A stretch of 64,000 nucleotides of DNA. It comes from Candidatus Parcubacteria bacterium. GTDB lineage: Bacteria > Patescibacteriota > Minisyncoccia > UBA6257 > 2-01-FULL-56-20. The notes below the pieces were generated by a model, which did no database searches, was not told where the DNA came from, and saw only the letters and a list, made by a program, of their open reading frames with translations. The position numbers were made by a program, and so were the translations under genes. How positions within the stretch are numbered: position 1 is the first letter of the stretch; every line of letters begins with the position of its first letter. Shown here in pieces: positions 1 to 64,000 of the stretch. The DNA lies in contig DAHVRZ010000001.1 in the NCBI GenBank assembly GCA_027324805.1, positions 66,945-130,944 of the forward strand, in the 5' to 3' direction.

Positions 1-385
1 TGTACGGATCTTTGAGCATCTTTTCAAACTCCAGTGCGGCAAGGTGCGACGTATCCTTCAAGCGATAAGCGTCCATATGGAATATCCGGGGTATTTTTGC
101 CCCTTTCGATCCCGCAGTCGTACGCGCACCAGACTGCGGCGCACGATAACGGCGCACGATGACGAATGTGGGGCTTGGTGCGCGGCGGCGTACGCCCATT
201 CCACGCAGGAATCCTTGTACGAACGTCGTCTTCCCCGCACCAAGTTCGCCCGAGAGAACGACGATCGCCGCATTTTTTTCATTCTCGCGCCGGGCGGCGG
301 AAAGCTGTTTTGAAAATTCCTCCCCGAGGCGCCTCGTTTCCTCCGAAGAAGAGGTGCGATAGGTTTTTGTTTTTTTTAATAACAT
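1..385 (-). CDS. tsaE: tRNA threonylcarbamoyladenosine biosynthesis protein TsaE (N-terminal part; gene runs off the window start)
   Basis: Minus-strand frame from ATG at 385-383 reads MLLKKTKTYRTSSEETRRLGEEFSKQLSAARRENEKNAAIVVLSGELGAGKTTFVQGFLRGMGV...SPTFVIVRRY...HMDAYRL. The P-loop and SPTF/HxDxYRL motifs are typical of TsaE/YjeE. No stop before position 1. Not in the ORF track because it is an open partial. Confidence 0.75.
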   Translation of the reverse strand, partial: MLLKKTKTYRTSSSEETRRLGEEFSKQLSAARRENEKNAAIVVLSGELGAGKTTFVQGFLRGMGVRRRAPSPTFVIVRRYRAPQSGARTTAGSKGAKIPRIFHMDAYRLKDTSHLAALEFEKMLKDPY

Positions 386-959
386 AGGTGATGATCGTTG
401 CGAGAAAGGCGCCGAGTCCTATTGCGGAAAATATAGCAGGAGTTGATGCCGACATGGCAGGCGACGGTCCGAGCGGTACGCCTTCGGGATAGTGCGCTAC
501 AGCAACATTCCCCCCGAACGCGACGTTCGGCCCGCCGGGCGTTGGGTCTGTGAAAATAAAATACCTTCCGAACCCCGCGCCACCGTCCATCCGCGAGTAG
601 CTTTGTCCGTCGGGAGCCGCACCATGAAACGCCGCTTTGTCTGCGACCTTTCCGTCCGGACTATATAACAATAATGCGCCGTCGGTATTTTTCAAAGAAA
701 TGCCGTCTTCCTTATGTCTCAGCACAAGATATCCGTGGGGCGGTACTGCAAACCCCGCCAGATGAAAGATTTTGGTTTTTGCGGGAATGATCGCTTGGTC
801 CGCAACGGTCGTCGATACCGTGCCCGCGCCGATTCTCCATCCTGCGAGAGAAACGGCCATAGGGCTGTCATTATAGAGTTCTATAAACTCACCTGCGGCG
901 TCGGGTCCGACCGGATTCGGGAAAAATTCATTGATATACACCATCCGGTGACCATACAC
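279..959 (-). CDS. lamin-tail-domain (LTD) secreted protein with C-terminal TM anchor
   Basis: N-terminus MVYINEFFPNPVGPDAAGEFIELYN matches the LTD signature. A hydrophobic C-terminal helix AIFSAIGLGAFLATIITYVIKKNK follows. The last ~100 nt overlap tsaE in another frame. Confidence 0.7.
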   Translation of the reverse strand: MYGHRMVYINEFFPNPVGPDAAGEFIELYNDSPMAVSLAGWRIGAGTVSTTVADQAIIPAKTKIFHLAGFAVPPHGYLVLRHKEDGISLKNTDGALLLYSPDGKVADKAAFHGAAPDGQSYSRMDGGAGFGRYFIFTDPTPGGPNVAFGGNVAVAHYPEGVPLGPSPAMSASTPAIFSAIGLGAFLATIITYVIKKNKNLSHLFFGGNEAPRGGIFKTAFRRPARE

Positions 960-986
960 CCGGAGTCATCAAGAAACGCCAAAGAA

Positions 987-2039
987 CTAGAGAAGTTCTT
1001 CGTAGCCCTTAATTTTCAGGTGGCGGTACGCCGCGGGCAATACTATGCGCCCGGACGGCGAACGCTGGAGGAATCCGAGCGTCATAAGGTAGGGCTCGTA
1101 AATATCCTCGATCACGCCGCGCTCCTCGGAAAGCGCGGCCGCGAGCGTGTTCACCCCGACAGGGCCGCCTTTGAACTTCTCGATGATCGTTATAAGGAGG
1201 CGCCGATCTTGCGGTTCAAGGCCAAGATCGTCGATCTCCAACATCTCAAGCGTATGGCGCGCGGATTCGGCGTCGATCACCGGTGCCGCGCCGGGAGATC
1301 CGGCCTTGCCGTGCACCTCGGCGAAATCCCGGGCGCGCCGCAGGAGTCGATTCGCTACGCGCGGCGTGCCGCGCGAAGCGCGCGCAAGGACCTCGACCGC
1401 ATCGGATGAAGCAGTGACGCCGAGTATGCGCGCCGACCGTTCAAGTATCTTTTTTATGTCGTCGATCGAATAATAACCAAGGCGAAACGTTGCGCCAAAG
1501 CGTGAGCGGAGGGGGTTTGAAAGCAGATTCTCGCGCGTCGTCGCCGCGATCAGAGTAAAGGGTTGGAGGTCGAGGGTGAGTGTGCGCGCCGACGGTCCTT
1601 TGCCGACGACGAGATGGAGCTTGCGCGCCTCCATCGCCGGATATAACACCTCCTCGATCATCGGGTTGATCCGATGCGCTTCGTCGATAAAAAGAATTTC
1701 GCCGGGACCGAGGTTTGTGAGCACCGCGGCAAGATCGCCGACCTTCTCAAGCGCAGGGCCGGATGTCGTCTTGATCATTCCCCCCAGCTCATGCGCCACA
1801 AGATATGCGAGCGTTGTCTTGCCCAAACCGGCGGGACCCGAAAAAAGGAGATGATCAGCAGCCTCTTTGCGTTTTTTTGCCGCCTCCAAAATAACCCTCA
1901 GATTATCTTTTATTTTTTCCTGGCCGACATATTCGTCCCATGCCGTCGGCCTCAAGGTGAGGTCTATATTCGCATCGTCCTTGCCTGCGACAGCGTTTTC
2001 CTGGGGTTTTTCTTTGGGTTTTGAGGGCATTATGGGCAA
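987..2039 (-). CDS. ruvB: Holliday junction DNA helicase RuvB
   Basis: Walker A GPAGLGKTTLA, Walker B FIDEAHR and the RuvB C-terminal region are present. The start is either TTG at 2039 or ATG at 2030. Confidence 0.93.
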   Translation of the reverse strand: MPIMPSKPKEKPQENAVAGKDDANIDLTLRPTAWDEYVGQEKIKDNLRVILEAAKKRKEAADHLLFSGPAGLGKTTLAYLVAHELGGMIKTTSGPALEKVGDLAAVLTNLGPGEILFIDEAHRINPMIEEVLYPAMEARKLHLVVGKGPSARTLTLDLQPFTLIAATTRENLLSNPLRSRFGATFRLGYYSIDDIKKILERSARILGVTASSDAVEVLARASRGTPRVANRLLRRARDFAEVHGKAGSPGAAPVIDAESARHTLEMLEIDDLGLEPQDRRLLITIIEKFKGGPVGVNTLAAALSEERGVIEDIYEPYLMTLGFLQRSPSGRIVLPAAYRHLKIKGYEELL

Positions 2040-2052
2040 GGTTTTAGTGCTA

Positions 2053-2081
2053 TTGACAAATAAAAATTGATATGCTACTAT
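2053..2081 (+). promoter_or_regulatory. sigma70-like promoter (TTGACA-17nt-TACTAT) driving the downstream ncRNA candidate
   Basis: TTGACA at 2053-2058, a 17-nt spacer, then TACTAT at 2076-2081. No plus-strand ORF lies downstream. Confidence 0.45.
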
Positions 2082-2087
2082 TTCATT

Positions 2088-2307
2088 GCAACACTGATTG
2101 ATGGTGTTGTCAGGAGCAGCTCATTCAGATCTGGGGGCGGGAATTATTTCTAACCTTTTCAGGACGAACCGGTTCCGACTGGTCCTATCCTTTGAGTAAT
2201 TCTAGCCCCTTTTGCCTTTAGGTAAAAGGGATATTAATCCTTTCGCGAGGAATTGCCCCCAGGTCTGAGTGAACTACGCGAACGCCGGCCGGAAGGCCGG
2301 CTTTTTT
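2088..2307 (+). ncRNA. structured small RNA candidate (~215 nt; 6S-like long closing helix), identity unknown
   Basis: Promoter upstream, no ORF. A long-range helix pairs 2124-2140 (UUCAGAUCUGGGGGC) with 2249-2265 (GCCCCCAGGUCUGAG). Internal hairpins are present (AGGAC..GUCCU, CCUUUU..AAAAGG). It ends in an intrinsic terminator. Confidence 0.3.
2284..2307 (+). terminator. rho-independent terminator
   Basis: Hairpin GCCGGCC GGAA GGCCGGC followed by TTTTTTG. Confidence 0.7.
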
Positions 2308-2316
2308 GTTCCATCG

Positions 2317-4005
2317 TCACCATGCGATGTCGCCGGTGACGCCCTTCACCTCATCGATCGTCGTTTTGCCTTCGAGTACTTTGAGTATCCCGTCCTGCTG
2401 CATCGTCACCATCCCCTGTCGCTCGGCCACGCCGCGGAGTGCAACCTCCGAGGCTTCTTTAAGGATCGTCGTCTCAAGATCGCTCCCGCCTTCCAAGAAT
2501 TCGAATATGCCGACGCGACCTTTATATCCCATCTTGTTGCATTTCTCGCAGCCGACGGGCTCGTAGATTTTGTAATTCTGATAGGACGTCCGATCCACCT
2601 TCGCCGGAAGTTTCGCGAGGAACGCTTCGATGTTCTTCTTCATCGCGTCATCGATGGACGCTTCTTTTTTACAATCCACGCAGAGCACGCGCACGAGGCG
2701 TTGGGCGATAACGAGCGAAAGCGCCGGCCCGATCGAGACCGCCTTCACTCCCAGGTTGATGAGCCGCGGAACGGCGCCGACGGCATCGTTCGTGTGGAGC
2801 GTCGAAAGTACGAGGTGTCCCGTGAGCGCAGCCTGCATCGCGATGTCGGCCGTCTCAAGGTCCCGCACCTCGCCGACGAGGATCACGTCCGGGTCCTGCC
2901 GCACGATGGCGCGCAAACCGTTCGCGAACGTATATCCCGCTTCGTCATTCACCTGCGTTTGCTCGATGCCTTCGATGCGGTATTCGATCGGATCCTCGAG
3001 TGTGATGATTTTCACGGTCGGATCATTCATGGTCCGCAGAAAAGCATAAAGCGTCGTCGTTTTACCGGAGCCGGTCGGACCCGTGTTCAGGATGAGACCG
3101 TTCGGACGATCAAGTTGCTTCTTTACCAGGTCGAGGTTATCCGCGCGGAGTCCAAGGTCGGGAAGGCCCACCATGGTTGCCGCCGGATCAAGAATACGCA
3201 TCACGATCGTCTCGCCGAACTCGGCGGGGATCACCGAAACGCGCATCTCCACCTCTTTGCCCGCGAGTCCGATCGTAAACCTGCCATCCTGCGCGATAGT
3301 CCTCATATTGAGCTTCATCTCGGAGAGCAGTTTGATGCGCGACACGAATGCTTCGTACGCATGGAGCGGGATATCGTCATAAATGTCGTGAAGGAGCCCG
3401 TCGATACGGAAGCGGATCTTTGCTTTTTCCTTCTCGGCCTCGGTGTGAATATCGGAAGCGCGGAGGGCCGTCGCTCCCGCAAGAATGATCTCGATAAGCG
3501 TGACCGGCGAAAAGTTATTGAAGTTGATCGCTCCGACCTCGGCGTTCACGGCATCGAGCGATACGAACTTCGCATGAAGTTCGTCGAGACGCCCTTTTGA
3601 AATATTCACCTTCCCCGTGATCTCCTCCTCCTGCGGTTTGATGAACTTATAGAAGTGCCACGCGATCTCGAGGCTCGATGGAGAAACTATAAGTGTTTTC
3701 ACTTCGTACTTCCTCGCAGCCAACTCCTCGACGACTTTTTTCGCAGCCGGGAGCCCGGGGTTTTCCGTTGCGAGCGCCACCTTCCTGTCCTTGATCTCGA
3801 TCGTCGCCACCCTCGCATCCTTTGCCTCCTGCTCCGTCAAAAGGCGCACCGCGTCGAGCGATACGGGGACTTTTGACAGGTCGATATAGGAGAGTTCCAG
3901 CTGGGCCGCGCGCCGCTGGGCCGCGCGCTCCTCACCATCGCGCCTGAGCTTTTCCAGTTTTGCTTTAAGGTCTTCCTCTTCCGGTTCCGCAGGCATTGGA
4001 TTCAT
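2317..4005 (-). CDS. pilB: type IV pilus / type II secretion assembly ATPase (GspE/PilB family)
   Basis: Walker A GPTGSGKTTTLYA. Asp/His boxes are present. An N-terminal GSPII_E_N-like region is present. C-terminal tetracysteine CVDC...CEKC zinc motif. Confidence 0.9.
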   Translation of the reverse strand: MNPMPAEPEEEDLKAKLEKLRRDGEERAAQRRAAQLELSYIDLSKVPVSLDAVRLLTEQEAKDARVATIEIKDRKVALATENPGLPAAKKVVEELAARKYEVKTLIVSPSSLEIAWHFYKFIKPQEEEITGKVNISKGRLDELHAKFVSLDAVNAEVGAINFNNFSPVTLIEIILAGATALRASDIHTEAEKEKAKIRFRIDGLLHDIYDDIPLHAYEAFVSRIKLLSEMKLNMRTIAQDGRFTIGLAGKEVEMRVSVIPAEFGETIVMRILDPAATMVGLPDLGLRADNLDLVKKQLDRPNGLILNTGPTGSGKTTTLYAFLRTMNDPTVKIITLEDPIEYRIEGIEQTQVNDEAGYTFANGLRAIVRQDPDVILVGEVRDLETADIAMQAALTGHLVLSTLHTNDAVGAVPRLINLGVKAVSIGPALSLVIAQRLVRVLCVDCKKEASIDDAMKKNIEAFLAKLPAKVDRTSYQNYKIYEPVGCEKCNKMGYKGRVGIFEFLEGGSDLETTILKEASEVALRGVAERQGMVTMQQDGILKVLEGKTTIDEVKGVTGDIAW

Positions 4006-4052
4006 TATACATTTTTATGTTCCGTGCCGCACCGCCGCGCGAAAGGATGCTA

Positions 4053-4082
4053 TTGACAAATATATAATATATATTGTATAAT
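4053..4082 (+). promoter_or_regulatory. sigma70-like promoter (TTGACA ... TGTATAAT extended -10)
   Basis: TTGACA at 4053-4058, then TATAAT at 4077-4082 preceded by TG. The context TATTGACAAATA is shared with the 2053 promoter. Confidence 0.5.
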
Positions 4083-4133
4083 GCAGTCTGGAATGGATTG
4101 AAAACAAGCAGGTCAATCCGAAAGGAGACTCCC

Positions 4134-4817
4134 ATGAAGCGGTTGATGCTTCTTTTTGTCCTGGGGTTGGCCTTCATGGCAGCTCCGTGCGCCGTCGTTT
4201 CACAGACGATAACAACCACGGTCATTTGGGGACGTAATCTTCCCCATGTGGATGTTACGGTAGTTAATGAAACATCGGACTGGGTGCCGATCCAGGCCTC
4301 GGTAGACCACCAGTATGTGCGGGGTGTCCTTGATGAGGGCGAACAACACATCTGGAGATTTGACCAAACGGCATTCGGGTGGAATGGCCCCATGAGTGTT
4401 GAGGTTCATATTGAGGTCTGCCGCGCCGTTATGTCGTCGGGAGCAACACCTCTTTTTGCCCCTCCCGAGTGGGCAATGAACCGGCAACTTCTTGGAGACG
4501 CCGCCGTAACGGATGCATACCTCCACTCGAGCCCCAGCGAGGAAAGTTTGAAGAAGAGGGTTGATTTCATTGAAAAAACCCTCGACAACAACGGCGTACT
4601 GGGAAGAAAAACCATGGAGAAAGACCTCGCAAAATGGTTCAAATTCTGCCGCAAGTATGGCAGTTTTGCCATGGGTCCTTCCTGCTCTGATATTGCGAAG
4701 CGCTTCATCTTCCCCGTCGACGTCACAGAATACTGGGGAGCGAGGCCTTATATTATCAAAGTAAAAGGGAGTGCCGGAAACTATTTTATAGACCAATCCG
4801 GCAACAGCATCCAGTAG
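4134..4817 (+). CDS. secreted hypothetical protein (signal peptide)
   Basis: RBS AAGGAG sits 7 nt upstream of the ATG. N-terminus MKRLMLLFVLGLAFMAAPCAVVSQ is a signal peptide. No recognisable domain. Confidence 0.6.
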   Translation: MKRLMLLFVLGLAFMAAPCAVVSQTITTTVIWGRNLPHVDVTVVNETSDWVPIQASVDHQYVRGVLDEGEQHIWRFDQTAFGWNGPMSVEVHIEVCRAVMSSGATPLFAPPEWAMNRQLLGDAAVTDAYLHSSPSEESLKKRVDFIEKTLDNNGVLGRKTMEKDLAKWFKFCRKYGSFAMGPSCSDIAKRFIFPVDVTEYWGARPYIIKVKGSAGNYFIDQSGNSIQ

Positions 4818-4835
4818 ATCCAGTAGGACATTGTA

Positions 4836-4877
4836 GTATTTTGACCCGGAACCATTATGGTTTCGGGTCGCTTTTTT
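4836..4877 (+). terminator. rho-independent terminator
   Basis: Hairpin GACCCGGAACC..GGTTTCGGGTC followed by TTTTTTATTTT. Confidence 0.6.
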
Positions 4878-4905
4878 ATTTTGATGCCCGCGATATAATA
4901 CCGGT

Positions 4906-5445
4906 ATGTCAGGACATTCGCATTGGGCGGGTATAAAACATAAAAAGGAGGCTACTGATCAAAGGCGTGGCAAAGTCTTTTCCAAACTCCTCGCACTCAT
5001 CGCCGCGGCGGCAAAGGACGAGCCAAACCCGGATTTCAATCCGCGCCTCCGCACGGCGGTCTCTAAAGCGAAAGATGTGGGTGTTCCCGCCGACAATATC
5101 GATCGAGCGATCAAACGCGCATCCGAACAGGCAGAGGGCCTTGAAGAGCTTGTATTTGAAGCGTATGGTCCGGGCGGTGCCGCAATCCTTATTGAGGCGA
5201 TCAGCAACAATCGCAACCGCGCAGTACAAGAAGTGAAGACTATCCTTCGCGACCACAGGGGGAAATGGGCCGAGACCGGGAGTGTTCAATGGGCCTTTGA
5301 AAAAAAAGATGGCGAATGGCAGGCGAAATTCCCACAAGAGCTCGCGGATGATACGGAGCGAGAGAAGCTCGCCTCACTTCTTGAAGCGCTCGAGGACAAT
5401 GATGATGTGCAAAGCGTCGCTACAAACATCACCTTCCCTTCTTGA
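4906..5445 (+). CDS. yebC: YebC/PmpR-family transcriptional regulator (short form)
   Basis: N-terminus MSGHSHWAGIKHKKEATDQRRGKVFSKL and the C-terminal DDVQSV motif are present. The middle domain is shorter than in E. coli YebC. Stop overlaps the ruvC start (TGATATGA). Confidence 0.85.
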   Translation: MSGHSHWAGIKHKKEATDQRRGKVFSKLLALIAAAAKDEPNPDFNPRLRTAVSKAKDVGVPADNIDRAIKRASEQAEGLEELVFEAYGPGGAAILIEAISNNRNRAVQEVKTILRDHRGKWAETGSVQWAFEKKDGEWQAKFPQELADDTEREKLASLLEALEDNDDVQSVATNITFPS

Positions 5446-5446
5446 T

Positions 5447-5923
5447 ATGATCACACTCGGCATCGACCCGGGCACGCGGAGGATTGGTTATGGCGTTGTC
5501 GATTACTCCGGGAATTCCACGCGATACCTCGCCGCAGGCCTTTTTAAAATCGAGGAAAAAGAAGACATCCCCGCCCTTGAAGAAACAAAAAAAGAGATAG
5601 ACCGATTGATCGCCGAATACCAACCAGATGCCGTTGCGATTGAAAAACTTTTTTTCTCAAAAAACCAGAAGACCGCAATGGCAGTCGCGCAAGCGCGCGG
5701 CGTCATCCTTCTTGCCCTTAAAGAACAAGGCGTCCCGATCCACGAATACACGCCGAATGAAGTGAAAATGGGTATCACGGGTTATGGATTCGCTGATAAA
5801 AAGGCGGTTCTTAAGATGGTGCGCCTTATTTTGAACAAGCAGGATCTTAAAGTAATAGATGACGCAAGCGACGCTCTCGCGCTCGCTATTTTTTGCTCCG
5901 GAGACCGCACCGCGATCCATTAA
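5447..5923 (+). CDS. ruvC: crossover junction endodeoxyribonuclease RuvC
   Basis: Start MITLGIDPGTRRIGYGVVD (RuvC catalytic Asp motif). Classic yebC-ruvC pairing. Confidence 0.9.
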   Translation: MITLGIDPGTRRIGYGVVDYSGNSTRYLAAGLFKIEEKEDIPALEETKKEIDRLIAEYQPDAVAIEKLFFSKNQKTAMAVAQARGVILLALKEQGVPIHEYTPNEVKMGITGYGFADKKAVLKMVRLILNKQDLKVIDDASDALALAIFCSGDRTAIH

Positions 5924-5945
5924 ACATCCATAATATTGCCCGGGT

Positions 5946-5954
5946 GGTTATCCA
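5946..5954 (+). promoter_or_regulatory. consensus DnaA box TTATCCACA
   Basis: Perfect 9-mer located just upstream of a TTGACA(5969)-16nt-TATACT promoter for the small acidic ORF. Confidence 0.4.
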
Positions 5955-6057
5955 CAATATCGGCTCGATTTGACAGCCGCAAATGATACAATATACTGGT
6001 TGAAAATAAATTAATCGAAAGGTCGTAAAGCCCTTTGGGCAAACAGTGATATCTATT

Positions 6058-6252
6058 ATGGCAACCGATTTACTCTCCCTGCGCCTTGCGTTCCGTGCGT
6101 TGAGCGATGATCCAGAAGGTGATAATGACGATGCGGATGAAAACCTCGCCGACGATCTCGACGGAGATGACGATGCGGACGTCGATGTGGATGGCGAAGA
6201 CGCAGACGACGCTGGCCTCGGCAACAACGAGGGTGGCGAAATAACGGAATAG
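6058..6252 (+). CDS. small extremely acidic (poly-Asp) protein, unknown function
   Basis: MATDLLSLRLAFRALSDDPEGDNDDADENLADDLDGDDDADVDVDGEDADDAGLGNNEGGEITE. It has its own promoter (5969-5997) and terminator (6271-6295). An alternative ATG lies at 6046. Confidence 0.5.
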   Translation: MATDLLSLRLAFRALSDDPEGDNDDADENLADDLDGDDDADVDVDGEDADDAGLGNNEGGEITE

Positions 6253-6265
6253 CCCCTATATAAAC

Positions 6266-6295
6266 AAAAAGCGCCCACATGGGCGCTTTTTGTTT
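6266..6295 (+). terminator. rho-independent terminator
   Basis: Hairpin GCGCCCACATGGGCGC followed by TTTTTGTTT. Confidence 0.75.
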
Positions 6296-6361
6296 GTGTG
6301 GTTATGGCAATACACCAACCCAACCTCGGAAAAATGCATAAAAAGGAGTAAAATAAGGCTT

Positions 6362-8512
6362 ATGGGTCCGAAGGGCAACAGCGCCTCGCTTGGAAAAAAG
6401 AAAAGGTGGTTAATATATCTCAAGATCGCGGGAATTGCATTCCTTTCGCTCGTGGTCGTGTTCTTTATCGCTGTGCTTTACTTCAGCACACAAATACCCA
6501 CCATTCAAGAGATTTCAAGCCAGCAAATCGGCCAATCCACTAAAATATACGATCGAACCGGAACTGTTCTTTTATATGAAATAGGCACCGGTCCGCGCCG
6601 CACTGTTGTTCCATTTGACCAAATCCCCCAGTCAATGAAGGATGCGACCCTCGCGATCGAGGATCAGAATTTCTATAACGAACCTGCATTTGATATAAAA
6701 GGCATCTTCCGTGCCGCATGGGAAGATCTTATAACCGGCTCAATCTCTCAAGGGGGATCTACAATCACACAACAACTTGCCCGCACAGCTTTTCTCTCCA
6801 CCGACAAGACAATAGCTCGTAAAATCAAAGAGCTTATTCTTGCTATTAAACTCAACCAATATTACACCAAGGATGAGATTTTTGGACTTTACCTCAACGA
6901 GGCTCCTTATGGGCCCAATATCTCCGGCGTCGAGGAAGCAAGTCAGGATTATTTCGGTATTCCTATCCAAGACGTGAATATCGCCCAAGCGGCTGTCCTT
7001 GCAGCCCTTCCGCAAGCCCCTTCATATTATTCCCCTTGGGGAAGTCATGTTGATGAACTCCTCACTCGACAGCGCCTTGTGCTTCAGCAGATGTACAACA
7101 CTGGAAGAATCAACCAGGCCCAACTCAATGATGCATTAAATTATAAAATAACATTTCTCCCCCAAACCGAAAGCGGCACAGGTATGAGGGCGCCACATTT
7201 TGTGCAGGCGGTTGAAAACTATCTTATCCAGAAATACGGGGAAGATCTTGTGGATTACGGCGGGCTTAAAGTAATCACCACGCTCAATTGGAATCTCCAA
7301 CAAGCGGCGGAGCAGGCGGTCACCGATGGTGTTGCCCGCGACAAACAACTTTATGATTCCACAAACGGATCCCTTGTCGCACAAGATCCACAAACAGGTC
7401 AGATCCTTGCGCTTGTTGGATCGGTTAATTATTTCGATACAAAAAATGATGGTAATTTTGATGTTGCAACACAAGGTCTCCGCCAGCCAGGCTCCTCTCT
7501 TAAGCCTTTTGTTTATCTTACTGGTTTTGATATGGGGTACACCCCAAACACCGTACTTTTTGATGTTCCCACGGAATTCAGTACCGATCCTTCTTGCCCT
7601 CCGATACCCAACTACAACTCAACAAACACCAAGTGTTTCCACCCGGTAGATTTTGAAGGGACATTCGCCGGACCAATTACCATACGCGACGCACTCGCAC
7701 AGTCGGTGAATATCCCCGCGGTGAAGATGCTGTATCTTGTCGGCGAGAGTAATGCAATTACCACAATGGAAAACTTTGGTATTACAACTCTTGGCAATCC
7801 TTCACAATACGGCCTTTCCCTTGTGCTTGGTGGTGGAGCGGTTCATCTTATAGATCTTACTGAGGCTTACTCGGTCCTCGCCGCCGACGGAATGAAGCAT
7901 GCCCAAACGATGATCTTGTCTGTTCAAGATTCGAATGGCAACACACTTGAGGCCTATCAAGACCAGGCGACCCAAGTGTCCGATCCCCAATCGGTGCGCC
8001 TTATTAATGATGTTCTCTCTGATGCTTCGGCGCGCGCGCCACTTTTCCAAGCAAGTCAAAACGAAACAGTGTTCCCTGGATATGATGTGGCGCTAAAGAC
8101 CGGTACTTCAAACGATTATCGGGATGCTTGGGCTATGGGATATACACCATCTCTTGTTGTTGGTGTGTGGGCTGGTAATAACAACAACACCCCAATGCAC
8201 AGGCAGGGTTCCAGTATCCTTGCTGCTGTGCCAATGTGGAGCGAATTCATGCAAGCAGCCCTTCCGCAGGTTCCTAATGAGACATTTCCAAAACCAAACC
8301 CTATCACACCCACAAATCCCGCTCTTGGTGGCCAATATCTTGATGCTAATGGCAACCCTCATTCTATCCTTTATTTTGTAAATAAAAACAATCCCACAGG
8401 CCCTGCCCCCACAAATCCAGCGTCTGACCCGCAATTCAATAACTGGGAGATCGGAGTCCAAAATTGGTGGGATTTGAACAAGGGTAAAATCAATACCACC
8501 TCAAGCCTTTAA
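6362..8512 (+). CDS. class A penicillin-binding protein (bifunctional transglycosylase/transpeptidase)
   Basis: N-terminal TM segment. Glycosyltransferase motif EDQNFYNEPAFD. Transpeptidase motifs SSLKP, SxN and KTGT. RBS AAGGAG. The long ORF begins at 6290. Confidence 0.9.
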   Translation: MGPKGNSASLGKKKRWLIYLKIAGIAFLSLVVVFFIAVLYFSTQIPTIQEISSQQIGQSTKIYDRTGTVLLYEIGTGPRRTVVPFDQIPQSMKDATLAIEDQNFYNEPAFDIKGIFRAAWEDLITGSISQGGSTITQQLARTAFLSTDKTIARKIKELILAIKLNQYYTKDEIFGLYLNEAPYGPNISGVEEASQDYFGIPIQDVNIAQAAVLAALPQAPSYYSPWGSHVDELLTRQRLVLQQMYNTGRINQAQLNDALNYKITFLPQTESGTGMRAPHFVQAVENYLIQKYGEDLVDYGGLKVITTLNWNLQQAAEQAVTDGVARDKQLYDSTNGSLVAQDPQTGQILALVGSVNYFDTKNDGNFDVATQGLRQPGSSLKPFVYLTGFDMGYTPNTVLFDVPTEFSTDPSCPPIPNYNSTNTKCFHPVDFEGTFAGPITIRDALAQSVNIPAVKMLYLVGESNAITTMENFGITTLGNPSQYGLSLVLGGGAVHLIDLTEAYSVLAADGMKHAQTMILSVQDSNGNTLEAYQDQATQVSDPQSVRLINDVLSDASARAPLFQASQNETVFPGYDVALKTGTSNDYRDAWAMGYTPSLVVGVWAGNNNNTPMHRQGSSILAAVPMWSEFMQAALPQVPNETFPKPNPITPTNPALGGQYLDANGNPHSILYFVNKNNPTGPAPTNPASDPQFNNWEIGVQNWWDLNKGKINTTSSL

Positions 8513-9613
8513 TATCGGTTTGAGAATATAGAAGTATGAGTTGTCGCTTGTTGAACGGATAAGCGACGGCCCAGCGTCTTCTTGTAGCCCAAAGAATGCA
8601 TCTTCGGTTTTTATACCCTTCATTGCATCCGCAAGAAATCGCCAATTAAAAAATGTTTCGCCCATATCCCCTTTGATCTTTGCCGGGAGTGTTTGTTTGT
8701 TCTCGCCGAGGGCTTGATCCGCTGATGCAACCTCTACCGCTTTTTTGTTCTCATGAATTCGCATTTTCACCTCGCTGTTTTTCTGCCCAAATACTCCAGC
8801 AAGACGCACCGCTGCCGCAAACTCTTCTCGATTCACCACAACCTCTGCCCCAAACTCAAGTGGTATGATGCCGGAATAGTCGGGGAAATTACCCTCTATA
8901 AGTCGTGATATAAGCTCTGTGTTTTCTGTTGCTGCAAGAATTTGATTTTCATCCCAAAACAACCTCACCTCTTCTTCTTCGTGGACTATACGCGCCATCT
9001 CAAGGGCTGTGCGGAGCGGCACAAGTATTTTGAAAGGTTCTTTATTTTTTGAAGAGAATAGATTTGAGGGTAGTGATTTTTCCGCAAGACGAAATCCATC
9101 CGTCGCGGCAAGAATAAGATTTTCTATTGAAAAATTAAAAAGGATGCTGTTGAGTTCTGGTCTTAGGTCGGAATATTGCGATGCAACAACAACTTGTTGT
9201 ATTGCCTCTTTGATTATTGCCCCTTTTATGGTTATAAATCTTTCTTTATTTTTTATTGTTGGGGTTATTGGAAAATCGTCAGGGGGGAGTCCATTGATAG
9301 TGGCATTGTAATTATCAGTTGTCACCTCGAGATTATTTCCTTTTTCCTCAAAATTAAGCCTGTCGCTTTGAATATTTCCAATAAGATTGGAAAGAAGTGC
9401 TAATGGAGATGAGACCTTCCCATCTTCAATAATTTTTCCTGTTACTTTATGACTTATGGCGATCTCAAGGTTTGTAGCAGAAAAAACAATAACCCCTTCT
9501 TTTGCTTCAATAAGGATATTTTTTAAAATAGGAAGGTTTGTATTTTCTCCCACCGCTTTTTCAATAACAGATATCGCCTCTTTTATGTTGGAACGTAACG
9601 CAATAAATTTCAT
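8501..9613 (-). CDS. dnaN: DNA polymerase III beta subunit (sliding clamp)
   Basis: MKFIALRSNIKEAISVIEKAV...LPILKNILIEA matches the typical DnaN N-terminus and length. It lies immediately downstream of dnaA. Confidence 0.9.
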   Translation of the reverse strand: MKFIALRSNIKEAISVIEKAVGENTNLPILKNILIEAKEGVIVFSATNLEIAISHKVTGKIIEDGKVSSPLALLSNLIGNIQSDRLNFEEKGNNLEVTTDNYNATINGLPPDDFPITPTIKNKERFITIKGAIIKEAIQQVVVASQYSDLRPELNSILFNFSIENLILAATDGFRLAEKSLPSNLFSSKNKEPFKILVPLRTALEMARIVHEEEEVRLFWDENQILAATENTELISRLIEGNFPDYSGIIPLEFGAEVVVNREEFAAAVRLAGVFGQKNSEVKMRIHENKKAVEVASADQALGENKQTLPAKIKGDMGETFFNWRFLADAMKGIKTEDAFFGLQEDAGPSLIRSTSDNSYFYILKPILKA

Positions 9614-9659
9614 ACTCTTAATATAAATATATTATATATAAATACTTTTTATTGGAATT

Positions 9660-9750
9660 GTTATTAGTCCTGTGGATTCTGTGGATAAAAATCTTTTTCC
9701 TTCTGTTTGTTAGTTTAAAAAAGATTTCACCATGTGGAAAATGTGGTGAC
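9660..9750. promoter_or_regulatory. DnaA-box cluster in dnaA-dnaN intergenic region
   Basis: TGTGGATTC at 9671 and TGTGGATAA at 9680 (reverse of TTATCCACA). TGTGGAAAA and TGTGGTGAC at 9733-9748. Confidence 0.6.
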
Positions 9751-11090
9751 TAACTCTTATAAATCAAATCCTTAATCATTAATATCTTCTGATTAAGTCC
9801 GGGATCTCTGTTGATTTCATTGTTGATCTTTTCATAAGAATGTATTGCGGTGGTGTGATCCCTCCCCAACTTTTCCCCAATATATGGATAGGAAAGGTCT
9901 GAGATATCCCGAAGAAGATAGATTGCGATCTGCCGTGGCTCGACAATTTCTTTCCGGCGCGTGTGACTCACAATATCTTCAATAGTGAGATTAAAAAATT
10001 CCGCAACCGCTTTTAGAATTTGTGTATCACTGATCCTTTTTGATGTGTTTTGAGTGGCTTTGTTTATTATTTCCTCCGCCATCCTCTCGGTAATATCGGT
10101 TTGTTTCCGCTCTTGGGTAAATATAATTTTTTTAAGGACACCCTCCAATTCGCGTATATTTTTCCTGAGTTTTTTTGCGACAAGATTGATAACCGGGTCA
10201 CTTAGGTGGCGGTTCATATCATCAAGCTTGCTTTTAATGATTGCCACGCGCATTTCAAATTCAGGATATGCGATATCCGCAATCAAGCCGCCCTCAAAAC
10301 GGGAGCGGAGGCGATCTTCAAGGACCGGGAGGGATTGTGGTGGTCGGTCGGAGGATATGATTATTTGTTTATCATTCTCATAAAGTGCGTTGAATGTATG
10401 GAAGAACTCTTCTTCGGTTTTCTCTTTCCCGCCAATAAATTGGATATCGTCAATAATAAGAACATCAACATCCCGATATTTTTTCTTAATGCTTTCAATG
10501 CGGTCATTGCGAAGCCCCCAGACTATATCGCGCGTAAATTGTTCCGAAGAAACATATTTGGGCTTCACCCTCCCTTTGTGTTTAAAAATTATCTCATTAC
10601 CGATACCCTGTATGAGATGGGTTTTTCCCAGCCCAACCCCTCCATACACAAAGAAAGGGTTATATTTTTTACCAATACTTTCCGTTATTGCCGTGGCAGC
10701 TGCAAAAGCTAGTTCATTAGAGGGACCAACAACAAACGACGAAAGACGATATTTGGGATTAAGACCTGTTTCCGGATCCGTTTTAAAATCAAGATCAATC
10801 CCATCAACCTCTTGAGCCTCAATTGTTGTTGGTTGTGCAAAATATTTCCCCCCAACCACAAACTCGATCTTTTTCACAGAGCCATCAAAACCCCTCATAA
10901 TACCAAGAAGGTTTTTTTGATACTTATTTTCCACCCATGTCTTTGTAAAATTATTCGGGAGAGCGACCACAATAGTGTCGTCCTTTTTCTCCACTAATTG
11001 GCTGTTCTTCAGCCATGTTGCGAAATGGGCCTTTGAAAGCTGTATTTGCATCTCCCCCAACGTCGACTGCCACATTTGTTCAAGGTCCAT
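9750..11090 (-). CDS. dnaA: chromosomal replication initiator protein DnaA
   Basis: AAA+ Walker A GGVGLGKTHL and Walker B LIIDDIQF. C-terminal DNA-binding helix-turn-helix HTRRKEIVEPRQIAIYL...GRDHTTAIHSYEKI. Confidence 0.95.
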   Translation of the reverse strand: MDLEQMWQSTLGEMQIQLSKAHFATWLKNSQLVEKKDDTIVVALPNNFTKTWVENKYQKNLLGIMRGFDGSVKKIEFVVGGKYFAQPTTIEAQEVDGIDLDFKTDPETGLNPKYRLSSFVVGPSNELAFAAATAITESIGKKYNPFFVYGGVGLGKTHLIQGIGNEIIFKHKGRVKPKYVSSEQFTRDIVWGLRNDRIESIKKKYRDVDVLIIDDIQFIGGKEKTEEEFFHTFNALYENDKQIIISSDRPPQSLPVLEDRLRSRFEGGLIADIAYPEFEMRVAIIKSKLDDMNRHLSDPVINLVAKKLRKNIRELEGVLKKIIFTQERKQTDITERMAEEIINKATQNTSKRISDTQILKAVAEFFNLTIEDIVSHTRRKEIVEPRQIAIYLLRDISDLSYPYIGEKLGRDHTTAIHSYEKINNEINRDPGLNQKILMIKDLIYKS

Positions 11091-11259
11091 GCTAAAGATG
11101 TGATATTTGGTGATGACGGTTTCGCGACCCGTGTTTGTGGATTCATTATTCTCCTTTCATTAAAGTAAGTCAAAGCGCCAAAAAAAGAATTAGTTGTGCA
11201 TTTTTTGTGCATAACTTTTTGTGGTTGCTTTTTTATGAGGCCATGGTACCATCTACACC
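11091..11259. promoter_or_regulatory. candidate oriC / dnaA promoter region (rpmH-dnaA divergent intergenic)
   Basis: AT-rich stretch with several near-consensus DnaA boxes: TGTGGATTC at 11139 and TGTGCATAA-like sites at ~11190-11210. Canonical rpmH<>dnaA arrangement. Confidence 0.55.
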
Positions 11260-11394
11260 ATGTCGACCACCTACAACCCCAAAAAGAAAAAGCGGAAGAG
11301 GACGCACGGTTTTCTTGTGCGTCAAAAAACCGCTACGGGGAGGCGCGTACTCTCCCGAAGGAGGGCGAAAAATCGTCGAAAACTGACGGTATAG
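11260..11394 (+). CDS. rpmH: 50S ribosomal protein L34
   Basis: 44-aa translation [44 protein letters not shown]. Too short for the ORF track. Confidence 0.9.
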
Positions 11395-11410
11395 TCCGTC
11401 GATCGCATTT

Positions 11411-11740
11411 GTGGCGGTAATCTCAGCGCCAAAACCCAAACACCTCCCCCGGGGGGAGTTTTCATCAAAAAAATTTAGGACGGTGCGAACGCCCTATTTT
11501 TCCGTAAAAGTGAAATTGAATGGCGGTGCGGCTGGCCGGATCGGCGTTGTGGTTGGTAAGTCGGCGGGGAAAACCGCGACAAAACGGAATTTTTTAAAGC
11601 GACAAGCGAGAGCAGGACTTAGAAAAACAACTGTGCCAGGAGAGGATATCCTTGTTATCGTTTCGCCCATGGCGGGGGGTCTCACCAAAAAGAACCTTCA
11701 CACAGAACTGGTACGCGCAATAAAAAAAGCACAGTCATAA
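11411..11740 (+). CDS. rnpA: ribonuclease P protein component
   Basis: Basic protein with a KRNFLKRQAR motif. Located between rpmH and yidC. Confidence 0.85.
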   Translation: MAVISAPKPKHLPRGEFSSKKFRTVRTPYFSVKVKLNGGAAGRIGVVVGKSAGKTATKRNFLKRQARAGLRKTTVPGEDILVIVSPMAGGLTKKNLHTELVRAIKKAQS

Positions 11741-11746
11741 TCCACT

Positions 11747-12457
11747 ATGCAATTTCTTTACCAACAGATCTTCTACAGGCCGATCTTCAATATCCTCGTC
11801 TTCTTTTATGAAACGGCGTCATTCCATGATCTTGGCATCGCGATCATCCTCACAACCGTCCTTATCCGCCTTATTCTCTACCCGTTCTTCCATAGCGGCG
11901 CGAAACAGCAGATGCTCATGCAGCGGATCCAGCCGAAAGTGAAGAAGATCCAAGAGATTCATAAGGGTGATATGCAAAAACAATCGGAGGAGCTCATGGC
12001 GCTTTATAAAGAACATGGCGTCAATCCATTCTCCACATTCCTTCTGCTTATCATCCAACTCCCTATTATGTTTGCCTTTTATTGGGTGGTGAGGGCGGGC
12101 ATCGGACCTTCACAATTCTCAAGTCTTTATTCATTCGTCCACGCTCCCTCAAGTGTTGGTACGATGTTTTTGGGTTTTATTAATCTTACGTCGCCGAGCT
12201 GGCTCGTAATCGTTTTTGCCGCCGCCGCCCAATTCATTCAAGCGCGCCTCGCGATATGGCGCGCGCCTGCAGGGAGTCAGCCATCGCAGGCGGAAAAGAT
12301 TCAACGCCAAATGATGTATATCACTCCACTTATCACCCTATTGGTCTTCTATGCTCTTCCATCATCAGTCGGACTTTATTGGTTTGTTTCATCGGCTTTT
12401 TCGGCCGTCCAGCAGTACGTTGTGAACCGACATCTCCGTATGAAATACGGGAATTAA
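11747..12457 (+). CDS. yidC: membrane protein insertase YidC (short Gram-positive-type)
   Basis: Multi-TM protein. Conserved YidC/Oxa1 core motifs. Follows rnpA. Confidence 0.85.
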   Translation: MQFLYQQIFYRPIFNILVFFYETASFHDLGIAIILTTVLIRLILYPFFHSGAKQQMLMQRIQPKVKKIQEIHKGDMQKQSEELMALYKEHGVNPFSTFLLLIIQLPIMFAFYWVVRAGIGPSQFSSLYSFVHAPSSVGTMFLGFINLTSPSWLVIVFAAAAQFIQARLAIWRAPAGSQPSQAEKIQRQMMYITPLITLLVFYALPSSVGLYWFVSSAFSAVQQYVVNRHLRMKYGN

Positions 12458-12514
12458 AAACTCCCCGCAGCCTTCCTCCCGGCTGCGCCGTGCTTGATTT
12501 TCCGATAAAAGTAT

Positions 12515-12967
12515 GTGATAATTATCGCCATGGAAAACTGGGAGGCTTTCATCACGCACATACTTGACCTGACCGGATTCAAAGACTATCGCGTTGAGGT
12601 GAAAGAAGATGAAAAACGCGGCCTCGTTTTCATCTATGAAAGTCAGCAGATGCTCAAGGAAAACCTCCCTGCAATCGTTGATGCAATGAACCATATTGCC
12701 CAGATGGTGGCGAAGAAGCATAAACAAGAACCCATCTTCATTGATATCAATAATTATCGCCACGACCGCGAAGCGATCATCGCTGAGCTGGCGCGCGCGG
12801 CGGCGAAGAAGGCCGCGGCTACAAAACAGAACGTGCCGCTTCCGGCGATGAACTCCTATGAGCGAAGGATCGTCCATACAGAACTCGCGATCCATCCCGA
12901 TGTCCGCACCGAGAGTATCGGCGAGGGCAAGGAACGGTACGTTGTGGTGATGCCAATCGCCGAATAA
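12515..12967 (+). CDS. jag: Jag/KhpB-like R3H RNA-binding protein
   Basis: C-terminal R3H motif NSYERRIVHTELAIHPDVRTESIGEGKERYVVV. Position after yidC. Confidence 0.8.
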   Translation: MIIIAMENWEAFITHILDLTGFKDYRVEVKEDEKRGLVFIYESQQMLKENLPAIVDAMNHIAQMVAKKHKQEPIFIDINNYRHDREAIIAELARAAAKKAAATKQNVPLPAMNSYERRIVHTELAIHPDVRTESIGEGKERYVVVMPIAE

Positions 12968-13003
12968 AAATATCCCACTTCACTGAAGTGGGATATTTTT
13001 TAT
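12966..13003. terminator. bidirectional rho-independent terminator
   Basis: AAAAATATCCCACTTCACTGAAGTGGGATATTTTTT, a perfect hairpin flanked by A and T tracts. Lies between convergent genes. Confidence 0.8.
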
Positions 13004-13031
13004 CTGCCCCCTTTTTTTCTTTAGGGCTTTT

Positions 13032-14270
13032 CTATTGCAACGTCAGCGCATAGAGTTTTTGATCGTATCGGTTCACGAAGAATAATATATTATTAAATAC
13101 TTTCATATCAGTTGCATCGATATGGGGGGGTGCATCGGCGCGAAGGATATTTATATCCCCCGAGGATGCGTTGATACTCTCGATCTGATCGGAGGTGAAC
13201 AACCCCATCATGTTATATGCGTCGGGGAGTTGTGCCGATGTAAATCCGGTTTGGTCCGTGGGCACGCCGCAGTACAGATATGCTTCCGATGAGGATGCTC
13301 CCGTCGCCGGCGAGAAAACACATTTTGAAGGGAGCGTCAGGAACGAAAGAGAGTGTATAACCGATCCCGACGTGTTGATCAGCTGAAGGGACGGCGATCC
13401 GTTTCCTTCCGCGAACAGAAGGCCGGCGGTGTCGGTGGCGGAGAGGCCTCCCCATGCCGCTTCGAGCCCCGGTATCTCATACTCCACCGACATAAGTCTT
13501 CCAGTCGATGTATCGAACATCCAGATGGAATTTTCCGCATTCGCGCTCGGTCTGTCCGAAAGCACGAATCGCGTCTTCCCTATCCACTGGAGGGAAAGAT
13601 CGGTCGCTGGCAGCGCAATCTCCACGGCGGGTGCCTTTTTGAGATTTGAGGCATCCAGAATACCGAGTGCCATTCCGCTGTTCGTTGTCTGTACGAGATA
13701 TGCGATCCGGTAATCATTATTAATGGGCGACCACTGCGGCGATTGCATGCCTTTCGGCGCCGCTATCCAAGCCTTTGAAGCAATATCGAATATTTCCGTC
13801 TGGGGCGCGGTCCGGTTGCCGGAATTGACCAATATCTTTTTCCCGTCATGTGAGAAACTTGCGGATATGATGTCGGAGATCGTCGTCGAGCTAAGGACGG
13901 TGCTTGAGCCATTCGAGATGGAGACCACTGTGCCGTCCGTCATGAGCGCAGTGACGGCATTTTGCGCATTTACAAAATAATCCAAGACCGGTCCGTCCGA
14001 CACGATGCCGAACGTCTGGGCTGGACTCCCCTGGCCCAAAACTATCGTCGCACTCGTACCGCTCGATGAAGAACTCACACTGTTTCCGCCGCCGGAGGTG
14101 CCGCTCCCATTCTGTCCGCCCGTGGAACCTTGCGTGCCGACCTGTGGCAAGGACCCCGTTCCTAATCCCAAGAACGAGGAGGAGGGATTCTTTTTGAGAT
14201 AGAATATGACACCTATCGCGATCGCGGCGATGACGATGATTATAAAAATGATATAGAGGTAGCGTTTCAT
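13032..14270 (-). CDS. membrane-anchored secreted beta-propeller (TolB/PD40-like) protein; last gene of T4SS-like operon
   Basis: N-terminal TM segment, Ser/Gly-rich linker, then repeated beta-rich segments (SFSHDGKKILV). Confidence 0.6.
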   Translation of the reverse strand: MKRYLYIIFIIIVIAAIAIGVIFYLKKNPSSSFLGLGTGSLPQVGTQGSTGGQNGSGTSGGGNSVSSSSSGTSATIVLGQGSPAQTFGIVSDGPVLDYFVNAQNAVTALMTDGTVVSISNGSSTVLSSTTISDIISASFSHDGKKILVNSGNRTAPQTEIFDIASKAWIAAPKGMQSPQWSPINNDYRIAYLVQTTNSGMALGILDASNLKKAPAVEIALPATDLSLQWIGKTRFVLSDRPSANAENSIWMFDTSTGRLMSVEYEIPGLEAAWGGLSATDTAGLLFAEGNGSPSLQLINTSGSVIHSLSFLTLPSKCVFSPATGASSSEAYLYCGVPTDQTGFTSAQLPDAYNMMGLFTSDQIESINASSGDINILRADAPPHIDATDMKVFNNILFFVNRYDQKLYALTLQ

Positions 14271-14289
14271 GGATATATTCCCGTGGGAG

Positions 14290-14694
14290 TTATTTTGTGC
14301 TCGATTGCGATGTCGGTTTTACTCCGTCAAGCGTTGGGAGATTCAGACTGACGAGGTTCGGATTGATGACATTCAGGATCATATACGCCCCTGCAAGGAG
14401 AAGGATGCCCATGATGGCAGCCTTGATCCATTCTTTCGCATCGCTCTGGCCCGAGGGGTTCCCCACCGAAGCCATATATTTCACTCCTCCATAGACGATG
14501 ATGCCGAAAGCAAGGATACCGGCGACGGACAATGCATATTGGTAGAAGTTTGCGACAAAGGCGGAGGGAGAAGAGGTGGCGGTCGTGGCGTACTGCCCGG
14601 GGATGGAAGCGGATATATCAATACCATAGGCGACATTCGCCAGGCCGGCGAGCAGTGCCGTGACCGACGCCGTCAATGCCAATTTTTGTTTCAT
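14290..14694 (-). CDS. VirB2/TrbC-like T4SS pilin-family protein (short paralogue)
   Basis: Signal peptide, hydrophobic helix, YGGVKYMASVGNPSGQSDAKEW loop, second hydrophobic helix. The mature N-terminal ~80 aa is identical to the 56686 gene. Confidence 0.65.
   Translation of the reverse strand: MKQKLALTASVTALLAGLANVAYGIDISASIPGQYATTATSSPSAFVANFYQYALSVAGILAFGIIVYGGVKYMASVGNPSGQSDAKEWIKAAIMGILLLAGAYMILNVINPNLVSLNLPTLDGVKPTSQSSTK
14385..14616. repeat. near-identical ~230-bp segment (copy A) shared with 56791-57022 in inverted orientation
   Basis: By-eye alignment of the reverse complement of 14400-14616 against 56791-57030 shows only two mismatches. Identity decays beyond ~14385. Confidence 0.85.
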
Positions 14695-15407
14695 AGCTGG
14701 CTGTTATAGGTCAGGGTGCTTTGCGTGTTGGCAACGACAGATCCCGACTGATTTGCTATCGCGAGGGAAACGGTGATGCCAGTGCCGGACGGCGTCCCCT
14801 GCGGCAGTGTGATTTCGGCGCTTTCAGGATTTTCCGCATTGGATCCCGTGGTGCCGTCCACCGCCCATGTATATGAGAGGTTCGAAGGTGCAAGCGGGAA
14901 GAAGTATGGCAGGGCGGTTACGGCGACAGGATTCGATGAAAAGTTTCCGCTCGGATAAGGTGCTTCGATCACCGCCACCGGGTTCACGAAAGGAAGCTGA
15001 ATTTCATGCACCAAATCCATCCCGTTATAATTCGGCAGTTCAACCTTCAGGGTTAGGGAGTTGGGTGGGGTTCCGAATGGAACGAAGGTCACTTTTGTAA
15101 CCCCTATCCCGCCTCCAATAAGAGTATCGTTCAGGTACCAATAGATCGTCTGCTGGCTCAGATCATCCACCTTTCCGCCGGATACCAATGTCATCTCCGC
15201 AAGCACCTGGGAGCCATAAGAAGGGAGCGCTTTCCCGGCATAGAAGGAAGGAACGTTGCTGTTGATCGCTTTCCAGGTCAGCATAAATTGCGGATCGGAG
15301 GCGGTTTGTGCGTGGGTGTTACTGGGAAAAGCAAGAAAAACAGAAGCCAATAAGCCTGCGATAATCCCGGTTAGCGCAACATACTTAAGGATGCGTCGAG
15401 GAAGCAT
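14691..15407 (-). CDS. secreted hypothetical protein
   Basis: Signal peptide/TM at the N-terminus. Beta-rich. The 4-nt overlap with the downstream gene suggests translational coupling. Confidence 0.55.
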   Translation of the reverse strand: MLPRRILKYVALTGIIAGLLASVFLAFPSNTHAQTASDPQFMLTWKAINSNVPSFYAGKALPSYGSQVLAEMTLVSGGKVDDLSQQTIYWYLNDTLIGGGIGVTKVTFVPFGTPPNSLTLKVELPNYNGMDLVHEIQLPFVNPVAVIEAPYPSGNFSSNPVAVTALPYFFPLAPSNLSYTWAVDGTTGSNAENPESAEITLPQGTPSGTGITVSLAIANQSGSVVANTQSTLTYNSQL

Positions 15408-15448
15408 ATCTTTGTTTTAGTATAACACATCGAACCTCAAGCGCGGCG

Positions 15449-16246
15449 CTATGCCGCCTCGGAAAACTCCTCCCAATCCGCGTCCTTGTTGTTTTTCTCT
15501 TCCTCCTTGTTCCGTTGTTGCTGGTCCAGGCGATCGAGGGTGTCGAACGCTTTTTTGGCTTTCTTTGTTGCTTCGCTTTCTTCGTTCTTTTGGGAACCCT
15601 TTTCTTCTTGGGGTTTCTCGGGTTTTTCTTCTCCGCCCAACTCCTCTTGAGGTTCGGTAAGTTCCTCTTGGAGATTCTCCATCGGATTCCTTTCTTCAGG
15701 AGGAGTAAATTCTTCTCCGGAACCCCCTTCGGCAGCTCCTTCCGCAGCGGAAGATCCTTCTCCGGCGGCCCCTCCGGCTTCCGTCGCCGCTTCGCCGGTC
15801 GCGGTCGCCCCTTCCGCAGCCGCCTCTCCGGCGGTCGCGGCGGCCCCTCCGGCTTCCGCTGCCGTTGCAGCAGCCTCAGCTGCTGCACCTGTCGCCGCGG
15901 CGCCCTCAAGCGTCTCGCCCGCGCCGGCGGTCGCGACCGCGATGCCCTGGATGATGACCTGTTCCGCCACGATTGCAAAAATCTTGTTGGAGAAGATCAG
16001 GGCGAGGAACATCCCAACCATAAGCAACGGAAGAGGGACGATGAAGGCGATGAGAAGGATAAGTTTTGCTATAAATCCTTTTGTTTTCGGCCAGAAGAAG
16101 CCGAGCACAAATATACCTGCGACATAGTGCGTAATAATCAAAAAGAACGATATGTCGCCCATGAATGCGGCGACGAATGCGAACACCACCCCAACATCGA
16201 AGATGTCTATTTTATTTCCTCCGCCCTCTTCGAGTTCTTCGTCCAT
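15449..16246 (-). CDS. polytopic membrane protein with Ala/Glu-rich low-complexity C-terminus
   Basis: 3-4 TM helices, then an AAEA/GE-rich acidic tail. Sits within the T4SS-like operon. Confidence 0.55.
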   Translation of the reverse strand: MDEELEEGGGNKIDIFDVGVVFAFVAAFMGDISFFLIITHYVAGIFVLGFFWPKTKGFIAKLILLIAFIVPLPLLMVGMFLALIFSNKIFAIVAEQVIIQGIAVATAGAGETLEGAAATGAAAEAAATAAEAGGAAATAGEAAAEGATATGEAATEAGGAAGEGSSAAEGAAEGGSGEEFTPPEERNPMENLQEELTEPQEELGGEEKPEKPQEEKGSQKNEESEATKKAKKAFDTLDRLDQQQRNKEEEKNNKDADWEEFSEAA

Positions 16247-16263
16247 CGCCGGGATCGATAAAT

Positions 16264-18039
16264 TTACAGTGCGCCTTTTTCCTCAAGCAACTGCTCTGGA
16301 TTCGTCGTTATGATCTGATCTTCGAAATACGATGGAACGATTTGGATCGCCACATGGCGTTTGCCGGCGAAGAAGATACCGGTGCCCACCTCTGCGCCAA
16401 GAAGGAAATTCTTTTCCGCATCGGTGAGATCGAATGCCTTTGCCACGATATCAATGGTTGCCGGCGCTTGTTTAAGGAGGAGCTGGATGGACGAGTTCGT
16501 TACGATCGGTCGTCCGTACGGCGAGCGTAGGAAATCCTCCACGTCCTGAGTGATCGTCGTAACGCCCAGATAATATTTGCGTGCACGCTTCACGAGGCCG
16601 AACAGGAACTGCGCGCTGTCGTCGTTCTTCATCATGATCCATGCTTCATCGATGAAGAGGAGGCGCTTGGCGAGTTTTGCGCGGATGATGTTCCAAATAA
16701 AGTTGAGCACGACGAACATCCCTATCGGGCGGAGCTCCTCTTCGAGGTCGCGAATGGAGAATACGATCAAGCGATTGTTCACGTCGATATTCGTCGCCTG
16801 ATTGAGGAACCCGGAGAAGCTACCTTTTGTGTATTTATAGAGCTTTTCCGCGAGTGAGATGCCGCCTTCCAAATTCCGCAATACCGTTTCCAGATCTCCA
16901 AGGAGAGGCGCTTCCTTGCCGGTGAAATCCTCGTCCGGCGTGATCTCGCGCGAAGCGTAGGTCTCGGTGATGGCGCGGTCGAGGATCGCGTCCTCTTCCG
17001 GTGTCACCGTGCCGACCATCAGCTTGATGAGCGATGCAAGCGTGACGATATGCGAGCGGAGAACGTCGGACGGCGTTTCGCCTTCCGGGATGATCGGTAT
17101 GTCGAAAGGATTGATATGCTCATGCGACGAGAGTGAGATATTGAACATGCTTCCGCCGAACGTCTTGGCCAATTTATCGTATTCGTTCTCCGGGTCGATC
17201 ACGAGCACCATATCGACGCCTTCCATGAGCGATCGGATGATCTCAAGCTTTGTCGTATAGGATTTGCCGGAGCCGGACTTGGCGAAGACCACTTGGTTGG
17301 CATTTTCAAGAGAGAATCGGTCGAAGATGACGAGATTTTCATTGTCGAGATTGATACCGTACATGATGCCCTGGTTCGATGAAAGGTCTTCCGAGATAAA
17401 CGGGAAGAACGAGGAGATGGGCGACGTATTCATTGGGCTCCATACCTCGAGCTTGTCCTCCGCGAGCGGAAGGATGGAGGTGAGACCGTCGAGCTGCTGG
17501 AAGAGCGCCGGCTTTATATAGATGAGTTTTGCCTCCATCATTGTGACGAGCTTGCTCTCGAGCCGTGCGAGTTCGTCTTCCGTATCGGCGTAAATAGTGA
17601 TATAGACCCCGACGTTAAACATCTTCTCCTGCGATTGCTGGAGCGAGTCGCGCAGCGACTCGACGTCGTTGATCGCCGTTTCGAGCACTGGATTGCGCAC
17701 AAGCCCCTTTTCCTGCTCCTCGTTCATCTCCGATTCGAGCTGACCCGCTTTTTTGCGGAGGTTCTTCAGTGCAAGCCCCGTATCGATCGGATTCACGAAT
17801 ATTGAAATATCGAAAAGGTTCGGGAGGTTGATTACCGGCTCGAACCAGCCCGTCGAAAGATAGCGCGGATAGGTCAGGATAAAAAATGTTTTTGCGATCT
17901 TGTCCCCGATCTTAAGGAAATTCGGAGATACCTCCGCGCCTGCGGGGGCTATTATCTTCTTTACATCCTGCGCTTGTTGATTTTCTTGGGTATCCTCCGG
18001 CATAGTGGTCCGTTTATTTTTTCTGGAAGGACGAAACAT
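16264..18039 (-). CDS. VirB4/TrbE (CagE)-like type IV secretion ATPase
   Basis: Walker A VVFAKSGSGKSYT, Walker B RLLFIDEAWIMM. The N-terminal region resembles the CagE_TrbE_VirB domain (FFILTYPRYLSTGWF). Confidence 0.8.
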   Translation of the reverse strand: MFRPSRKNKRTTMPEDTQENQQAQDVKKIIAPAGAEVSPNFLKIGDKIAKTFFILTYPRYLSTGWFEPVINLPNLFDISIFVNPIDTGLALKNLRKKAGQLESEMNEEQEKGLVRNPVLETAINDVESLRDSLQQSQEKMFNVGVYITIYADTEDELARLESKLVTMMEAKLIYIKPALFQQLDGLTSILPLAEDKLEVWSPMNTSPISSFFPFISEDLSSNQGIMYGINLDNENLVIFDRFSLENANQVVFAKSGSGKSYTTKLEIIRSLMEGVDMVLVIDPENEYDKLAKTFGGSMFNISLSSHEHINPFDIPIIPEGETPSDVLRSHIVTLASLIKLMVGTVTPEEDAILDRAITETYASREITPDEDFTGKEAPLLGDLETVLRNLEGGISLAEKLYKYTKGSFSGFLNQATNIDVNNRLIVFSIRDLEEELRPIGMFVVLNFIWNIIRAKLAKRLLFIDEAWIMMKNDDSAQFLFGLVKRARKYYLGVTTITQDVEDFLRSPYGRPIVTNSSIQLLLKQAPATIDIVAKAFDLTDAEKNFLLGAEVGTGIFFAGKRHVAIQIVPSYFEDQIITTNPEQLLEEKGAL

Positions 18040-18718
18040 CCTTTCTCTCGATGGTTTGCGGATTGTAGAAATTATAAAGGAGTTCGACGAGCTGTTCGTC
18101 GTTCAATGGCTGCGCCTCGAGCCCCATGTTCTGGATCCCGCTCACTACCTGGGTGGTCCGCTGGCCAAGCTGTTCGGCATGTTCTGCGAATGCCTTCTCC
18201 TCTTCTTCCGACCTCTGCTCGGCTGGTGTATTGGTGCTTTTCACCTTCTTTTCTTTCTTTCCCCCGAAGAACGAGAAGGCACTCGATGCGGATTTTATGT
18301 TTCCGAGGCCGCCCGCGATGGGATAATACGAGATCACCATAAGGAACACTTTTTCCATAATGGCATTTTTCTGCACGAATCCTTTAATGAATTCCACGTA
18401 CTCGTCTATCTGATTACGGAGGATCGGCGATTGCTCTTCTTCCTTTCTTGCGACGAGATTCTGTACGTAATGGTCTATATTCACCTTCCGTGAATGAACG
18501 AGCACCTGGAGCGGAAAATCGATGCCGTTCAGGAAGGTCTGATATGCCTGGATGATGATGTTCTGTTCCGTATCCGATTTGAGCGAAAAATTGACACCCC
18601 CCACCATGACCACCTGGCGAAGACTGCCATCCTTCATAACCACCGTTCCTTGGCGTATTTCTTTGATATCGACAAGATCGAGGGAGTTCCCCGCATCCTG
18701 TTTCGGGGTTGTTGCCAT
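18014..18718 (-). CDS. hypothetical protein, possibly detached N-terminal segment of VirB4
   Basis: Overlaps the start of the ATPase gene by 26 nt in another frame. Combined length (234+591 aa) is about that of canonical VirB4. Confidence 0.5.
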   Translation of the reverse strand: MATTPKQDAGNSLDLVDIKEIRQGTVVMKDGSLRQVVMVGGVNFSLKSDTEQNIIIQAYQTFLNGIDFPLQVLVHSRKVNIDHYVQNLVARKEEEQSPILRNQIDEYVEFIKGFVQKNAIMEKVFLMVISYYPIAGGLGNIKSASSAFSFFGGKKEKKVKSTNTPAEQRSEEEEKAFAEHAEQLGQRTTQVVSGIQNMGLEAQPLNDEQLVELLYNFYNPQTIERKDVSSFQKK

Positions 18719-18768
18719 ATCAGTATTATCGCATGAATCGAAGCGCTTAGCGAGAACCGAAATCGGGT

Positions 18769-19284
18769 TCAGCGATAGTCCACGCGCCGCGCCGCCTGCC
18801 GGTCACCGCTCACCCGCTGAAAGATCTGATAGTGTTCATTCATGCGTTTTTCTATGAACTCGCGGTCGGATGTTTTACTTGCCGGCTTGGTTCCTGTCTG
18901 GAGGTTCTCCCAGCTCTTATGGAGCGCCATGCCCGCGGCGATCGCTTCGAGGTTGATGCCGGAGGGCGCAGTGGCCGTCTTATGCACCGGAGAGGCCGTA
19001 TGGGGCATTTCCGCCTTCCATACATACGCCTGAGGCTTCCAATAATAGTTCGTGGCGGCCCTCAGTATTTTAATAAGCGGCTGGCCATTTATTTTAATGA
19101 ATGCCAGAGAGCCAGCCGTTCCCATAACGATAACGAATACGATAACAAAAAGCCATGTTTGCACAAAGAAATAGAAAAGCGCCGCGACGAATCCCGCGAT
19201 ACCAATATAAAGGAATTGGCGGAGCGAGAATGGCCCCACCACTTTATCCTCTGTTTCGATGAATTGGGGCACTTGGAACTGCAT
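18769..19284 (-). CDS. VirB3/PrgI-like small membrane protein
   Basis: N-terminal MQFQVPQFIETEDKVVGPFSLRQFLYIGIAG followed by two TM helices. Position immediately upstream of the VirB4-like gene, as in Gram-positive T4SS. Confidence 0.6.
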   Translation of the reverse strand: MQFQVPQFIETEDKVVGPFSLRQFLYIGIAGFVAALFYFFVQTWLFVIVFVIVMGTAGSLAFIKINGQPLIKILRAATNYYWKPQAYVWKAEMPHTASPVHKTATAPSGINLEAIAAGMALHKSWENLQTGTKPASKTSDREFIEKRMNEHYQIFQRVSGDRQAARRVDYR

Positions 19285-19287
19285 GCC

Positions 19288-20412
19288 TTATTCGGTGAAG
19301 TTTTGAACGATAACCTTGGGTGTTGGGGGTTTGGGCGGAGAAGGTGGTGTCGGGGGTGATGGAGGGGGCGTCTGGGGCGGTCGGGGCGTCATGGGCGTCT
19401 GTCCCATGGCCGCGGCCGGTGGCTTCGGCGGCATCGGTGGCTGGGGCATCGCCGGGATTTTTGGCGATTGCAGTGTTGTGGTTATCTCCGTGACACTCCG
19501 ACCCCCTTCTTTCGCAATAGGGACCGAAGGGAGTGATGTAGCGAATCCGGAATAAGCTCCGGCGCGCCAGGACGCCGGGGGCGTTCCGGGGGTCGAAGGC
19601 GTCGGTGCGGGTTTCGCCTGTCCGAATTCTATCATGGCGGGTTTCGCTTTCGGCTGGATCCTCGCACCCTCAAGGTCCATTTGCGCCCCCATTTTCCTTT
19701 CAAGATGAAAATCGGCATTGCGGGCAGGCGCGGCGAAGATTTCACCGCGCTGGATCATCACAGGGGCCGGCGCAGGAGCCGGTGCGGGCGTCGGAGTAAC
19801 CGGACGTCCGGGGATGGGTACGCCACCGATCGTTCGCGGCACAAAAGATGCCGAGGGCGTCGGGACGGGGACCGGCGCCGATGGGAATGGAGCGGGTTTT
19901 TTTATCGCCGACGGGACAGGCGGAAGATCGGCCGACGACATACGCGACCAGCCTTTCGAAGAAAGGTTGGTCAAGGGTATCGGTGTGGAGCCTGAAGTTT
20001 GGGTGTTCGGCGTGGGAACCGGCACGGCGGATTTGGCCGATGCAATATCCTGTATTACTTTCGGGGCGCCCGTATTGCCGGAGGGTGTCGGCGCGGGTGC
20101 GGAGATCGAATTTATGGCCGATTGTAAGGGTTGGAATATTTTTTCATTAAGAGCACTCGCTATGCTTTTCGCAGTAGAAGCGTCCATTCCGGCACCCGAT
20201 ACAAGCTCTTCCGCAAGGTTCTCCTGCGGCAAAAATCCAAGGAGCACCCATCCCGTGCGGGACGCGACTATTTCTTGCGCATCTTCGGGGACTTTGAATT
20301 GCTCGTTTATCGCCGAGATTTTTTCGGCGTTGCTATCGGAAAAAACCGCATCCTGCAGTACTGGCGGGAGTAGGACGAAACGATCCCGAGCTTGTTGTTT
20401 AGTGACGGTCAT
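19288..20412 (-). CDS. proline-rich low-complexity protein
   Basis: PTP/PAP/PPKPP repeats throughout. No TM segment. Confidence 0.5.
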   Translation of the reverse strand: MTVTKQQARDRFVLLPPVLQDAVFSDSNAEKISAINEQFKVPEDAQEIVASRTGWVLLGFLPQENLAEELVSGAGMDASTAKSIASALNEKIFQPLQSAINSISAPAPTPSGNTGAPKVIQDIASAKSAVPVPTPNTQTSGSTPIPLTNLSSKGWSRMSSADLPPVPSAIKKPAPFPSAPVPVPTPSASFVPRTIGGVPIPGRPVTPTPAPAPAPAPVMIQRGEIFAAPARNADFHLERKMGAQMDLEGARIQPKAKPAMIEFGQAKPAPTPSTPGTPPASWRAGAYSGFATSLPSVPIAKEGGRSVTEITTTLQSPKIPAMPQPPMPPKPPAAAMGQTPMTPRPPQTPPPSPPTPPSPPKPPTPKVIVQNFTE

Positions 20413-20417
20413 GACTA

Positions 20418-22973
20418 TTAATCCTCGTCCTCATCTTTTTTATACTTCTTTGGACGAATACCGAACATTTCATTAAGATCCACCGCATCGCGGCCCGGAT
20501 TGTTCTTTATGTAACTGGCAAGGGTCTTATTGGAGCGTGCCAGTGACTGAATTTGTGCGAGGGTTTTTGCATCCATGCTTTGAGGCGCATCCTCGAAGTA
20601 TTTGAGGTTATTTTTTGTACCAAGTGATTTAAGAAGCTCTTTAGCGTTTTGCGGTGAAAGTCCCTCGGCCATTGCGGTTATGATCGATTGTTGCATATTC
20701 TTTACCGCGGCAGGATCGAACGTCAACGGCTTGTTTCTCTTGTCGCCGATCTTTATATCCTTATCAAATTTCGCGGAAGCTTTACTGAAGTCTTGGAACG
20801 AGTCTGCGACCAAGTCCGGATGGTCCTTGATCAACCTCTTTATTTTCCCGATATTTTCGTCGAACGTAAGCTTTGCCGTATCGTACTGGTCTTTCTCGAT
20901 ATTTGTTATGAAGGTATGGCCGGTCGGAGTGTTTTGAATTTCCCTAAGTGTCTTGATCTCGTCCTTTTCGGGATCAGTGAGTGCTCCTTTGCCTTCAAGT
21001 TTATTGAGTTCGTCGAGCCGATTTGAGTAGGCGTCAAACACTCCCTTCTCCGAGGGGCTAAGGGGTGTCCCACTCCCCCATTTTTCGTAAACATCTTTGA
21101 ATTCTTGCGCTTTTGCCTTATCGCCAAATTCCAATACAGTCTTTTCAGCATCTTTATTTTTCTCAGCCAGTTCGTGGATAGTAAGGCCAGACTGATCTTT
21201 GAGTTCCTCGTAAGATTTTTCTTGCTGCAAGTCCTTGAACTTACCCTCATTCTGCTTGAGGAAATCTTGGAAGTTCTGGCCATTCACGGTAAGTCCACCC
21301 AAACTACCGACGCCGGCGGCTTTCACGACGTCTTTACGAAGGTTTTCATCTTTGGAAAGTTTGTCGAGCACGGCCATCTGCTCTTCGTGACTCATAGCAC
21401 CGCGGCCCAACGTTCCGGATTTTTGCGCAAGCGCTCTCGCGAGTGCTGCAGGATCTTTCGCAAGATTTTCGGCATACTTTGCTTGTGCCGCAACCGTGTC
21501 GCCACGCCCCGCACGTTCAAGATTCCCCAACCCTACCCCTGTTGCAACCTGCAGGCGTTGAGGTATGAAGCGATACCCTCCCGATTGCAGTTTGTTCTTA
21601 ACGTCCTTAGGCACCATTCTCCCGGCAGCTTGCTTCGATTTTTTCCCTGCCCACGTTTTTACACCATTCCCTGCGCTTGTTATCGCGCCCGTTACGGCGC
21701 TTGCGCCTTTGATACCCATCGAATTAGCGGCGAAGAGCCCGCCAATGATAAGTCCCGCGAAAATGAGTTCCTGAAGTATGGCGGGAAGCAATTGGGATAA
21801 CGCGCCGGCAAAAAATCCGCTTAGTGCCGTGAATATTCCGCCGTTGTTGTACTGTTTTAGATCCAAACTGCCTACGCCCGTCGTTCCGTTCGATACCTGC
21901 ATAAGGAGCATCGAAAGATAGATGAAGAACAGCGCGATGGGAGCGAAGAATGACCACTGCAGGAACTTGCTCCACCATTTTTTCCAATGATTGCCGAAGA
22001 TCGGGAATACCCATGATGCCCATGCGAACGGCATGAGGATTGCGAGGATGGCTATGTAAATATATCGTATGAAAAGAAGCACAAGGAGCCCCCCGAGGAC
22101 AAGTACGATCAGGAGGAGGTTTGTCGCACCGAAGAGCACGCCCATGAGTGCGACAAGCTCCTTTCCATCATTTGCTCCAGTTGCGGCGAGCGCCCCACTT
22201 AGGCTGTTCAAGCCCTTACTCGAAAGTATATCGGTTTTATTATTGACGCTTCCGCCCGTCACAAATGAGAAGCTGTTCTGCGGCTGGAATGACCCAGCGA
22301 ATGTTGTCGCGAAATTATCCCAACTCTCGAAGCCGTTGAAGCTCTGACTGCATCCTCCGCCTGCCGGGTTGATGCAGTTCACGAAGTAGTGCGAGAACGA
22401 GTTCGACAGGCCGAAGATCGGCGCGGCGATCACAAGGCCGAAGTTGACGAGTACGGCGGCCACCACGAGCTTCCAAAGAAGCTTTTTAACGCCATAACTT
22501 TCGTTACGGATGATAGTCGCTATCGCGATCACGATGATGCCGAGTACGAAGGCGAGATTCGCAATGGAAAGCGCTATGGAAAAGCCGCTTTGTACGAATA
22601 CCGTTTGGAATATGCCATCGTTGATGTTGAGAATGACGCCGATAAGCCATGCTTCAAGCGCCACGATCACGCCCACCACGACCGCCATATCGTATATTGC
22701 AAGGAACGCGAGCGTGGTCACGAACCCTGACGTTACGTCGCCGAGCGCGCCGATGCCGGATGCGACCAAGCTTTTCGCCTTTTGGATAATGCCCGTGCCG
22801 CCGGATTGTGAGCCGCTACCGCCGGCGTTCCCAGACTGGCTGCCGCTTGTTTGGGTTTGTGCGTACACCGAGTGGGGAAGTACAGCGGCGACGGTGAATA
22901 GGACCGCGATGACGAGGCAAATGGAGGATACCACCCTCACCCATCCTTTTTTCCTGAAACCGTGAAGCGTCAT
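20418..22973 (-). CDS. VirB6/TrbL-like polytopic membrane protein with long C-terminal soluble domain
   Basis: Signal peptide, Gly/Ser-rich linker, ~8 TM helices, then a ~370-aa charged coiled-coil-like C-terminus. Confidence 0.6.
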   Translation of the reverse strand: MTLHGFRKKGWVRVVSSICLVIAVLFTVAAVLPHSVYAQTQTSGSQSGNAGGSGSQSGGTGIIQKAKSLVASGIGALGDVTSGFVTTLAFLAIYDMAVVVGVIVALEAWLIGVILNINDGIFQTVFVQSGFSIALSIANLAFVLGIIVIAIATIIRNESYGVKKLLWKLVVAAVLVNFGLVIAAPIFGLSNSFSHYFVNCINPAGGGCSQSFNGFESWDNFATTFAGSFQPQNSFSFVTGGSVNNKTDILSSKGLNSLSGALAATGANDGKELVALMGVLFGATNLLLIVLVLGGLLVLLFIRYIYIAILAILMPFAWASWVFPIFGNHWKKWWSKFLQWSFFAPIALFFIYLSMLLMQVSNGTTGVGSLDLKQYNNGGIFTALSGFFAGALSQLLPAILQELIFAGLIIGGLFAANSMGIKGASAVTGAITSAGNGVKTWAGKKSKQAAGRMVPKDVKNKLQSGGYRFIPQRLQVATGVGLGNLERAGRGDTVAAQAKYAENLAKDPAALARALAQKSGTLGRGAMSHEEQMAVLDKLSKDENLRKDVVKAAGVGSLGGLTVNGQNFQDFLKQNEGKFKDLQQEKSYEELKDQSGLTIHELAEKNKDAEKTVLEFGDKAKAQEFKDVYEKWGSGTPLSPSEKGVFDAYSNRLDELNKLEGKGALTDPEKDEIKTLREIQNTPTGHTFITNIEKDQYDTAKLTFDENIGKIKRLIKDHPDLVADSFQDFSKASAKFDKDIKIGDKRNKPLTFDPAAVKNMQQSIITAMAEGLSPQNAKELLKSLGTKNNLKYFEDAPQSMDAKTLAQIQSLARSNKTLASYIKNNPGRDAVDLNEMFGIRPKKYKKDEDED

Positions 22974-22975
22974 TG

Positions 22976-25216
22976 TTATTGCACGTCAACCTGGCAGGTT
23001 GCGGTGGTTTGGTCGGTGGATGCGGTGACAGTGACATAGTAGGTACCGGTTGCGGTATAGGTGGCGAAATATGAATCGCCGACACTCGGTGTACCGCTTG
23101 CGGCCTGCATCGATCCCGGCGCGGACCAGGTGTAGGTTGGCGTACCATCGCTGTTCGTTCCTGACGGGCAGCTGTTGTTCGCCGAGCAGGTTGTATCGAT
23201 CGCGCCTCCTGCCGCTGAGAAGCTTGCGATCGCCTGACTCGTAGATGCGTTGAAAATAGTCGATTGCTGTGCCGGGAGGCATTGGATGACAGTGGACGAG
23301 GTCGGCTGGGAAAGGGAAAGACTCGAAGATGATATACTACTCAGCCCATAAGCCCCGGACGGGACCGTCGAATTGTTGCCGTTCGTTATGTTGCTCAGTT
23401 CCTGCGTGGAAAGGTTTATCGCATTAGTGGCGAGCGTATTAAGGATGGAGCTGAGGAGCGCCTCCAGAATCCCTGTGATATTCTTCGCATTCGTGATATT
23501 GTCCAATCCGCCCTTGAGTACCGAGGTGAACGATTCCTTGGTGACATCGCTCGGGGATTTTATCTGCGGACTCGAACCGTCGGCGCATTTGCCGAGATTG
23601 GGGTTTGCGATCGCCTGTTCGGGGATCAGGTCGGGGCCCATATTACATGTCGGCGGGTTGGTGCTCGTGTCGAGTGTTCCCCCGTCGGGGCATGTGTATC
23701 CGACGCCATATGGGTTGCTATGGTCGCTACATGTGGCGACGCCCTTCCACCCGGTCGATGTATTCTGCGTGGTCTTCGCCTGTTGGCTGTTACTTCCCGC
23801 GATAAGCGCGGCATCGCGCGTCTGAATGGCGAGTGCCCACACGTTGCCGCCTGGCTGGAAGAGGGAGAGATAGTCGTTGAAGTTATTGAAGTTGTTGTAA
23901 AAATTCTGGAGATTATTACCGAGCTGTCCGTTGAATTCGGATTGGCAGATGTCGGCATTCGCCACGGACGGAGTCGAAAGCAGAGCCTGTACGAATGGGG
24001 CCTGATATGAAGGTACACATTTCATATATGTGCCTATTTCGGTTACCGCGGCGCTTGTGAAAGAGTTGACCATTTCCGAACCGAAGTCGGTGATGAACTG
24101 CGGCGCACCCGCGCCCTGGATCGCGGTGAGTACTTTTTGCTGGATGAGGTTGGTGAGCACGTTGATGAGAATCTGGAGGGCTATATCCTCGACATATTTT
24201 TCGATGGTTTTTCCGAGTTGGGCGGTCGTATTGAATTCCACGACAGGGTCGGTAACTGCGAGTTGTGCGTGCGCGACCGGTATCCCTACGAAATTATTTA
24301 TAAAGGCGAATACTCCCTGGTTATGGTTCGGAACGGGAAGCAATGATGTTTGGAAGGGATATTTTGCGGTCATCTTGCTCCATTCGCTTTCGAAATTGCC
24401 GACCGCGAGATCATACTTCGATTGTTCGTTCTGGAAGATGATAGATGCTTTCAAGGGATCATTTTGTGCGTTTCCAAGAAGCGCCACCATGTTTTTCTCG
24501 TACACCAGGAGCTTAATGAGGCTTTCTTGTGCGTTCATCAAGGAAGCGGGCGTGGGGATCGCTGCGGCTGTTTGCAGCATCTCTTGAATCTGCGCTTCGA
24601 CCGCTGCCGCGGAACTCGGATCTTCCTGGCCGAGAACCCCTCCTATGCTGCTGTTTGCAATGTATTTTTGATAGATGGCATTGAACGACGATTCATAATT
24701 ATTGATGTTTGCAGGAGTATCGCTTGTAGTAACGATTTTTACCTGCGCCACTTGCGCGTCCCAATTGGGTGCTTGGAAATTTTGGAATACAGGATCTGCG
24801 GCGAGCGACTGGGCGATCGCTTGGGTGTTCGGCGAATTGAATATAGTGCCGCCGCTACTGTCGGTGATGGCGCCCTGGGGGTTCGCTGCCGTAAAGCCGT
24901 TAATGAACGATTCCGCGAAGGTGTTGGTAAGGTTGGTGGGATCGTTCGCGGCGACGATGGTTGCCGATGGAACATTCATTTCGCTGAGAATCTCAGCTGC
25001 GTTCCCTTGGAGCGAACCGGTATCTACGAATGCATTGTTGCCGAACACCGGGACCGTTCCCGTTGCGTCGCCTCCTATCCCCGTGATCGTCGGGCCTTCC
25101 GCCACTGACGGAGCGCCCGTCGGATTGGCTCCGACATACGCAAGGATCAGTCCGGAAAAGACCGCTGCGACCGCGAGAACCAGAAATCCGGAGATCAACT
25201 TCTTGACATCGATCAT
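22976..25216 (-). CDS. large secreted surface protein (first gene of operon), Cys-containing C-terminal beta domain
   Basis: N-terminal TM/signal. 746 aa, Asn/Gln/Thr-rich. The C-terminus YTWSAPGS...TYYVTVTAS looks Ig/PKD-like. Confidence 0.55.
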   Translation of the reverse strand: MIDVKKLISGFLVLAVAAVFSGLILAYVGANPTGAPSVAEGPTITGIGGDATGTVPVFGNNAFVDTGSLQGNAAEILSEMNVPSATIVAANDPTNLTNTFAESFINGFTAANPQGAITDSSGGTIFNSPNTQAIAQSLAADPVFQNFQAPNWDAQVAQVKIVTTSDTPANINNYESSFNAIYQKYIANSSIGGVLGQEDPSSAAAVEAQIQEMLQTAAAIPTPASLMNAQESLIKLLVYEKNMVALLGNAQNDPLKASIIFQNEQSKYDLAVGNFESEWSKMTAKYPFQTSLLPVPNHNQGVFAFINNFVGIPVAHAQLAVTDPVVEFNTTAQLGKTIEKYVEDIALQILINVLTNLIQQKVLTAIQGAGAPQFITDFGSEMVNSFTSAAVTEIGTYMKCVPSYQAPFVQALLSTPSVANADICQSEFNGQLGNNLQNFYNNFNNFNDYLSLFQPGGNVWALAIQTRDAALIAGSNSQQAKTTQNTSTGWKGVATCSDHSNPYGVGYTCPDGGTLDTSTNPPTCNMGPDLIPEQAIANPNLGKCADGSSPQIKSPSDVTKESFTSVLKGGLDNITNAKNITGILEALLSSILNTLATNAINLSTQELSNITNGNNSTVPSGAYGLSSISSSSLSLSQPTSSTVIQCLPAQQSTIFNASTSQAIASFSAAGGAIDTTCSANNSCPSGTNSDGTPTYTWSAPGSMQAASGTPSVGDSYFATYTATGTYYVTVTASTDQTTATCQVDVQ

Positions 25217-25291
25217 TTACACTCATTATAACCCTACATCGCCACGATTTACCATGCCGATTTATCCCCACGTCCGCGCGTTTGATCGCAA

Positions 25292-26083
25292 TCAGAAGAG
25301 TGCTTCCGCGATGCGGGATATCTGTTCCACGGAAAGGTTCTGGGGCCTTTGGGTTGGAAGTATGCCATCACCCAAAAGGCTTATTTTCGCCGTCGATGCT
25401 TCTTTGGACATGCCGCCTTTTTCCAACTCCGCGGCAATATTGTTTCCTAATGTCTTGCGTGGCTGGGAAAATATGGCGCGAACCGCCCGATAATATTTCC
25501 CCTCCTTATCCATTACGCCCCGGTTTTTTCTTTTAAGCAAGATGACCGCCGACTCCACCTCCGGTGGAGGCGAAAAATCGCTGCGAGGGACGGTGGTGAC
25601 GATTTCTGGGTCGGACCAGAATTGAACGCTCGCCGCTAGGCGGTTCATACGCGGCGGCCGGGCGCATATTCTTTCCGCAACTTCGCGCTGTATCATGAAT
25701 ACGCACCGCTCCGGCTTTTGGGATGCTTCGCTTATGATGCGCAGCAGATGACCGGTGATGTAATAAGGAAGGTTGCCGGTGAGCTTTATAGGCCCCCTCT
25801 CTGTACGTGACAGTATTTCACCGATGACTTCGAGCGCATCCCCTGGCGTGACATCCGCTACACCCTCCAATTTTCCGGCAAGGCTCGTTGCGAGGCGATC
25901 GTCTTTTTCAATGACCGATAGCGCCGCGCCCGCGGCGGTGCATGCGTCGAGCAGTGGAAAGGTGAGCTCGCCGTGTCCCGGCCCGATCTCAATAATCCGA
26001 TCGTTGCGGGAGACTTCGATCGTATCAACGATGCGTTTCACGATACGCTCGTTTTTTAAAAAATGCTGTCCAAGTCTTCTCAT
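25292..26083 (-). CDS. rsmA: 16S rRNA (adenine1518/1519-N6)-dimethyltransferase
   Basis: MRRLGQHFLKNERIVKRIVD...IIEIGPGHGELT is the KsgA signature. Confidence 0.92.
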   Translation of the reverse strand: MRRLGQHFLKNERIVKRIVDTIEVSRNDRIIEIGPGHGELTFPLLDACTAAGAALSVIEKDDRLATSLAGKLEGVADVTPGDALEVIGEILSRTERGPIKLTGNLPYYITGHLLRIISEASQKPERCVFMIQREVAERICARPPRMNRLAASVQFWSDPEIVTTVPRSDFSPPPEVESAVILLKRKNRGVMDKEGKYYRAVRAIFSQPRKTLGNNIAAELEKGGMSKEASTAKISLLGDGILPTQRPQNLSVEQISRIAEALF

Positions 26084-26121
26084 GATGATTGCGGTTCCTT
26101 TAGCTGATTATCGCGGATATT

Positions 26122-28095
26122 CTATTCGAATTCAACGACATTTTCCTCCCATACCGTATCATCGTCGTTGTAGAGATTATTCCCCTCATTTCCCTTGCGT
26201 TCGCTGTTTGCATCATGCATTCCATCTTCGGCCGTGAATGAAACGCAATCTTCGGGGATCTCTCCGATGAAGCGCGATGGGATTCCGTAGAAGCTGATAA
26301 AAAGTTTTTTTCGTGCGCGTGTCATTGCCACATACATAAGGCGGCGCTCCTCTTCGAGCGATGCTTCGTTTTCAATGGAACGGCCGTGCGGCAGGAAACC
26401 TTCCGCTACGCCGGCGATGAATACATTATTGAATTCAAGCCCTTTCGCGAGGTGAATTGTCATGAGACTTATTTCGGTCGCGTTCTTTTCCCCTCCGGAA
26501 CGCCCATTTTTATTGCCTATTTCATCTGCGGCCTCAAGAAGGCTTAGGCGTTCAAGCAATTCTTGTAGATCCGTGAACTCCGATGCAAATGCGATGAGCT
26601 CGGTTATGTTTTCCTCGCGTTCATCGGCATTTACGAAGTTCGCTTCGAGATAATCGAAATAGTGGAAGGAATCAAGAAATATTTTGAGCGCTTCGAGTGG
26701 CGTGAGTGCCTCGGCGGCATTGTCCATTTTTGGGATGTTAAGCACTCCCGCGAATTCCGCAAAGCGGCGCTTGGTAAGCGCTTTTTCCAGTCGTCCCTTC
26801 GCCACTTCGTCGCGTTGGTTTGCTATGTAACGCAAAGCAGCTACTGCATCTTTAACTTCCTTCCTTTCGTAGAATTTCAATCCTCCGAAAATGCGATAGG
26901 GAATGTTATAGCGGATGAGCGCTTGTTCGATGGCACGCGATTGAGCGTTCGTACGGTAGAGAATCCCGATTTCGGCGTCGTGGTCATCGGCTCGTATTTT
27001 TTTGATCCGTTCCGCAATCCATTCCGCCTCGTCGTTTTCTCCCCATGCCTCAAAGAGTGTTATGGGTTCGCCATCGGCGTTCTCCGTCCAAAGCGTTTTC
27101 GGCGTGCGCAATCGATTGTTCTGTGCGACTGCCGCCGCTGCGCGTATTATCGTTCCGGTCGAACGATAGTTTTGTTCGAGGAAGTGCACCGAGGCTCCCT
27201 TCCAATCCTTGTCGAAATTAAGAAATGTTTTTATATCCGCATAACGCCAGCTATAGATGGTCTGTTCATCGTCCCCCACTACGCTCAGGTTTCTATGCCC
27301 GCCGGCGAGGAGCGAGACGAGCTCATATTGTTGCGGATTAATGTCTTGATATTCGTCTACAAGAATCGCCTCGAACATATTTTGGTATTTCGCGAGGACC
27401 TCCGGATTTTTTTTGAAAAGTGAGACCGGTTTTTCAATGAGGTCATCGAAATCGAATGCATTATTACGCCGCAACATCTCTTCGTACTTTTCATATACTC
27501 TAATGGTTCGTTCTTTTTTCCCCGGATCTGATGCGAATGCACGGTCTTTCTCGGCCGCTGCCTCCATCCCAAGATTCTTTATCTCGGATATTTTTCCAGC
27601 AAAATATGCCGGTGTCTCTTGTTTTGCCTTTTGGGCCTTTGTTGCGGGGAATATGTCATCGTCCTTCTTTTTGGGCGGGATGACCTCTTTTACCGCTTTT
27701 TTAATAAGGTCGAACGAGTCGTGAGAGTCGAATATCGCAAAATTTGGGTCCCGCCCGAAGACTCGACATTCTTTTCTGAGGATCCTCGACCCCAACGAGT
27801 GAAACGTTCCAAGGAATGGCCCAATTCTTCCTACGCGGCGGGCCATCTCTTTTGCGGCTTTGTTTGTGAAAGTGATTGCGCAGATTCGCTCGGATGCTAT
27901 CCCCTCCTCTATTAGATGAATAATACGGTTTGTAAGCGTTTTCGTTTTCCCCGTGCCCGCTCCGGCTACTATTAAAAGAGGACCATGGGCTGCATATGCG
28001 GCAGCCTTTTGGGCCGAATTTAATGGCTCTTTAAGAGATATATTATTGTGATGGGCGTTTTCTTTGTTGTCTGGAGGTTGTATCGATTTCGGCAT
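26122..28095 (-). CDS. pcrA: ATP-dependent DNA helicase PcrA/UvrD family
   Basis: Motif I LIVAGAGTGKTKTLTNRI, motif II VDEYQD, plus the remaining UvrD/Rep motifs. Confidence 0.9.
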   Translation of the reverse strand: MPKSIQPPDNKENAHHNNISLKEPLNSAQKAAAYAAHGPLLIVAGAGTGKTKTLTNRIIHLIEEGIASERICAITFTNKAAKEMARRVGRIGPFLGTFHSLGSRILRKECRVFGRDPNFAIFDSHDSFDLIKKAVKEVIPPKKKDDDIFPATKAQKAKQETPAYFAGKISEIKNLGMEAAAEKDRAFASDPGKKERTIRVYEKYEEMLRRNNAFDFDDLIEKPVSLFKKNPEVLAKYQNMFEAILVDEYQDINPQQYELVSLLAGGHRNLSVVGDDEQTIYSWRYADIKTFLNFDKDWKGASVHFLEQNYRSTGTIIRAAAAVAQNNRLRTPKTLWTENADGEPITLFEAWGENDEAEWIAERIKKIRADDHDAEIGILYRTNAQSRAIEQALIRYNIPYRIFGGLKFYERKEVKDAVAALRYIANQRDEVAKGRLEKALTKRRFAEFAGVLNIPKMDNAAEALTPLEALKIFLDSFHYFDYLEANFVNADEREENITELIAFASEFTDLQELLERLSLLEAADEIGNKNGRSGGEKNATEISLMTIHLAKGLEFNNVFIAGVAEGFLPHGRSIENEASLEEERRLMYVAMTRARKKLFISFYGIPSRFIGEIPEDCVSFTAEDGMHDANSERKGNEGNNLYNDDDTVWEENVVEFE

Positions 28096-28124
28096 TATGG
28101 TAGTATAAGCTTATTAGTACTATT

Positions 28125-28826
28125 TTGGGAAAATTTAAAAAAGAGTATATGCCATTAGGAGTGGCTGTTTTTTTGATTTTTGGCGTACTTCTCTATAATG
28201 TCCTCTTTATAAGCAAGAACGGCACTTCCGGGACGACCGGGTTTGGCGATTTTTCTTTTATTCCCAACGCATACAGTGCCCAATCCATCGAGCCTATCAA
28301 TGATCTTGCTGGTAACCAGTCTCCGCAAACAGTCCCCTCCCTTGTTTCTCCGGGGTATGACGGTGGGGGTGTCAACTATATAGCACAAGAAGAAGGCGCC
28401 GCTTTCAATAGTGCCGATGGTGCGGTAAAGGATCCCGGCGGTGTATTCGTGAATTCCACAAGCCAGTCCGGCGTTATCAACTATACCGTTCAGGCAAGCG
28501 ACACAATACCTTCTATTGCTCAATATTTTGGAGTTACAGTGGATACTATAACCAACGCCAATCCGAAGATCCATTCCGGCGCCGTCACTGTTGGCGAGGT
28601 CTTGAAAATACTTCCTGTTTCCGGGGTTCTCTACACCACACAGACAGGTGATACTCTCGGGTCTATTGCATCATCATTCGGCGTTCCGGTAGATCAGATC
28701 GTCCAAGCTAATCCCGCGGCGAATCTTGAATCGGTTTCCCAGATTTCTTTTCTCCAATCAGGCATTTCGCTGGTAATACCCGGCGGTAAGGGAAATATTA
28801 TCACGACCCTTTCACTCGGTAAGTGA
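28125..28826 (+). CDS. secreted protein with two LysM peptidoglycan-binding domains
   Basis: N-terminal TM segment. YTVQASDTIPSIAQYFGVTVDTITNANP and YTTQTGDTLGSIASSFGVPVDQIVQANP are LysM motifs. Confidence 0.8.
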   Translation: MGKFKKEYMPLGVAVFLIFGVLLYNVLFISKNGTSGTTGFGDFSFIPNAYSAQSIEPINDLAGNQSPQTVPSLVSPGYDGGGVNYIAQEEGAAFNSADGAVKDPGGVFVNSTSQSGVINYTVQASDTIPSIAQYFGVTVDTITNANPKIHSGAVTVGEVLKILPVSGVLYTTQTGDTLGSIASSFGVPVDQIVQANPAANLESVSQISFLQSGISLVIPGGKGNIITTLSLGK

Positions 28827-30345
28827 ACGCTTCGGCAAGGTGTTCTGCGGATATGATATCCGCGCTTTCAAGGTCCGCGATTGTGCGGGCCATTTTTAAA
28901 ATGCGATGATAGGTGCGCGGCGAAAGTGACCCTTTTACCATGACGCCCAAAAACGACTCGGCCTTTTTATCGAGCCTTACGAATTTGCGTATCTCCCGAG
29001 TGTTCATTTCAGCGTTCGTCTTTGTGGGCGTTTTATTTTCGGAAAAACGTTTATATTGGATCTGTTTTGCTGCTTTTATTTTTGCCCTCAGTCCGTCGCT
29101 TTGGGATCCACCCCCTTCCATTGTCCATTCACCCATTTCCACACGACCAACTTTTACTTGAATGTCGATACGATCAAGGAGTGGACCCGATATCCTCTTC
29201 TGATATCTCATTATTTCGTATGCGGAGCACGTGCATTCGCGCGAAGCATCTCCGTAATAACCGCAAGGACATGGATTCATTGCCGCAACAAGAGTAAATC
29301 TCGCAGGGAATAAAATATGACCTTTTACTCTAGACACTCGCGATTCTCCGGCTTCGATCGGCTGCCTCAGCATCTCGAGCGTGTTCCTTTGAAATTCCGG
29401 TAATTCGTCGAGAAATAATATGCCGCGATGCGCCAAACTTATTTCGCCAGGCCGCGGTTCCGATCCCCCACCTATAAGAGCCATTCCGGATATAGTGTGG
29501 TGCGGTGCTCGAAATGGAGGCAACTTGATCAAACCATTTTCAACAAGTCCCGCTACGCTCCAGATTTTTGTTACCTCGATTGCTTCTTCCAGGGAAAGCG
29601 GCGGGAGTATGCCTGCCATTGCTCGTGCCAACATACTCTTCCCTACTCCAGGCGGTCCGATAAGGAGCATATTATGTCCTGCTGCTGCTGCTATAGCGAG
29701 CGCTCGTTTCGCATTCTCTTGTCCATGTATTTCAGAAAGATCGACGATCTCCGCGCCCTCCTCCCCGCGGTCTGTATATATTTTCTCATCCACCGATTTT
29801 TTCTTTTCGAGAATCGCAATCATATCTCCCATTGTTTCGACCGGTATGCTGTGGATGTTTTTTATTACCGCAGCCTCGTTTGCATTTTGTGTCGGAAGAA
29901 ATATGAAGGAAAATCCTTCGTGTGCCGCCCGCTCCGCAATGCTCAACGCGCCATTCACCGGTCGCAGTCTCCCATCGAGAGCAAGTTCGCCAAGAAATAA
30001 TTTATCGCGTGTCGTAAATGGCGCGATCTGTTTTGTTGCGAGAAGGTAGCTTAATGCTATTCCCAGATCATAGTGCGATCCGGTTTTATGCATATCAGCG
30101 GGCGCAAGGTTTATTGTGATCTTCCTGTTTTCACGATTCGGTGGCTTTACCCCGGAGTTTTTAAGCGCAGAGTTCACTCGTTCCCTCGCTTCGTTTAACG
30201 ATCGGTCAGCCAGTCCCACAATATTGAATGCATGAAGACCGACATTCACATCGGCCTCTATCTCGATAATTTTTGCATCGACACCCTCCAGTTCCCCCGA
30301 GTACACCCTCGCGACTTTTTTCTCCATGAAAACATTGAAGCACAA
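28801..30345 (-). CDS. comM: YifB/ComM-family Mg-chelatase-like AAA+ ATPase (competence protein ComM)
   Basis: Lon-like N-domain, AAA+ Walker A LLIGPPGVGKSMLA, and a ChlI C-terminal region. Confidence 0.9.
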   Translation of the reverse strand: MCFNVFMEKKVARVYSGELEGVDAKIIEIEADVNVGLHAFNIVGLADRSLNEARERVNSALKNSGVKPPNRENRKITINLAPADMHKTGSHYDLGIALSYLLATKQIAPFTTRDKLFLGELALDGRLRPVNGALSIAERAAHEGFSFIFLPTQNANEAAVIKNIHSIPVETMGDMIAILEKKKSVDEKIYTDRGEEGAEIVDLSEIHGQENAKRALAIAAAAGHNMLLIGPPGVGKSMLARAMAGILPPLSLEEAIEVTKIWSVAGLVENGLIKLPPFRAPHHTISGMALIGGGSEPRPGEISLAHRGILFLDELPEFQRNTLEMLRQPIEAGESRVSRVKGHILFPARFTLVAAMNPCPCGYYGDASRECTCSAYEIMRYQKRISGPLLDRIDIQVKVGRVEMGEWTMEGGGSQSDGLRAKIKAAKQIQYKRFSENKTPTKTNAEMNTREIRKFVRLDKKAESFLGVMVKGSLSPRTYHRILKMARTIADLESADIISAEHLAEAFTYRVKGS

Positions 30346-30417
30346 TACCTATAAAGAAAATCTAAAAATCCCCCCAAGGGTCGTAGTTGCCTTGAGGGGA
30401 TTTTTATAGGTGAGGTG

Positions 30418-30744
30418 CTACACTCTACATGCTTTGCATAGGGGTGCTTCCGGACTTAAGGAAAGAATATCCTCTTCTATTTTTGCGCCGCACTTTTCAC
30501 AAAGGCCATAATTTCCATTTCGAATTTTGCTCAATGCGATGTCTATTTCATCAAGCCGCTTTTTCAAGTCTTTCGCGATTGCCATTTGATTTCCGATCTC
30601 TTCCGCTTCGTCGGTTTTTTCCTCAAATTCATCAACGTCGTCACCAAAATTTTGTGGCTTCTCTGACTGCTTTATTTCACTCATCAATCGCAATCGCTCC
30701 TGTTCAAGTTTGTTTTTATATTCAGCTAGTTTTGTTTGTTCCAT
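30418..30744 (-). CDS. DksA/TraR-family C4 zinc-finger protein
   Basis: Coiled-coil N-terminus. C-terminal CEKCGAKI...CKAC zinc finger. Confidence 0.8.
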   Translation of the reverse strand: MEQTKLAEYKNKLEQERLRLMSEIKQSEKPQNFGDDVDEFEEKTDEAEEIGNQMAIAKDLKKRLDEIDIALSKIRNGNYGLCEKCGAKIEEDILSLSPEAPLCKACRV

Positions 30745-30920
30745 ATTGAAAGAATACTTCTAAATTTATATATCAGTCAATGATTTTATTTAAAAAATTA
30801 ATCCGGCAATTTTAGGTATTCGGCAATTGCAGAATCATCTCCTTTGCCGCTTTATAATTTTAATTATATAACCCGATAATGCGATAAAACCTATGCAAAA
30901 CAAAAATGTTTTACAAATTT

Positions 30921-30979
30921 GTTTTACGCTAAACACAATAAAAATCATTTAAATCATGTTTTACGCTAAACACAATAAA
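30921..30979. repeat. two perfect 22-bp direct repeats (GTTTTACGCTAAACACAATAAA) plus an upstream partial copy
   Basis: Copies at 30921-30942 and 30958-30979, separated by 15 bp. TGTTTTACAAA at 30906. Located in the AT-rich divergent intergenic region between dksA-like and yraN. Confidence 0.85.
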
Positions 30980-30993
30980 TATTCAATTTATAT

Positions 30994-31362
30994 ATGGATA
31001 TCGGAGCTTTAGGTGAAAATATAGCTTTTCGATACCTTTTATCTGCTGGTTATAAGGTTATTGCGCGTAATTATCGCGAAGGTTTTGATGAAATTGATAT
31101 TATTGGCATCGATTCTTCTAATAAATTAATATTTTTTGAAGTTAAATCGCGCCTAATTAAAAATGAACATTTTATATTCTTTACTCCTGAAGATAATTTT
31201 TCATTTTCCAAAAGTAGACGGATCATACGAATTTGTCAGAAATTTGTCGCGAAACACCCATTTTTCATAAAAGATGATATTGGATGGCAGATTGATCTTA
31301 TCGCTATTTCTTTGAAGGGATCCTATTTCTATGATCTTAAACATTATAAAAATTGTGTTTAG
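30994..31362 (+). CDS. yraN: YraN-family (UPF0102) endonuclease
   Basis: GENIAFRYLLSAGYKVIARNYR...EIDIIG...FFEVKSR is the YraN signature. Confidence 0.85.
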   Translation: MDIGALGENIAFRYLLSAGYKVIARNYREGFDEIDIIGIDSSNKLIFFEVKSRLIKNEHFIFFTPEDNFSFSKSRRIIRICQKFVAKHPFFIKDDIGWQIDLIAISLKGSYFYDLKHYKNCV

Positions 31363-31427
31363 TATCTTCTGTGAGTTATTTTTCTTGACAAGTTTGGCAT
31401 TTAAGAAATATAATTATTTGCGTAATG

Positions 31428-31452
31428 GAGACCGCTTCAAGCGGTCTTTTTT
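31428..31452 (+). terminator. rho-independent terminator
   Basis: GAGACCGCTTCAAGCGGTCTTTTTT. Confidence 0.75.
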
Positions 31453-31490
31453 AAAGAAAATAAAAACTAAATAGAGTCGTACAAATAAAT

Positions 31491-32741
31491 ATGCTGAATA
31501 TTAAGGAACTTACAAAAGCACTCAAACAGGTTGCTGATGAAAAAGGACTGGAACCCGATCAGGTTTTGGAAGTGATCGAATCTTCGATCGCTGCAGCTTA
31601 CAAGCGCGAATATGCTGAGCGTGGTGATGTAGTAAAGTGCAAGCTTGATCAGAAAACAGGGGAGTTGCATTTCTGGCAAGTGAAGACTGTTGTTGATGAA
31701 ACAACAGTGCGTTTTGTCGAGGCGGATGAGGAGGGTGAAAATGGAATTGTGCATCGCGATGTCGGTACCGATGGAAGATCGGAGGGCGGCTTGGACGAGG
31801 AGCAAAAACTTCCACGTTTCAATCCCGAACGTCATATCGCTCTCGAAGATGCACGCAAGACGAATCCGGACGTCCAGCTTGGCGATGAGATTTCGTTTCC
31901 ACTCGAGACATATGAGGACTTCGGAAGGATCGCTGCCCAAACGGCAAAGCAAGTTATTCTTCAAAAGCTACGCGAATCAGAGAGAGATTCTATTTTAAAT
32001 GAATGGAGGGGAAAGGAAGGCCAGATTGCCAGCGGCGTGATTCAACGCTTTGAACGAGGAAATATTTTTGTAGATTTGGGCCGTACGATCGGCGTGATGT
32101 TTGCGAACGAATCCATTCCAGGTGAACACTATAGGGCAGGGGAACGTCTCCGTTTTCTTGTTCTTGCCGTACAGGAAGATACACGTTTGCCGGGCATTAT
32201 CCTTTCACGTTCCCACCCGCGTTTTGTTGTTGAGCTTTTTCGTATGGAAGTTCCGGAGCTTATGGAAGATAGCATCGAAGTCAAAGCAATTGCCCGCGAG
32301 CCGGGTAATCGAACAAAGATCGCTGCGGTTTCGAAGGCCGAAGGGGTCGACCCAGTGGGTGCATTGGTCGGTCAGCGTGGCACGCGTGTGATGGCGGTGA
32401 ACAATGAGCTTGGCAACGAAAAGATTGATATTATAGAGTGGTCGGATGAGCCGGAGCAGTTCATTGCGAATGCACTTTCGCCTGCGAAGGTCGAAAGTGT
32501 TGAGATCCTTCCGCGACGCGAAGCGCGCGCCTTCGTTCCGGAGAATCAACTTAGTCTTGCGATCGGTAAGGGCGGTCAGAATGTGAGACTTGCCGCAAAG
32601 CTTACGGGATGGAAAATCGATGTGCGTTCCCAGGCGAATCCTGAAGAAGTTCAGGAAGGGGGAATTGCCGGAACAATGGAAGTGTCCGATCAGGTTCCTG
32701 TTCAGGAAGGCGATGATGATCGCGAGGACATCATCAATTAA
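31491..32741 (+). CDS. nusA: transcription termination/antitermination factor NusA
   Basis: NusA N-domain, S1 and KH domains, with an acidic insertion. N-terminal MLNIKELTKALKQVADEKGL. Confidence 0.9.
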   Translation: MLNIKELTKALKQVADEKGLEPDQVLEVIESSIAAAYKREYAERGDVVKCKLDQKTGELHFWQVKTVVDETTVRFVEADEEGENGIVHRDVGTDGRSEGGLDEEQKLPRFNPERHIALEDARKTNPDVQLGDEISFPLETYEDFGRIAAQTAKQVILQKLRESERDSILNEWRGKEGQIASGVIQRFERGNIFVDLGRTIGVMFANESIPGEHYRAGERLRFLVLAVQEDTRLPGIILSRSHPRFVVELFRMEVPELMEDSIEVKAIAREPGNRTKIAAVSKAEGVDPVGALVGQRGTRVMAVNNELGNEKIDIIEWSDEPEQFIANALSPAKVESVEILPRREARAFVPENQLSLAIGKGGQNVRLAAKLTGWKIDVRSQANPEEVQEGGIAGTMEVSDQVPVQEGDDDREDIIN

Positions 32742-32774
32742 AGGGACGAGTATTCTAAAAATAATTTTAAAACC

Positions 32775-34763
32775 ATGTCGCCAATATTGTTTTCGTTGGT
32801 CTCCAGTGTGGCTGCCATCGTGTGCGCCGGAGGGTTTATAGTGAAGATATCAAAAGCGCCTTCGGGCGATGATAAAATGAAAGAGATTGCGCATGCGATT
32901 CAGGTTGGTGCGAAAGCATATTTGAATCGCCAATATCGTACCGTTGCCGGAGTGGCGGTTGTTATCGCGCTTATCATTGGATTCGCTCTTGGATGGATGA
33001 CAACGCTCGGGTTTATTATTGGAGCATTTGCTTCGGCACTTGCGGGGTACATCGGCATGAACGTGTCGGTGCGCGCTAACGTCAAGACGGCGGAGGCGGC
33101 GAAGAAAGGCCTTGCGCCCGCACTTAGCATTGCCTTTGAGGGTGGTTCGGTGACAGGGCTTCTCGTGGTCGGTCTCGCACTCCTTGCGGTTGCTGGATTC
33201 TATGGGGCTACACACGACATCGGTGCTCTTATTGGTCTCGGCTTCGGTGCGAGCCTTATCTCGGTCTTTGCGCGGCTCGGCGGTGGTATCTTTACGAAAG
33301 GTGCCGACGTTGGTGCGGACCTTGTCGGTAAGGTGGAGGCGGGTATTCCGGAAGATGACCCGCGCAACCCTGCGGTTATTGCGGACAATGTCGGCGATAA
33401 CGTTGGCGACTGTGCCGGTATGGCCGCGGACCTCTTTGAGACTTATGCGGTGACGGCGATTGCGGCGATCATTCTTGCCAATCTCGTTTTTCCCGGTGTT
33501 GCGGCGATGCTCAGTCTTCCGTTGATGATCGGCAGTATCTCGATTATCGCATCCATTATTGGTGTTTTCTTTGTGCGTCTCGGCAAGAACGGTTCGATTA
33601 TGGGTGCCCTCTATAAGGGATTGGCTGCTTCAAGTATTCTCTCTTTGATCGGCTTTTGGTTTCTCTCGCAGGATTATGCGAGTTTTACCCTTAGCGCATC
33701 CCAGCTTTTCTGGCCGATGTTTATTGGCATTGTGGTGACGGCACTCATTGTGCTCATTACTGAGTACTATACTTCGAAGAGTTTCCGCCCGGTTCGTTCG
33801 ATTGCGCAGGCATCAACAACGGGTCATGGTACGAATATCATTACCGGCCTTTCGGTCGGTATGGAATCGACGGCGCTTCCGATCATCGTGATTGTGGCGG
33901 GCATTTTCGCCGCTTATGCGATCGCCGGTATTTATGGTGTTGCGCTCGCAACAATGAGCATGCTTTCGATGGCGGGTATCATTATTGCGATCGATGCATT
34001 CGGTCCCATTACGGACAATGCGGGCGGCATCGCAGAGATGGCGGGTCTTTCCGATGAGGTCCGTAAAATAACCGACGCACTTGATGCTGTGGGCAATACG
34101 ACGAAGGCGGTGACGAAGGGTTATGCAATCGGTTCCGCGGGACTTGCGGCGGTCGTGCTTTTCTCCGCATACGTCCAGGCGTTGCAGAATCATCTTGGCG
34201 GTTTTGTAATCCACTTCGATCTTAGCGATCCGAGAGTAATCATTGGTCTTCTTATTGGCGGCATGATCCCGTATCTCTTCGCTTCGATCTCTATGCGTGC
34301 GGTCGGTAAGGCTGCGGGTAGCGTAGTGGAGGAAGTCCGTCGGCAGTTTCGAGAGATCCCCGGCATCATGGAAGGAACAGCAAAGCCTGATTATGCGAAA
34401 AGCGTCGATCTTGTCACTTCGGCCGCAATCAAAGAGATGATTGTGCCGGCACTTCTGCCGGTACTCCTGCCAATCGCTGTGGCGTTCCTGCTTGGGCCGA
34501 TCGCTCTCGGCGGCTTACTCGTCGGTTCCATTGTGACAGGCATCTTTGTTGCAATCTCAATGACCTCCGGTGGTGCGGCGTGGGACAACGCAAAGAAATA
34601 TGTGGAAGAAGGGAATTATGGCGGAAAAGGTTCCGAGGCACATAAAGCGGCGGTGACAGGCGATACGGTCGGCGATCCCTATAAGGACACGGCTGGTCCG
34701 GCAATCAATCCGGTCATCAAGATCATTAATATCATCGCGCTACTCCTTGTTCCTTTCTTGTAG
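32775..34763 (+). CDS. hppA: membrane-bound proton/sodium-translocating pyrophosphatase
   Basis: ~16 TM helices. [20 protein letters not shown] and [21 protein letters not shown] motifs. Confidence 0.92.
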
Positions 34764-34877
34764 CATTTATTAGGGGGATAATATTCCGTATTGATCGCAC
34801 ATGATATACGGGCCTCGGTATACAACACATAAAACCCCGCTATTACCGTCGGGCGGGGAATAGGGTAATATAAAGAT

Positions 34878-35477
34878 ATGGACTACGAAAACCAGTATCT
34901 CATTCCGACAGTCATAGAAAAATCGCCGCACGGCGAACGTGCCTACGACATCTACTCTCGTTTGCTCAAGGAGCGGATCGTCTTTCTTGGCGGCCCGGTG
35001 ACGGATGCCGTGGCAAACACCGTGATTGCGCAACTTCTTTTTCTTCAGCATGAGGATTCGAAAAAGGATATCAATCTCTACATAAACAGCCCTGGCGGTT
35101 CGGTGACGGCCGGCATGGCCATCTATGACACGATGCAGTTTGTGAAGCCCGATGTCGTGACCACGTGTGTGGGTATCGCCGCTTCAATGGGTGCGTTTCT
35201 GCTTGCCGCGGGCAAGAAGGGAAAGAGATTTGCCCTGCCAAATTCCGAGATTCTCCTCCACCAGGTTGCCGTTGATTCCATCGGCGGGCAAGCGACGGAG
35301 ATCGAGATTTCGGCGCGGCAAATCTTGAAGACCAAACAGCGTCTCAATCAGATACTTGCAAAGAGCACCGGCCAGAAGCTCGAAAAGATCGAGAAGGATA
35401 CCGAGCGTGACTTTTGGCTTTCCGCCGATGAGGCGAAGGCGTATGGCGTGATCGACGAGATCATCAGGAAGGCATAG
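34878..35477 (+). CDS. clpP: ATP-dependent Clp protease proteolytic subunit
   Basis: Catalytic-triad context [14 protein letters not shown] and HQV. Length 199 aa. Confidence 0.93.
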
Positions 35478-35507
35478 AGGGCCCAGAAAAGTTTTTAAGA
35501 AGTTATC

Positions 35508-35541
35508 CACAGGCCCTCTTTGAGGGCCTGTGGTGTTTTTG
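35508..35541 (+). terminator. rho-independent terminator after clpP
   Basis: CACAGGCCCTCTTTGAGGGCCTGTG followed by GTGTTTTTG. Confidence 0.75.
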
Positions 35542-35544
35542 TTA

Positions 35545-35736
35545 TACTGAAAGCAGTAAATTAAAACACCCTATACATATCAAAGTCGCTTTTGGCGGCA
35601 TTTTGGCAGCACATTTGCTGCACGTTTTCGGCGCAAGTCGCCACCGGTGCAGATGCACCATATTTCATCTTTTAGGGCAACCAGAAATGTTACTACGCTC
35701 GTCTTGGTACCATTTCCGGTTGCCCTATTTTTTTAC
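35545..35736 (+). ncRNA. structured small RNA candidate ending in a long terminator-like hairpin, identity unknown
   Basis: No credible ORF. Hairpins GCAGCACAUUUGCUGC and GGUGCAGAUGCACC. A 16-bp imperfect stem AGGGCAACCAGAAAUG...CAUUUCCGGUUGCCCU followed by AUUUUUUU. Confidence 0.25.
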
Positions 35737-35810
35737 TGGAGCGGGTAACGGGAGTCGGACCCGTGTCTTCACCTTGGAAGGGTGACATAATACCGTTATA
35801 CCATACCCGC
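35737..35810 (-). tRNA. tRNA-Gly (anticodon UCC), CCA encoded
   Basis: GCGGGTATGGTATAACGGTATTATGTCACCCTTCCAAGGTGAAGACACGGGTCCGACTCCCGTTACCCGCTCCA has an architecture parallel to E. coli glyT. T-loop reads UCCGACU (C at position 55). Confidence 0.85.
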
Positions 35811-35907
35811 AATTTACGAAAATACGAAAATACCAGATAAGTAAATACTAAAGATCATATAAAATCAACCTTGCTTTCCGCGCGCACTTCTGCTAAAACT
35901 ATTCATA

Positions 35908-36507
35908 TTGCCTATGGCTAAATTCTCGCGGAAGGTAACGATAGTAATCATATTCGTGGTATTGATCAGTGCGGGGTATGCATTTGCTGCTTATTGGCAG
36001 GGGAGGAATAAGGTACCTGCGGCGTTTACGACCGCCCGCAATCAAGGTGCCATCATTGCTCAAAATATCGTGAGCACCTCTAATGGCTCGACCGCCACCC
36101 TTGAGAAGATTGATCAGTATGACCAGGAAGGGGATTATGCCGACGCGCTCAAGCTTACCCAGAGCCTCGTCAGTCAAAGTCAGACATTGCGCAACCAGGC
36201 GATCGATCTTTCGAACCAGATCGAGGCGATGACCGAATCGCTCTCCGGTGTTAAGGATTTTACCGCACAGCAGGATGCGCTCGAGGCGATCTCGAGTCAT
36301 CTCGCTCTCATCAATCAACTCGTAAATTACAGCGGCGATCTTGGGAAGCTTCTTGATACACTCCAGGCCCGTTTCAGCGGTCAGCCAGGGACTGCTACTG
36401 AGGTGACAAACGAGGTGACCCAGATCAATACCGATATCAACGCCATCAATAACTTCAACAAGCAGGCCCAGCAAGCGATGACGGCGTTCGATAAGACCCA
36501 AAACTGA
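35908..36507 (+). CDS. membrane-anchored coiled-coil hypothetical protein
   Basis: N-terminal TM segment IVIIFVVLISAGYAFAAYW. The remainder is Gln/Asn-rich and helical. Confidence 0.55.
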   Translation: MPMAKFSRKVTIVIIFVVLISAGYAFAAYWQGRNKVPAAFTTARNQGAIIAQNIVSTSNGSTATLEKIDQYDQEGDYADALKLTQSLVSQSQTLRNQAIDLSNQIEAMTESLSGVKDFTAQQDALEAISSHLALINQLVNYSGDLGKLLDTLQARFSGQPGTATEVTNEVTQINTDINAINNFNKQAQQAMTAFDKTQN

Positions 36508-36557
36508 TAAGGATTTACTTCGTCATTTTAATCGCTTATCCTAAGTCAGGAGTTTAA

Positions 36558-36629
36558 GCGCCTGTAGCTCAGTGGTAGAGCGACCGTCTTATACACGGTT
36601 GGTCGTAGGTTCGAATCCTACCGGGCGCA
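36558..36629 (+). tRNA. tRNA-Ile with unmodifiable UAU anticodon (ileX-like body)
   Basis: GCGCCTGTAGCTCAGTGGTAGAGCG ACCGT CTTATAC ACGGT TGGTC GTAGGTTCGAATCCTAC CGGGCGC A. The anticodon stem is 5 bp with loop CUUAUAC, so the anticodon is UAU. The body resembles E. coli tRNA-Ile2. Confidence 0.8.
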
Positions 36630-36630
36630 C

Positions 36631-36660
36631 AAAAATCCCCGCGAAAGCGGGGATTTTCTT
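36631..36660 (+). terminator. rho-independent terminator
   Basis: AAAAATCCCCGCGAAAGCGGGGATTTTCTT. Confidence 0.75.
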
Positions 36661-38488
36661 ATGCTGGAATCGGTTTTATTTTGAAGGGTCTGAGCAGTGC
36701 ATTGAAATCATCTTGCTCGAGCGTCTCCTTTTCCATCAGGGTGTCGGCTATCTTCTTAAGAGCGCCTTTGTGTGTCTTGAGGATCTTTTCGGCAATGTCG
36801 TAAGCATGCATCAAGAAGCGTTTTACCTGCTCGTCAATTTCCGAAGCAACCTTCTCGGAATAATTCTTTTCCGTAGTGATCTCGCGCCCAAGGAATACCA
36901 TTTCTTCTGATTTGCCGAAGGTCATGGGACCAAGCTCACTCATACCGTATTTCGTTACGAGTCTGCGAGCGAGGTCGGACGCCTCTTTCAGATCGTTCGA
37001 AGCTCCCGTCGATATATCGCCGAAAATGAGCTTTTCCGAAGCGTAGCCGCCCATCATCATTGCGAGGTCGGCGAGGAATTGCTGTCGGGTTTTAAGATGT
37101 TGATCTTCGTTCGGGAGTTTCATGGTGTACCCGCCCGCAAAGCCGCGACTAATTATTGAGACTTTCTGCACGGGATCGGCATCCTTCACTGATGCGGCAA
37201 CGAGCGCATGGCCACCTTCATGATATGCGGTGATTTCCTTTTCTTTCTGAGATATGACCCGCGAACGGCGCTCCGGACCCATAATCACCTTTTCGGCCGC
37301 TTCAAGCAAGTCTGCTTGGTTGATGACCTTCTGGCCATGGCGCGCGGCGGCGATAGCAGCCTCGTTCATGAGGTTCGCAAGGTCGGCACCGGAGAAGCCC
37401 GGCGTGCGCTGTGCTACGCGGCGAAAATCAACATCCTTGGCGACCGTTTTTCCTTCTGCGTGGATTTTAAGGATCGCTTCACGGTCGTTCATGTCGGGAA
37501 GATCGAGGATGATACGGCGATCAAAGCGGCCTGGGCGAAGAAGCGCCGGATCGAGCACGTCGGGGCGGTTGGTCGCCGCAAGAACAATGACGCGCGTGTC
37601 GCGGTCAAAACCGTCCATTTCAACGAGTATCTGGTTGAGTGTTTGCTCGCGCTCATCATTGCCGCCGCCCATGCCGGCGCCACGCTGGCGGCCTACGGCA
37701 TCTATTTCGTCTATAAAGAGAATTGCCGGTGCCGCTCGTTTGGCGGTCATGAAAGCATCGCGGGTACGTGAGGCTCCTACGCCGACGAACATCTCCACGA
37801 ATTCCGATGCTGAAATAAAGAAGAAGGGGACATTACTTTCGCCGGCGATGGCGCGGGCGACGAGCGTTTTGCCTGTGCCCGGAGGACCCATAAGGAGGAT
37901 ACCGCGGGGGATCCTCGCTCCGAGATCAAGGAACTTTTTGGGATTTTTTAAGAAATCAACAATTTCAATAAGCTCTTCCTTTGCCTCTTTGAGGCCAGCG
38001 ACATCTTTGAACATTACGCGGTCCTTGAACGAGGAAAGTTTGAGATTGGATCGGCCGAAGTTGAATGCCTGATTCACTCCCGAGCGCGCCTGACGGAACA
38101 TGAGCCAGAAAAGGACGCCCACGAGGAGCAACTCGAGGAGGGGTGGAAGTAAAAGACCGGCCCAGTATCCCCAGCCACTCTGATTCACAACCTCAAGATC
38201 GACGCTCTGCAGGGCCTGATCGGTCACGCCGAGATTTTTCAGCGTTTCGGTGATCCCTGTCGTATCTTCTTTTTGCGATATCGCCGCGCTGCCGTCGGTC
38301 ATCGTAATGTCGAGTTCGTTGCCATTCACTTTTATTTGTTTTACCTGGCTTGCATTCACATCCGTTGCGAGCTGGGTAAGGCTAAGCGACTTCGGTGATG
38401 GTGCGGGGGCGAAGAACAATGAGAAAACGAGCGAGATCGCGACGAGTACGACGATTGCCCATATGATGTTTTTGGTAAGGTTTGACAT
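36659..38488 (-). CDS. ftsH: ATP-dependent zinc metalloprotease FtsH
   Basis: Two N-terminal TM segments. AAA Walker [21 protein letters not shown] region. Zn motif HEGGHA. Confidence 0.95.
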
Positions 38489-38566
38489 ATCTAGGTAATT
38501 ATAAAAATTTTTGACGACATCGTCAAAATCGACGACGGTGGGATGGTTATGATATTTACTACAATA

Positions 38567-38938
38567 TTATTCGCCGAACCAATGATAATGATAGACGACG
38601 GAAAGGTATATTCCGGCAAGGATAAAGAAGCCCAAGAGTCCGGCCCCGATCGCAATCCGTGAGCCATAACGAGGGGCTAAATAAGCCACAATTATCATAT
38701 AAGGCACCCAGGAGACGAGCGTACCGGCGAGTACGAACCATGCGCTTTCACCGACGGCTTTAGGACCGCTCGATTCGCCGATGAACGCGTACGCGACAAG
38801 TGTGAAGACGGGCATGAGCGTTGCGAAGCCGGAGAGAAGGCGATAGCCGCTTTCTTCGGCGGCAACGATGAGGGTAGTGAATATCCCGCCAGTCAGGAAA
38901 TAGATGAGGTAGCTTTTGAGCATCGGTCTTGTCCCCAA
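38567..38938 (-). CDS. small 4-TM membrane protein, unknown function
   Basis: Hydrophobic throughout. A palindrome/terminator lies directly downstream at 38500-38522. Confidence 0.5.
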   Translation of the reverse strand: MGTRPMLKSYLIYFLTGGIFTTLIVAAEESGYRLLSGFATLMPVFTLVAYAFIGESSGPKAVGESAWFVLAGTLVSWVPYMIIVAYLAPRYGSRIAIGAGLLGFFILAGIYLSVVYHYHWFGE

Positions 38939-39618
38939 GGGAAACGGTTGTGGATAATTTTATGATAACATATATTAATCATATGCCTGCAGCTTATCGC
39001 ACTTTCTTCACCAAAGATCACATTCGATCGCTTCTTGTTGCGCTTGTCTTGCTTGGTCTCGCAGTTGTTTTCCAATTTTATGCATCCGCGTATTCGAGTA
39101 GGGTGCCGAGCAATTCCGTACCGGACCTCATCCTCAATATCCTGCCGATTGTCAACACTAATTTTTTGATCGTCGAAGGCGCGCTTTTCGCGATTGCCGG
39201 CACGATCATCTTGTTGCTTTTCAAGCCCAAATATCTCATTTTTTCCCTTAAGGCCGCAGCGATTTTTATCGCAACGCGCGCTGTATTCGTGTCGGTGACT
39301 CATCTCGGTATTTATCCGGGCCAGATCGGGCCGGATGGTACGGGTCTTTTTGACGGTATTTATACCGGCCTCGGCCTTGAAGCGGGATTTTTCTTTTCGG
39401 GGCATACGGGACTCACATTCCTTATGGCGCTTATCTTTTGGGAAGAACGTTTCTGGCGTTATATATATCTTGTTCTTTGCGTGACATTCGCCATCGGTGT
39501 CCTGCTTGCTCATGTTCATTATTCGATCGATGTGCTTGCGGCCCCTTATATTACCTACAGTATTTTTTCCATCTCCAAATATTTCTTCAAGGAGGACTAC
39601 GCCCTTATTTCTTCGTAG
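38929..39618 (+). CDS. PAP2-superfamily membrane protein (PAP2_C-like)
   Basis: Multi-TM protein. SGHT and HVHYSID motifs correspond to PAP2 motifs 2 and 3. The likely start is an internal Met (~38962). Confidence 0.55.
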   Translation: MSPRETVVDNFMITYINHMPAAYRTFFTKDHIRSLLVALVLLGLAVVFQFYASAYSSRVPSNSVPDLILNILPIVNTNFLIVEGALFAIAGTIILLLFKPKYLIFSLKAAAIFIATRAVFVSVTHLGIYPGQIGPDGTGLFDGIYTGLGLEAGFFFSGHTGLTFLMALIFWEERFWRYIYLVLCVTFAIGVLLAHVHYSIDVLAAPYITYSIFSISKYFFKEDYALISS

Positions 39619-39636
39619 CGGGTCCTCGCTCTCGAT

Positions 39637-40149
39637 CTATGCTTTCTTTCGTTTGCCAATAGCAAAACGATAAAGAACTCCCGCGATAAGCACTATCACG
39701 ATACTGCCTGCGATGTCTATCGCGTGGTGGACGCCGGTGTATATGCGCGCCCAGCCAATAAGGAGCGCGAGGGTCCAAAGGACCCAACTCCACTTCCTAC
39801 TGTAGAACCAGATGACCATCGCTACGGCACCTGTGAGAAGTACGTGATCCGAAGGGAATCCGTTGTCTGCGGCGTGCGCTATGAGCGGGGTGAAATGACC
39901 GACGACAAAAGGACGTGGGTCGTAATAAAAAAGCGATGATATGCGCGAGATCGCGTATGCGAGCGGGGCGATAATAGCGCCGCAAATCACCATGCTTTTT
40001 TTTATTGTGAGCGGTTGGATGATAAAGAATATTGCCGCAATGAGCAATACGAAAAGATAAAGATATTGGGCAATAAAGACCGCTGCGGCGTCGATAAGCA
40101 TTCGTGTAGTATAATGAAACAAAGGCCGAAGAACAACAACACCCCTCAT
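39637..40149 (-). CDS. PAP2 family phosphatase (undecaprenyl-diphosphatase/PgpB-like)
   Basis: YDPRPF (motif 1), PSDH (motif 2) and ARIYTGVHHAIDIAGS (motif 3) are present. The ORF extends to 40365 but its N-terminal 72 aa look non-coding, so the chosen start is Met at 40149. Confidence 0.7.
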   Translation of the reverse strand: MRGVVVLRPLFHYTTRMLIDAAAVFIAQYLYLFVLLIAAIFFIIQPLTIKKSMVICGAIIAPLAYAISRISSLFYYDPRPFVVGHFTPLIAHAADNGFPSDHVLLTGAVAMVIWFYSRKWSWVLWTLALLIGWARIYTGVHHAIDIAGSIVIVLIAGVLYRFAIGKRKKA

Positions 40150-40155
40150 TTTATT

Positions 40156-40326
40156 ATGTGGAAACAGTGGGTTAATTTCATTCTTGGAATTGCCGTCATC
40201 GCGATGGCGTATATGGGCGGCAATCACACCACGAGATTCGTCGCTGCAGGAGCCCTCATCGCGATCCTCGCTCTTTGGGCCGCGCTCGGCAATAAGAAAC
40301 CCGGTGCACCAATGCAGTCGCAATAG
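40156..40326 (+). CDS. possible small 2-TM membrane protein
   Basis: MWKQWVNFILGIAVIAMAYMGGNHTTRFVAAGALIAILALWAALGNKKPGAPMQSQ. Only 6 bp from the divergent PAP2 start. Confidence 0.25.
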   Translation: MWKQWVNFILGIAVIAMAYMGGNHTTRFVAAGALIAILALWAALGNKKPGAPMQSQ

Positions 40327-40479
40327 TGCCGGACGTCGTGCAGTCGTGGAAAGCGGCCCTCTCAAAGGGCCGTTTTAAATTTGTTCCTTGGATCGCATCG
40401 CGCCGGCTTGACTCGGAGGGGGATATGACCAATAGTGATACCAGCATTCCCGGCAGTTTAGGGAAGAGAAAGAGGGCAA

Positions 40480-41106
40480 ATGAACTATTTGCAGAAGATT
40501 GAAGACGCCAAGCGGCTGATCGAACGTGCGGTTCTCGATTATCCGAATATCTGCCTCGGCAGTTCCTTCGGTAAAGATTCGATGGTGACGCTGGCTCTCG
40601 TCATTTCCGTGAGGCCAAAGATCCCGGTCTTCTCGATCATGGCCGAGACTGAATTCCCCGAAACCTATGAACTCGCCGATAGGGTTGCACGGGAATATGA
40701 CCTTAATTACACCGAGTACGTTTTCGCCCAGGAAGCCGGCGGAAAATGCTGCGGTCGCCCAAAGGTTGAAAAAACGAAGGAGGCGTTGCGCAGCTACGAT
40801 GCCTGGATATCGGGCGTCCGGAAGACCGAAGGGATCACCCGATCCGACTTCGAGCCGGTGGAAGAGAAGAACGGGCTGGTGAAGATCAACCCGATCCTCG
40901 AGTTCACCGAACTCGATATTTGGAGGTACACGGCACTGAATCATCTCCCGGTCAATCCGATCTATCAACGGGGGTACCGGAGTCTCGGATGCGCATTGTG
41001 CTCCTTCCCTGAGGAAGACGAGTGCGAGACGGAACGCGCCGGCCGATGGAAGGGCACCGAGAATGCCTGCGGCGAGTGCGGGATCCACACCCAGCCTCTC
41101 AGGTGA
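40480..41106 (+). CDS. phosphoadenosine-phosphosulfate (PAPS/APS) reductase family protein, CysH-like
   Basis: PP-loop-like SFGKDS motif. C-terminal catalytic-Cys signature ECGIH (ECGLH in CysH). Confidence 0.75.
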   Translation: MNYLQKIEDAKRLIERAVLDYPNICLGSSFGKDSMVTLALVISVRPKIPVFSIMAETEFPETYELADRVAREYDLNYTEYVFAQEAGGKCCGRPKVEKTKEALRSYDAWISGVRKTEGITRSDFEPVEEKNGLVKINPILEFTELDIWRYTALNHLPVNPIYQRGYRSLGCALCSFPEEDECETERAGRWKGTENACGECGIHTQPLR

Positions 41107-41122
41107 TTTCAAGGAGGGAGCT

Positions 41123-41330
41123 CGTGGACGATCAGCATCGACGATCTTTCGCTAAAGCGGTAAGCTGGCGGCTTGTCGGCACATTCATCACCTCTCTCCT
41201 CGTGCTTGTTTTTACGGGGCAGTGGATGCTTTCCTTCGGTATTGGCGCCTTGGACTTCGTGACAAAGATATTTGTTTTCTATGCTCACGAACGCCTGTGG
41301 CTTGTCGTGCCTTGGGGCATCAAAAAGTGA
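41123..41330 (+). CDS. DUF2061 small membrane protein
   Basis: RBS AAGGAGGG then GTG start. SFAKAVSWRLVGTFITSLLVLVFTGQ...VTKIFVFYAHERLWLVVPWG is the DUF2061 signature. Confidence 0.6.
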
Positions 41331-41657
41331 GGACAATCAGTCGTGCGCTGGCTCAAAAGGTCAGCGCACTTTTCATTTTATTTAATGAGGGGCCAGACTT
41401 TTCTCTTCAGAGATTTTCACTCATTCAACAAACAACTGCAATTTCTTTGAGCTGGGACGCGGCACAATATCGTGGATATCTCACCTTCAGATTTGATGAA
41501 GTTTTACACGGTCTATCCCCCGCCGTATCACGAGAGCGGCATCATCCATCAAAAGAGGATGGATGCCATTGTCGGCGACAAGCCGTTCAATGGCAAGACG
41601 ACGGAATAAGGAGAGTTTGGGGTGCCTTGGGGATGATTCCAGGACCTATTTGATGAT

Positions 41658-42176
41658 TTATTTGCGAAGAAAAATCCAAATTGAGGCTATATCATAACCG
41701 ATACCGAGTCCAGTGCCAGCGAAAAGTTTCGGCTTCCCCATGAATACTGTTGGCCGGCCGTCGGTGTCGTATTCTACGTGATCTGTGCCTTCAAGGCTGA
41801 ATGTGGCGTTATTGCCTCGATCATCGGCAATCGGCTGCATGGCGATATACATTCCAACTAGTACGGCATAATTGGGGAAAGTGGGATCTATCAAAAGAAG
41901 CTCCGGTCCTACCTCCGGAGGGACGAGCCGAAACCCCATTCGCTCTGCACGATCATAGATTTCTTCTCTTTGAGGCCTTGCGGTAAAACCGAGTTCACTT
42001 GGCGTTATCTCTACCACTGAGATCTTTTTTGGGGTCGCTTCTAATGGCATTTTCTCTAAAATTCGGGATGCAAACGGAGTAATCTCTATATTTTTTTCCG
42101 TGAGCACCTTCACCATTTGATCCGTTGAGGTAAAGTTGCCTATAACAATTTCCCGCCACTTATTTTTTTTATCCAT
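41658..42176 (-). CDS. hypothetical protein
   Basis: 172-aa ORF with no recognisable motif. Confidence 0.5.
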   Translation of the reverse strand: MDKKNKWREIVIGNFTSTDQMVKVLTEKNIEITPFASRILEKMPLEATPKKISVVEITPSELGFTARPQREEIYDRAERMGFRLVPPEVGPELLLIDPTFPNYAVLVGMYIAMQPIADDRGNNATFSLEGTDHVEYDTDGRPTVFMGKPKLFAGTGLGIGYDIASIWIFLRK

Positions 42177-42270
42177 ACTTTAATTGTAACAATTCATCGA
42201 ATATCCAAACCTCGGAATTATCCCCAATTTACCTGCTTAATAAGCAGTTCCAGTCAGAAAAGAAACATAA

Positions 42271-42310
42271 GGGGTGCCTTAGTGGAGGAAGTCAGAACCT
42301 GCTTGATGCG
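42271..42310 (+). repeat. copy 1 of a ~38-nt conserved intergenic motif (GGGUGCCUnnGUGGAGGAAGUCAGnACCUGCUUG)
   Basis: About 31/36 identical to the copy at 43428-43465. Same orientation. Located just downstream of the DUF805 gene. Confidence 0.7.
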
Positions 42311-42344
42311 TAGATAGTGAAAAGAAAGCCCTCTAGTAAAGGTT

Positions 42345-43376
42345 CTAGTGAGTAATGCTAAATGGAGAACTGAGTGCGTTCGTGGCTCCATATCCGACTA
42401 CTACCTCATAATTGTTACCCGGAGGTACATCGGATGGCACCGTCCAGAAATAATTTCCTACGTAGCTCCCCGTCGATGCCGGAGTATTACTTACTATCCC
42501 GTATTGATCGCCACTCGACTCATTTATGAGATTGATCGAAACGGTGGTCAGGCCAGAGGAGTTCCACGAAATTCTTTCCTTTTCCCCCATCTTCCATAAC
42601 GACCCTTGGATCGGCGAGACTATCTGAATCGAGGCCTTTGCTTGTGGCGCAGCTTGATGCGTGGTTACTGGCACACTCGTTGCAGAGTTAGCGGTCGTCG
42701 TTGCCGCAGGGAGAGTTGTCAAAGGAGAAGTGGTCACTGGGGCACTTCCCGAACTCGTTGTATTAGTGGAAGATGTCGTAAGGGGATTTGCATATTCCTG
42801 AGCGAATTTTTGTTCTTGTTGCTGTGCGTATTGATTTTGCCGTCCAATTACATAGAAACTTATCACAAAATAGAGGGCGCACAGAACGAGCGTCACTATG
42901 ATTTTAAAGACGACATTGCTACCCAGGTGATTGGGAAAATCATTATGATTCTTCTCCGGCGGCAGCGGATCGTCACCGTACTGATTCGGCCCCGCTGTCC
43001 CGGATTGGAGGAGAAGGCCCAGAAGGAGATAGACATCGAAGACAGGGACGAGCATTGCGAGTACGTACCAGCCTGATTTCCCGAGGTCGTGAAAGCGTCG
43101 TAAGGTTATAAAGACCGTAAAAATAAAAACGACAATATAAAAAAGGAATGTAACAAGTTCCGCTATAATAAAATTGGAAACAAGAACAGAAGAAATTAAA
43201 TAAGAGCCGCCTATGTTAACAACGGCCAACACAACGCTCCAAACGAGAAAACGCAAACGGCCCATTCGACCACCAATTTTCATGCTTTTATTATAGCAAA
43301 TGCCTTCGCCGAAAATTTTACAATACACCGCATTTTTACTTGTAGGTCCGAACAGAGGGCTTTTCTGTGCTCCCAA
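42345..43376 (-). CDS. DUF805 membrane protein with Ser/Thr-rich linker and C-terminal extracellular domain
   Basis: RRFHDLGKSGWYVLAMLVPVFDVYLLLGLLLQSGTAGPNQYGDDP is the DUF805 signature. The C-terminal half is Thr/Ser-rich. Confidence 0.65.
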   Translation of the reverse strand: MGAQKSPLFGPTSKNAVYCKIFGEGICYNKSMKIGGRMGRLRFLVWSVVLAVVNIGGSYLISSVLVSNFIIAELVTFLFYIVVFIFTVFITLRRFHDLGKSGWYVLAMLVPVFDVYLLLGLLLQSGTAGPNQYGDDPLPPEKNHNDFPNHLGSNVVFKIIVTLVLCALYFVISFYVIGRQNQYAQQQEQKFAQEYANPLTTSSTNTTSSGSAPVTTSPLTTLPAATTTANSATSVPVTTHQAAPQAKASIQIVSPIQGSLWKMGEKERISWNSSGLTTVSINLINESSGDQYGIVSNTPASTGSYVGNYFWTVPSDVPPGNNYEVVVGYGATNALSSPFSITH

Positions 43377-43427
43377 AATATATAATAAGCCCCACTATGG
43401 GGTAGTAACCCGCCAATATTCTATCGC

Positions 43428-43465
43428 TGGGTGCCTGGGTGGAGGAAGTCAGGACCTGCTTGGCG
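43428..43465 (+). repeat. copy 2 of the conserved intergenic motif
   Basis: TGGGTGCCTGGGTGGAGGAAGTCAGGACCTGCTTGGCG, upstream of the DUF805 gene. Confidence 0.7.
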
Positions 43466-43516
43466 AAATTATGATTCCCGAGGGTGTGCATCAATCCTTC
43501 GAATTGAGCGAGAACA

Positions 43517-44176
43517 CTATTCTGCTACGAGAGGAACTTTAACTTCCTCGACTAATTCATATTTCTCAGCCCCCTCCTTTTTCCCGTAGAGGGACACAGA
43601 TACGCTGGAGACCGTAATCTCCCGTCCCTCAATCGAAGTGAGGTTCTTTCTCGACTCCTCAATGTCGGCCTGCGGTTTTTCAAAAGGGATTTCGCCGAGC
43701 GTGATATGGGGATCAAAATCGTCTTGGGGAGGGCGAAGCATTTCATAATTGGCTCTTGTACCATCAGTATGGATCCCTTCGCGCTCGAGCCGCTCGTTAG
43801 TCTTCTCGCGGATGAAAGGACTTCGATAAGGATCGGCAAGTTTTGTTATTTCGTTTCGGAGTACGCGAATCTGTTCTTTATTTGAAACTTCCATGACATA
43901 CAAGTTACGACGGCGGTTTTCTTCGTGCCGCACCTCCGGCGGGAGCAGTGAGATGGTAAAAGGTTTAATACGAAGCGGGCGGAGTTCCTCCAGCAGTTTC
44001 GGGTATCCCTCTTCGGTATAGCTGTCGAGGTAAAGGGTGATATGCGGCTCCGACTTGTAGCTGCTGCCGTATTCGGCAATATAGCGCTGCTTCTCCTCTC
44101 GCAATACGCGAGTGATATCGTCCGGGAATGTTATTCGAATGCTGATCTCGCATTTCATGGGAATGGATATGTTCAT
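43517..44176 (-). CDS. 2H phosphoesterase superfamily protein (LigT/2'-5' RNA ligase-like)
   Basis: Two H-x-T-x motifs: EPHITLY and DPHITLG. Confidence 0.7.
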   Translation of the reverse strand: MNISIPMKCEISIRITFPDDITRVLREEKQRYIAEYGSSYKSEPHITLYLDSYTEEGYPKLLEELRPLRIKPFTISLLPPEVRHEENRRRNLYVMEVSNKEQIRVLRNEITKLADPYRSPFIREKTNERLEREGIHTDGTRANYEMLRPPQDDFDPHITLGEIPFEKPQADIEESRKNLTSIEGREITVSSVSVSLYGKKEGAEKYELVEEVKVPLVAE

Positions 44177-44245
44177 TGTATCAAAGAATGAATCGGCCCA
44201 CCTCTCGAAAGAAGTGGGCCAGATTGCTTGTGTGATTTTGCTGTT

Positions 44246-44680
44246 CTAGTGGAACAGCTCGTAGTTGACGGTACTCGCGCTCACGATCGGTCTCAGTCGC
44301 TCCTCAAGCTCGGGGAAGAGCTCGTACATGGATGACATGAAGAGCCCCAGCGCCTGATAGACATATAGCACGTCCCCCATCTGAACCGCCTTGCCGATGA
44401 ATCCATTGTAGGCGGCCTTTACGAGGGGGAGATCTGTCCTGCGGCGAACGCAGGCAACATCGAGGCGGCCATGGTCGTTTTGGATATGCCACCAATAGCC
44501 ATTTCCTGTTGCCTTGCTCACGTAATCGAGGTGGCGATCCGGGCTCATCTGGATCAATCCAAGTACGGAGGATACCGTGCAGTGGATGTCCTCGCGCATC
44601 CGATCAATGTTGCGCATGCCGGTGGGGATCGCGCGGGCGATCTTCGTAAATTCGAGTTCAGCTTTCAGTTCCGTATTCAT
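44246..44680 (-). CDS. hypothetical protein
   Basis: 144-aa ORF with no recognisable motif. Confidence 0.5.
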   Translation of the reverse strand: MNTELKAELEFTKIARAIPTGMRNIDRMREDIHCTVSSVLGLIQMSPDRHLDYVSKATGNGYWWHIQNDHGRLDVACVRRRTDLPLVKAAYNGFIGKAVQMGDVLYVYQALGLFMSSMYELFPELEERLRPIVSASTVNYELFH

Positions 44681-44778
44681 AACTCCTCCTCAGGAGTGCT
44701 CTCTCGAGCGTGGATTTGTCCGAACATCTCTATTCGGGACTGCCTAAATTATAGCATATATAAATATACTGTCAAGCT

Positions 44779-44850
44779 GGGTGCCTAACGGGAATCGAAC
44801 CCGTATCATCGGAGCCACAATCCGAGGCTCTACCATTAAGCTATAGGCAC
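44779..44850 (-). tRNA. tRNA-His (anticodon GUG) with encoded G-1
   Basis: G GTGCCTA TA GCTT AATGGTA GAGC C TCGGA TTGTGGC TCCGA TGAT ACGGG TTCGATT CCCGT TAGGCAC C. G-1 pairs with C73. No CCA encoded. Confidence 0.85.
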
Positions 44851-44913
44851 CATGATTCACGGTCCTGCGGACCGCTTCATACGCCAATATACAGCGTTTC
44901 GGCTGGTTTTTCA

Positions 44914-46188
44914 ATGGTTTTGGAGTATGATAACCCCATGGACTATTCTTCGCTGCAAAAAGAAGATCCGCGGATATACGAGATCATCAAGCGGGAGGAA
45001 CAGCGGCAGAAAGAAGGCATCGAGCTTATCGCGAGCGAGAATTATGTTTCGCCCGCGGTGCTCGAGGCGATGGGATCCGTGCTTACGAATAAATACAGCG
45101 AAGGGTATCCCGGAAAACGCTATTACGGCGGCAATGAGGTGATTGACCAAGCGGAAGAACTGGCGGTTTCGCGCGCAAAGGAACTTTTCGGAGCGGAGCA
45201 CGTGAATGTCCAACCACTGTCCGGTTCACCTGCGAACCTCGCAGTGTACATGGCGCTTTTGCGGCCGGGCGATAAAGTTCTTGGATTCTCTCTCGACCAG
45301 GGAGGGCATCTTTCGCATGGACATCCGCTGAACTTTTCCGGGAAGCTTTATGCGATCGTGCCGTACTTTGTGAACAAGGATACGGAGATAATCGATATGG
45401 ACGAGGTGGAAGCCATTGCGGTGCGCGAAAAGCCGAAGATGATCCTTGCGGGCTTTTCCGCCTATTCGCGTTCGATGGATTGGAGGCGTTTCCGCGAGAT
45501 CGCAGATAAAGTGGGTGCATTCCTCTTTGCGGATATCGCTCATATTGCAGGTTTGGTTGCCGGCAAGCAGCTTGAAAATCCGGTGCCGTACTGCGACGTC
45601 GTTTCGACAACCACGCACAAAACCCTTCGGGGGCCGCGCGGGGCGATGATCATGTGCCGCGAGCAGTTTGCATCCGCGATTGACAAAGCCGTCTTCCCGG
45701 GCGTGCAGGGCGGTCCCCATGATCACATCAATGCGGCGAAGGCGGTGGCATACGGCGAGGCGCTTAAGCCCGAATTCGGGACATACGCTGCGAACGTGAT
45801 AGTGAACGCTCGGGCGCTCGCCGCCGCGCTCCAGGAGAAAGGATATCGGATCGTATCCGGCGGCACGGACAATCATTTGATGCTTGTTGACGTGTTCGGG
45901 AGCAAGGGTGTCACCGGCAAAGAGGCGGAGCGTGCGCTTGAGCGGGTCGGCATCTCGATCAATAAAAATATGATCCCATTCGACGCGCGCAAACCTCTCG
46001 ATCCATCGGGTATCCGCCTCGGCACGCCTGCGCTTACGACGCGCGGCGCCGGCGAAAACGATATGCGGACGGTGGCAGACCTTATCGATGAAGCGCTCAC
46101 AAAACGCGCGGATGAGGCCGCGCTCGCGGGCGTCCGGGAAGACGTCAAAAAGTTTTCACTGAGATTTCCCGTGCCGGGGATCGAGTGA
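44914..46188 (+). CDS. glyA: serine hydroxymethyltransferase
   Basis: [38 protein letters not shown] and the PLP-Lys region [11 protein letters not shown]. An alternative start lies at 44938. Confidence 0.95.
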
Positions 46189-46848
46189 TTGGGACGGTTC
46201 GGAACGGAGTACCGTACTATGATTCGCATGGCTGTTTCCCATCGCGCGAAGGTAGCGCATCTCAAAAAGAAGGATCCCGTTTTGAAAGCGGTGATTGAAA
46301 GGGTCAGACTGAAGGAACTCGCTTTCATAAAGGGGCGTTTTGAGGCACTCGTCGAAGCGATCGTGAGTCAGCAACTTTCGGTAAAGGCAGCCGATACTAT
46401 CTTTGCGCGTTTTGTCGCGCTCACGCCCGGTAAAGCATTTCCTACGCCGAAGAAGGTGCTTGCCATTCCTTCGGCGCGCATGCGGAAGTGCGGTCTTTCG
46501 AAAATGAAAGTGAGCTTCATCAAGGACCTTGCGCGGAACGTGCTCGACGGAAAGGTGGATTTCAAAAAGATGGATTCATGGAGCGATGAGGAGGTGATCG
46601 AGCACCTTATGCAGGTGAAGGGGATCGGACGGTGGACCGCGGAAATGTTCCTTATCTTTTCGCTCGGCCGCGATGATGTTTTTTCCTATGGCGATCTCGG
46701 TCTGCGGAATGCAATGCGGAAACTCTATAATATGAGGGTGCATCCCACGGAGAAGCGCGCGCTTGCGCTCGTCGCCAAGTGGTCGCCGTACCGCAGTCTC
46801 GCCTCCCGCTATCTTTGGGCAAGTTTGAAGAACACCCCGCAATCATGA
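46189..46848 (+). CDS. HhH-GPD DNA glycosylase (AlkA/3-methyladenine glycosylase II-like)
   Basis: HhH-GPD motif VKGIGRWTAEMFLIFSLGRDDVFSYGDLGLRNA. The likely start is Met at ~46219. Confidence 0.75.
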   Translation: MGRFGTEYRTMIRMAVSHRAKVAHLKKKDPVLKAVIERVRLKELAFIKGRFEALVEAIVSQQLSVKAADTIFARFVALTPGKAFPTPKKVLAIPSARMRKCGLSKMKVSFIKDLARNVLDGKVDFKKMDSWSDEEVIEHLMQVKGIGRWTAEMFLIFSLGRDDVFSYGDLGLRNAMRKLYNMRVHPTEKRALALVAKWSPYRSLASRYLWASLKNTPQS

Positions 46849-46861
46849 TACGCTCAATCGC

Positions 46862-47677
46862 ATGATCATTGACGGAAAGGCCATCTCGGAAGAAGTGCTT
46901 GCGCGCCTGCGCCTGCTCCCGAAACCCGGACAATTTTTCGGTGCGGTGCTCGTCGGCGATGATCCGGCATCCATTAATTTCCTCAAGCAGAAAGAAAACG
47001 CCGCGCGAGAGCTTGGCATCGACTTCCGGCTTTATGAATTAGCAGGAGACATCACGACCGATGCGCTCCGCGCCGAGGTCGGCCGCCTGGCCGAGCCCAA
47101 GAACTGCGGCGCTCTCATCGTGCAGCTTCCGCTTCCGGAACGGGTGAACCGTTATTATGTCCTCAATGCAGTTCCAAAAACCAAAGATGCGGATTGCCTG
47201 GGCGAGCCCGCGCTTGGTGCGTTCTATACGGGACGGGGAAGGGTCGCGCCGCCGTCGGTCGCAACGGCCGAGGAGATTATAAAGCGGGAATTGGGAGACG
47301 ACCTGCGCGGCCTTAAGGCCGTCGTCGTAGGTGCCGGGTTCCTTATCGGCAAGCCCGTCGGATTCTGGCTCCAGAATCGGGTCGGCGAACTCGTGGTGCT
47401 CGATGCGGGTGTGCGCGATATTCACTCGCGCCTTGGGGATGCCGATATTGTGGTGAGCGGTGCAGGGAAGGCGCATCTCTTCGGTGCCGAACATCTGAAG
47501 CCCGGGACGCTCGTGATTGATTTTGGGTTCAACCGTAACGAGGAGGGGAAGGTTGTAGGCGACTTCGATCCCGCAGGTGCGGACGAAAAGGACATACGCT
47601 ATACGAAGACGCCGGGCGGTACGGGACCGCTCCTTGTGGCGAAGCTCTACGAAAATTTCTATACGTTGAATTCCTAA
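46862..47677 (+). CDS. folD: bifunctional methylenetetrahydrofolate dehydrogenase/cyclohydrolase
   Basis: MIIDGKAISEEV N-terminus and a Rossmann GxGxxxG motif VVGAGFLIGKPVG. 271 aa. Confidence 0.9.
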   Translation: MIIDGKAISEEVLARLRLLPKPGQFFGAVLVGDDPASINFLKQKENAARELGIDFRLYELAGDITTDALRAEVGRLAEPKNCGALIVQLPLPERVNRYYVLNAVPKTKDADCLGEPALGAFYTGRGRVAPPSVATAEEIIKRELGDDLRGLKAVVVGAGFLIGKPVGFWLQNRVGELVVLDAGVRDIHSRLGDADIVVSGAGKAHLFGAEHLKPGTLVIDFGFNRNEEGKVVGDFDPAGADEKDIRYTKTPGGTGPLLVAKLYENFYTLNS

Positions 47678-47679
47678 GG

Positions 47680-47751
47680 TGCGCGCTCGAGGGATCGAAC
47701 CCCGGACCCACTCCGTGTAAAGGAGTTGCTCTACCACTGAGCTAAGCGCGC
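47680..47751 (-). tRNA. tRNA-Val (anticodon UAC)
   Basis: GCGCGCT TA GCTC AGTGGTA GAGC A ACTCC TTTACAC GGAGT GGGTC CGGGG TTCGATC CCTCG AGCGCGC A. Confidence 0.85.
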
Positions 47752-47793
47752 ATGCCTGCTTATCTTACAGAGTTGTTCACAAGTTTTCCAGTG

Positions 47794-47864
47794 TCGGGCC
47801 GCTGGGAATCGAACCCAGTCAACGTGCTCCCAAAGCACGCGTACTACCGGTATACGACGGCCCG
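47794..47864 (-). tRNA. tRNA-Pro (anticodon UGG)
   Basis: CGGGCCG TC GTAT ACCGGTA GTAC G CGTGC TTTGGGA GCACG TTGA CTGGG TTCGATT CCCAG CGGCCCG A. G at position 37. Confidence 0.8.
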
Positions 47865-47926
47865 GACGTAATTCATCTCCGCCCTTTAAACTATCGCATT
47901 TTTGGTTTATTATCAATGCGCGAAGC

Positions 47927-47999
47927 GCCTCCGTAGCTCAATGGATCAGAGCAGGACTCTTCTAAGGTCTTGATGTAGGTTCGATTCCTACCGGGGGTA
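47927..47999 (+). tRNA. tRNA-Arg (anticodon UCU)
   Basis: GCCTCCG TA GCTC AATGGATCA GAGC A GGACT CTTCTAA GGTCT TGAT GTAGG TTCGATT CCTAC CGGGGGT A. The anticodon loop matches E. coli argU. Confidence 0.8.
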
Positions 48000-48058
48000 C
48001 ATGTAAATGAAAAGCCCGCAGTGCAAACGTGTTGCACTGCGGGGCGGGGACTGTTGCG

Positions 48059-49501
48059 TCATTGAGACTGCGTACGCTCCACGACCCTTTGGGAGAGCAG
48101 GGAGCGCACCGACTTTTCAAGGGTGATATGGCCGAAAAGAGAATCTCCATGCATCACCTTTATCATATAAGTGATGCCGTTATTGCCCATGTCGAGGATC
48201 TCTTTGTTCGCTACCTGGGTCACACATCCGCCGAGAACGATCTTTGCGCGTTCGCCGGCGCGCGTTGCAACCATGGTTATCTGTTCGGGCGTAAGGTTCT
48301 GCGCTTCATCCACAAGGACATATTCGTCCTGCAATGTCCTTCCTTGGATGAAGTTGATCGGTTCGATGGAAATCCTCCCCTCCTTCAAGAGGCCGTTGAT
48401 ATTGAAGCTATTTTTCTTGGCGTCCTTCGATTTTGATTCCGTTTTGTTCATCAACTTGAATTGATCGAAGACGGGCTTCATCCATGGCGCGAATTTCTCA
48501 TCGAGATCACCGGGGAGAAAACCGAGTTCCTTCCCCAGTTCGATGTTCGGCCGGTATACGAGGAGCTGCGAATTTTCCCCGTCCCGTATTGCCTCGAGAC
48601 CCGCAAGGAGCGGAAGCAGTGTCTTGCCGCTGCCGGCAGCTCCTGAAAGTGCCACGAGCTTGATGGAGGGGTCCCTTAGCAGTGCAAGTTCGAAGGCTTG
48701 ACCGATATTGCGCGGCTGGATGCCGTCTGCCATCTGGGGTTGGGGTTTCGGTTTAGGGACATGAACGAAGCGTGGCGGGTGATCATCGTCGCTTTTGTGA
48801 ATTGCAAGGATGCTTTTGCCCTCAGCCTCGAAAACACAGCATGCATTGGGGTAAAGTTCCGGGGTGATAATGAGCCCGTTCAGGACTTCCCGTGTCGTTC
48901 CGGCCGCTCCGCTCTCGCAGATCAGTCGGCACAGCTCGGAGAAATTATTCGGGTTCACCGGGATGGTGACCATGCCACTCGAAATCTCGCTCGGGCTTTG
49001 CACCATTTTGTTGTGCCGGTAATCATCCGCGGGAATTCCATAGCTGGATGCTTTCAGGCGAAGACTTGGTCTCTTTGAGATCACACAGACTTCACTCAGC
49101 GAAAAGTGCTGGATGATGTTCTCTGTTGCATCGAAGGCCCTATTCGACCTCTGGTGCGGCTTTTGGGGTTGCTGTCGCTTGCTTCGGAGAAGGTCGCGCC
49201 ATTTGAGTGCTACACCAATAAGAATGTTGTCGTTCGTCATCGGTCGGAGCGCAAGGTCGTTCGGCCTATTGATCCTGTTGTCCACGATGACCACTCCGCC
49301 GTTGGGCGTCGCAACTCCTTTGCTAAGATCGCCTTTTGCCTTCAGTCCGTCGAGGACCGCAAGCACTTCGCTCCCTTCCGGTTGGAGTTCAAGCTCATCG
49401 ATGACATGCCCAGGAATGACTACTACGTTATCCTCGAACGATAGTGGTGCTTTTGCGTCGCTGCGATACGGGGTCCGATCGGTGATGAATACTTTTGCCA
49501 T
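48059..49501 (-). CDS. PhoH-family ATPase with N-terminal PIN domain (YlaK-like)
   Basis: N-terminus MAKVFITDRTPYRSD...VVVIPGHVIDELE (PIN). Walker A ALSGAAGSGKTLL and Walker B YVLVDEAQN (PhoH). The ORF-track extension to 49681 crosses tRNA-Phe, so the ATG at 49501 with RBS GGAGGG is preferred. Confidence 0.8.
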   Translation of the reverse strand: MAKVFITDRTPYRSDAKAPLSFEDNVVVIPGHVIDELELQPEGSEVLAVLDGLKAKGDLSKGVATPNGGVVIVDNRINRPNDLALRPMTNDNILIGVALKWRDLLRSKRQQPQKPHQRSNRAFDATENIIQHFSLSEVCVISKRPSLRLKASSYGIPADDYRHNKMVQSPSEISSGMVTIPVNPNNFSELCRLICESGAAGTTREVLNGLIITPELYPNACCVFEAEGKSILAIHKSDDDHPPRFVHVPKPKPQPQMADGIQPRNIGQAFELALLRDPSIKLVALSGAAGSGKTLLPLLAGLEAIRDGENSQLLVYRPNIELGKELGFLPGDLDEKFAPWMKPVFDQFKLMNKTESKSKDAKKNSFNINGLLKEGRISIEPINFIQGRTLQDEYVLVDEAQNLTPEQITMVATRAGERAKIVLGGCVTQVANKEILDMGNNGITYMIKVMHGDSLFGHITLEKSVRSLLSQRVVERTQSQ

Positions 49502-49585
49502 AGTTCCCTCCTGCTGGGCCTTAACGTGGATTGTGAATCTTACTTCTGCCTGCATTCTAAACCTCTTTTCGAACAGAGCGCAATA

Positions 49586-49612
49586 GCAAAAAACCCCTGC
49601 GGGGTTTTTGCG
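49586..49612. terminator. bidirectional rho-independent terminator
   Basis: AAAAAACCCCTGCGGGGTTTTTG. Confidence 0.7.
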
Positions 49613-49624
49613 TGCGGTGAATTG

Positions 49625-49695
49625 TGCCGCGAAGTAGAATCGAACTACTGTACTCCGCTCTTCAGGCGGATGCTCTACCATTGAGCTATCGCGGC
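49625..49695 (-). tRNA. tRNA-Phe (anticodon GAA)
   Basis: GCCGCGA TA GCTC AATGGTA GAGC A TCCGC CTGAAGA GCGGA GTAC AGTAG TTCGATT CTACT TCGCGGC A. Confidence 0.85.
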
Positions 49696-49777
49696 TCGAA
49701 CACGATATAGGATAGCGGATTTCATGCCGCCTGTAAATATCGCGTGAAATAAAAAAGCCCCTTGCGGGGCCCTTTTG

Positions 49778-50872
49778 TTATTTCTTTGTCTTCAATGTAA
49801 TCCGCTTCTCCTCCGTCTTCACCTGATCGATGACAAATGGATAGCTTTGGCCAATGGCGAGTGCTTTTTTCATTTCCTCCTGGCCGCCGAATTCGGAAAT
49901 GTGCACCATACCCTGGAGATCGCCTTCGAGCGCGACCACGGCGCCGAATGGATTGAACTTGTAGACGCGGCCTTGGATCGTGGCGCCCGGCTTGATCTCG
50001 GAGGGGAGTTTCGTCCATGGATCCTCCTTGAGCGCCTTGAGCGAAAGGAAGACGCGGCCCTCTTTGATATCAATGATCTTGGCCTTCAACGGATCGTTCA
50101 CTTTCACGAGCTCTTTCGGATTATCGATAAGCTTGTAGTCGAGCTCGGAGATATGGATCATGCCCTCGATTTGCGGATTGTCGGCAAAGCGGACAAAGAC
50201 ACCGAAGTCGGCGACGCCCGAGACGATGCAGTCCACTATCTGACCGACGGCATAGGCAGAGAGAAGCTCCTTCACGTTTGCCGTGAGCGTTTCGCGCTCG
50301 GAGACGATCACCTTATTGGTACGAGGATTCGCATCAATGATCTTTACGTTGAGCTCCTGCCCGACGAATTTCTTCAACTCCTCAGCGATTCTCGTGCGGT
50401 CGCCGTCCGGAACTTTCGGATAATGCTCAAGGGAAAGCTGGGAAACAGGGAGGAACGCCTTAAGGTCCTCGATGACGGTCGTCATGAGGCCTCCTGCATT
50501 TGCCGCGACGATCTTCGCCTTGATAACCTCGCCGGATTCCGTGAGTTCCTTCACCTGAGCCCAGAGCTTCTGTTTGCCCGCTTCCGCGAGCGAAAGTTCA
50601 ATGAGGCCCTCTTCGCCGTCGAGTGCGACGATCTTCGCCTGGATTTTCTCACCGGGGTTGAGGCCGCGGAGTGCTTCGCGGGCGTTCGATACCTCGGCAC
50701 CGTAGACGATACCCGTGCCGAAGCGGCCCATATCGAAATAGGCCTTACGGGGGAATTTCTTCATAAGCTCCACGTCTATGATCATTCCCTCCTTGGGCCA
50801 GGCGGCGGCGGAAAGCTCGGTCTTGATGGCCTGCGCGATTGCGGCGGCCTTGGGTTCTTCTGTTTGCGACAT
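49778..50872 (-). CDS. rpsA: 30S ribosomal protein S1 (four S1 domains)
   Basis: Repeated S1 OB-fold motifs (G.V..I..FGAFV, I..GMVHISE). Confidence 0.88.
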   Translation of the reverse strand: MSQTEEPKAAAIAQAIKTELSAAAWPKEGMIIDVELMKKFPRKAYFDMGRFGTGIVYGAEVSNAREALRGLNPGEKIQAKIVALDGEEGLIELSLAEAGKQKLWAQVKELTESGEVIKAKIVAANAGGLMTTVIEDLKAFLPVSQLSLEHYPKVPDGDRTRIAEELKKFVGQELNVKIIDANPRTNKVIVSERETLTANVKELLSAYAVGQIVDCIVSGVADFGVFVRFADNPQIEGMIHISELDYKLIDNPKELVKVNDPLKAKIIDIKEGRVFLSLKALKEDPWTKLPSEIKPGATIQGRVYKFNPFGAVVALEGDLQGMVHISEFGGQEEMKKALAIGQSYPFVIDQVKTEEKRITLKTKK

Positions 50873-50946
50873 GAGGATGATTATAGAGGAAATCCGCCTT
50901 TTTGCAAGGGCTTCGGCGCGGACGGTGCTGTACCTCTTCCTATTTC

Positions 50947-51327
50947 TTATTGCACTGCTTCGGGCGTGAAAAACTCCATGCCGCGATGGCCGATAAGAGC
51001 TCCGTTAGGGCCGTACATCGGCATAAGGTAACTTTCCGCGATCACCGATTGGCCGTTCTTCAGTTGTATCTTGCGGCTTTTCGCGCGGAACGCCGCTTCG
51101 CTTGAATAGAGCTTTCCAAAATGCTCAGCCCCCGCGACCGATTGGGCGTCTACAAGGAAATCGAGGATATTGTGGCCGATGAGTTCCTGCTCCGTATAGC
51201 CGAGCTTTTGTGCGAGTTTTGCGTTGAAAAAGCGCACCATAGTGATGCGGCCCATAAGGTCCGTATCGAAGAGCATGTCGCACTGTTCCTCCCCGAACCT
51301 TTCTTTAATGAGTGATTCTTCGGGCAT
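50947..51327 (-). CDS. PAS-domain protein
   Basis: ITMVRFFNAKLAQKLGYTEQELIGHNILDFL has a PAS-fold pattern. 126 aa. Confidence 0.55.
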   Translation of the reverse strand: MPEESLIKERFGEEQCDMLFDTDLMGRITMVRFFNAKLAQKLGYTEQELIGHNILDFLVDAQSVAGAEHFGKLYSSEAAFRAKSRKIQLKNGQSVIAESYLMPMYGPNGALIGHRGMEFFTPEAVQ

Positions 51328-51395
51328 GGTACCTGTTGGTTTTATGATATCATATCGCTGGAAATAGCACGACTTTTCTGCTAAAATGTACGCAT

Positions 51396-51983
51396 ATGGT
51401 CATCACTTATTTTGGTAACGGATGTTTCCGTCTGCAGAGCGGGGAGACATCGGTTCTCATCAATCCCGAAAACAACCGACTGAAAGCAGACGTCACTTTG
51501 AAAACTCTTATCGGTACCGCCTCAACGGAAGACGCGGCGGTTGTGGGTGATGATATATCCGGCCTTGCAATCTCCTTTCCGGGAGAATACGAAGAAAAGG
51601 ACATAGGGATCATGGGATACCCCGTGGCGGGCGAGTCCACGGACAAATTCATAAAAACGGCATACTCGGTTCTTTGGGAGGGCATGAAATTTGTTTTCCT
51701 TGGCCACCTTTCAACTCCGCTCGACGCAACCCTCATGGAGGAGTTGGCCGACCCTGATGTGCTTTTCCTGCCTGTTGGCGGAGGACATTTTCTCGAACCT
51801 GATGTTGCGGCCAAGATAGCGAAGCAGCTTGAAGCCAGGATCGTTATCCCTTCTTTCTTTAAAGATGCCACGCCGTTCCTGAAGGCGCTCGGCACGAAAG
51901 GGGAAGAGATGGATAAACTGGTGTTCAAACAGAAGGATATTATTGAGAATAAAGGCCGGGCGATCGTACTCCGCGCGGTTTGA
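51396..51983 (+). CDS. UPF0173-like metal-dependent hydrolase (MBL fold)
   Basis: N-terminus MVITYFGNGCFRLQSG...VLINP is typical of the UPF0173 family. Confidence 0.6.
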   Translation: MVITYFGNGCFRLQSGETSVLINPENNRLKADVTLKTLIGTASTEDAAVVGDDISGLAISFPGEYEEKDIGIMGYPVAGESTDKFIKTAYSVLWEGMKFVFLGHLSTPLDATLMEELADPDVLFLPVGGGHFLEPDVAAKIAKQLEARIVIPSFFKDATPFLKALGTKGEEMDKLVFKQKDIIENKGRAIVLRAV

Positions 51984-52333
51984 ATCCGGATACCCTCCAC
52001 TCTATCGCTATGGGAAAGAACGGCCGCGATCTTCTCGAAGAAGTGCAATCGCTCGATGATGGGGCGAAGCGGAAAGTGCTTATCGTTTCGAGTGCGGTAG
52101 TGATAGTAATCGTGGTTGCGATATGGGTCCTCTATTTCAATGATATCGTGATGGCGCCGTCCGGAGAAAACGGACAGGTGGCATCTACCACTGCTGCGGT
52201 TCCCGTTCCTTCCGTTTCTGCCGCGAATCCTTCGTCATCCGGTCCCGGTTTCTGGCATACTGTAGGGAATGACCTCTCCGGTCTCGCGAATGTTTTTACG
52301 GGCGGTCATGAATATATTCAATCGTCGCATTGA
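51980..52333 (+). CDS. small membrane-anchored hypothetical protein
   Basis: ATGA overlap with the upstream stop. Single TM segment VVIVIVVAIWVLYF. Confidence 0.5.
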   Translation: MNPDTLHSIAMGKNGRDLLEEVQSLDDGAKRKVLIVSSAVVIVIVVAIWVLYFNDIVMAPSGENGQVASTTAAVPVPSVSAANPSSSGPGFWHTVGNDLSGLANVFTGGHEYIQSSH

Positions 52334-52364
52334 TGCCGATATCCTTGTATAATCAACCATTATT

Positions 52365-54794
52365 ATGGCGGAAATAGAACCACGCGAAATAACTTCGGAG
52401 CTCGGACAATCCTATCTCGACTATGCAATGTCGGTGATCGTTTCGCGCGCTCTCCCCGATGTGCGTGACGGTCTCAAGCCGGTACATCGCCGGATTCTTT
52501 GGGATATGTGGGACAGCGGACTCACTGCGAGCGCCAAGTTCCGTAAGTCCGCGAACGTGATCGGTCAGGTGCTCGCGCGCTATCATCCGCACGGCGACGC
52601 TTCGGTATATGACGCAATGGTACGCATGGCGCAGGATTTTTCCATGCGCTATCCGCTCGTGCACGGCCAGGGCAACTTCGGCTCGATCGACGGCGATTCG
52701 CCGGCGGCCTATCGCTATACGGAGGCCAAACTTGCCAAGATCGCCGAAGAGATGCTTTTTGATATCGAAAAAGAGACGGTTGAGTGGATGCCGAATTACG
52801 ATGCCACGCGCAATGAGCCGAAGACGCTCCCCGCGAAACTCCCGAACCTTCTCCTGAACGGCACGCTCGGCATCGCCGTCGGTATGGCAACGTCCATTGC
52901 ACCGCACAATCTTGGTGAAGTGATTGATGCGGTTCTGCATCTTGCCGACAACCCCGATGCGACGAGTGAAGACCTCTGCGAGTTCATCAAAGGCCCCGAT
53001 TTTCCGACGGGCGGCATTATCTACGATGCGAAGGCGATCAAGGCGGCATATATGTCGGGCAAAGGGGCGATCCTTGCTCGCGCGAAAGCGGAGATCATCG
53101 AGAAGAAGAACAGCCGGCAGTTCGATATTGTCATCACCGAGATCCCGTATCAGGTGAACAAGGCGGAACTCATCAAGACGATCGCCGAGCTTGCACAGGA
53201 CAAGAAGATCGAGGGTATCCGCGACCTGCGCGACGAATCGGACCGCGAGGGCATGCGTATTGTGATCGAGCTCAAAAACGACGTGGCGCCACAGAAGGTT
53301 CTCAACTGGCTCTACAAGCACACCGACCTCGAGAAGAATTTCAATATGAATATGATCGCACTTGTGTCCGAAAACGGCGGGCTCGTGCCGCGGCTGCTTG
53401 CGCTTAAGGATATCCTGCGTGAGTATCTGGCCTACCGCAAGGAGGTGATCAAACGCCGCACGCAATTCGATCTCCGCAAGGCGGAAGAGCGTGCCCACAT
53501 CCTCGAAGGATTGATGATCGCCCTCGATGCGATCGACCGTGTGATCGCCACCATCCGCAAGTCGAAAGACAAAGATGAGGCGCATGCCGCACTCATGAAA
53601 CTTTTCAAATTGAGCGACGTGCAGGCGACGGCGATCCTTGAAATGCGCCTCCAGTCGCTCGCCGCACTCGAGCGGCTCAAAATCGAAGCCGAGCTTAAGG
53701 AAAAAAGGACTCTCATAGAAGATCTGAAAGCCATCTTAAAGAGTCCGGCGCGTATCGTGAAAATCATCAAGGATGAAATTGGCGAAATAAGGGCAAAGTA
53801 TGGGGATGAGCGTCGAACGCGCGTCGTTTCCCGGGCGCCTGAATCCGTGAGCGACGAGGATCTCGTGCCGGAGGAGGAAGCGATGGTGACGGTTTCCGCC
53901 GGCGGCTACATCAAACGGCTTCCGCCGGATACCTTCAAAGTCCAGCGCCGCGGCGGCAAGGGGCTTATCGGTTCCGATGTTGCCGATGAGGATTTCCTCT
54001 CTCATTTCTTCAGTGCGAACACGCATGACAACGTGCTTTTCTTCACCGATAAAGGACGCGTGTTCCAGACGAAAATCTATGAGATCCCGCAGGCCACACG
54101 CACCTCGAAAGGGCGGGCCATCCAAAACTTCCTCGAACTGCCGTCCGACGAGCACGTGAACGCAATCGTCAATTATTCTTCGAAAAAAGAGCCGAAGAAA
54201 TACCTCATAATGGTCACCAAGCAGGGCCTTATAAAGAAGACCCCGCTTACGGATTTCGAGAACATCCGTCGTAACGGCATTATTGCAATGAAGCTCAAGA
54301 AGGGGGATGCCCTCAAATGGGCCAAGCTGACCACCGGCAACGATCAGGTTATTCTGGCGACCCGCCAGGGACAATCCATCCGCTTCGACGAAAAGCAGGC
54401 GCGTCCGATGGGACGCACTGCCGCCGGTGTCCGTGCGATCAAACTCAAAAAACAGAACGACGAAGTTGCCGGATTTGATATAATCAAAGGAGACGATGCG
54501 ATGTTCCTCATCGTGATGGAGCACGGCTTCGCGAAGCAGACATCGCTTAAAGAATATAAGAAGCAGGCGCGCGGCGGATCCGGCATCAAGACCGCGGAAG
54601 TGACGCCGAAGACGGGAGTCGTCATCTCGGCACACATCATTACGGGTGAGAAGGAGATATTCGCTCTTTCTGCCAAAGGCCAGATGATCCGGACCGAACT
54701 TTCGGCCGTCCGTAAAACCGGCCGTTCCGCGCAGGGCGTACGCATCATGAACCTGAATTCCGGCGATCGACTCGCAGGGACGGTCACGATCTAG
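52365..54794 (+). CDS. gyrA: DNA gyrase subunit A
   Basis: [23 protein letters not shown]...[10 protein letters not shown] (active-site Tyr region). C-terminal beta-pinwheel repeats. Confidence 0.95.
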
Positions 54795-54845
54795 CCATCT
54801 CCTCCGTATCGGGAGGGGAGTCGGACGCTTTTCCCCTCATTATCA

Positions 54846-56156
54846 ATGCCCACCAAACTTACCCAGCGTCAGATCATAATCATCGCCATCGTTGCGCTTG
54901 TTGTGATCGCCGGCCTTGCGATTTTCATTCTCAATCTTCGTTCAAGCACCAGCGGCTATTCGGCGCAGAACCTCACGATCTGGGGAACCGACGATCCGAA
55001 GGCGTTCAATGATATGATCGCAAAATATACGGGTCCTGGCTCCGGCACGCAGACGAGCATCAAATATACGCAGATCAGTGCCGCGAACTATCAAAACCAA
55101 GTACTCAGCGCGATTGCTGCGGGCAACGGGCCCGATGTTTTTGAAATAGGCAATCGCGACCTCCCGCAGTGGAAGAACGTGCTGTTGCCCGTCCCAACCA
55201 ACTTCGCATCGACTTTCAATCTTACGACCCTCGGCCAGGATTTTCCCGATGTGGTTTCCCGTGACTTCGTCTCGGGCGGATATATCTATGCACTTCCGCT
55301 TTCCGTGGACACGCTTGCGATGATCTACAACAAAGACCTTTTGAATACGGCAGGCATTGCGACGCTGCCAAAAACATGGAGCCAGTTCGACGGTGATATT
55401 CCACTCTTGCGGCAGGAGAATTCCGCCGGACAGATCACACAAGCCGCTGCGGCGCTCGGCGGTTCGGCAGCGAGTATCGGAAATGCATCCGATATTGTAT
55501 TTCTTATGATGCTTCAGAATGGTACGCAAATGCTTTCGAGCGACGGTTCGTCGGTAGCCTTCGCTTCCACGGGAGGAACGTCCGCGGCGGCAGGACAGAA
55601 CGCATTCGATTTCTATCTTCAATTCTCAAGCGCCTCGTCGCCTTACTATACCTGGAATGACAGTATGGGTAATGCTCTCGATGCCTTCGCTCAAGGTAAG
55701 GTCGCTATCATTTTTGATTATTCGTCAGCGCTCGCTTCCATCAAGGCAAAATCGCCGTTCCTCAATTATGGAGTGGCGGCCATGCCGCAGGCCGACAATG
55801 CGACGGCGGCGGTGAATTATGCGAAGTATAACGGGCTCGCGGTGAATAAGAACAGCGCGAATGCCCTCGCGGCATGGCAATTTGTCATCGGCTTGACCAC
55901 AAATGCCACCGATGAGAACATTTATACATCGGACACCGGCGCCCCTCCCGCGCTCCGGAGCGTGATAGCCGCCGACATGACCGATCCCGTGATGTCCGTG
56001 TTTGCATCGCAGGCCCTTACGGCGAAATCGTGGTATGAGTCGAACAGCGCGAAGATCAGCGATGCCGTTGATACCGCCATTACACAAGTACTCGACGGTT
56101 CCGCCGATTCGACGACGGCGCTCAGTGAGGCACAGTCCCAGATCAACGGAGGCTGA
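54846..56156 (+). CDS. ABC-transporter-type extracellular solute-binding protein (family 1-like), orphan
   Basis: N-terminal TM/signal, then ~410 aa matching the sugar-type SBP size and pattern. No permease or ATPase nearby. Confidence 0.6.
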   Translation: MPTKLTQRQIIIIAIVALVVIAGLAIFILNLRSSTSGYSAQNLTIWGTDDPKAFNDMIAKYTGPGSGTQTSIKYTQISAANYQNQVLSAIAAGNGPDVFEIGNRDLPQWKNVLLPVPTNFASTFNLTTLGQDFPDVVSRDFVSGGYIYALPLSVDTLAMIYNKDLLNTAGIATLPKTWSQFDGDIPLLRQENSAGQITQAAAALGGSAASIGNASDIVFLMMLQNGTQMLSSDGSSVAFASTGGTSAAAGQNAFDFYLQFSSASSPYYTWNDSMGNALDAFAQGKVAIIFDYSSALASIKAKSPFLNYGVAAMPQADNATAAVNYAKYNGLAVNKNSANALAAWQFVIGLTTNATDENIYTSDTGAPPALRSVIAADMTDPVMSVFASQALTAKSWYESNSAKISDAVDTAITQVLDGSADSTTALSEAQSQINGG

Positions 56157-56160
56157 TCGG

Positions 56161-56673
56161 ATGTCCATTATTCCCCCCATGAATCGTTTCCTCAACAATC
56201 TTCGCATCAAGGCCGCTTCCCGTTTTACATTCTTCCTGCTTTCTGCCGCGGTGGCGGTTGCCATTCCCTTTGTGGCATCGGCAACGGTGACCGCGCCGGA
56301 CATCTGGGCGATGCCCCCGGGGTATTGGGGTCCCATCGTATCGTGTACGGGGAATTATCCCATCGGCACCGGCACCACGTTGCCGGCGGGAGCGCTCCCG
56401 AATTGCACGAACCTGGACGATCTTCTTCAGACGGTCGTTAACACAATCTACCTTATAATGTCGGCGGGACTTTTCGTTATTGCCCCGATACTTTTCATCA
56501 TCGGCGGTATTATGATGATCATCTCGAGCGGTAATCCCGAAAAGATCGGCACGGCGCGGAAGACAATGATCGGTGCGGTTGTCGGCGTCGTTATCGTGCT
56601 TTGCTCCTATCTCATCGTGAATACTATAATTTCAGTGTTCCATATCACCGGGGTCGCAGGATTCGGTTCTTGA
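56161..56673 (+). CDS. VirB2/TrbC-like T4SS pilin-family protein
   Basis: RBS GGAGG. Signal/TM segment. Core motif ...FIIGGIMMIISSGNPEKIGTARKTMIGAVVGVVIVL (hydrophobic helix - G[ND]PEK - basic - hydrophobic helix). Confidence 0.65.
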   Translation: MSIIPPMNRFLNNLRIKAASRFTFFLLSAAVAVAIPFVASATVTAPDIWAMPPGYWGPIVSCTGNYPIGTGTTLPAGALPNCTNLDDLLQTVVNTIYLIMSAGLFVIAPILFIIGGIMMIISSGNPEKIGTARKTMIGAVVGVVIVLCSYLIVNTIISVFHITGVAGFGS

Positions 56674-56685
56674 CCGCATGAGATC

Positions 56686-57594
56686 ATGAAGAATACTTTT
56701 GCAATCATCTCGCTTTCATTATTCCTCGGTGCGACGGGGATTGCCGTGCTTTCGTTCTTTATGCCGGTACCGCTTCATGCGCAAGTGCAGATATCCGCTT
56801 CCATCCCCGGGCAGTACGCCACGACCGCCACCTCTTCTCCCTCCGCCTTTGTCGCAAACTTCTACCAATATGCATTGTCCGTCGCCGGTATCCTTGCTTT
56901 CGGCATCATCGTCTATGGAGGGGTGAAATATATGGCTTCGGTGGGGAACCCCTCGGGCCAGAGCGATGCGAAAGAATGGATCAAGGCTGCCATTATGGGC
57001 ATCCTTCTCCTTGCAGGATCCTATATGATCCTCTATATCATCAATCCCGGACTTGTGAACCTTTCACTGCCCAACAGTCTTGAATCGGTGGGTCAACAGG
57101 CGTCGCAGACGGGATTTGCGGGGAGTTCGGGGACGCCGACGGGAAAGTGCACACCTCCGACGAATGGGCCGTGTACGGCAGCATCGCTCAGCCAGTACAG
57201 CTGTCTTGGAAATTCAACGCTTGCCGGCGGTGTATGTAACGTCGAGAGCAGTGGCAACGCCGCGGCGGGAGGCGACCTTTCCACGAACCCCGGCCCCAAT
57301 GGGCGGAACCTTCCCGCATCGGTCGGACTCTTCCAGATCAATCTTTCCGCGAATACCATTCCCGCCAACTGCAAACCCGGTTCGTCAGGATGCCTTAATT
57401 GCCCTGCGGCGTTCACCAATCCCTACACCGGCTCCAATCCGCATACCTCCATCAAAGATATGAATCTCTATAAACAATGCGTTGCGGCGGCCGAGACTGT
57501 CTCCACCAACGTCCAGGAAGCCTGTCAGCTTTCCAAGAACGGCACGAACTGGAGTCTTTGGGGTCCCGCCACAAGAAAAGCGTGCGGTATATAA
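56686..57594 (+). CDS. pilin-like N-terminal domain fused to C-terminal lytic-transglycosylase (SLT-like) Cys-rich domain
   Basis: N-terminal 110 aa are paralogous (mature part identical) to the gene at 14290-14694. The C-terminus has E-S...GLFQI (NVESSGNAAAGG...ASVGLFQINLS), reminiscent of the SLT catalytic motif, and 10 Cys. Confidence 0.6.
   Translation: MKNTFAIISLSLFLGATGIAVLSFFMPVPLHAQVQISASIPGQYATTATSSPSAFVANFYQYALSVAGILAFGIIVYGGVKYMASVGNPSGQSDAKEWIKAAIMGILLLAGSYMILYIINPGLVNLSLPNSLESVGQQASQTGFAGSSGTPTGKCTPPTNGPCTAASLSQYSCLGNSTLAGGVCNVESSGNAAAGGDLSTNPGPNGRNLPASVGLFQINLSANTIPANCKPGSSGCLNCPAAFTNPYTGSNPHTSIKDMNLYKQCVAAAETVSTNVQEACQLSKNGTNWSLWGPATRKACGI
56791..57022. repeat. copy B of the ~230-bp near-identical pilin-gene segment
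   Basis: See copy A. Encodes ISASIPGQYATT...AIMGILLLAG in both genes. Confidence 0.85.
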
Positions 57595-57604
57595 TACTTG
57601 AGAC

Positions 57605-58159
57605 ATGAAAAAAGCGCTTATCATAGTACTCGTCATCATCGTGATCGCTGCCGCCGCGGCCGGTGTTGTTTTCTTTATGAGGCAGCAGGGAAGCCCTTCC
57701 GGCAGTTCGGGGACCGGCACTATTCCCTTTGGTACGACCACGCCTACCGGGGCCTATTCATCTTCAACCGGAACCGGCAATGTGGTAACTTCTTCGGCGC
57801 CGGGGAGTGGGAGCAGTACCATCACTATCGGGACGAGCCGCGGCACTGTCACCCTGAACAATTTCTATAGCACCGCTGCGTATACCACCCAGGACGGCCA
57901 GACTGTGGTCCTCCAGGATCAGGCGGATTATCAGATCGTCTATAACGTTTCCGACAGCAGTTTTATTATTTCCATACTTGCGACGCCGCTCGAAGCGAAC
58001 CGCGAGGCGGCTGAGGCTGCATTCCTTGCCCAACTCGGGATATCCCAGGCTGACGCCTGTAAGCTTAAAGTGAGTGAAGGCGTGCCGATCGGTGTTTCCG
58101 ACCAATATCCCGGCGTGAATTTCCCGCTGAGTTTCTGCGGGAATTCCACACCCATGTAG
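57605..58159 (+). CDS. membrane-anchored secreted hypothetical protein
   Basis: N-terminal TM segment, Ser/Gly/Thr linker, then a beta-rich domain. Confidence 0.55.
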   Translation: MKKALIIVLVIIVIAAAAAGVVFFMRQQGSPSGSSGTGTIPFGTTTPTGAYSSSTGTGNVVTSSAPGSGSSTITIGTSRGTVTLNNFYSTAAYTTQDGQTVVLQDQADYQIVYNVSDSSFIISILATPLEANREAAEAAFLAQLGISQADACKLKVSEGVPIGVSDQYPGVNFPLSFCGNSTPM

Positions 58160-58185
58160 GATGGTTTATCTGCTATAATAGAACA

Positions 58186-58584
58186 ATGAAACGCGCTTAT
58201 CGAATGGTCGCCGGAGCTGGAGCGGCATTCGGTTCTTTCCTGGTGCTTGCGGCAACGGCAATGGCTTCGACATTAACCGGTGGAAGTTCTTCGGGCGGTT
58301 CCGGATCGTCGGGGGGGAGCGTTTCCCTCATTAACCCACTCAATACCACAAGCTTTCCGACAGTGGTTAATAATGTCATCGCTTTCCTTTCCACAGATGT
58401 CGCAATCCCGCTTACGGTGATAATGGTCCTTATTGGTGCATTCCAGATGATGACCTCGAGCGGAGAGCCGGAGAAATTCGGCAAAGCGAGGAAGACGCTT
58501 ACGTACGCCGCCATAGGACTTGCGGTGGCGCTTATTGCAACCGGCATCACATCCATCATCCAGAGCGTCCTGAATGGTTCGTAG
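58186..58584 (+). CDS. VirB2/TrbC-like T4SS pilin-family protein
   Basis: Signal peptide. Core motif ...VIMVLIGAFQMMTSSGEPEKFGKARKTLTYAAIGLAVALIATG. Confidence 0.65.
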   Translation: MKRAYRMVAGAGAAFGSFLVLAATAMASTLTGGSSSGGSGSSGGSVSLINPLNTTSFPTVVNNVIAFLSTDVAIPLTVIMVLIGAFQMMTSSGEPEKFGKARKTLTYAAIGLAVALIATGITSIIQSVLNGS

Positions 58585-58661
58585 CGGCCGTGGCGGGATG
58601 GACAATTCCCCAAAAGCGTGCGACGATTATTCCAACAAACGGTCGAAAAATCACCCTTACT

Positions 58662-59102
58662 ATGATTAAGAAATTCATCGATCGGGTCCCGGGGATATTG
58701 CTCACCGTAATGCTAGCCGTTTCGGGCGGATTGTTCGCCGTGTACAGTCTCAATGTCGCGGATGCACAATCGTCGCCGGTCTACGACAAGGCAAGCCTTA
58801 TGGCGTTTCTTTGCAATATCATCTCCTGGATGATCATGATTTTGTTCGCGGTTGCGATTATCATGATCGTCATGGCAGCGTTCCAGTACGTTACCGCCGG
58901 AGATGACACTGAAAAAACCTCGAAAGCAAGGAGAACGCTCACTTATTCGGCAATCGGTATCGCGGTGGCCCTCATTGCATACGGATTCCCTGCCATCGTA
59001 TCGAGCGTGATCCCCGGAAGTCCCTCAGTGAGTGCGTTCAATTGCTCGGTTTCGACCGGCAGCAGTTCCGGCGGAAGCAGCTCGGGTCTTGTCTCCACGT
59101 GA
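58662..59102 (+). CDS. VirB2/TrbC-like T4SS pilin-family protein
   Basis: Core motif ...AVAIIMIVMAAFQYVTAGDDTEKTSKARRTLTYSAIGIAVALIAYG. The ORF-track start at 58590 is probably too long. Confidence 0.6.
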   Translation: MIKKFIDRVPGILLTVMLAVSGGLFAVYSLNVADAQSSPVYDKASLMAFLCNIISWMIMILFAVAIIMIVMAAFQYVTAGDDTEKTSKARRTLTYSAIGIAVALIAYGFPAIVSSVIPGSPSVSAFNCSVSTGSSSGGSSSGLVST

Positions 59103-59172
59103 TTTTGCTAGGAGAATCGGTTCATGGTAGCCTTATGAAGTAACTTCGAAAGGTCGATATCCTTTTATCCTT

Positions 59173-59568
59173 ATGAACAAAGTAATCAACTTTGCGAAGA
59201 AGATCGGTCCGACGGCGATATCGTTCGTGGTTCCGGCGCTCGCGTTCGCGCAGGGCATTCAGGCTCCGGCGCCCGGCGTTGGTGCGGGCAACGTCCCTAC
59301 GGCCAACATCACGAGCCTTCAGTCGATCCTGAACGACCTCTGTATCGTGTTTGCGTGGGCGTTCTACTTCCTTATCGTCGTTGCCATCATCTTCGTTATC
59401 GTCGCGGCATTCAAGTACCTTACTGCCGGTGGTGAACCCGAGAAGGTGAAGAGCGCGGGTGCAACCCTCCTTTATGCTGCGGTTGCGATCGGTGTTGCGC
59501 TTCTCGCGAAAGCCATTCCGCTCGTTGTCGGCAACTTCCTCGGTGCCGGAACGGTCACGTCCTGCTAG
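59173..59568 (+). CDS. VirB2/TrbC-like T4SS pilin-family protein
   Basis: Signal peptide MNKVINFAKKIGPTAISFVVPALAFAQG. Core motif ...VIVAAFKYLTAGGEPEKVKSAGATLLYAAVAIGVALLA. Confidence 0.65.
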   Translation: MNKVINFAKKIGPTAISFVVPALAFAQGIQAPAPGVGAGNVPTANITSLQSILNDLCIVFAWAFYFLIVVAIIFVIVAAFKYLTAGGEPEKVKSAGATLLYAAVAIGVALLAKAIPLVVGNFLGAGTVTSC

Positions 59569-61034
59569 GAGCAGACCGATCGTTTGGTATGAGATCCCAA
59601 TATCCCGCAGTAATGCGGGATTTTGGTTTGTTTATAAAATCGGAAACCATCCCTATATAAAAAATTCCCCGACGGCGCATGATGCGAACCGTCGGGGGTC
59701 GAATCTTTCTTTGATCCAATAAGGATATCAGAAAGTGTAAATGTTCCCGACATCTCGTCTCTCCAGTAGTAATAGAGGACGAACTTGTCGATTTGCTGCG
59801 AGGAGCCGGCACTTTCGTCAATGAACCTTGCCGTGAAGTTCACACTGGTTCCTGACGGTATGGTACCGTGCCAGTTCGTTCCGAAGCTCATGCCTCCATG
59901 CATCACGGGCGTTGCGTAACCATTGTAGTACGCCATGCCGTGTTCCTGCAGGCTGAGAACTCCGTCGCGCGCGCTGTTGTTGGTGATCGTACCGTTCACT
60001 TCGATCACCGTACCCGTCGCGCGCGAGGCGCACGCCGAGATGGTGAGTTGTCCGCTCGTACTCGACGTACAGTCGCGCCCGATCGGTGCGGGTGTGCTCG
60101 GTACCGGCGCTTGTGGGGCGTTCGATTGCGATGATCCGCTTTCTCCCGAACCCTGCGAGCTTTGGCCAGTGTCACCGCTACCGTTGTTTCCGTTACCTCC
60201 TGTTTCCGTGCCGCCGCCGCCATCCAATTGTTTCACGGATAACTTAGCGGGACCTGGTTTTGAGATATGGACCTTCGGTTGTTCTTCACTGTTGGCTCTT
60301 GCCGCGGCGAGGAGGTTATGAAAACGGAAGCCGCCTGCATAACATGCGAAGATGAACATCGTTGCAGCGGCCCAGACGGGAAATTTTTTAAGTTTCCTTC
60401 TGGTTCCCCGCGTCTTTATCCATCCCGCTTTCGTTGCCTTATAGACTTTTTTCGTCATCTGCCAGATGAAGAGGGGGGCGGCGATCAGGCAGATTCCGCC
60501 TATGCGCTTGCCGATGCGCCCCATCCGAATCCCGGCGGAGGCGCAAGCGTGTGCTGCAGCGGCGATGCCTTTCTTCGCTTTCGAGGCCGTGCTTCCAATG
60601 ACTCCCCATACTCTGCCAAACCATGACCTTTTCGGTTTGGGCGCGGCTTCCTTGCGGAAATCGCGATCCCAATCCTTTACGGGTAACGGCAGTATGACGG
60701 GGATGGCGCGCGCTTTCTGTTTTGATTGCTGCGACGAGTGGTGCTGTGCCGCTACTTTTATGCGGTTATTCCACTCCGCCATGCGCCCGTCGGGGAAAAC
60801 GATGAATGAGACTTTTCCCTTTTTGACGTAGATCTTGGATGGCACATCCGCGCCTTCCTTGATCCGGATCGTTGCGGCTACGACATATTCGTTCCTGTCG
60901 TCGCCGGCTTGGGCCTTCACGAAATCCTCAACTTCCTTCCGGGAGGTTGGGGAAGACGGGAGGTTTGCATCGGCATCCTTCTCATAACGGTTCATTGCTT
61001 CTCCTCTCTTGTTCGCGATGATATCTTTCCCCAT
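59565..61034 (-). CDS. hypothetical membrane protein with Gly/Ser-rich linker and C-terminal beta domain
   Basis: 489-aa ORF with internal TM segments (ICLIAAPLFIW, AATMFIFACYAGG) and a GGGGTETGGNGNNGSG linker. Confidence 0.5.
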   Translation of the reverse strand: MGKDIIANKRGEAMNRYEKDADANLPSSPTSRKEVEDFVKAQAGDDRNEYVVAATIRIKEGADVPSKIYVKKGKVSFIVFPDGRMAEWNNRIKVAAQHHSSQQSKQKARAIPVILPLPVKDWDRDFRKEAAPKPKRSWFGRVWGVIGSTASKAKKGIAAAAHACASAGIRMGRIGKRIGGICLIAAPLFIWQMTKKVYKATKAGWIKTRGTRRKLKKFPVWAAATMFIFACYAGGFRFHNLLAAARANSEEQPKVHISKPGPAKLSVKQLDGGGGTETGGNGNNGSGDTGQSSQGSGESGSSQSNAPQAPVPSTPAPIGRDCTSSTSGQLTISACASRATGTVIEVNGTITNNSARDGVLSLQEHGMAYYNGYATPVMHGGMSFGTNWHGTIPSGTSVNFTARFIDESAGSSQQIDKFVLYYYWRDEMSGTFTLSDILIGSKKDSTPDGSHHAPSGNFLYRDGFRFYKQTKIPHYCGILGSHTKRSVCS

Positions 61035-61159
61035 TCCCCGGAAGGGGGATATAGGCTATCTATATTAATAGCATACTTTACTGATTTTGTCAATATATCC
61101 CGGGCAAAAAGAATGGCCCCAGCGATGATCCGCTGAGGCCTAAAAATAATGCAATTGCG

Positions 61160-62002
61160 CTACTTGGTTGATTCGGTGAAATCTTCGGTGATGGTGAGGG
61201 TTCCCTGCCCTTCTATCCCGATTTTCTGTTCCCCTTTAAGGATACCGCCGAGGTTTCCATCCTGATGCGGTTCCCAGCGGATCACCTTGCTCACCTCACC
61301 ATCCTTGCCCTTTACGGCGATCCAGTCGTCCGGACCGCCGAGCGTGGACTGTATCCATGTGTGAGGAGGAAGGTAGATGGGCCCATGGATGCAGCCGGCG
61401 GCGAGCGTGATGGTCGCCGGAAGCTGCAGGTAGGTGGGTTCCGTGTTGCCGCAGGTCAGAACGCTGTATCCCTGCGGCAGGTTCTCGATCGTCGTTTTCG
61501 CGTACGCATCCTTCGCGAATATGAAGGTAAAGTATGCGATCGCGAGGACCGCTCCCCACCGGATCGCTTTATGCGTCGTTAATGCGGCGATGAAAAATAT
61601 GAGTGTGAGAAGGGCCACATAGCGGGGTTCGATGGGAACCCATGCCAGGTAAACCCCCAGGAGCATTTCGAATGTGAGGATCCCGCGCAGGACGTTGATC
61701 GCCTTGCGCGCTTCCGCCTTGCGGGCATGTGCGACGAGCGCAATCCCCACAGTTCCGAAGCCGAGAATCCTCGAATCCATCCTGAGCGTAATTTCCAGGA
61801 GGGCTACCAGCGGGACCAGTGCCACGATTGGCATGACCACGAGCGCGTTCCGGTGAGGGACCGCCATGGCGCAGACCATCATCACAATCGGCCAGCCGAT
61901 CGCTATTGCGAGGGCGATCTTGATCGCACGTCCGAGCGCGAGGGCCCCTGCGGAGGTGACGGTGTCAATTACACGAAGCAAACCTCTAAACCAGTTTCCC
62001 AT
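61160..62002 (-). CDS. polytopic membrane protein, unknown function
   Basis: ~6 TM helices. Periplasmic C-terminal segment. Confidence 0.5.
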   Translation of the reverse strand: MGNWFRGLLRVIDTVTSAGALALGRAIKIALAIAIGWPIVMMVCAMAVPHRNALVVMPIVALVPLVALLEITLRMDSRILGFGTVGIALVAHARKAEARKAINVLRGILTFEMLLGVYLAWVPIEPRYVALLTLIFFIAALTTHKAIRWGAVLAIAYFTFIFAKDAYAKTTIENLPQGYSVLTCGNTEPTYLQLPATITLAAGCIHGPIYLPPHTWIQSTLGGPDDWIAVKGKDGEVSKVIRWEPHQDGNLGGILKGEQKIGIEGQGTLTITEDFTESTK

Positions 62003-62027
62003 ATCGATTCCTTTCCTCGGCCGTTCG

Positions 62028-62741
62028 TCACTTCAGCCACTTGCTGAAGAGTCCCGGACCCAGTTTGCCGTCGAGTCTGTCGGCGGCGTTGTTGATCTGA
62101 GAAGCCTGGCGTTCAGCGGCTTCGTTGATGCGTGCCGCTTGATCGGCGATACGGTGGCCTCCTGCAACGATGCGGTCTCTGGTTGCCCTCATGAGATTGG
62201 GCATGTGCTTCTCCCATTTCTCCTGAATGAACCCGCCCGTTGCTTTGGCGTTGTCCCAAAACCACTTTACGACCTGCTGTGCGACGTCGTTGTCGAGGGT
62301 ATACATTCTATCCTCGAAATCTTTGTCGCTCAGCGAGTTCAGGTGTTTGAGGATATCCTTGCGCTTGTCGGCTTTATCCTCAAGGTCGTCGGTTGCGAGA
62401 CACAGAAGGAACACGAGATTGTGCTCCGTGAATCCTTCCTTCGCCTTGCGGAGCCGCTCCCTGAGATTCCTTGTGTCATTCGTGGTGAACGTTCCGTTCT
62501 GCCACTCTAATTCATCGAGATCGCGGAAGAGCCTCCTTCTCGCGACCTTGAACCTGTTTTTCATCTCCGTGACGAAAATTTCGACGATCGCCTGGCTGCC
62601 GCCGGTGGTCGCCGAGTCCGTCATTTTGCGAAAGAACTTCTTCAGGAGACCTTCTTCTGCTTGTGCTGCTGCAGCGGTTGCTGCGGCATTTGGTTGGACG
62701 CCAGCCATGCCTTTCACCTCGTTTCCAAGTAGATTTTTCAA
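62028..62741 (-). CDS. hypothetical protein
   Basis: 237-aa charged helical ORF with no recognisable motif. Confidence 0.5.
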   Translation of the reverse strand: MKNLLGNEVKGMAGVQPNAAATAAAAQAEEGLLKKFFRKMTDSATTGGSQAIVEIFVTEMKNRFKVARRRLFRDLDELEWQNGTFTTNDTRNLRERLRKAKEGFTEHNLVFLLCLATDDLEDKADKRKDILKHLNSLSDKDFEDRMYTLDNDVAQQVVKWFWDNAKATGGFIQEKWEKHMPNLMRATRDRIVAGGHRIADQAARINEAAERQASQINNAADRLDGKLGPGLFSKWLK

Positions 62742-62828
62742 GCTTTACTACTGTTTATATACTACAATATTATTATATACTTGTCAAATATCCCGATTTC
62801 GCTTACTATATATAGGAATTACACCCTT

Positions 62829-62909
62829 GCTGGGGTGGCGAAATGGCAGACGCACCGGCTTTAGGAGCCGGCGCCGCAAGGCGTGTGGGTTCAAGTCCCA
62901 CCCCCAGCA
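62829..62909 (+). tRNA. tRNA-Leu (anticodon UAG), long variable arm
   Basis: GCTGGGG TG GCG AAATGGCAGA CGC A CCGGC TTTAGGA GCCGG CGCCGCAAGGCGT GTGGG TTCAAGT CCCAC CCCCAGC A. A TTGTCA...TACTAT promoter lies upstream. Confidence 0.85.
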
Positions 62910-62911
62910 CC

Positions 62912-63862
62912 TTATTTTTGAGCGTTCCTGTCGTGGAACTTTTCGTGCACCTCACGAAGCTGTTTGTTCGTGAGGTGGGTGTAGATCTGCGTGGTCGCAA
63001 TGTTCGCGTGTCCGAGGAGTTCCTGCACGGAGCGAAGATCGGCGCCGTTTATGAGAAGGTCGGTCGCAAAGCTGTGGCGGAGAAGATGGGCATGGATGCG
63101 TTCGGGAATACCGGCTTCTTTCGCGCGGCGTTCGACGATGCGCTGGACGGCCCGGTGGGTGATCGGGCCGATCACTTTATCCTTCCTGTCCAAACTGACG
63201 AATAGTTTCTCTTCCGGATCTGTGCGTTTATCGAGATATGCTTTGATCGCGTCCCGTGCGCGGTCGGAGATGAAGACGACGCGCAGTTTGTCGCCTTTTC
63301 CCCGTACGGAGATCTCGCCGCGCTTCCAGTCGGCGTAGCGCGAGAGCGAACAGAGCTCGGCGAGGCGGAGACCGGTCGAAAAGAACGTCTCGAGGATCGC
63401 GCTGTCCCGCAGATCACGGAGCAAGGGGCTGCGCTTCTTTGCGGCCGCCGACGCGAGGGGTGCTTCAAGGAGCCTCACGAGGTCTTCCGGCCTGATCGTT
63501 TCGATCTGGCGCGAGCCGGCCTTCGGCAGCTCTATCTTTTCGGCGGCGAGCGTTTCCACGTCGCGCTTGCGCAGGAACTTGAGGAAGTTGCGGATCGCGA
63601 TCACATAATAGCCCTGCGTGACCTTTTTAAGCCCTTGTTCGTCGAGCGAATTGCGGAAATCGCTTACAAGGTCAATCGTGATGTTCGCGGGGGATTTTAT
63701 CTTCGTGAATGCGAGGAATTTCGAAAGGCAGCGCTCGTAATTCTCACGCGTTTTACGCGAACGGTTCTTTTCGATCGTGAGATAATTAAGGTAGGTACGA
63801 ACCCAGCGCTCGAGCTCGGTCGTTGGCGCGGATCCCTCCTCCTTTTCTTTTGTTGCGGCCAT
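62912..63862 (-). CDS. tyrosine-type site-specific recombinase (XerC/XerD family)
   Basis: Catalytic region HLLRHSFATDLLINGADLRSVQELLGHANIATTQIYTHL (R..H-R-H..Y). N-terminal core-binding domain. The stop is 3 nt from the tRNA-Leu 3' end. Confidence 0.85.
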   Translation of the reverse strand: MAATKEKEEGSAPTTELERWVRTYLNYLTIEKNRSRKTRENYERCLSKFLAFTKIKSPANITIDLVSDFRNSLDEQGLKKVTQGYYVIAIRNFLKFLRKRDVETLAAEKIELPKAGSRQIETIRPEDLVRLLEAPLASAAAKKRSPLLRDLRDSAILETFFSTGLRLAELCSLSRYADWKRGEISVRGKGDKLRVVFISDRARDAIKAYLDKRTDPEEKLFVSLDRKDKVIGPITHRAVQRIVERRAKEAGIPERIHAHLLRHSFATDLLINGADLRSVQELLGHANIATTQIYTHLTNKQLREVHEKFHDRNAQK

Positions 63863-64000
63863 ACGACCATTATACCTCTATCTGTCGCACAATGTTCTAT
63901 GGTGCTGCTTATATCCCCGGCGTTTCGGGAAGGTCCCTTGCTAAATTTTCGATAATGAGTTATCATATCATCAATGCTTACCAAAAGAGTAAAATCCCGC

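Follow-up and report, generated by a model that had tools for sequence, protein, structure and literature searches.

The window analysed here (the whole 64-kb stretch of DNA) contains an ATG-started open reading frame, which according to the ORF list and its translation encodes 302 amino acids plus a stop codon (Table 1). Translation confirmed this reading frame of the initial annotation as well as the peptide quoted there, NVESSGNAAAGGDLSTNPGPNGRNLPASVGLFQINLS, which makes up residues 185-221. Four parts make up the fused protein: an N-terminal signal peptide, a VirB2-like pilin module of two helices, a disordered Gly/Ser/Thr linker and a 150-aa domain with ten cysteines (positions 155, 163, 173, 184, 229, 236, 239, 265, 280 and 300), all of them in the C-terminal part as had been counted before. 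The C-terminal domain had been taken to be 190 aa long; its folded part is shorter, about 150 aa (153-302), and residues 130-152 form the disordered linker, for which the AF2 model has pLDDT values below 50 and whose length differs between homologues. Instead of standing in the T4SS operon, the gene is 38 kb away from virB4, inside a pilin array that adjoins gyrA and an SBP gene. The array synteny is conserved in other genomes, with the fusion gene always within the pilin array. The start of the first array pilin was placed at what is presumably the correct codon, the first ATG past the upstream stop codon. Scans for promoters and terminators gave no signal above chance, and the protein cluster of the fusion, when looked up, carried no name.

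Table 1. Positions of the fusion gene, its parts and the T4SS-related genes in the window.
Feature	Position	Strand	Evidence or remark
Stand-alone 134-aa pilin, virB4 operon	14290..14694	-	BLASTP, DNA alignment, repeat search, HMM search of six-frame translation
Partner repeat arm, inside stand-alone pilin gene	14360-14616		
VirB4-like ATPase, two overlapping ORFs	16264..18718 (18014-18718 and 16264-18039)	-	Pfam P-loop_TraG 92.5 bits, DUF87, AAA_10, TraC_F_IV
PrgI / VirB3-like T4SS component	18769..19284	-	Pfam PrgI 45.3 bits
First array pilin, divergent core	56161..56673	+	PF18895 33.7 bits; position conserved in other genomes
Whole gene, pilin::lysozyme-like fusion	56686..57594	+	ORF, 135 homologues, Pfam T4SS_pilin plus SLT_3
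Sec-type signal peptide, residues 1-33	56686..56784	+	Hydrophobic helix 4-25 in AF2 model; A-x-Q motif conserved
Repeat arm in fusion gene, pilin-core DNA	56791..57047	+	257 nt, 97% identical to virB4-operon pilin gene
VirB2-like pilin core, residues 51-124	56836..57057	+	PF18895 match, AF2 helices
Disordered Gly/Ser/Thr/Pro linker, residues 130-152, after conserved NLxLP motif	57073..57141	+	pLDDT
Cys-rich lysozyme-like domain (Pfam SLT_3 type), residues 153-302	57142..57591	+	AF2, profile matches, Foldseek, hhalign
Glu187-Ser188, putative catalytic Glu	57244..57249	+	Glu187 codon 57244-57246; C-terminal end of helix 177-188
GLFQIN motif, residues 214-219	57325..57342	+	Translation; compare GLMQ of SLT enzymes, GILQIN of C-type lysozyme
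Conserved 184-aa membrane-anchored protein	57605..58159	+	Follows cargo pilin whatever the cargo type
Three more divergent T4SS_pilin genes	58186-58584, 58590-59102, 59173-59568	+	PF18895 36.1, 34.1 and 30.4 bits; HMM search

The pilin-like nature of the N-terminal module was borne out by both profile and model. Pfam T4SS_pilin (PF18895) matched residues 51-117 with 32.6 bits, above its cut-off of 26.6, and the AF2 model has a helix at 4-25 (the signal peptide) followed by a helical hairpin of residues 52-84 and 89-119, the pilin helices having pLDDT values of 83-93. The two hydrophobic helices are joined by a short loop (GNPSGQSDAKE), and the core ends in a conserved NLxLP motif shared by pilins that carry cargo and those that stand alone. 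The signal peptide would be cleaved after ..PLHAQ, since an A-x-Q motif precedes the mature N-terminus and is conserved in the homologue alignment, where homologues show ..FAQ before and TQITI after the predicted cleavage point. When the full-length model was searched with Foldseek only a weak pilin match was obtained (8dfu, a conjugation pilus from the archaeon Aeropyrum pernix, with E 7.5 and TM (target) 0.64) and the C-terminal domain was therefore modelled separately.

The initial annotation had seen an SLT/lysozyme-like signature in this C-terminal domain and had suggested that conservation of the catalytic Glu be checked. Among 150 domain relatives with pairwise identities of at most 50%, Glu187, Gly214 and Gln217 were present in all, Ser188 in 145 and the Asn of GLFQIN in 149, this latter motif being of the G-L-M-Q type looked for 15-30 residues past the Glu. 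In the AF2 model (DSSP assignment) the helix ending in Glu187-Ser188 leads into beta strands, an order shared with enzymes of the lysozyme fold. Using hhalign with small family alignments, Glu187 was aligned with the catalytic residue of E. coli Slt70/SLT domains (P = 2.9e-4) and with Glu35 of C-type lysozymes (hen lysozyme, P = 5.5e-4); these alignments span 30-33 columns round the motif with a probability of 30-40% (33 columns and 40% for SLT), and against the single sequences of HEWL and Slt70 7-9 motif columns were aligned. A lack of conservation of this Glu, which the initial annotation had named as refuting its reading, was thus not observed.

Profile searches linked the domain to Pfam SLT_3 (PF18896, 'Lysozyme like domain'), which scored 23.7 bits against the full-length fusion and 26.2 bits against the domain alone (both just under the cut-off of 27), matched all of 30 homologous domains (E ≤ 1, best E 4.6e-11) and is found in the precomputed annotation of many orthologues. 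The SLT profile PF01464 matched 4/30 homologous domains (best E 1.4e-3) and gave no match to the fusion protein; the third motif of GH23/SLT enzymes, AYNxG, was not found, and Tyr262 of an L-Y-x-Q-C motif is conserved (Tyr in 142/150). By-eye likeness over the whole length had raised the candidate of a bacterial C-type lysozyme, which was unsupported beyond the motif region: PF00062 (GH22 C-type lysozyme) matched neither the fusion nor the homologous domains, and the position of GH22 Asp52 is occupied by an invariant Ser212 in the SLT_3-type family. Neither the protein nor two domain profiles, when compared with PDB sequences, brought up anything relevant; no plasmid was matched by the domain in tblastn, and a six-frame HMM search found no other SLT_3-type domain in the window.

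The AF2 model of the domain alone was of high confidence (pLDDT 94, pTM 0.87). Its top Foldseek matches in the PDB were two chains labelled only as the lysozyme partner or antigen of a complex, which we take from their chain length to be hen lysozyme (E 3.6-4.9, TM 0.41-0.49), and a GH124 enzyme, from a family that we assume to be lysozyme-like in fold. The best viral match was a phage 'entry lysozyme' (probability 0.90), at least eight further ones among the top 20 were labelled lysozyme, SLT or LT_GEWL, and a phi29 morphogenesis protein was also among the fold matches. The suggested fold comparison was therefore consistent in kind, nearly all matches being lysozymes or lytic transglycosylases, and weak in degree, all of them having E > 0.2 and TM 0.41-0.49. 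Together with the conserved motifs these results support a lysozyme-like domain.

Eight of the ten cysteines are invariant across 48 full-length homologues. Cysteines of the domain covary in pairs: C163 and C184 were both present in 89 sequences, one only in 1 and neither in 61, and the corresponding numbers for C173 and C280 were 122, 5 and 24. Five disulfides are predicted in the domain, in a pattern unlike that of HEWL, whose disulfide pairs were used in the comparison. The covarying pairs count toward an extracytoplasmic location.

The pilin part of the gene is connected to the T4SS operon by a repeat. A repeat search of the 64-kb window yielded a single pair of long repeats (257 nt, 97% identity), the arms of which are 42 kb apart and lie in the pilin core of the fusion and in the stand-alone pilin gene two genes downstream of virB4. 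The stand-alone pilin core is 92% identical at the protein level (88/96, BLASTP) to fusion residues 34-129, and alignment of the two pilin genes showed that the homologous DNA tract has sharp edges. Similar homogenisation of the cores within a genome was observed in 2/4 other genomes (nucleotide identities 0.92 and 0.96), compared with a mean of 0.67 and a maximum of 0.80 between genomes, and recent homogenisation was absent in two of the five genomes (0.69 and 0.73). Given that the same homogenisation occurs in two of the four other genomes, this implies that the shared tract would be a gene-conversion tract and that the fusion probably co-assembles with the operon pilin. The link of the fusion's pilin core to the virB4-operon pilin through a long repeat is new here.

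To the suggestion that the same fusion be sought in related genomes the answer is clear. There are 135 homologues (best E 8e-114 apart from the identical entry P0001), and the 48 full-length ones, with 41-66% identity and from many independent assemblies, share one continuous architecture. The C-terminal domain is present in 1083 protein clusters, and a pilin module, found in 99/150 best cluster representatives, is its commonest context; the domain is also terminal in proteins of 850-1190 aa that lack a pilin module. Both domains are Pfam families and their combination is already catalogued in Pfam annotations; the arrangement is not a rare one. The initial annotation knew of no characterised system of this kind; we found no publication describing a pilin::SLT_3 fusion, and we know of no description of enzyme-bearing conjugative-type pilins. 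The pilin::lysozyme-like design is widespread and unstudied.

Pilins with the same core carry other C-terminal domains elsewhere, with weak matches to VanY (E 9e-4) and CHAP (E 2.4e-3 and 1.1e-2), and at the equivalent place in the array some genomes have, instead of SLT_3 cargo, a domain with an HxxGxAxD...H motif. A kinship of the cargo in L012, L014 and L016 with the VanY-like tail of P0063 was rejected, as hhalign found nothing and there was the HxxGxAxD...H motif only. On other pilins of the T4SS_pilin family the attached part is a PKD domain or a small Cys-rich knot, more adhesive than enzymatic in appearance. Low-complexity linkers kept single-linkage clustering from sorting the pilin tails.

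Patescibacterial T4SSs have arrays of VirB2-like pilins, and most genomes with VirB2 are without a recognisable VirB1 (PMC12102498), from which the survey concluded that pilus biogenesis in Patescibacteria needs no VirB1 (PMC12102498). Southlakia epibionticum cannot do without its pilin array (PMC10633639, PMC12857230), and the Patescibacterial T4SS, essential in the one species tested, has been described as having a completely unknown role (PMC11665869); none of the Patescibacterial T4SSs has so far been seen to make a pilus (PMC12857230). Against this background we propose, with a probability of roughly 0.55, that the fusion is a pilin subunit by means of which a wall-cutting enzyme reaches the T4SS structure, VirB1-like in its working and not a VirB1 orthologue. 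Of the VirB2-VirB1 fusion suggested initially, the joining of a VirB2-like pilin to a lysozyme-like domain stood, whereas VirB1 orthology fell on the missing PF01464 match, an SLT_3 score just under the cut-off and the distance from virB4.

According to this proposal, in which we infer membrane topology, co-assembly, enzymatic activity and the target wall, the Sec signal peptide would be removed, the VirB2-like hairpin would span the membrane so that its two ends lie on the outside, and the flexible linker of about 25-35 residues would hold the disulfide-bonded lysozyme-like domain at the external side of the membrane. From the maintained near-identity of the hairpin with the virB4-operon pilin one would expect that a single T4SS handles both proteins and that the fusion is assembled together with the operon pilin as a minority, cargo-bearing subunit; the near-identity also makes delivery of wall-cutting on the pilus subunit more plausible. 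There may be no steric room for 150 aa of cargo on each subunit, and incorporation would therefore be only partial. The cargo would cut peptidoglycan glycan strands via a single catalytic residue, Glu187, as GH23 lytic transglycosylases or goose-type lysozymes do, at the place where a wall is traversed by the T4SS structure. This could be the wall of the cell itself (the job of VirB1, for which most Patescibacteria seem to have no separate gene) and/or that of the attached cell. Archaea, which have no peptidoglycan, are the hosts of at least one cultivated parasitic relative in this class, and attack on the host wall therefore cannot be the general role.

More speculatively, and in our view doubtfully, one pilin scaffold could, in Patescibacteria of this lineage, build a T4SS-associated filament or conduit and carry interchangeable wall-degrading enzymes (lysozyme-like here; CHAP-like and M15/VanY-like in relatives), gene conversion keeping the cargo-bearing copies compatible with the major pilin, so as to form an enzymatically armed pilus that drills through its own or the host wall. 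If this were true, it would account for the absence of a separate VirB1 in most of the phylum, and it would offer a concrete mechanism by which the T4SS reaches the host. The fusion itself offers an alternative answer to the missing enzyme, with the wall-opening activity built into a pilin subunit, and suggests pilins as carriers of exchangeable enzymes as a general principle. Glu187, the linker and the conversion tract provide experimental handles.

VirB1-type lytic transglycosylases (Agrobacterium VirB1, R1 P19 and RP4 TrbN; GH23, PF01464) resemble the domain in having Glu-Ser at a helix end followed by G-L-x-Q and in the presumed opening of peptidoglycan for a type IV secretion structure. 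They are separate periplasmic or secreted proteins encoded in the T4SS operon, whereas the present domain is joined to a pilin, encoded in an array, rich in cysteines with five predicted disulfides, and of the SLT_3 type. A second likeness is to PrgK of pCF10 and TraG of pIP501 (SLT plus CHAP, with or without LytM), which share the context of a monoderm, MPF_FATA-type T4SS and are extracytoplasmic hydrolases on N-terminal membrane helices; their repertoire is matched by the types of enzyme on related pilins (lysozyme-like, CHAP-like and peptidase-like). Unlike in PrgK and TraG, each activity here is on a separate protein, and the tether is a VirB2-like pilin with a core homogenised with that of the operon pilin. 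Gram-positive T4SSs are normally without any VirB2 pilin (PMC12857230), and VirB2-like pilins are an anomaly for a system of Gram-positive type.

With VirB2/TrbC/TraA pilins and Patescibacterial arrays (PF04956, PF18895) the fusion has in common the signal peptide, two hydrophobic helices and a short polar loop, and its array is similar to the tandem arrays of 2-11 divergent pilin genes described in Patescibacteria (PMC12102498). It differs from VirB2-type pilins by the 150-aa folded enzyme-like domain at its C-terminus, and its core is nearly identical to the operon pilin whereas identity in published arrays is about 25% on average and 54% at most. The concept is the same as in modular type IV pilins such as PilB and PilC of Streptococcus sanguinis, in which a pilin with a grafted functional module polymerises alongside the major pilin, so that the filament displays the module; those pilins are of an unrelated superfamily and their modules are adhesive, not peptidoglycan-lytic. 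Wall hydrolases are also joined to structural subunits of other envelope-spanning machines, with flagellar FlgJ, phage T4 gp5 and phi29 gp13 as examples; these are alike in that a wall-crossing machine's subunit has its own lysozyme-type domain, but scaffolds and machines are different and none is a pilin.

Other explanations of the fusion have to be weighed against a wall-cutting pilin subunit. An unlikely one is that the hairpin is a mere two-helix anchor of an autolysin, which would remodel the cell's own wall during growth, division or machine insertion and never enter a filament. PrgK and TraG of Gram-positive T4SSs are anchored by N-terminal helices (PMC12102498), the gene is far from virB4, the domain also ends long proteins that have no pilin, and a pilus has never been observed in this group, all of which agrees with an anchor. 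An anchor alone, however, would need neither the sharp-edged 257 nt of 97% identity with the operon pilin nor the like pattern in other genomes, and the gene is always inside a pilin array.

Rather less likely still is a precursor that is cut after export near NLxLP or in the linker, giving an ordinary mature pilin, the same as that of the operon, and a free lysozyme-like enzyme akin to VirB1* or a bacteriolytic toxin. The P-type pilin TrbC of RP4 loses a C-terminal peptide in maturation and VirB1 is processed to secreted VirB1*, so there are precedents, and the disordered linker and an NLxLP motif conserved with and without cargo would suit such a cut. No protease or cleavage site was identified, however, and the operon pilin already gives cargo-free subunits, so that a second source is not obviously needed.

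That the domain is a non-catalytic glycan-binding module, making the protein a modular adhesive pilin for peptidoglycan or a host surface glycan, we regard as highly improbable: T4SS pilins are discussed as candidates for host adhesion in Patescibacteria (PMC10936435) and PKD domains or Cys-rich knots occur on other pilins of the family, but the invariance of Glu187 (150/150) and GLFQIN is what an active site that is being maintained would show, and the companion cargo resembles hydrolases (CHAP, VanY). A chimera of separate pilin and lysozyme genes, by sequencing or assembly error, could be imagined as the pilin core is repeated in the genome and repeats can yield such joins in metagenome assemblies, but it is effectively refuted by the single architecture of the 48 homologues from independent assemblies, by the 99/150 domain representatives with a pilin module and by the conserved flanking synteny.

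The protein encoded directly 3' of the fusion, for which no Pfam family was matched, was found by phmmer directly 3' of the cargo pilin in L001, L002, L005, L007, L008, L012, L014 and L016. It was considered as a lysozyme inhibitor or immunity protein and rejected, since it also follows cargo pilins without an SLT_3 domain. The split of virB4 into two ORFs recurs in L009, L013 and L015.

The fusion, an open reading frame of 302 codons with an ATG start, was correctly parsed in the initial annotation as a pilin module followed by a Cys-rich lytic-transglycosylase-like domain; the peptide quoted there corresponds to residues 185-221, and the ten cysteines of the product all lie after residue 154. 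Among about 5.8 billion proteins searched, 135 homologues were found, of which about 50 were full length with 41-66% identity, and this indicated that the gene is real. The named sources were Paceibacterota, Parcubacteria or Minisyncoccia, i.e. CPR/Patescibacteria. Pfam T4SS_pilin matched residues 51-117 (32.6 bits, cut-off 26.6) and SLT_3 ("Lysozyme like domain") matched residues 183-292 with 23.7 bits, slightly below its cut-off of 27. The full-length AF2 model was built on a 48-sequence alignment, and the C-terminal domain modelled by itself reached pLDDT 94 and pTM 0.87. With the signal peptide removed and both hairpin helices in the membrane, this domain is predicted to lie outside the cell. 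Pairwise covariation of the cysteines fits this prediction: among 151 diverse relatives, C163/C184 were both present in 89, one in 1 and neither in 61, and the corresponding numbers for C173/C280 were 122, 5 and 24.

Features of the two window loci, of the fusion protein and of cargo pilins in other genomes
Feature	Position	Strand	Basis
SBP gene	54846-56156		
Pilin, first of array	56161-56673		HMM/Pfam
The fusion	56686-57594	+	
Glu187 codon	57244-57246	+	translation
GLFQIN motif	57325-57342	+	translation
Conserved 184-aa membrane protein	57605-58159	+	
Three further pilins	58186-59568		
PrgI/VirB3-like	18769-19284	-	
VirB4, two overlapping ORFs	18014-18718, 16264-18039	-	
Two genes without assignment	between VirB4 and operon pilin	-	
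Operon pilin, stand-alone, 134 aa	14290-14694	-	
412-aa protein	after operon pilin in T4SS operon		
Signal-peptide helix	residues 4-25		AF2 model
Disordered stretch	residues 26-47		AF2 model
Helical hairpin	residues 52-84, 89-119		AF2 model, pLDDT 83-93
Disordered Gly/Ser/Thr/Pro linker	residues 131-152		AF2 model, pLDDT < 50
Compact C-terminal domain	residues ~155 onward		AF2 model, pLDDT > 90
Cargo pilin, alternative domain, L012	5893-6747		
Cargo pilin, alternative domain, L014	5914-6762		
Cargo pilin, alternative domain, L016	5878-6750		

When 1.84 billion cluster representatives were searched exhaustively with a profile of the C-terminal domain, 1083 proteins matched at E <= 1e-3 (649 at E <= 1e-10), and conservation was counted in the best 150 of these, with mutual identity at most 50%. 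Conservation of the putative catalytic Glu had been set beforehand as a refutation test and clearly held: Glu187 was found in 150/150, together with Ser188 (145/150), Gly214 (150/150), Gln217 (150/150) and Asn219 (149/150). In the AF2 models Glu187-Ser188 end helix 177-188 and beta strands come next, which is the lysozyme-fold layout. The lysozyme-like fold that had been proposed was upheld in part: SLT_3 matched 30/30 homologous domains tested (best E 4.6e-11), classical SLT PF01464 matched 4/30 (best E 1.4e-3), and the Foldseek matches of the domain model were nearly all of one theme (lysozyme/lytic transglycosylase), but each was weak and sequence searches of PDB gave no match. The three top matches of Foldseek against PDB had E 3.6-5.9. 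Two of them (TM 0.41-0.49; chains of 127 and 125 residues), one labelled as the lysozyme partner in a DARPin complex and the other as the protein antigen in a lamprey receptor complex, we take from their length to be hen egg-white lysozyme; the third was labelled GH124 cellulase, a family with a lysozyme-like fold. Against the viral BFVD library the top match was the "entry lysozyme" of a Rhodococcus phage (E 0.21, probability 0.90); many of the matches below it were annotated as SLT, lytic transglycosylase, lysozyme, LT_GEWL or phi29 morphogenesis protein. Profile-profile comparison with a 45-sequence alignment of the domain placed Glu187 on the Slt70 catalytic Glu in four E. coli SLT domains (P 2.9e-4, probability 40%, 33 columns) and on Glu35 in two C-type lysozymes (P 5.5e-4, probability 30%, 30 columns). 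The position of Asp52 in the latter is occupied by an invariant Ser212, so that the domain lacks the second carboxylate found in C-type lysozymes. Our overall reading is that the domain probably belongs to the lysozyme-like superfamily as a divergent member, has one putative catalytic Glu and is mechanistically nearer GH23 than GH22; membership in either family is not demonstrable. It may act as a lytic transglycosylase or as a muramidase.

A pilin module was present upstream of the domain in 99 of the best 150 of the 1083 representatives, and PF18895 and PF18896 occur together on many homologues in precomputed Pfam annotation. The architecture is therefore widespread and already catalogued, and did not arise as a one-off. 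A full-text literature search, including key papers on Patescibacteria and T4SSs, nowhere found the fusion described. The main survey used PF18895 for VirB2 and other profiles for VirB1; most genomes with VirB2 lacked VirB1, and pilus biogenesis was apparently independent of VirB1 (PMC12102498). The fusion joins two known kinds of protein, a T4SS pilin and a T4SS wall hydrolase, and is known to databases but, as far as we found, not to the literature. The name "VirB2-VirB1 fusion" is right as a functional analogy and wrong as a claim of orthology or uniqueness. In 23 of the same 150 representatives the domain was C-terminal in proteins of the 800-1300 aa class (844-1193 aa) without pilin; in proteins of 850-1190 aa such as P0132, P0140, P0144, P0196 and about 20 more, the lysozyme-like domain came last and neither a pilin module nor another Pfam domain was found.

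The fusion is the second gene of a closely packed pilin array, separated by 38 kb from the T4SS operon, which is on the opposite strand; both types of locus are kept in nine other genomes. Since dnaN, dnaA and ksgA (RrnaAD) flank the operon (8501-11090 (-), 25292-26083 (-)), it is located beside the likely replication origin, which matches a report on Paceibacteria-type genomes (PMC12102498).

Residues 34-129 of the fusion are 92% identical (88/96) to the operon pilin, and the sole repeat of at least 60 nt in the window is the inverted pair 14360-14616/56791-57047 (257 nt, 97%). DNA identity falls sharply at both edges, in the signal peptide and past the second helix. Core nucleotide identity between the operon pilin and the array cargo pilin of the same genome was 0.92 in the window, 0.92 in clean384, 0.96 in BP7.bin39, 0.73 in MFD04540 and 0.69 in WH2.bin17, compared with a mean of 0.67 and a maximum of 0.80 between genomes; in the three homogenised genomes (window, clean384 and BP7.bin39) tracts of 209-259 nt had at most 5 mismatches. 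The paralogues are closer than the orthologues, their synonymous sites are identical and the tracts end sharply; this indicates that gene conversion has acted repeatedly, and only on the part encoding the mature pilin core. In terms of selection, the simplest explanation would be a need for the cargo-bearing subunit to fit into one assembly with the operon pilin.

In the genomes L012, L014 and L016 the cargo pilin at the array position of the fusion has, in place of SLT_3, another Cys-rich domain (about 150 aa) with the invariant motif E..PP...H....H..GC..D...EY...N.HI. By motif only, its HxxGxAxD...H pattern recalls LAS/M15 zinc peptidases; a Pfam search of the domain gave no match, and hhalign did not connect it with the VanY-like P0063 tail. 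Among other same-core pilins, sub-threshold matches were obtained to VanY (P0063, E 9e-4), CHAP (P0097, E 2.4e-3; P0057, E 1.1e-2) and, by hmmscan, PKD then SLT_3 (P0047). P0049 had a precomputed PKD and, by profile search, a C-terminal SLT_3-type domain, and in P0056 46 residues matched the end of Glyco_hydro_15. Together these domains suggest that the cargo is modular. Gram-positive T4SS hydrolases such as PrgK and TraG unite lysozyme-like, CHAP and peptidase activities in one protein (PMC12102498); the related pilins show a similar repertoire by weak matches or motif. It is this combination of a homogenised core with swappable hydrolase-like cargo that makes the fusion worth following up.

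We give a probability of about 0.55 to the whole reading of the fusion as a pilin subunit with wall-cutting cargo. It would be exported via Sec and inserted in the membrane as a VirB2-like subunit, its flexible tether displaying a single-Glu enzyme that cleaves glycan strands. Alongside the operon pilin, which is nearly identical, it would enter a T4SS-associated assembly and open peptidoglycan locally, doing the VirB1 job in cis; it may possibly act on a host wall as well. An anchored autolysin that is never part of a filament is unlikely, and a precursor whose cleavage near NLxLP leaves an ordinary pilin and releases a free enzyme is somewhat less likely still. We consider a glycan binder without catalysis improbable. 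An assembly artefact is effectively excluded by the homologues, about 50 of them full length, and by the recurrent pilin module.

The 184-aa protein consists of an N-terminal membrane helix, a Ser/Thr/Gly-rich stretch and a domain of about 100 aa without family match. Its gene is always directly downstream of the cargo pilin for every cargo type, and a role as a specific lysozyme inhibitor was therefore rejected. A terminator-like hairpin (59602-59621 (+), 8 pairs then a T-run), 34 nt past the last pilin gene, could end the array transcript, such sites overall being not above the chance count. The VirB4-like ATPase (16264-18718 (-)) is split in different frames into an N-terminal ORF of about 230 aa and a P-loop ORF of about 590-615 aa. 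The same split in three other genomes (L009 1958-4385, L013 1757-4302 and L015 1461-4441) indicated a conserved feature, due either to two genes or to programmed frameshifting, rather than an error of sequencing. Directly upstream of PrgI are three genes without family match (20418-25216 (-), 19288-20412 (-)). Judged by eye, the 851-aa product has a largely hydrophobic N-terminal half and might be VirB6/PrgH-like, and the 746-aa product, hydrophobic at its N-terminus, may be a secreted protein; the third gene encodes a Pro-rich protein of 374 aa.
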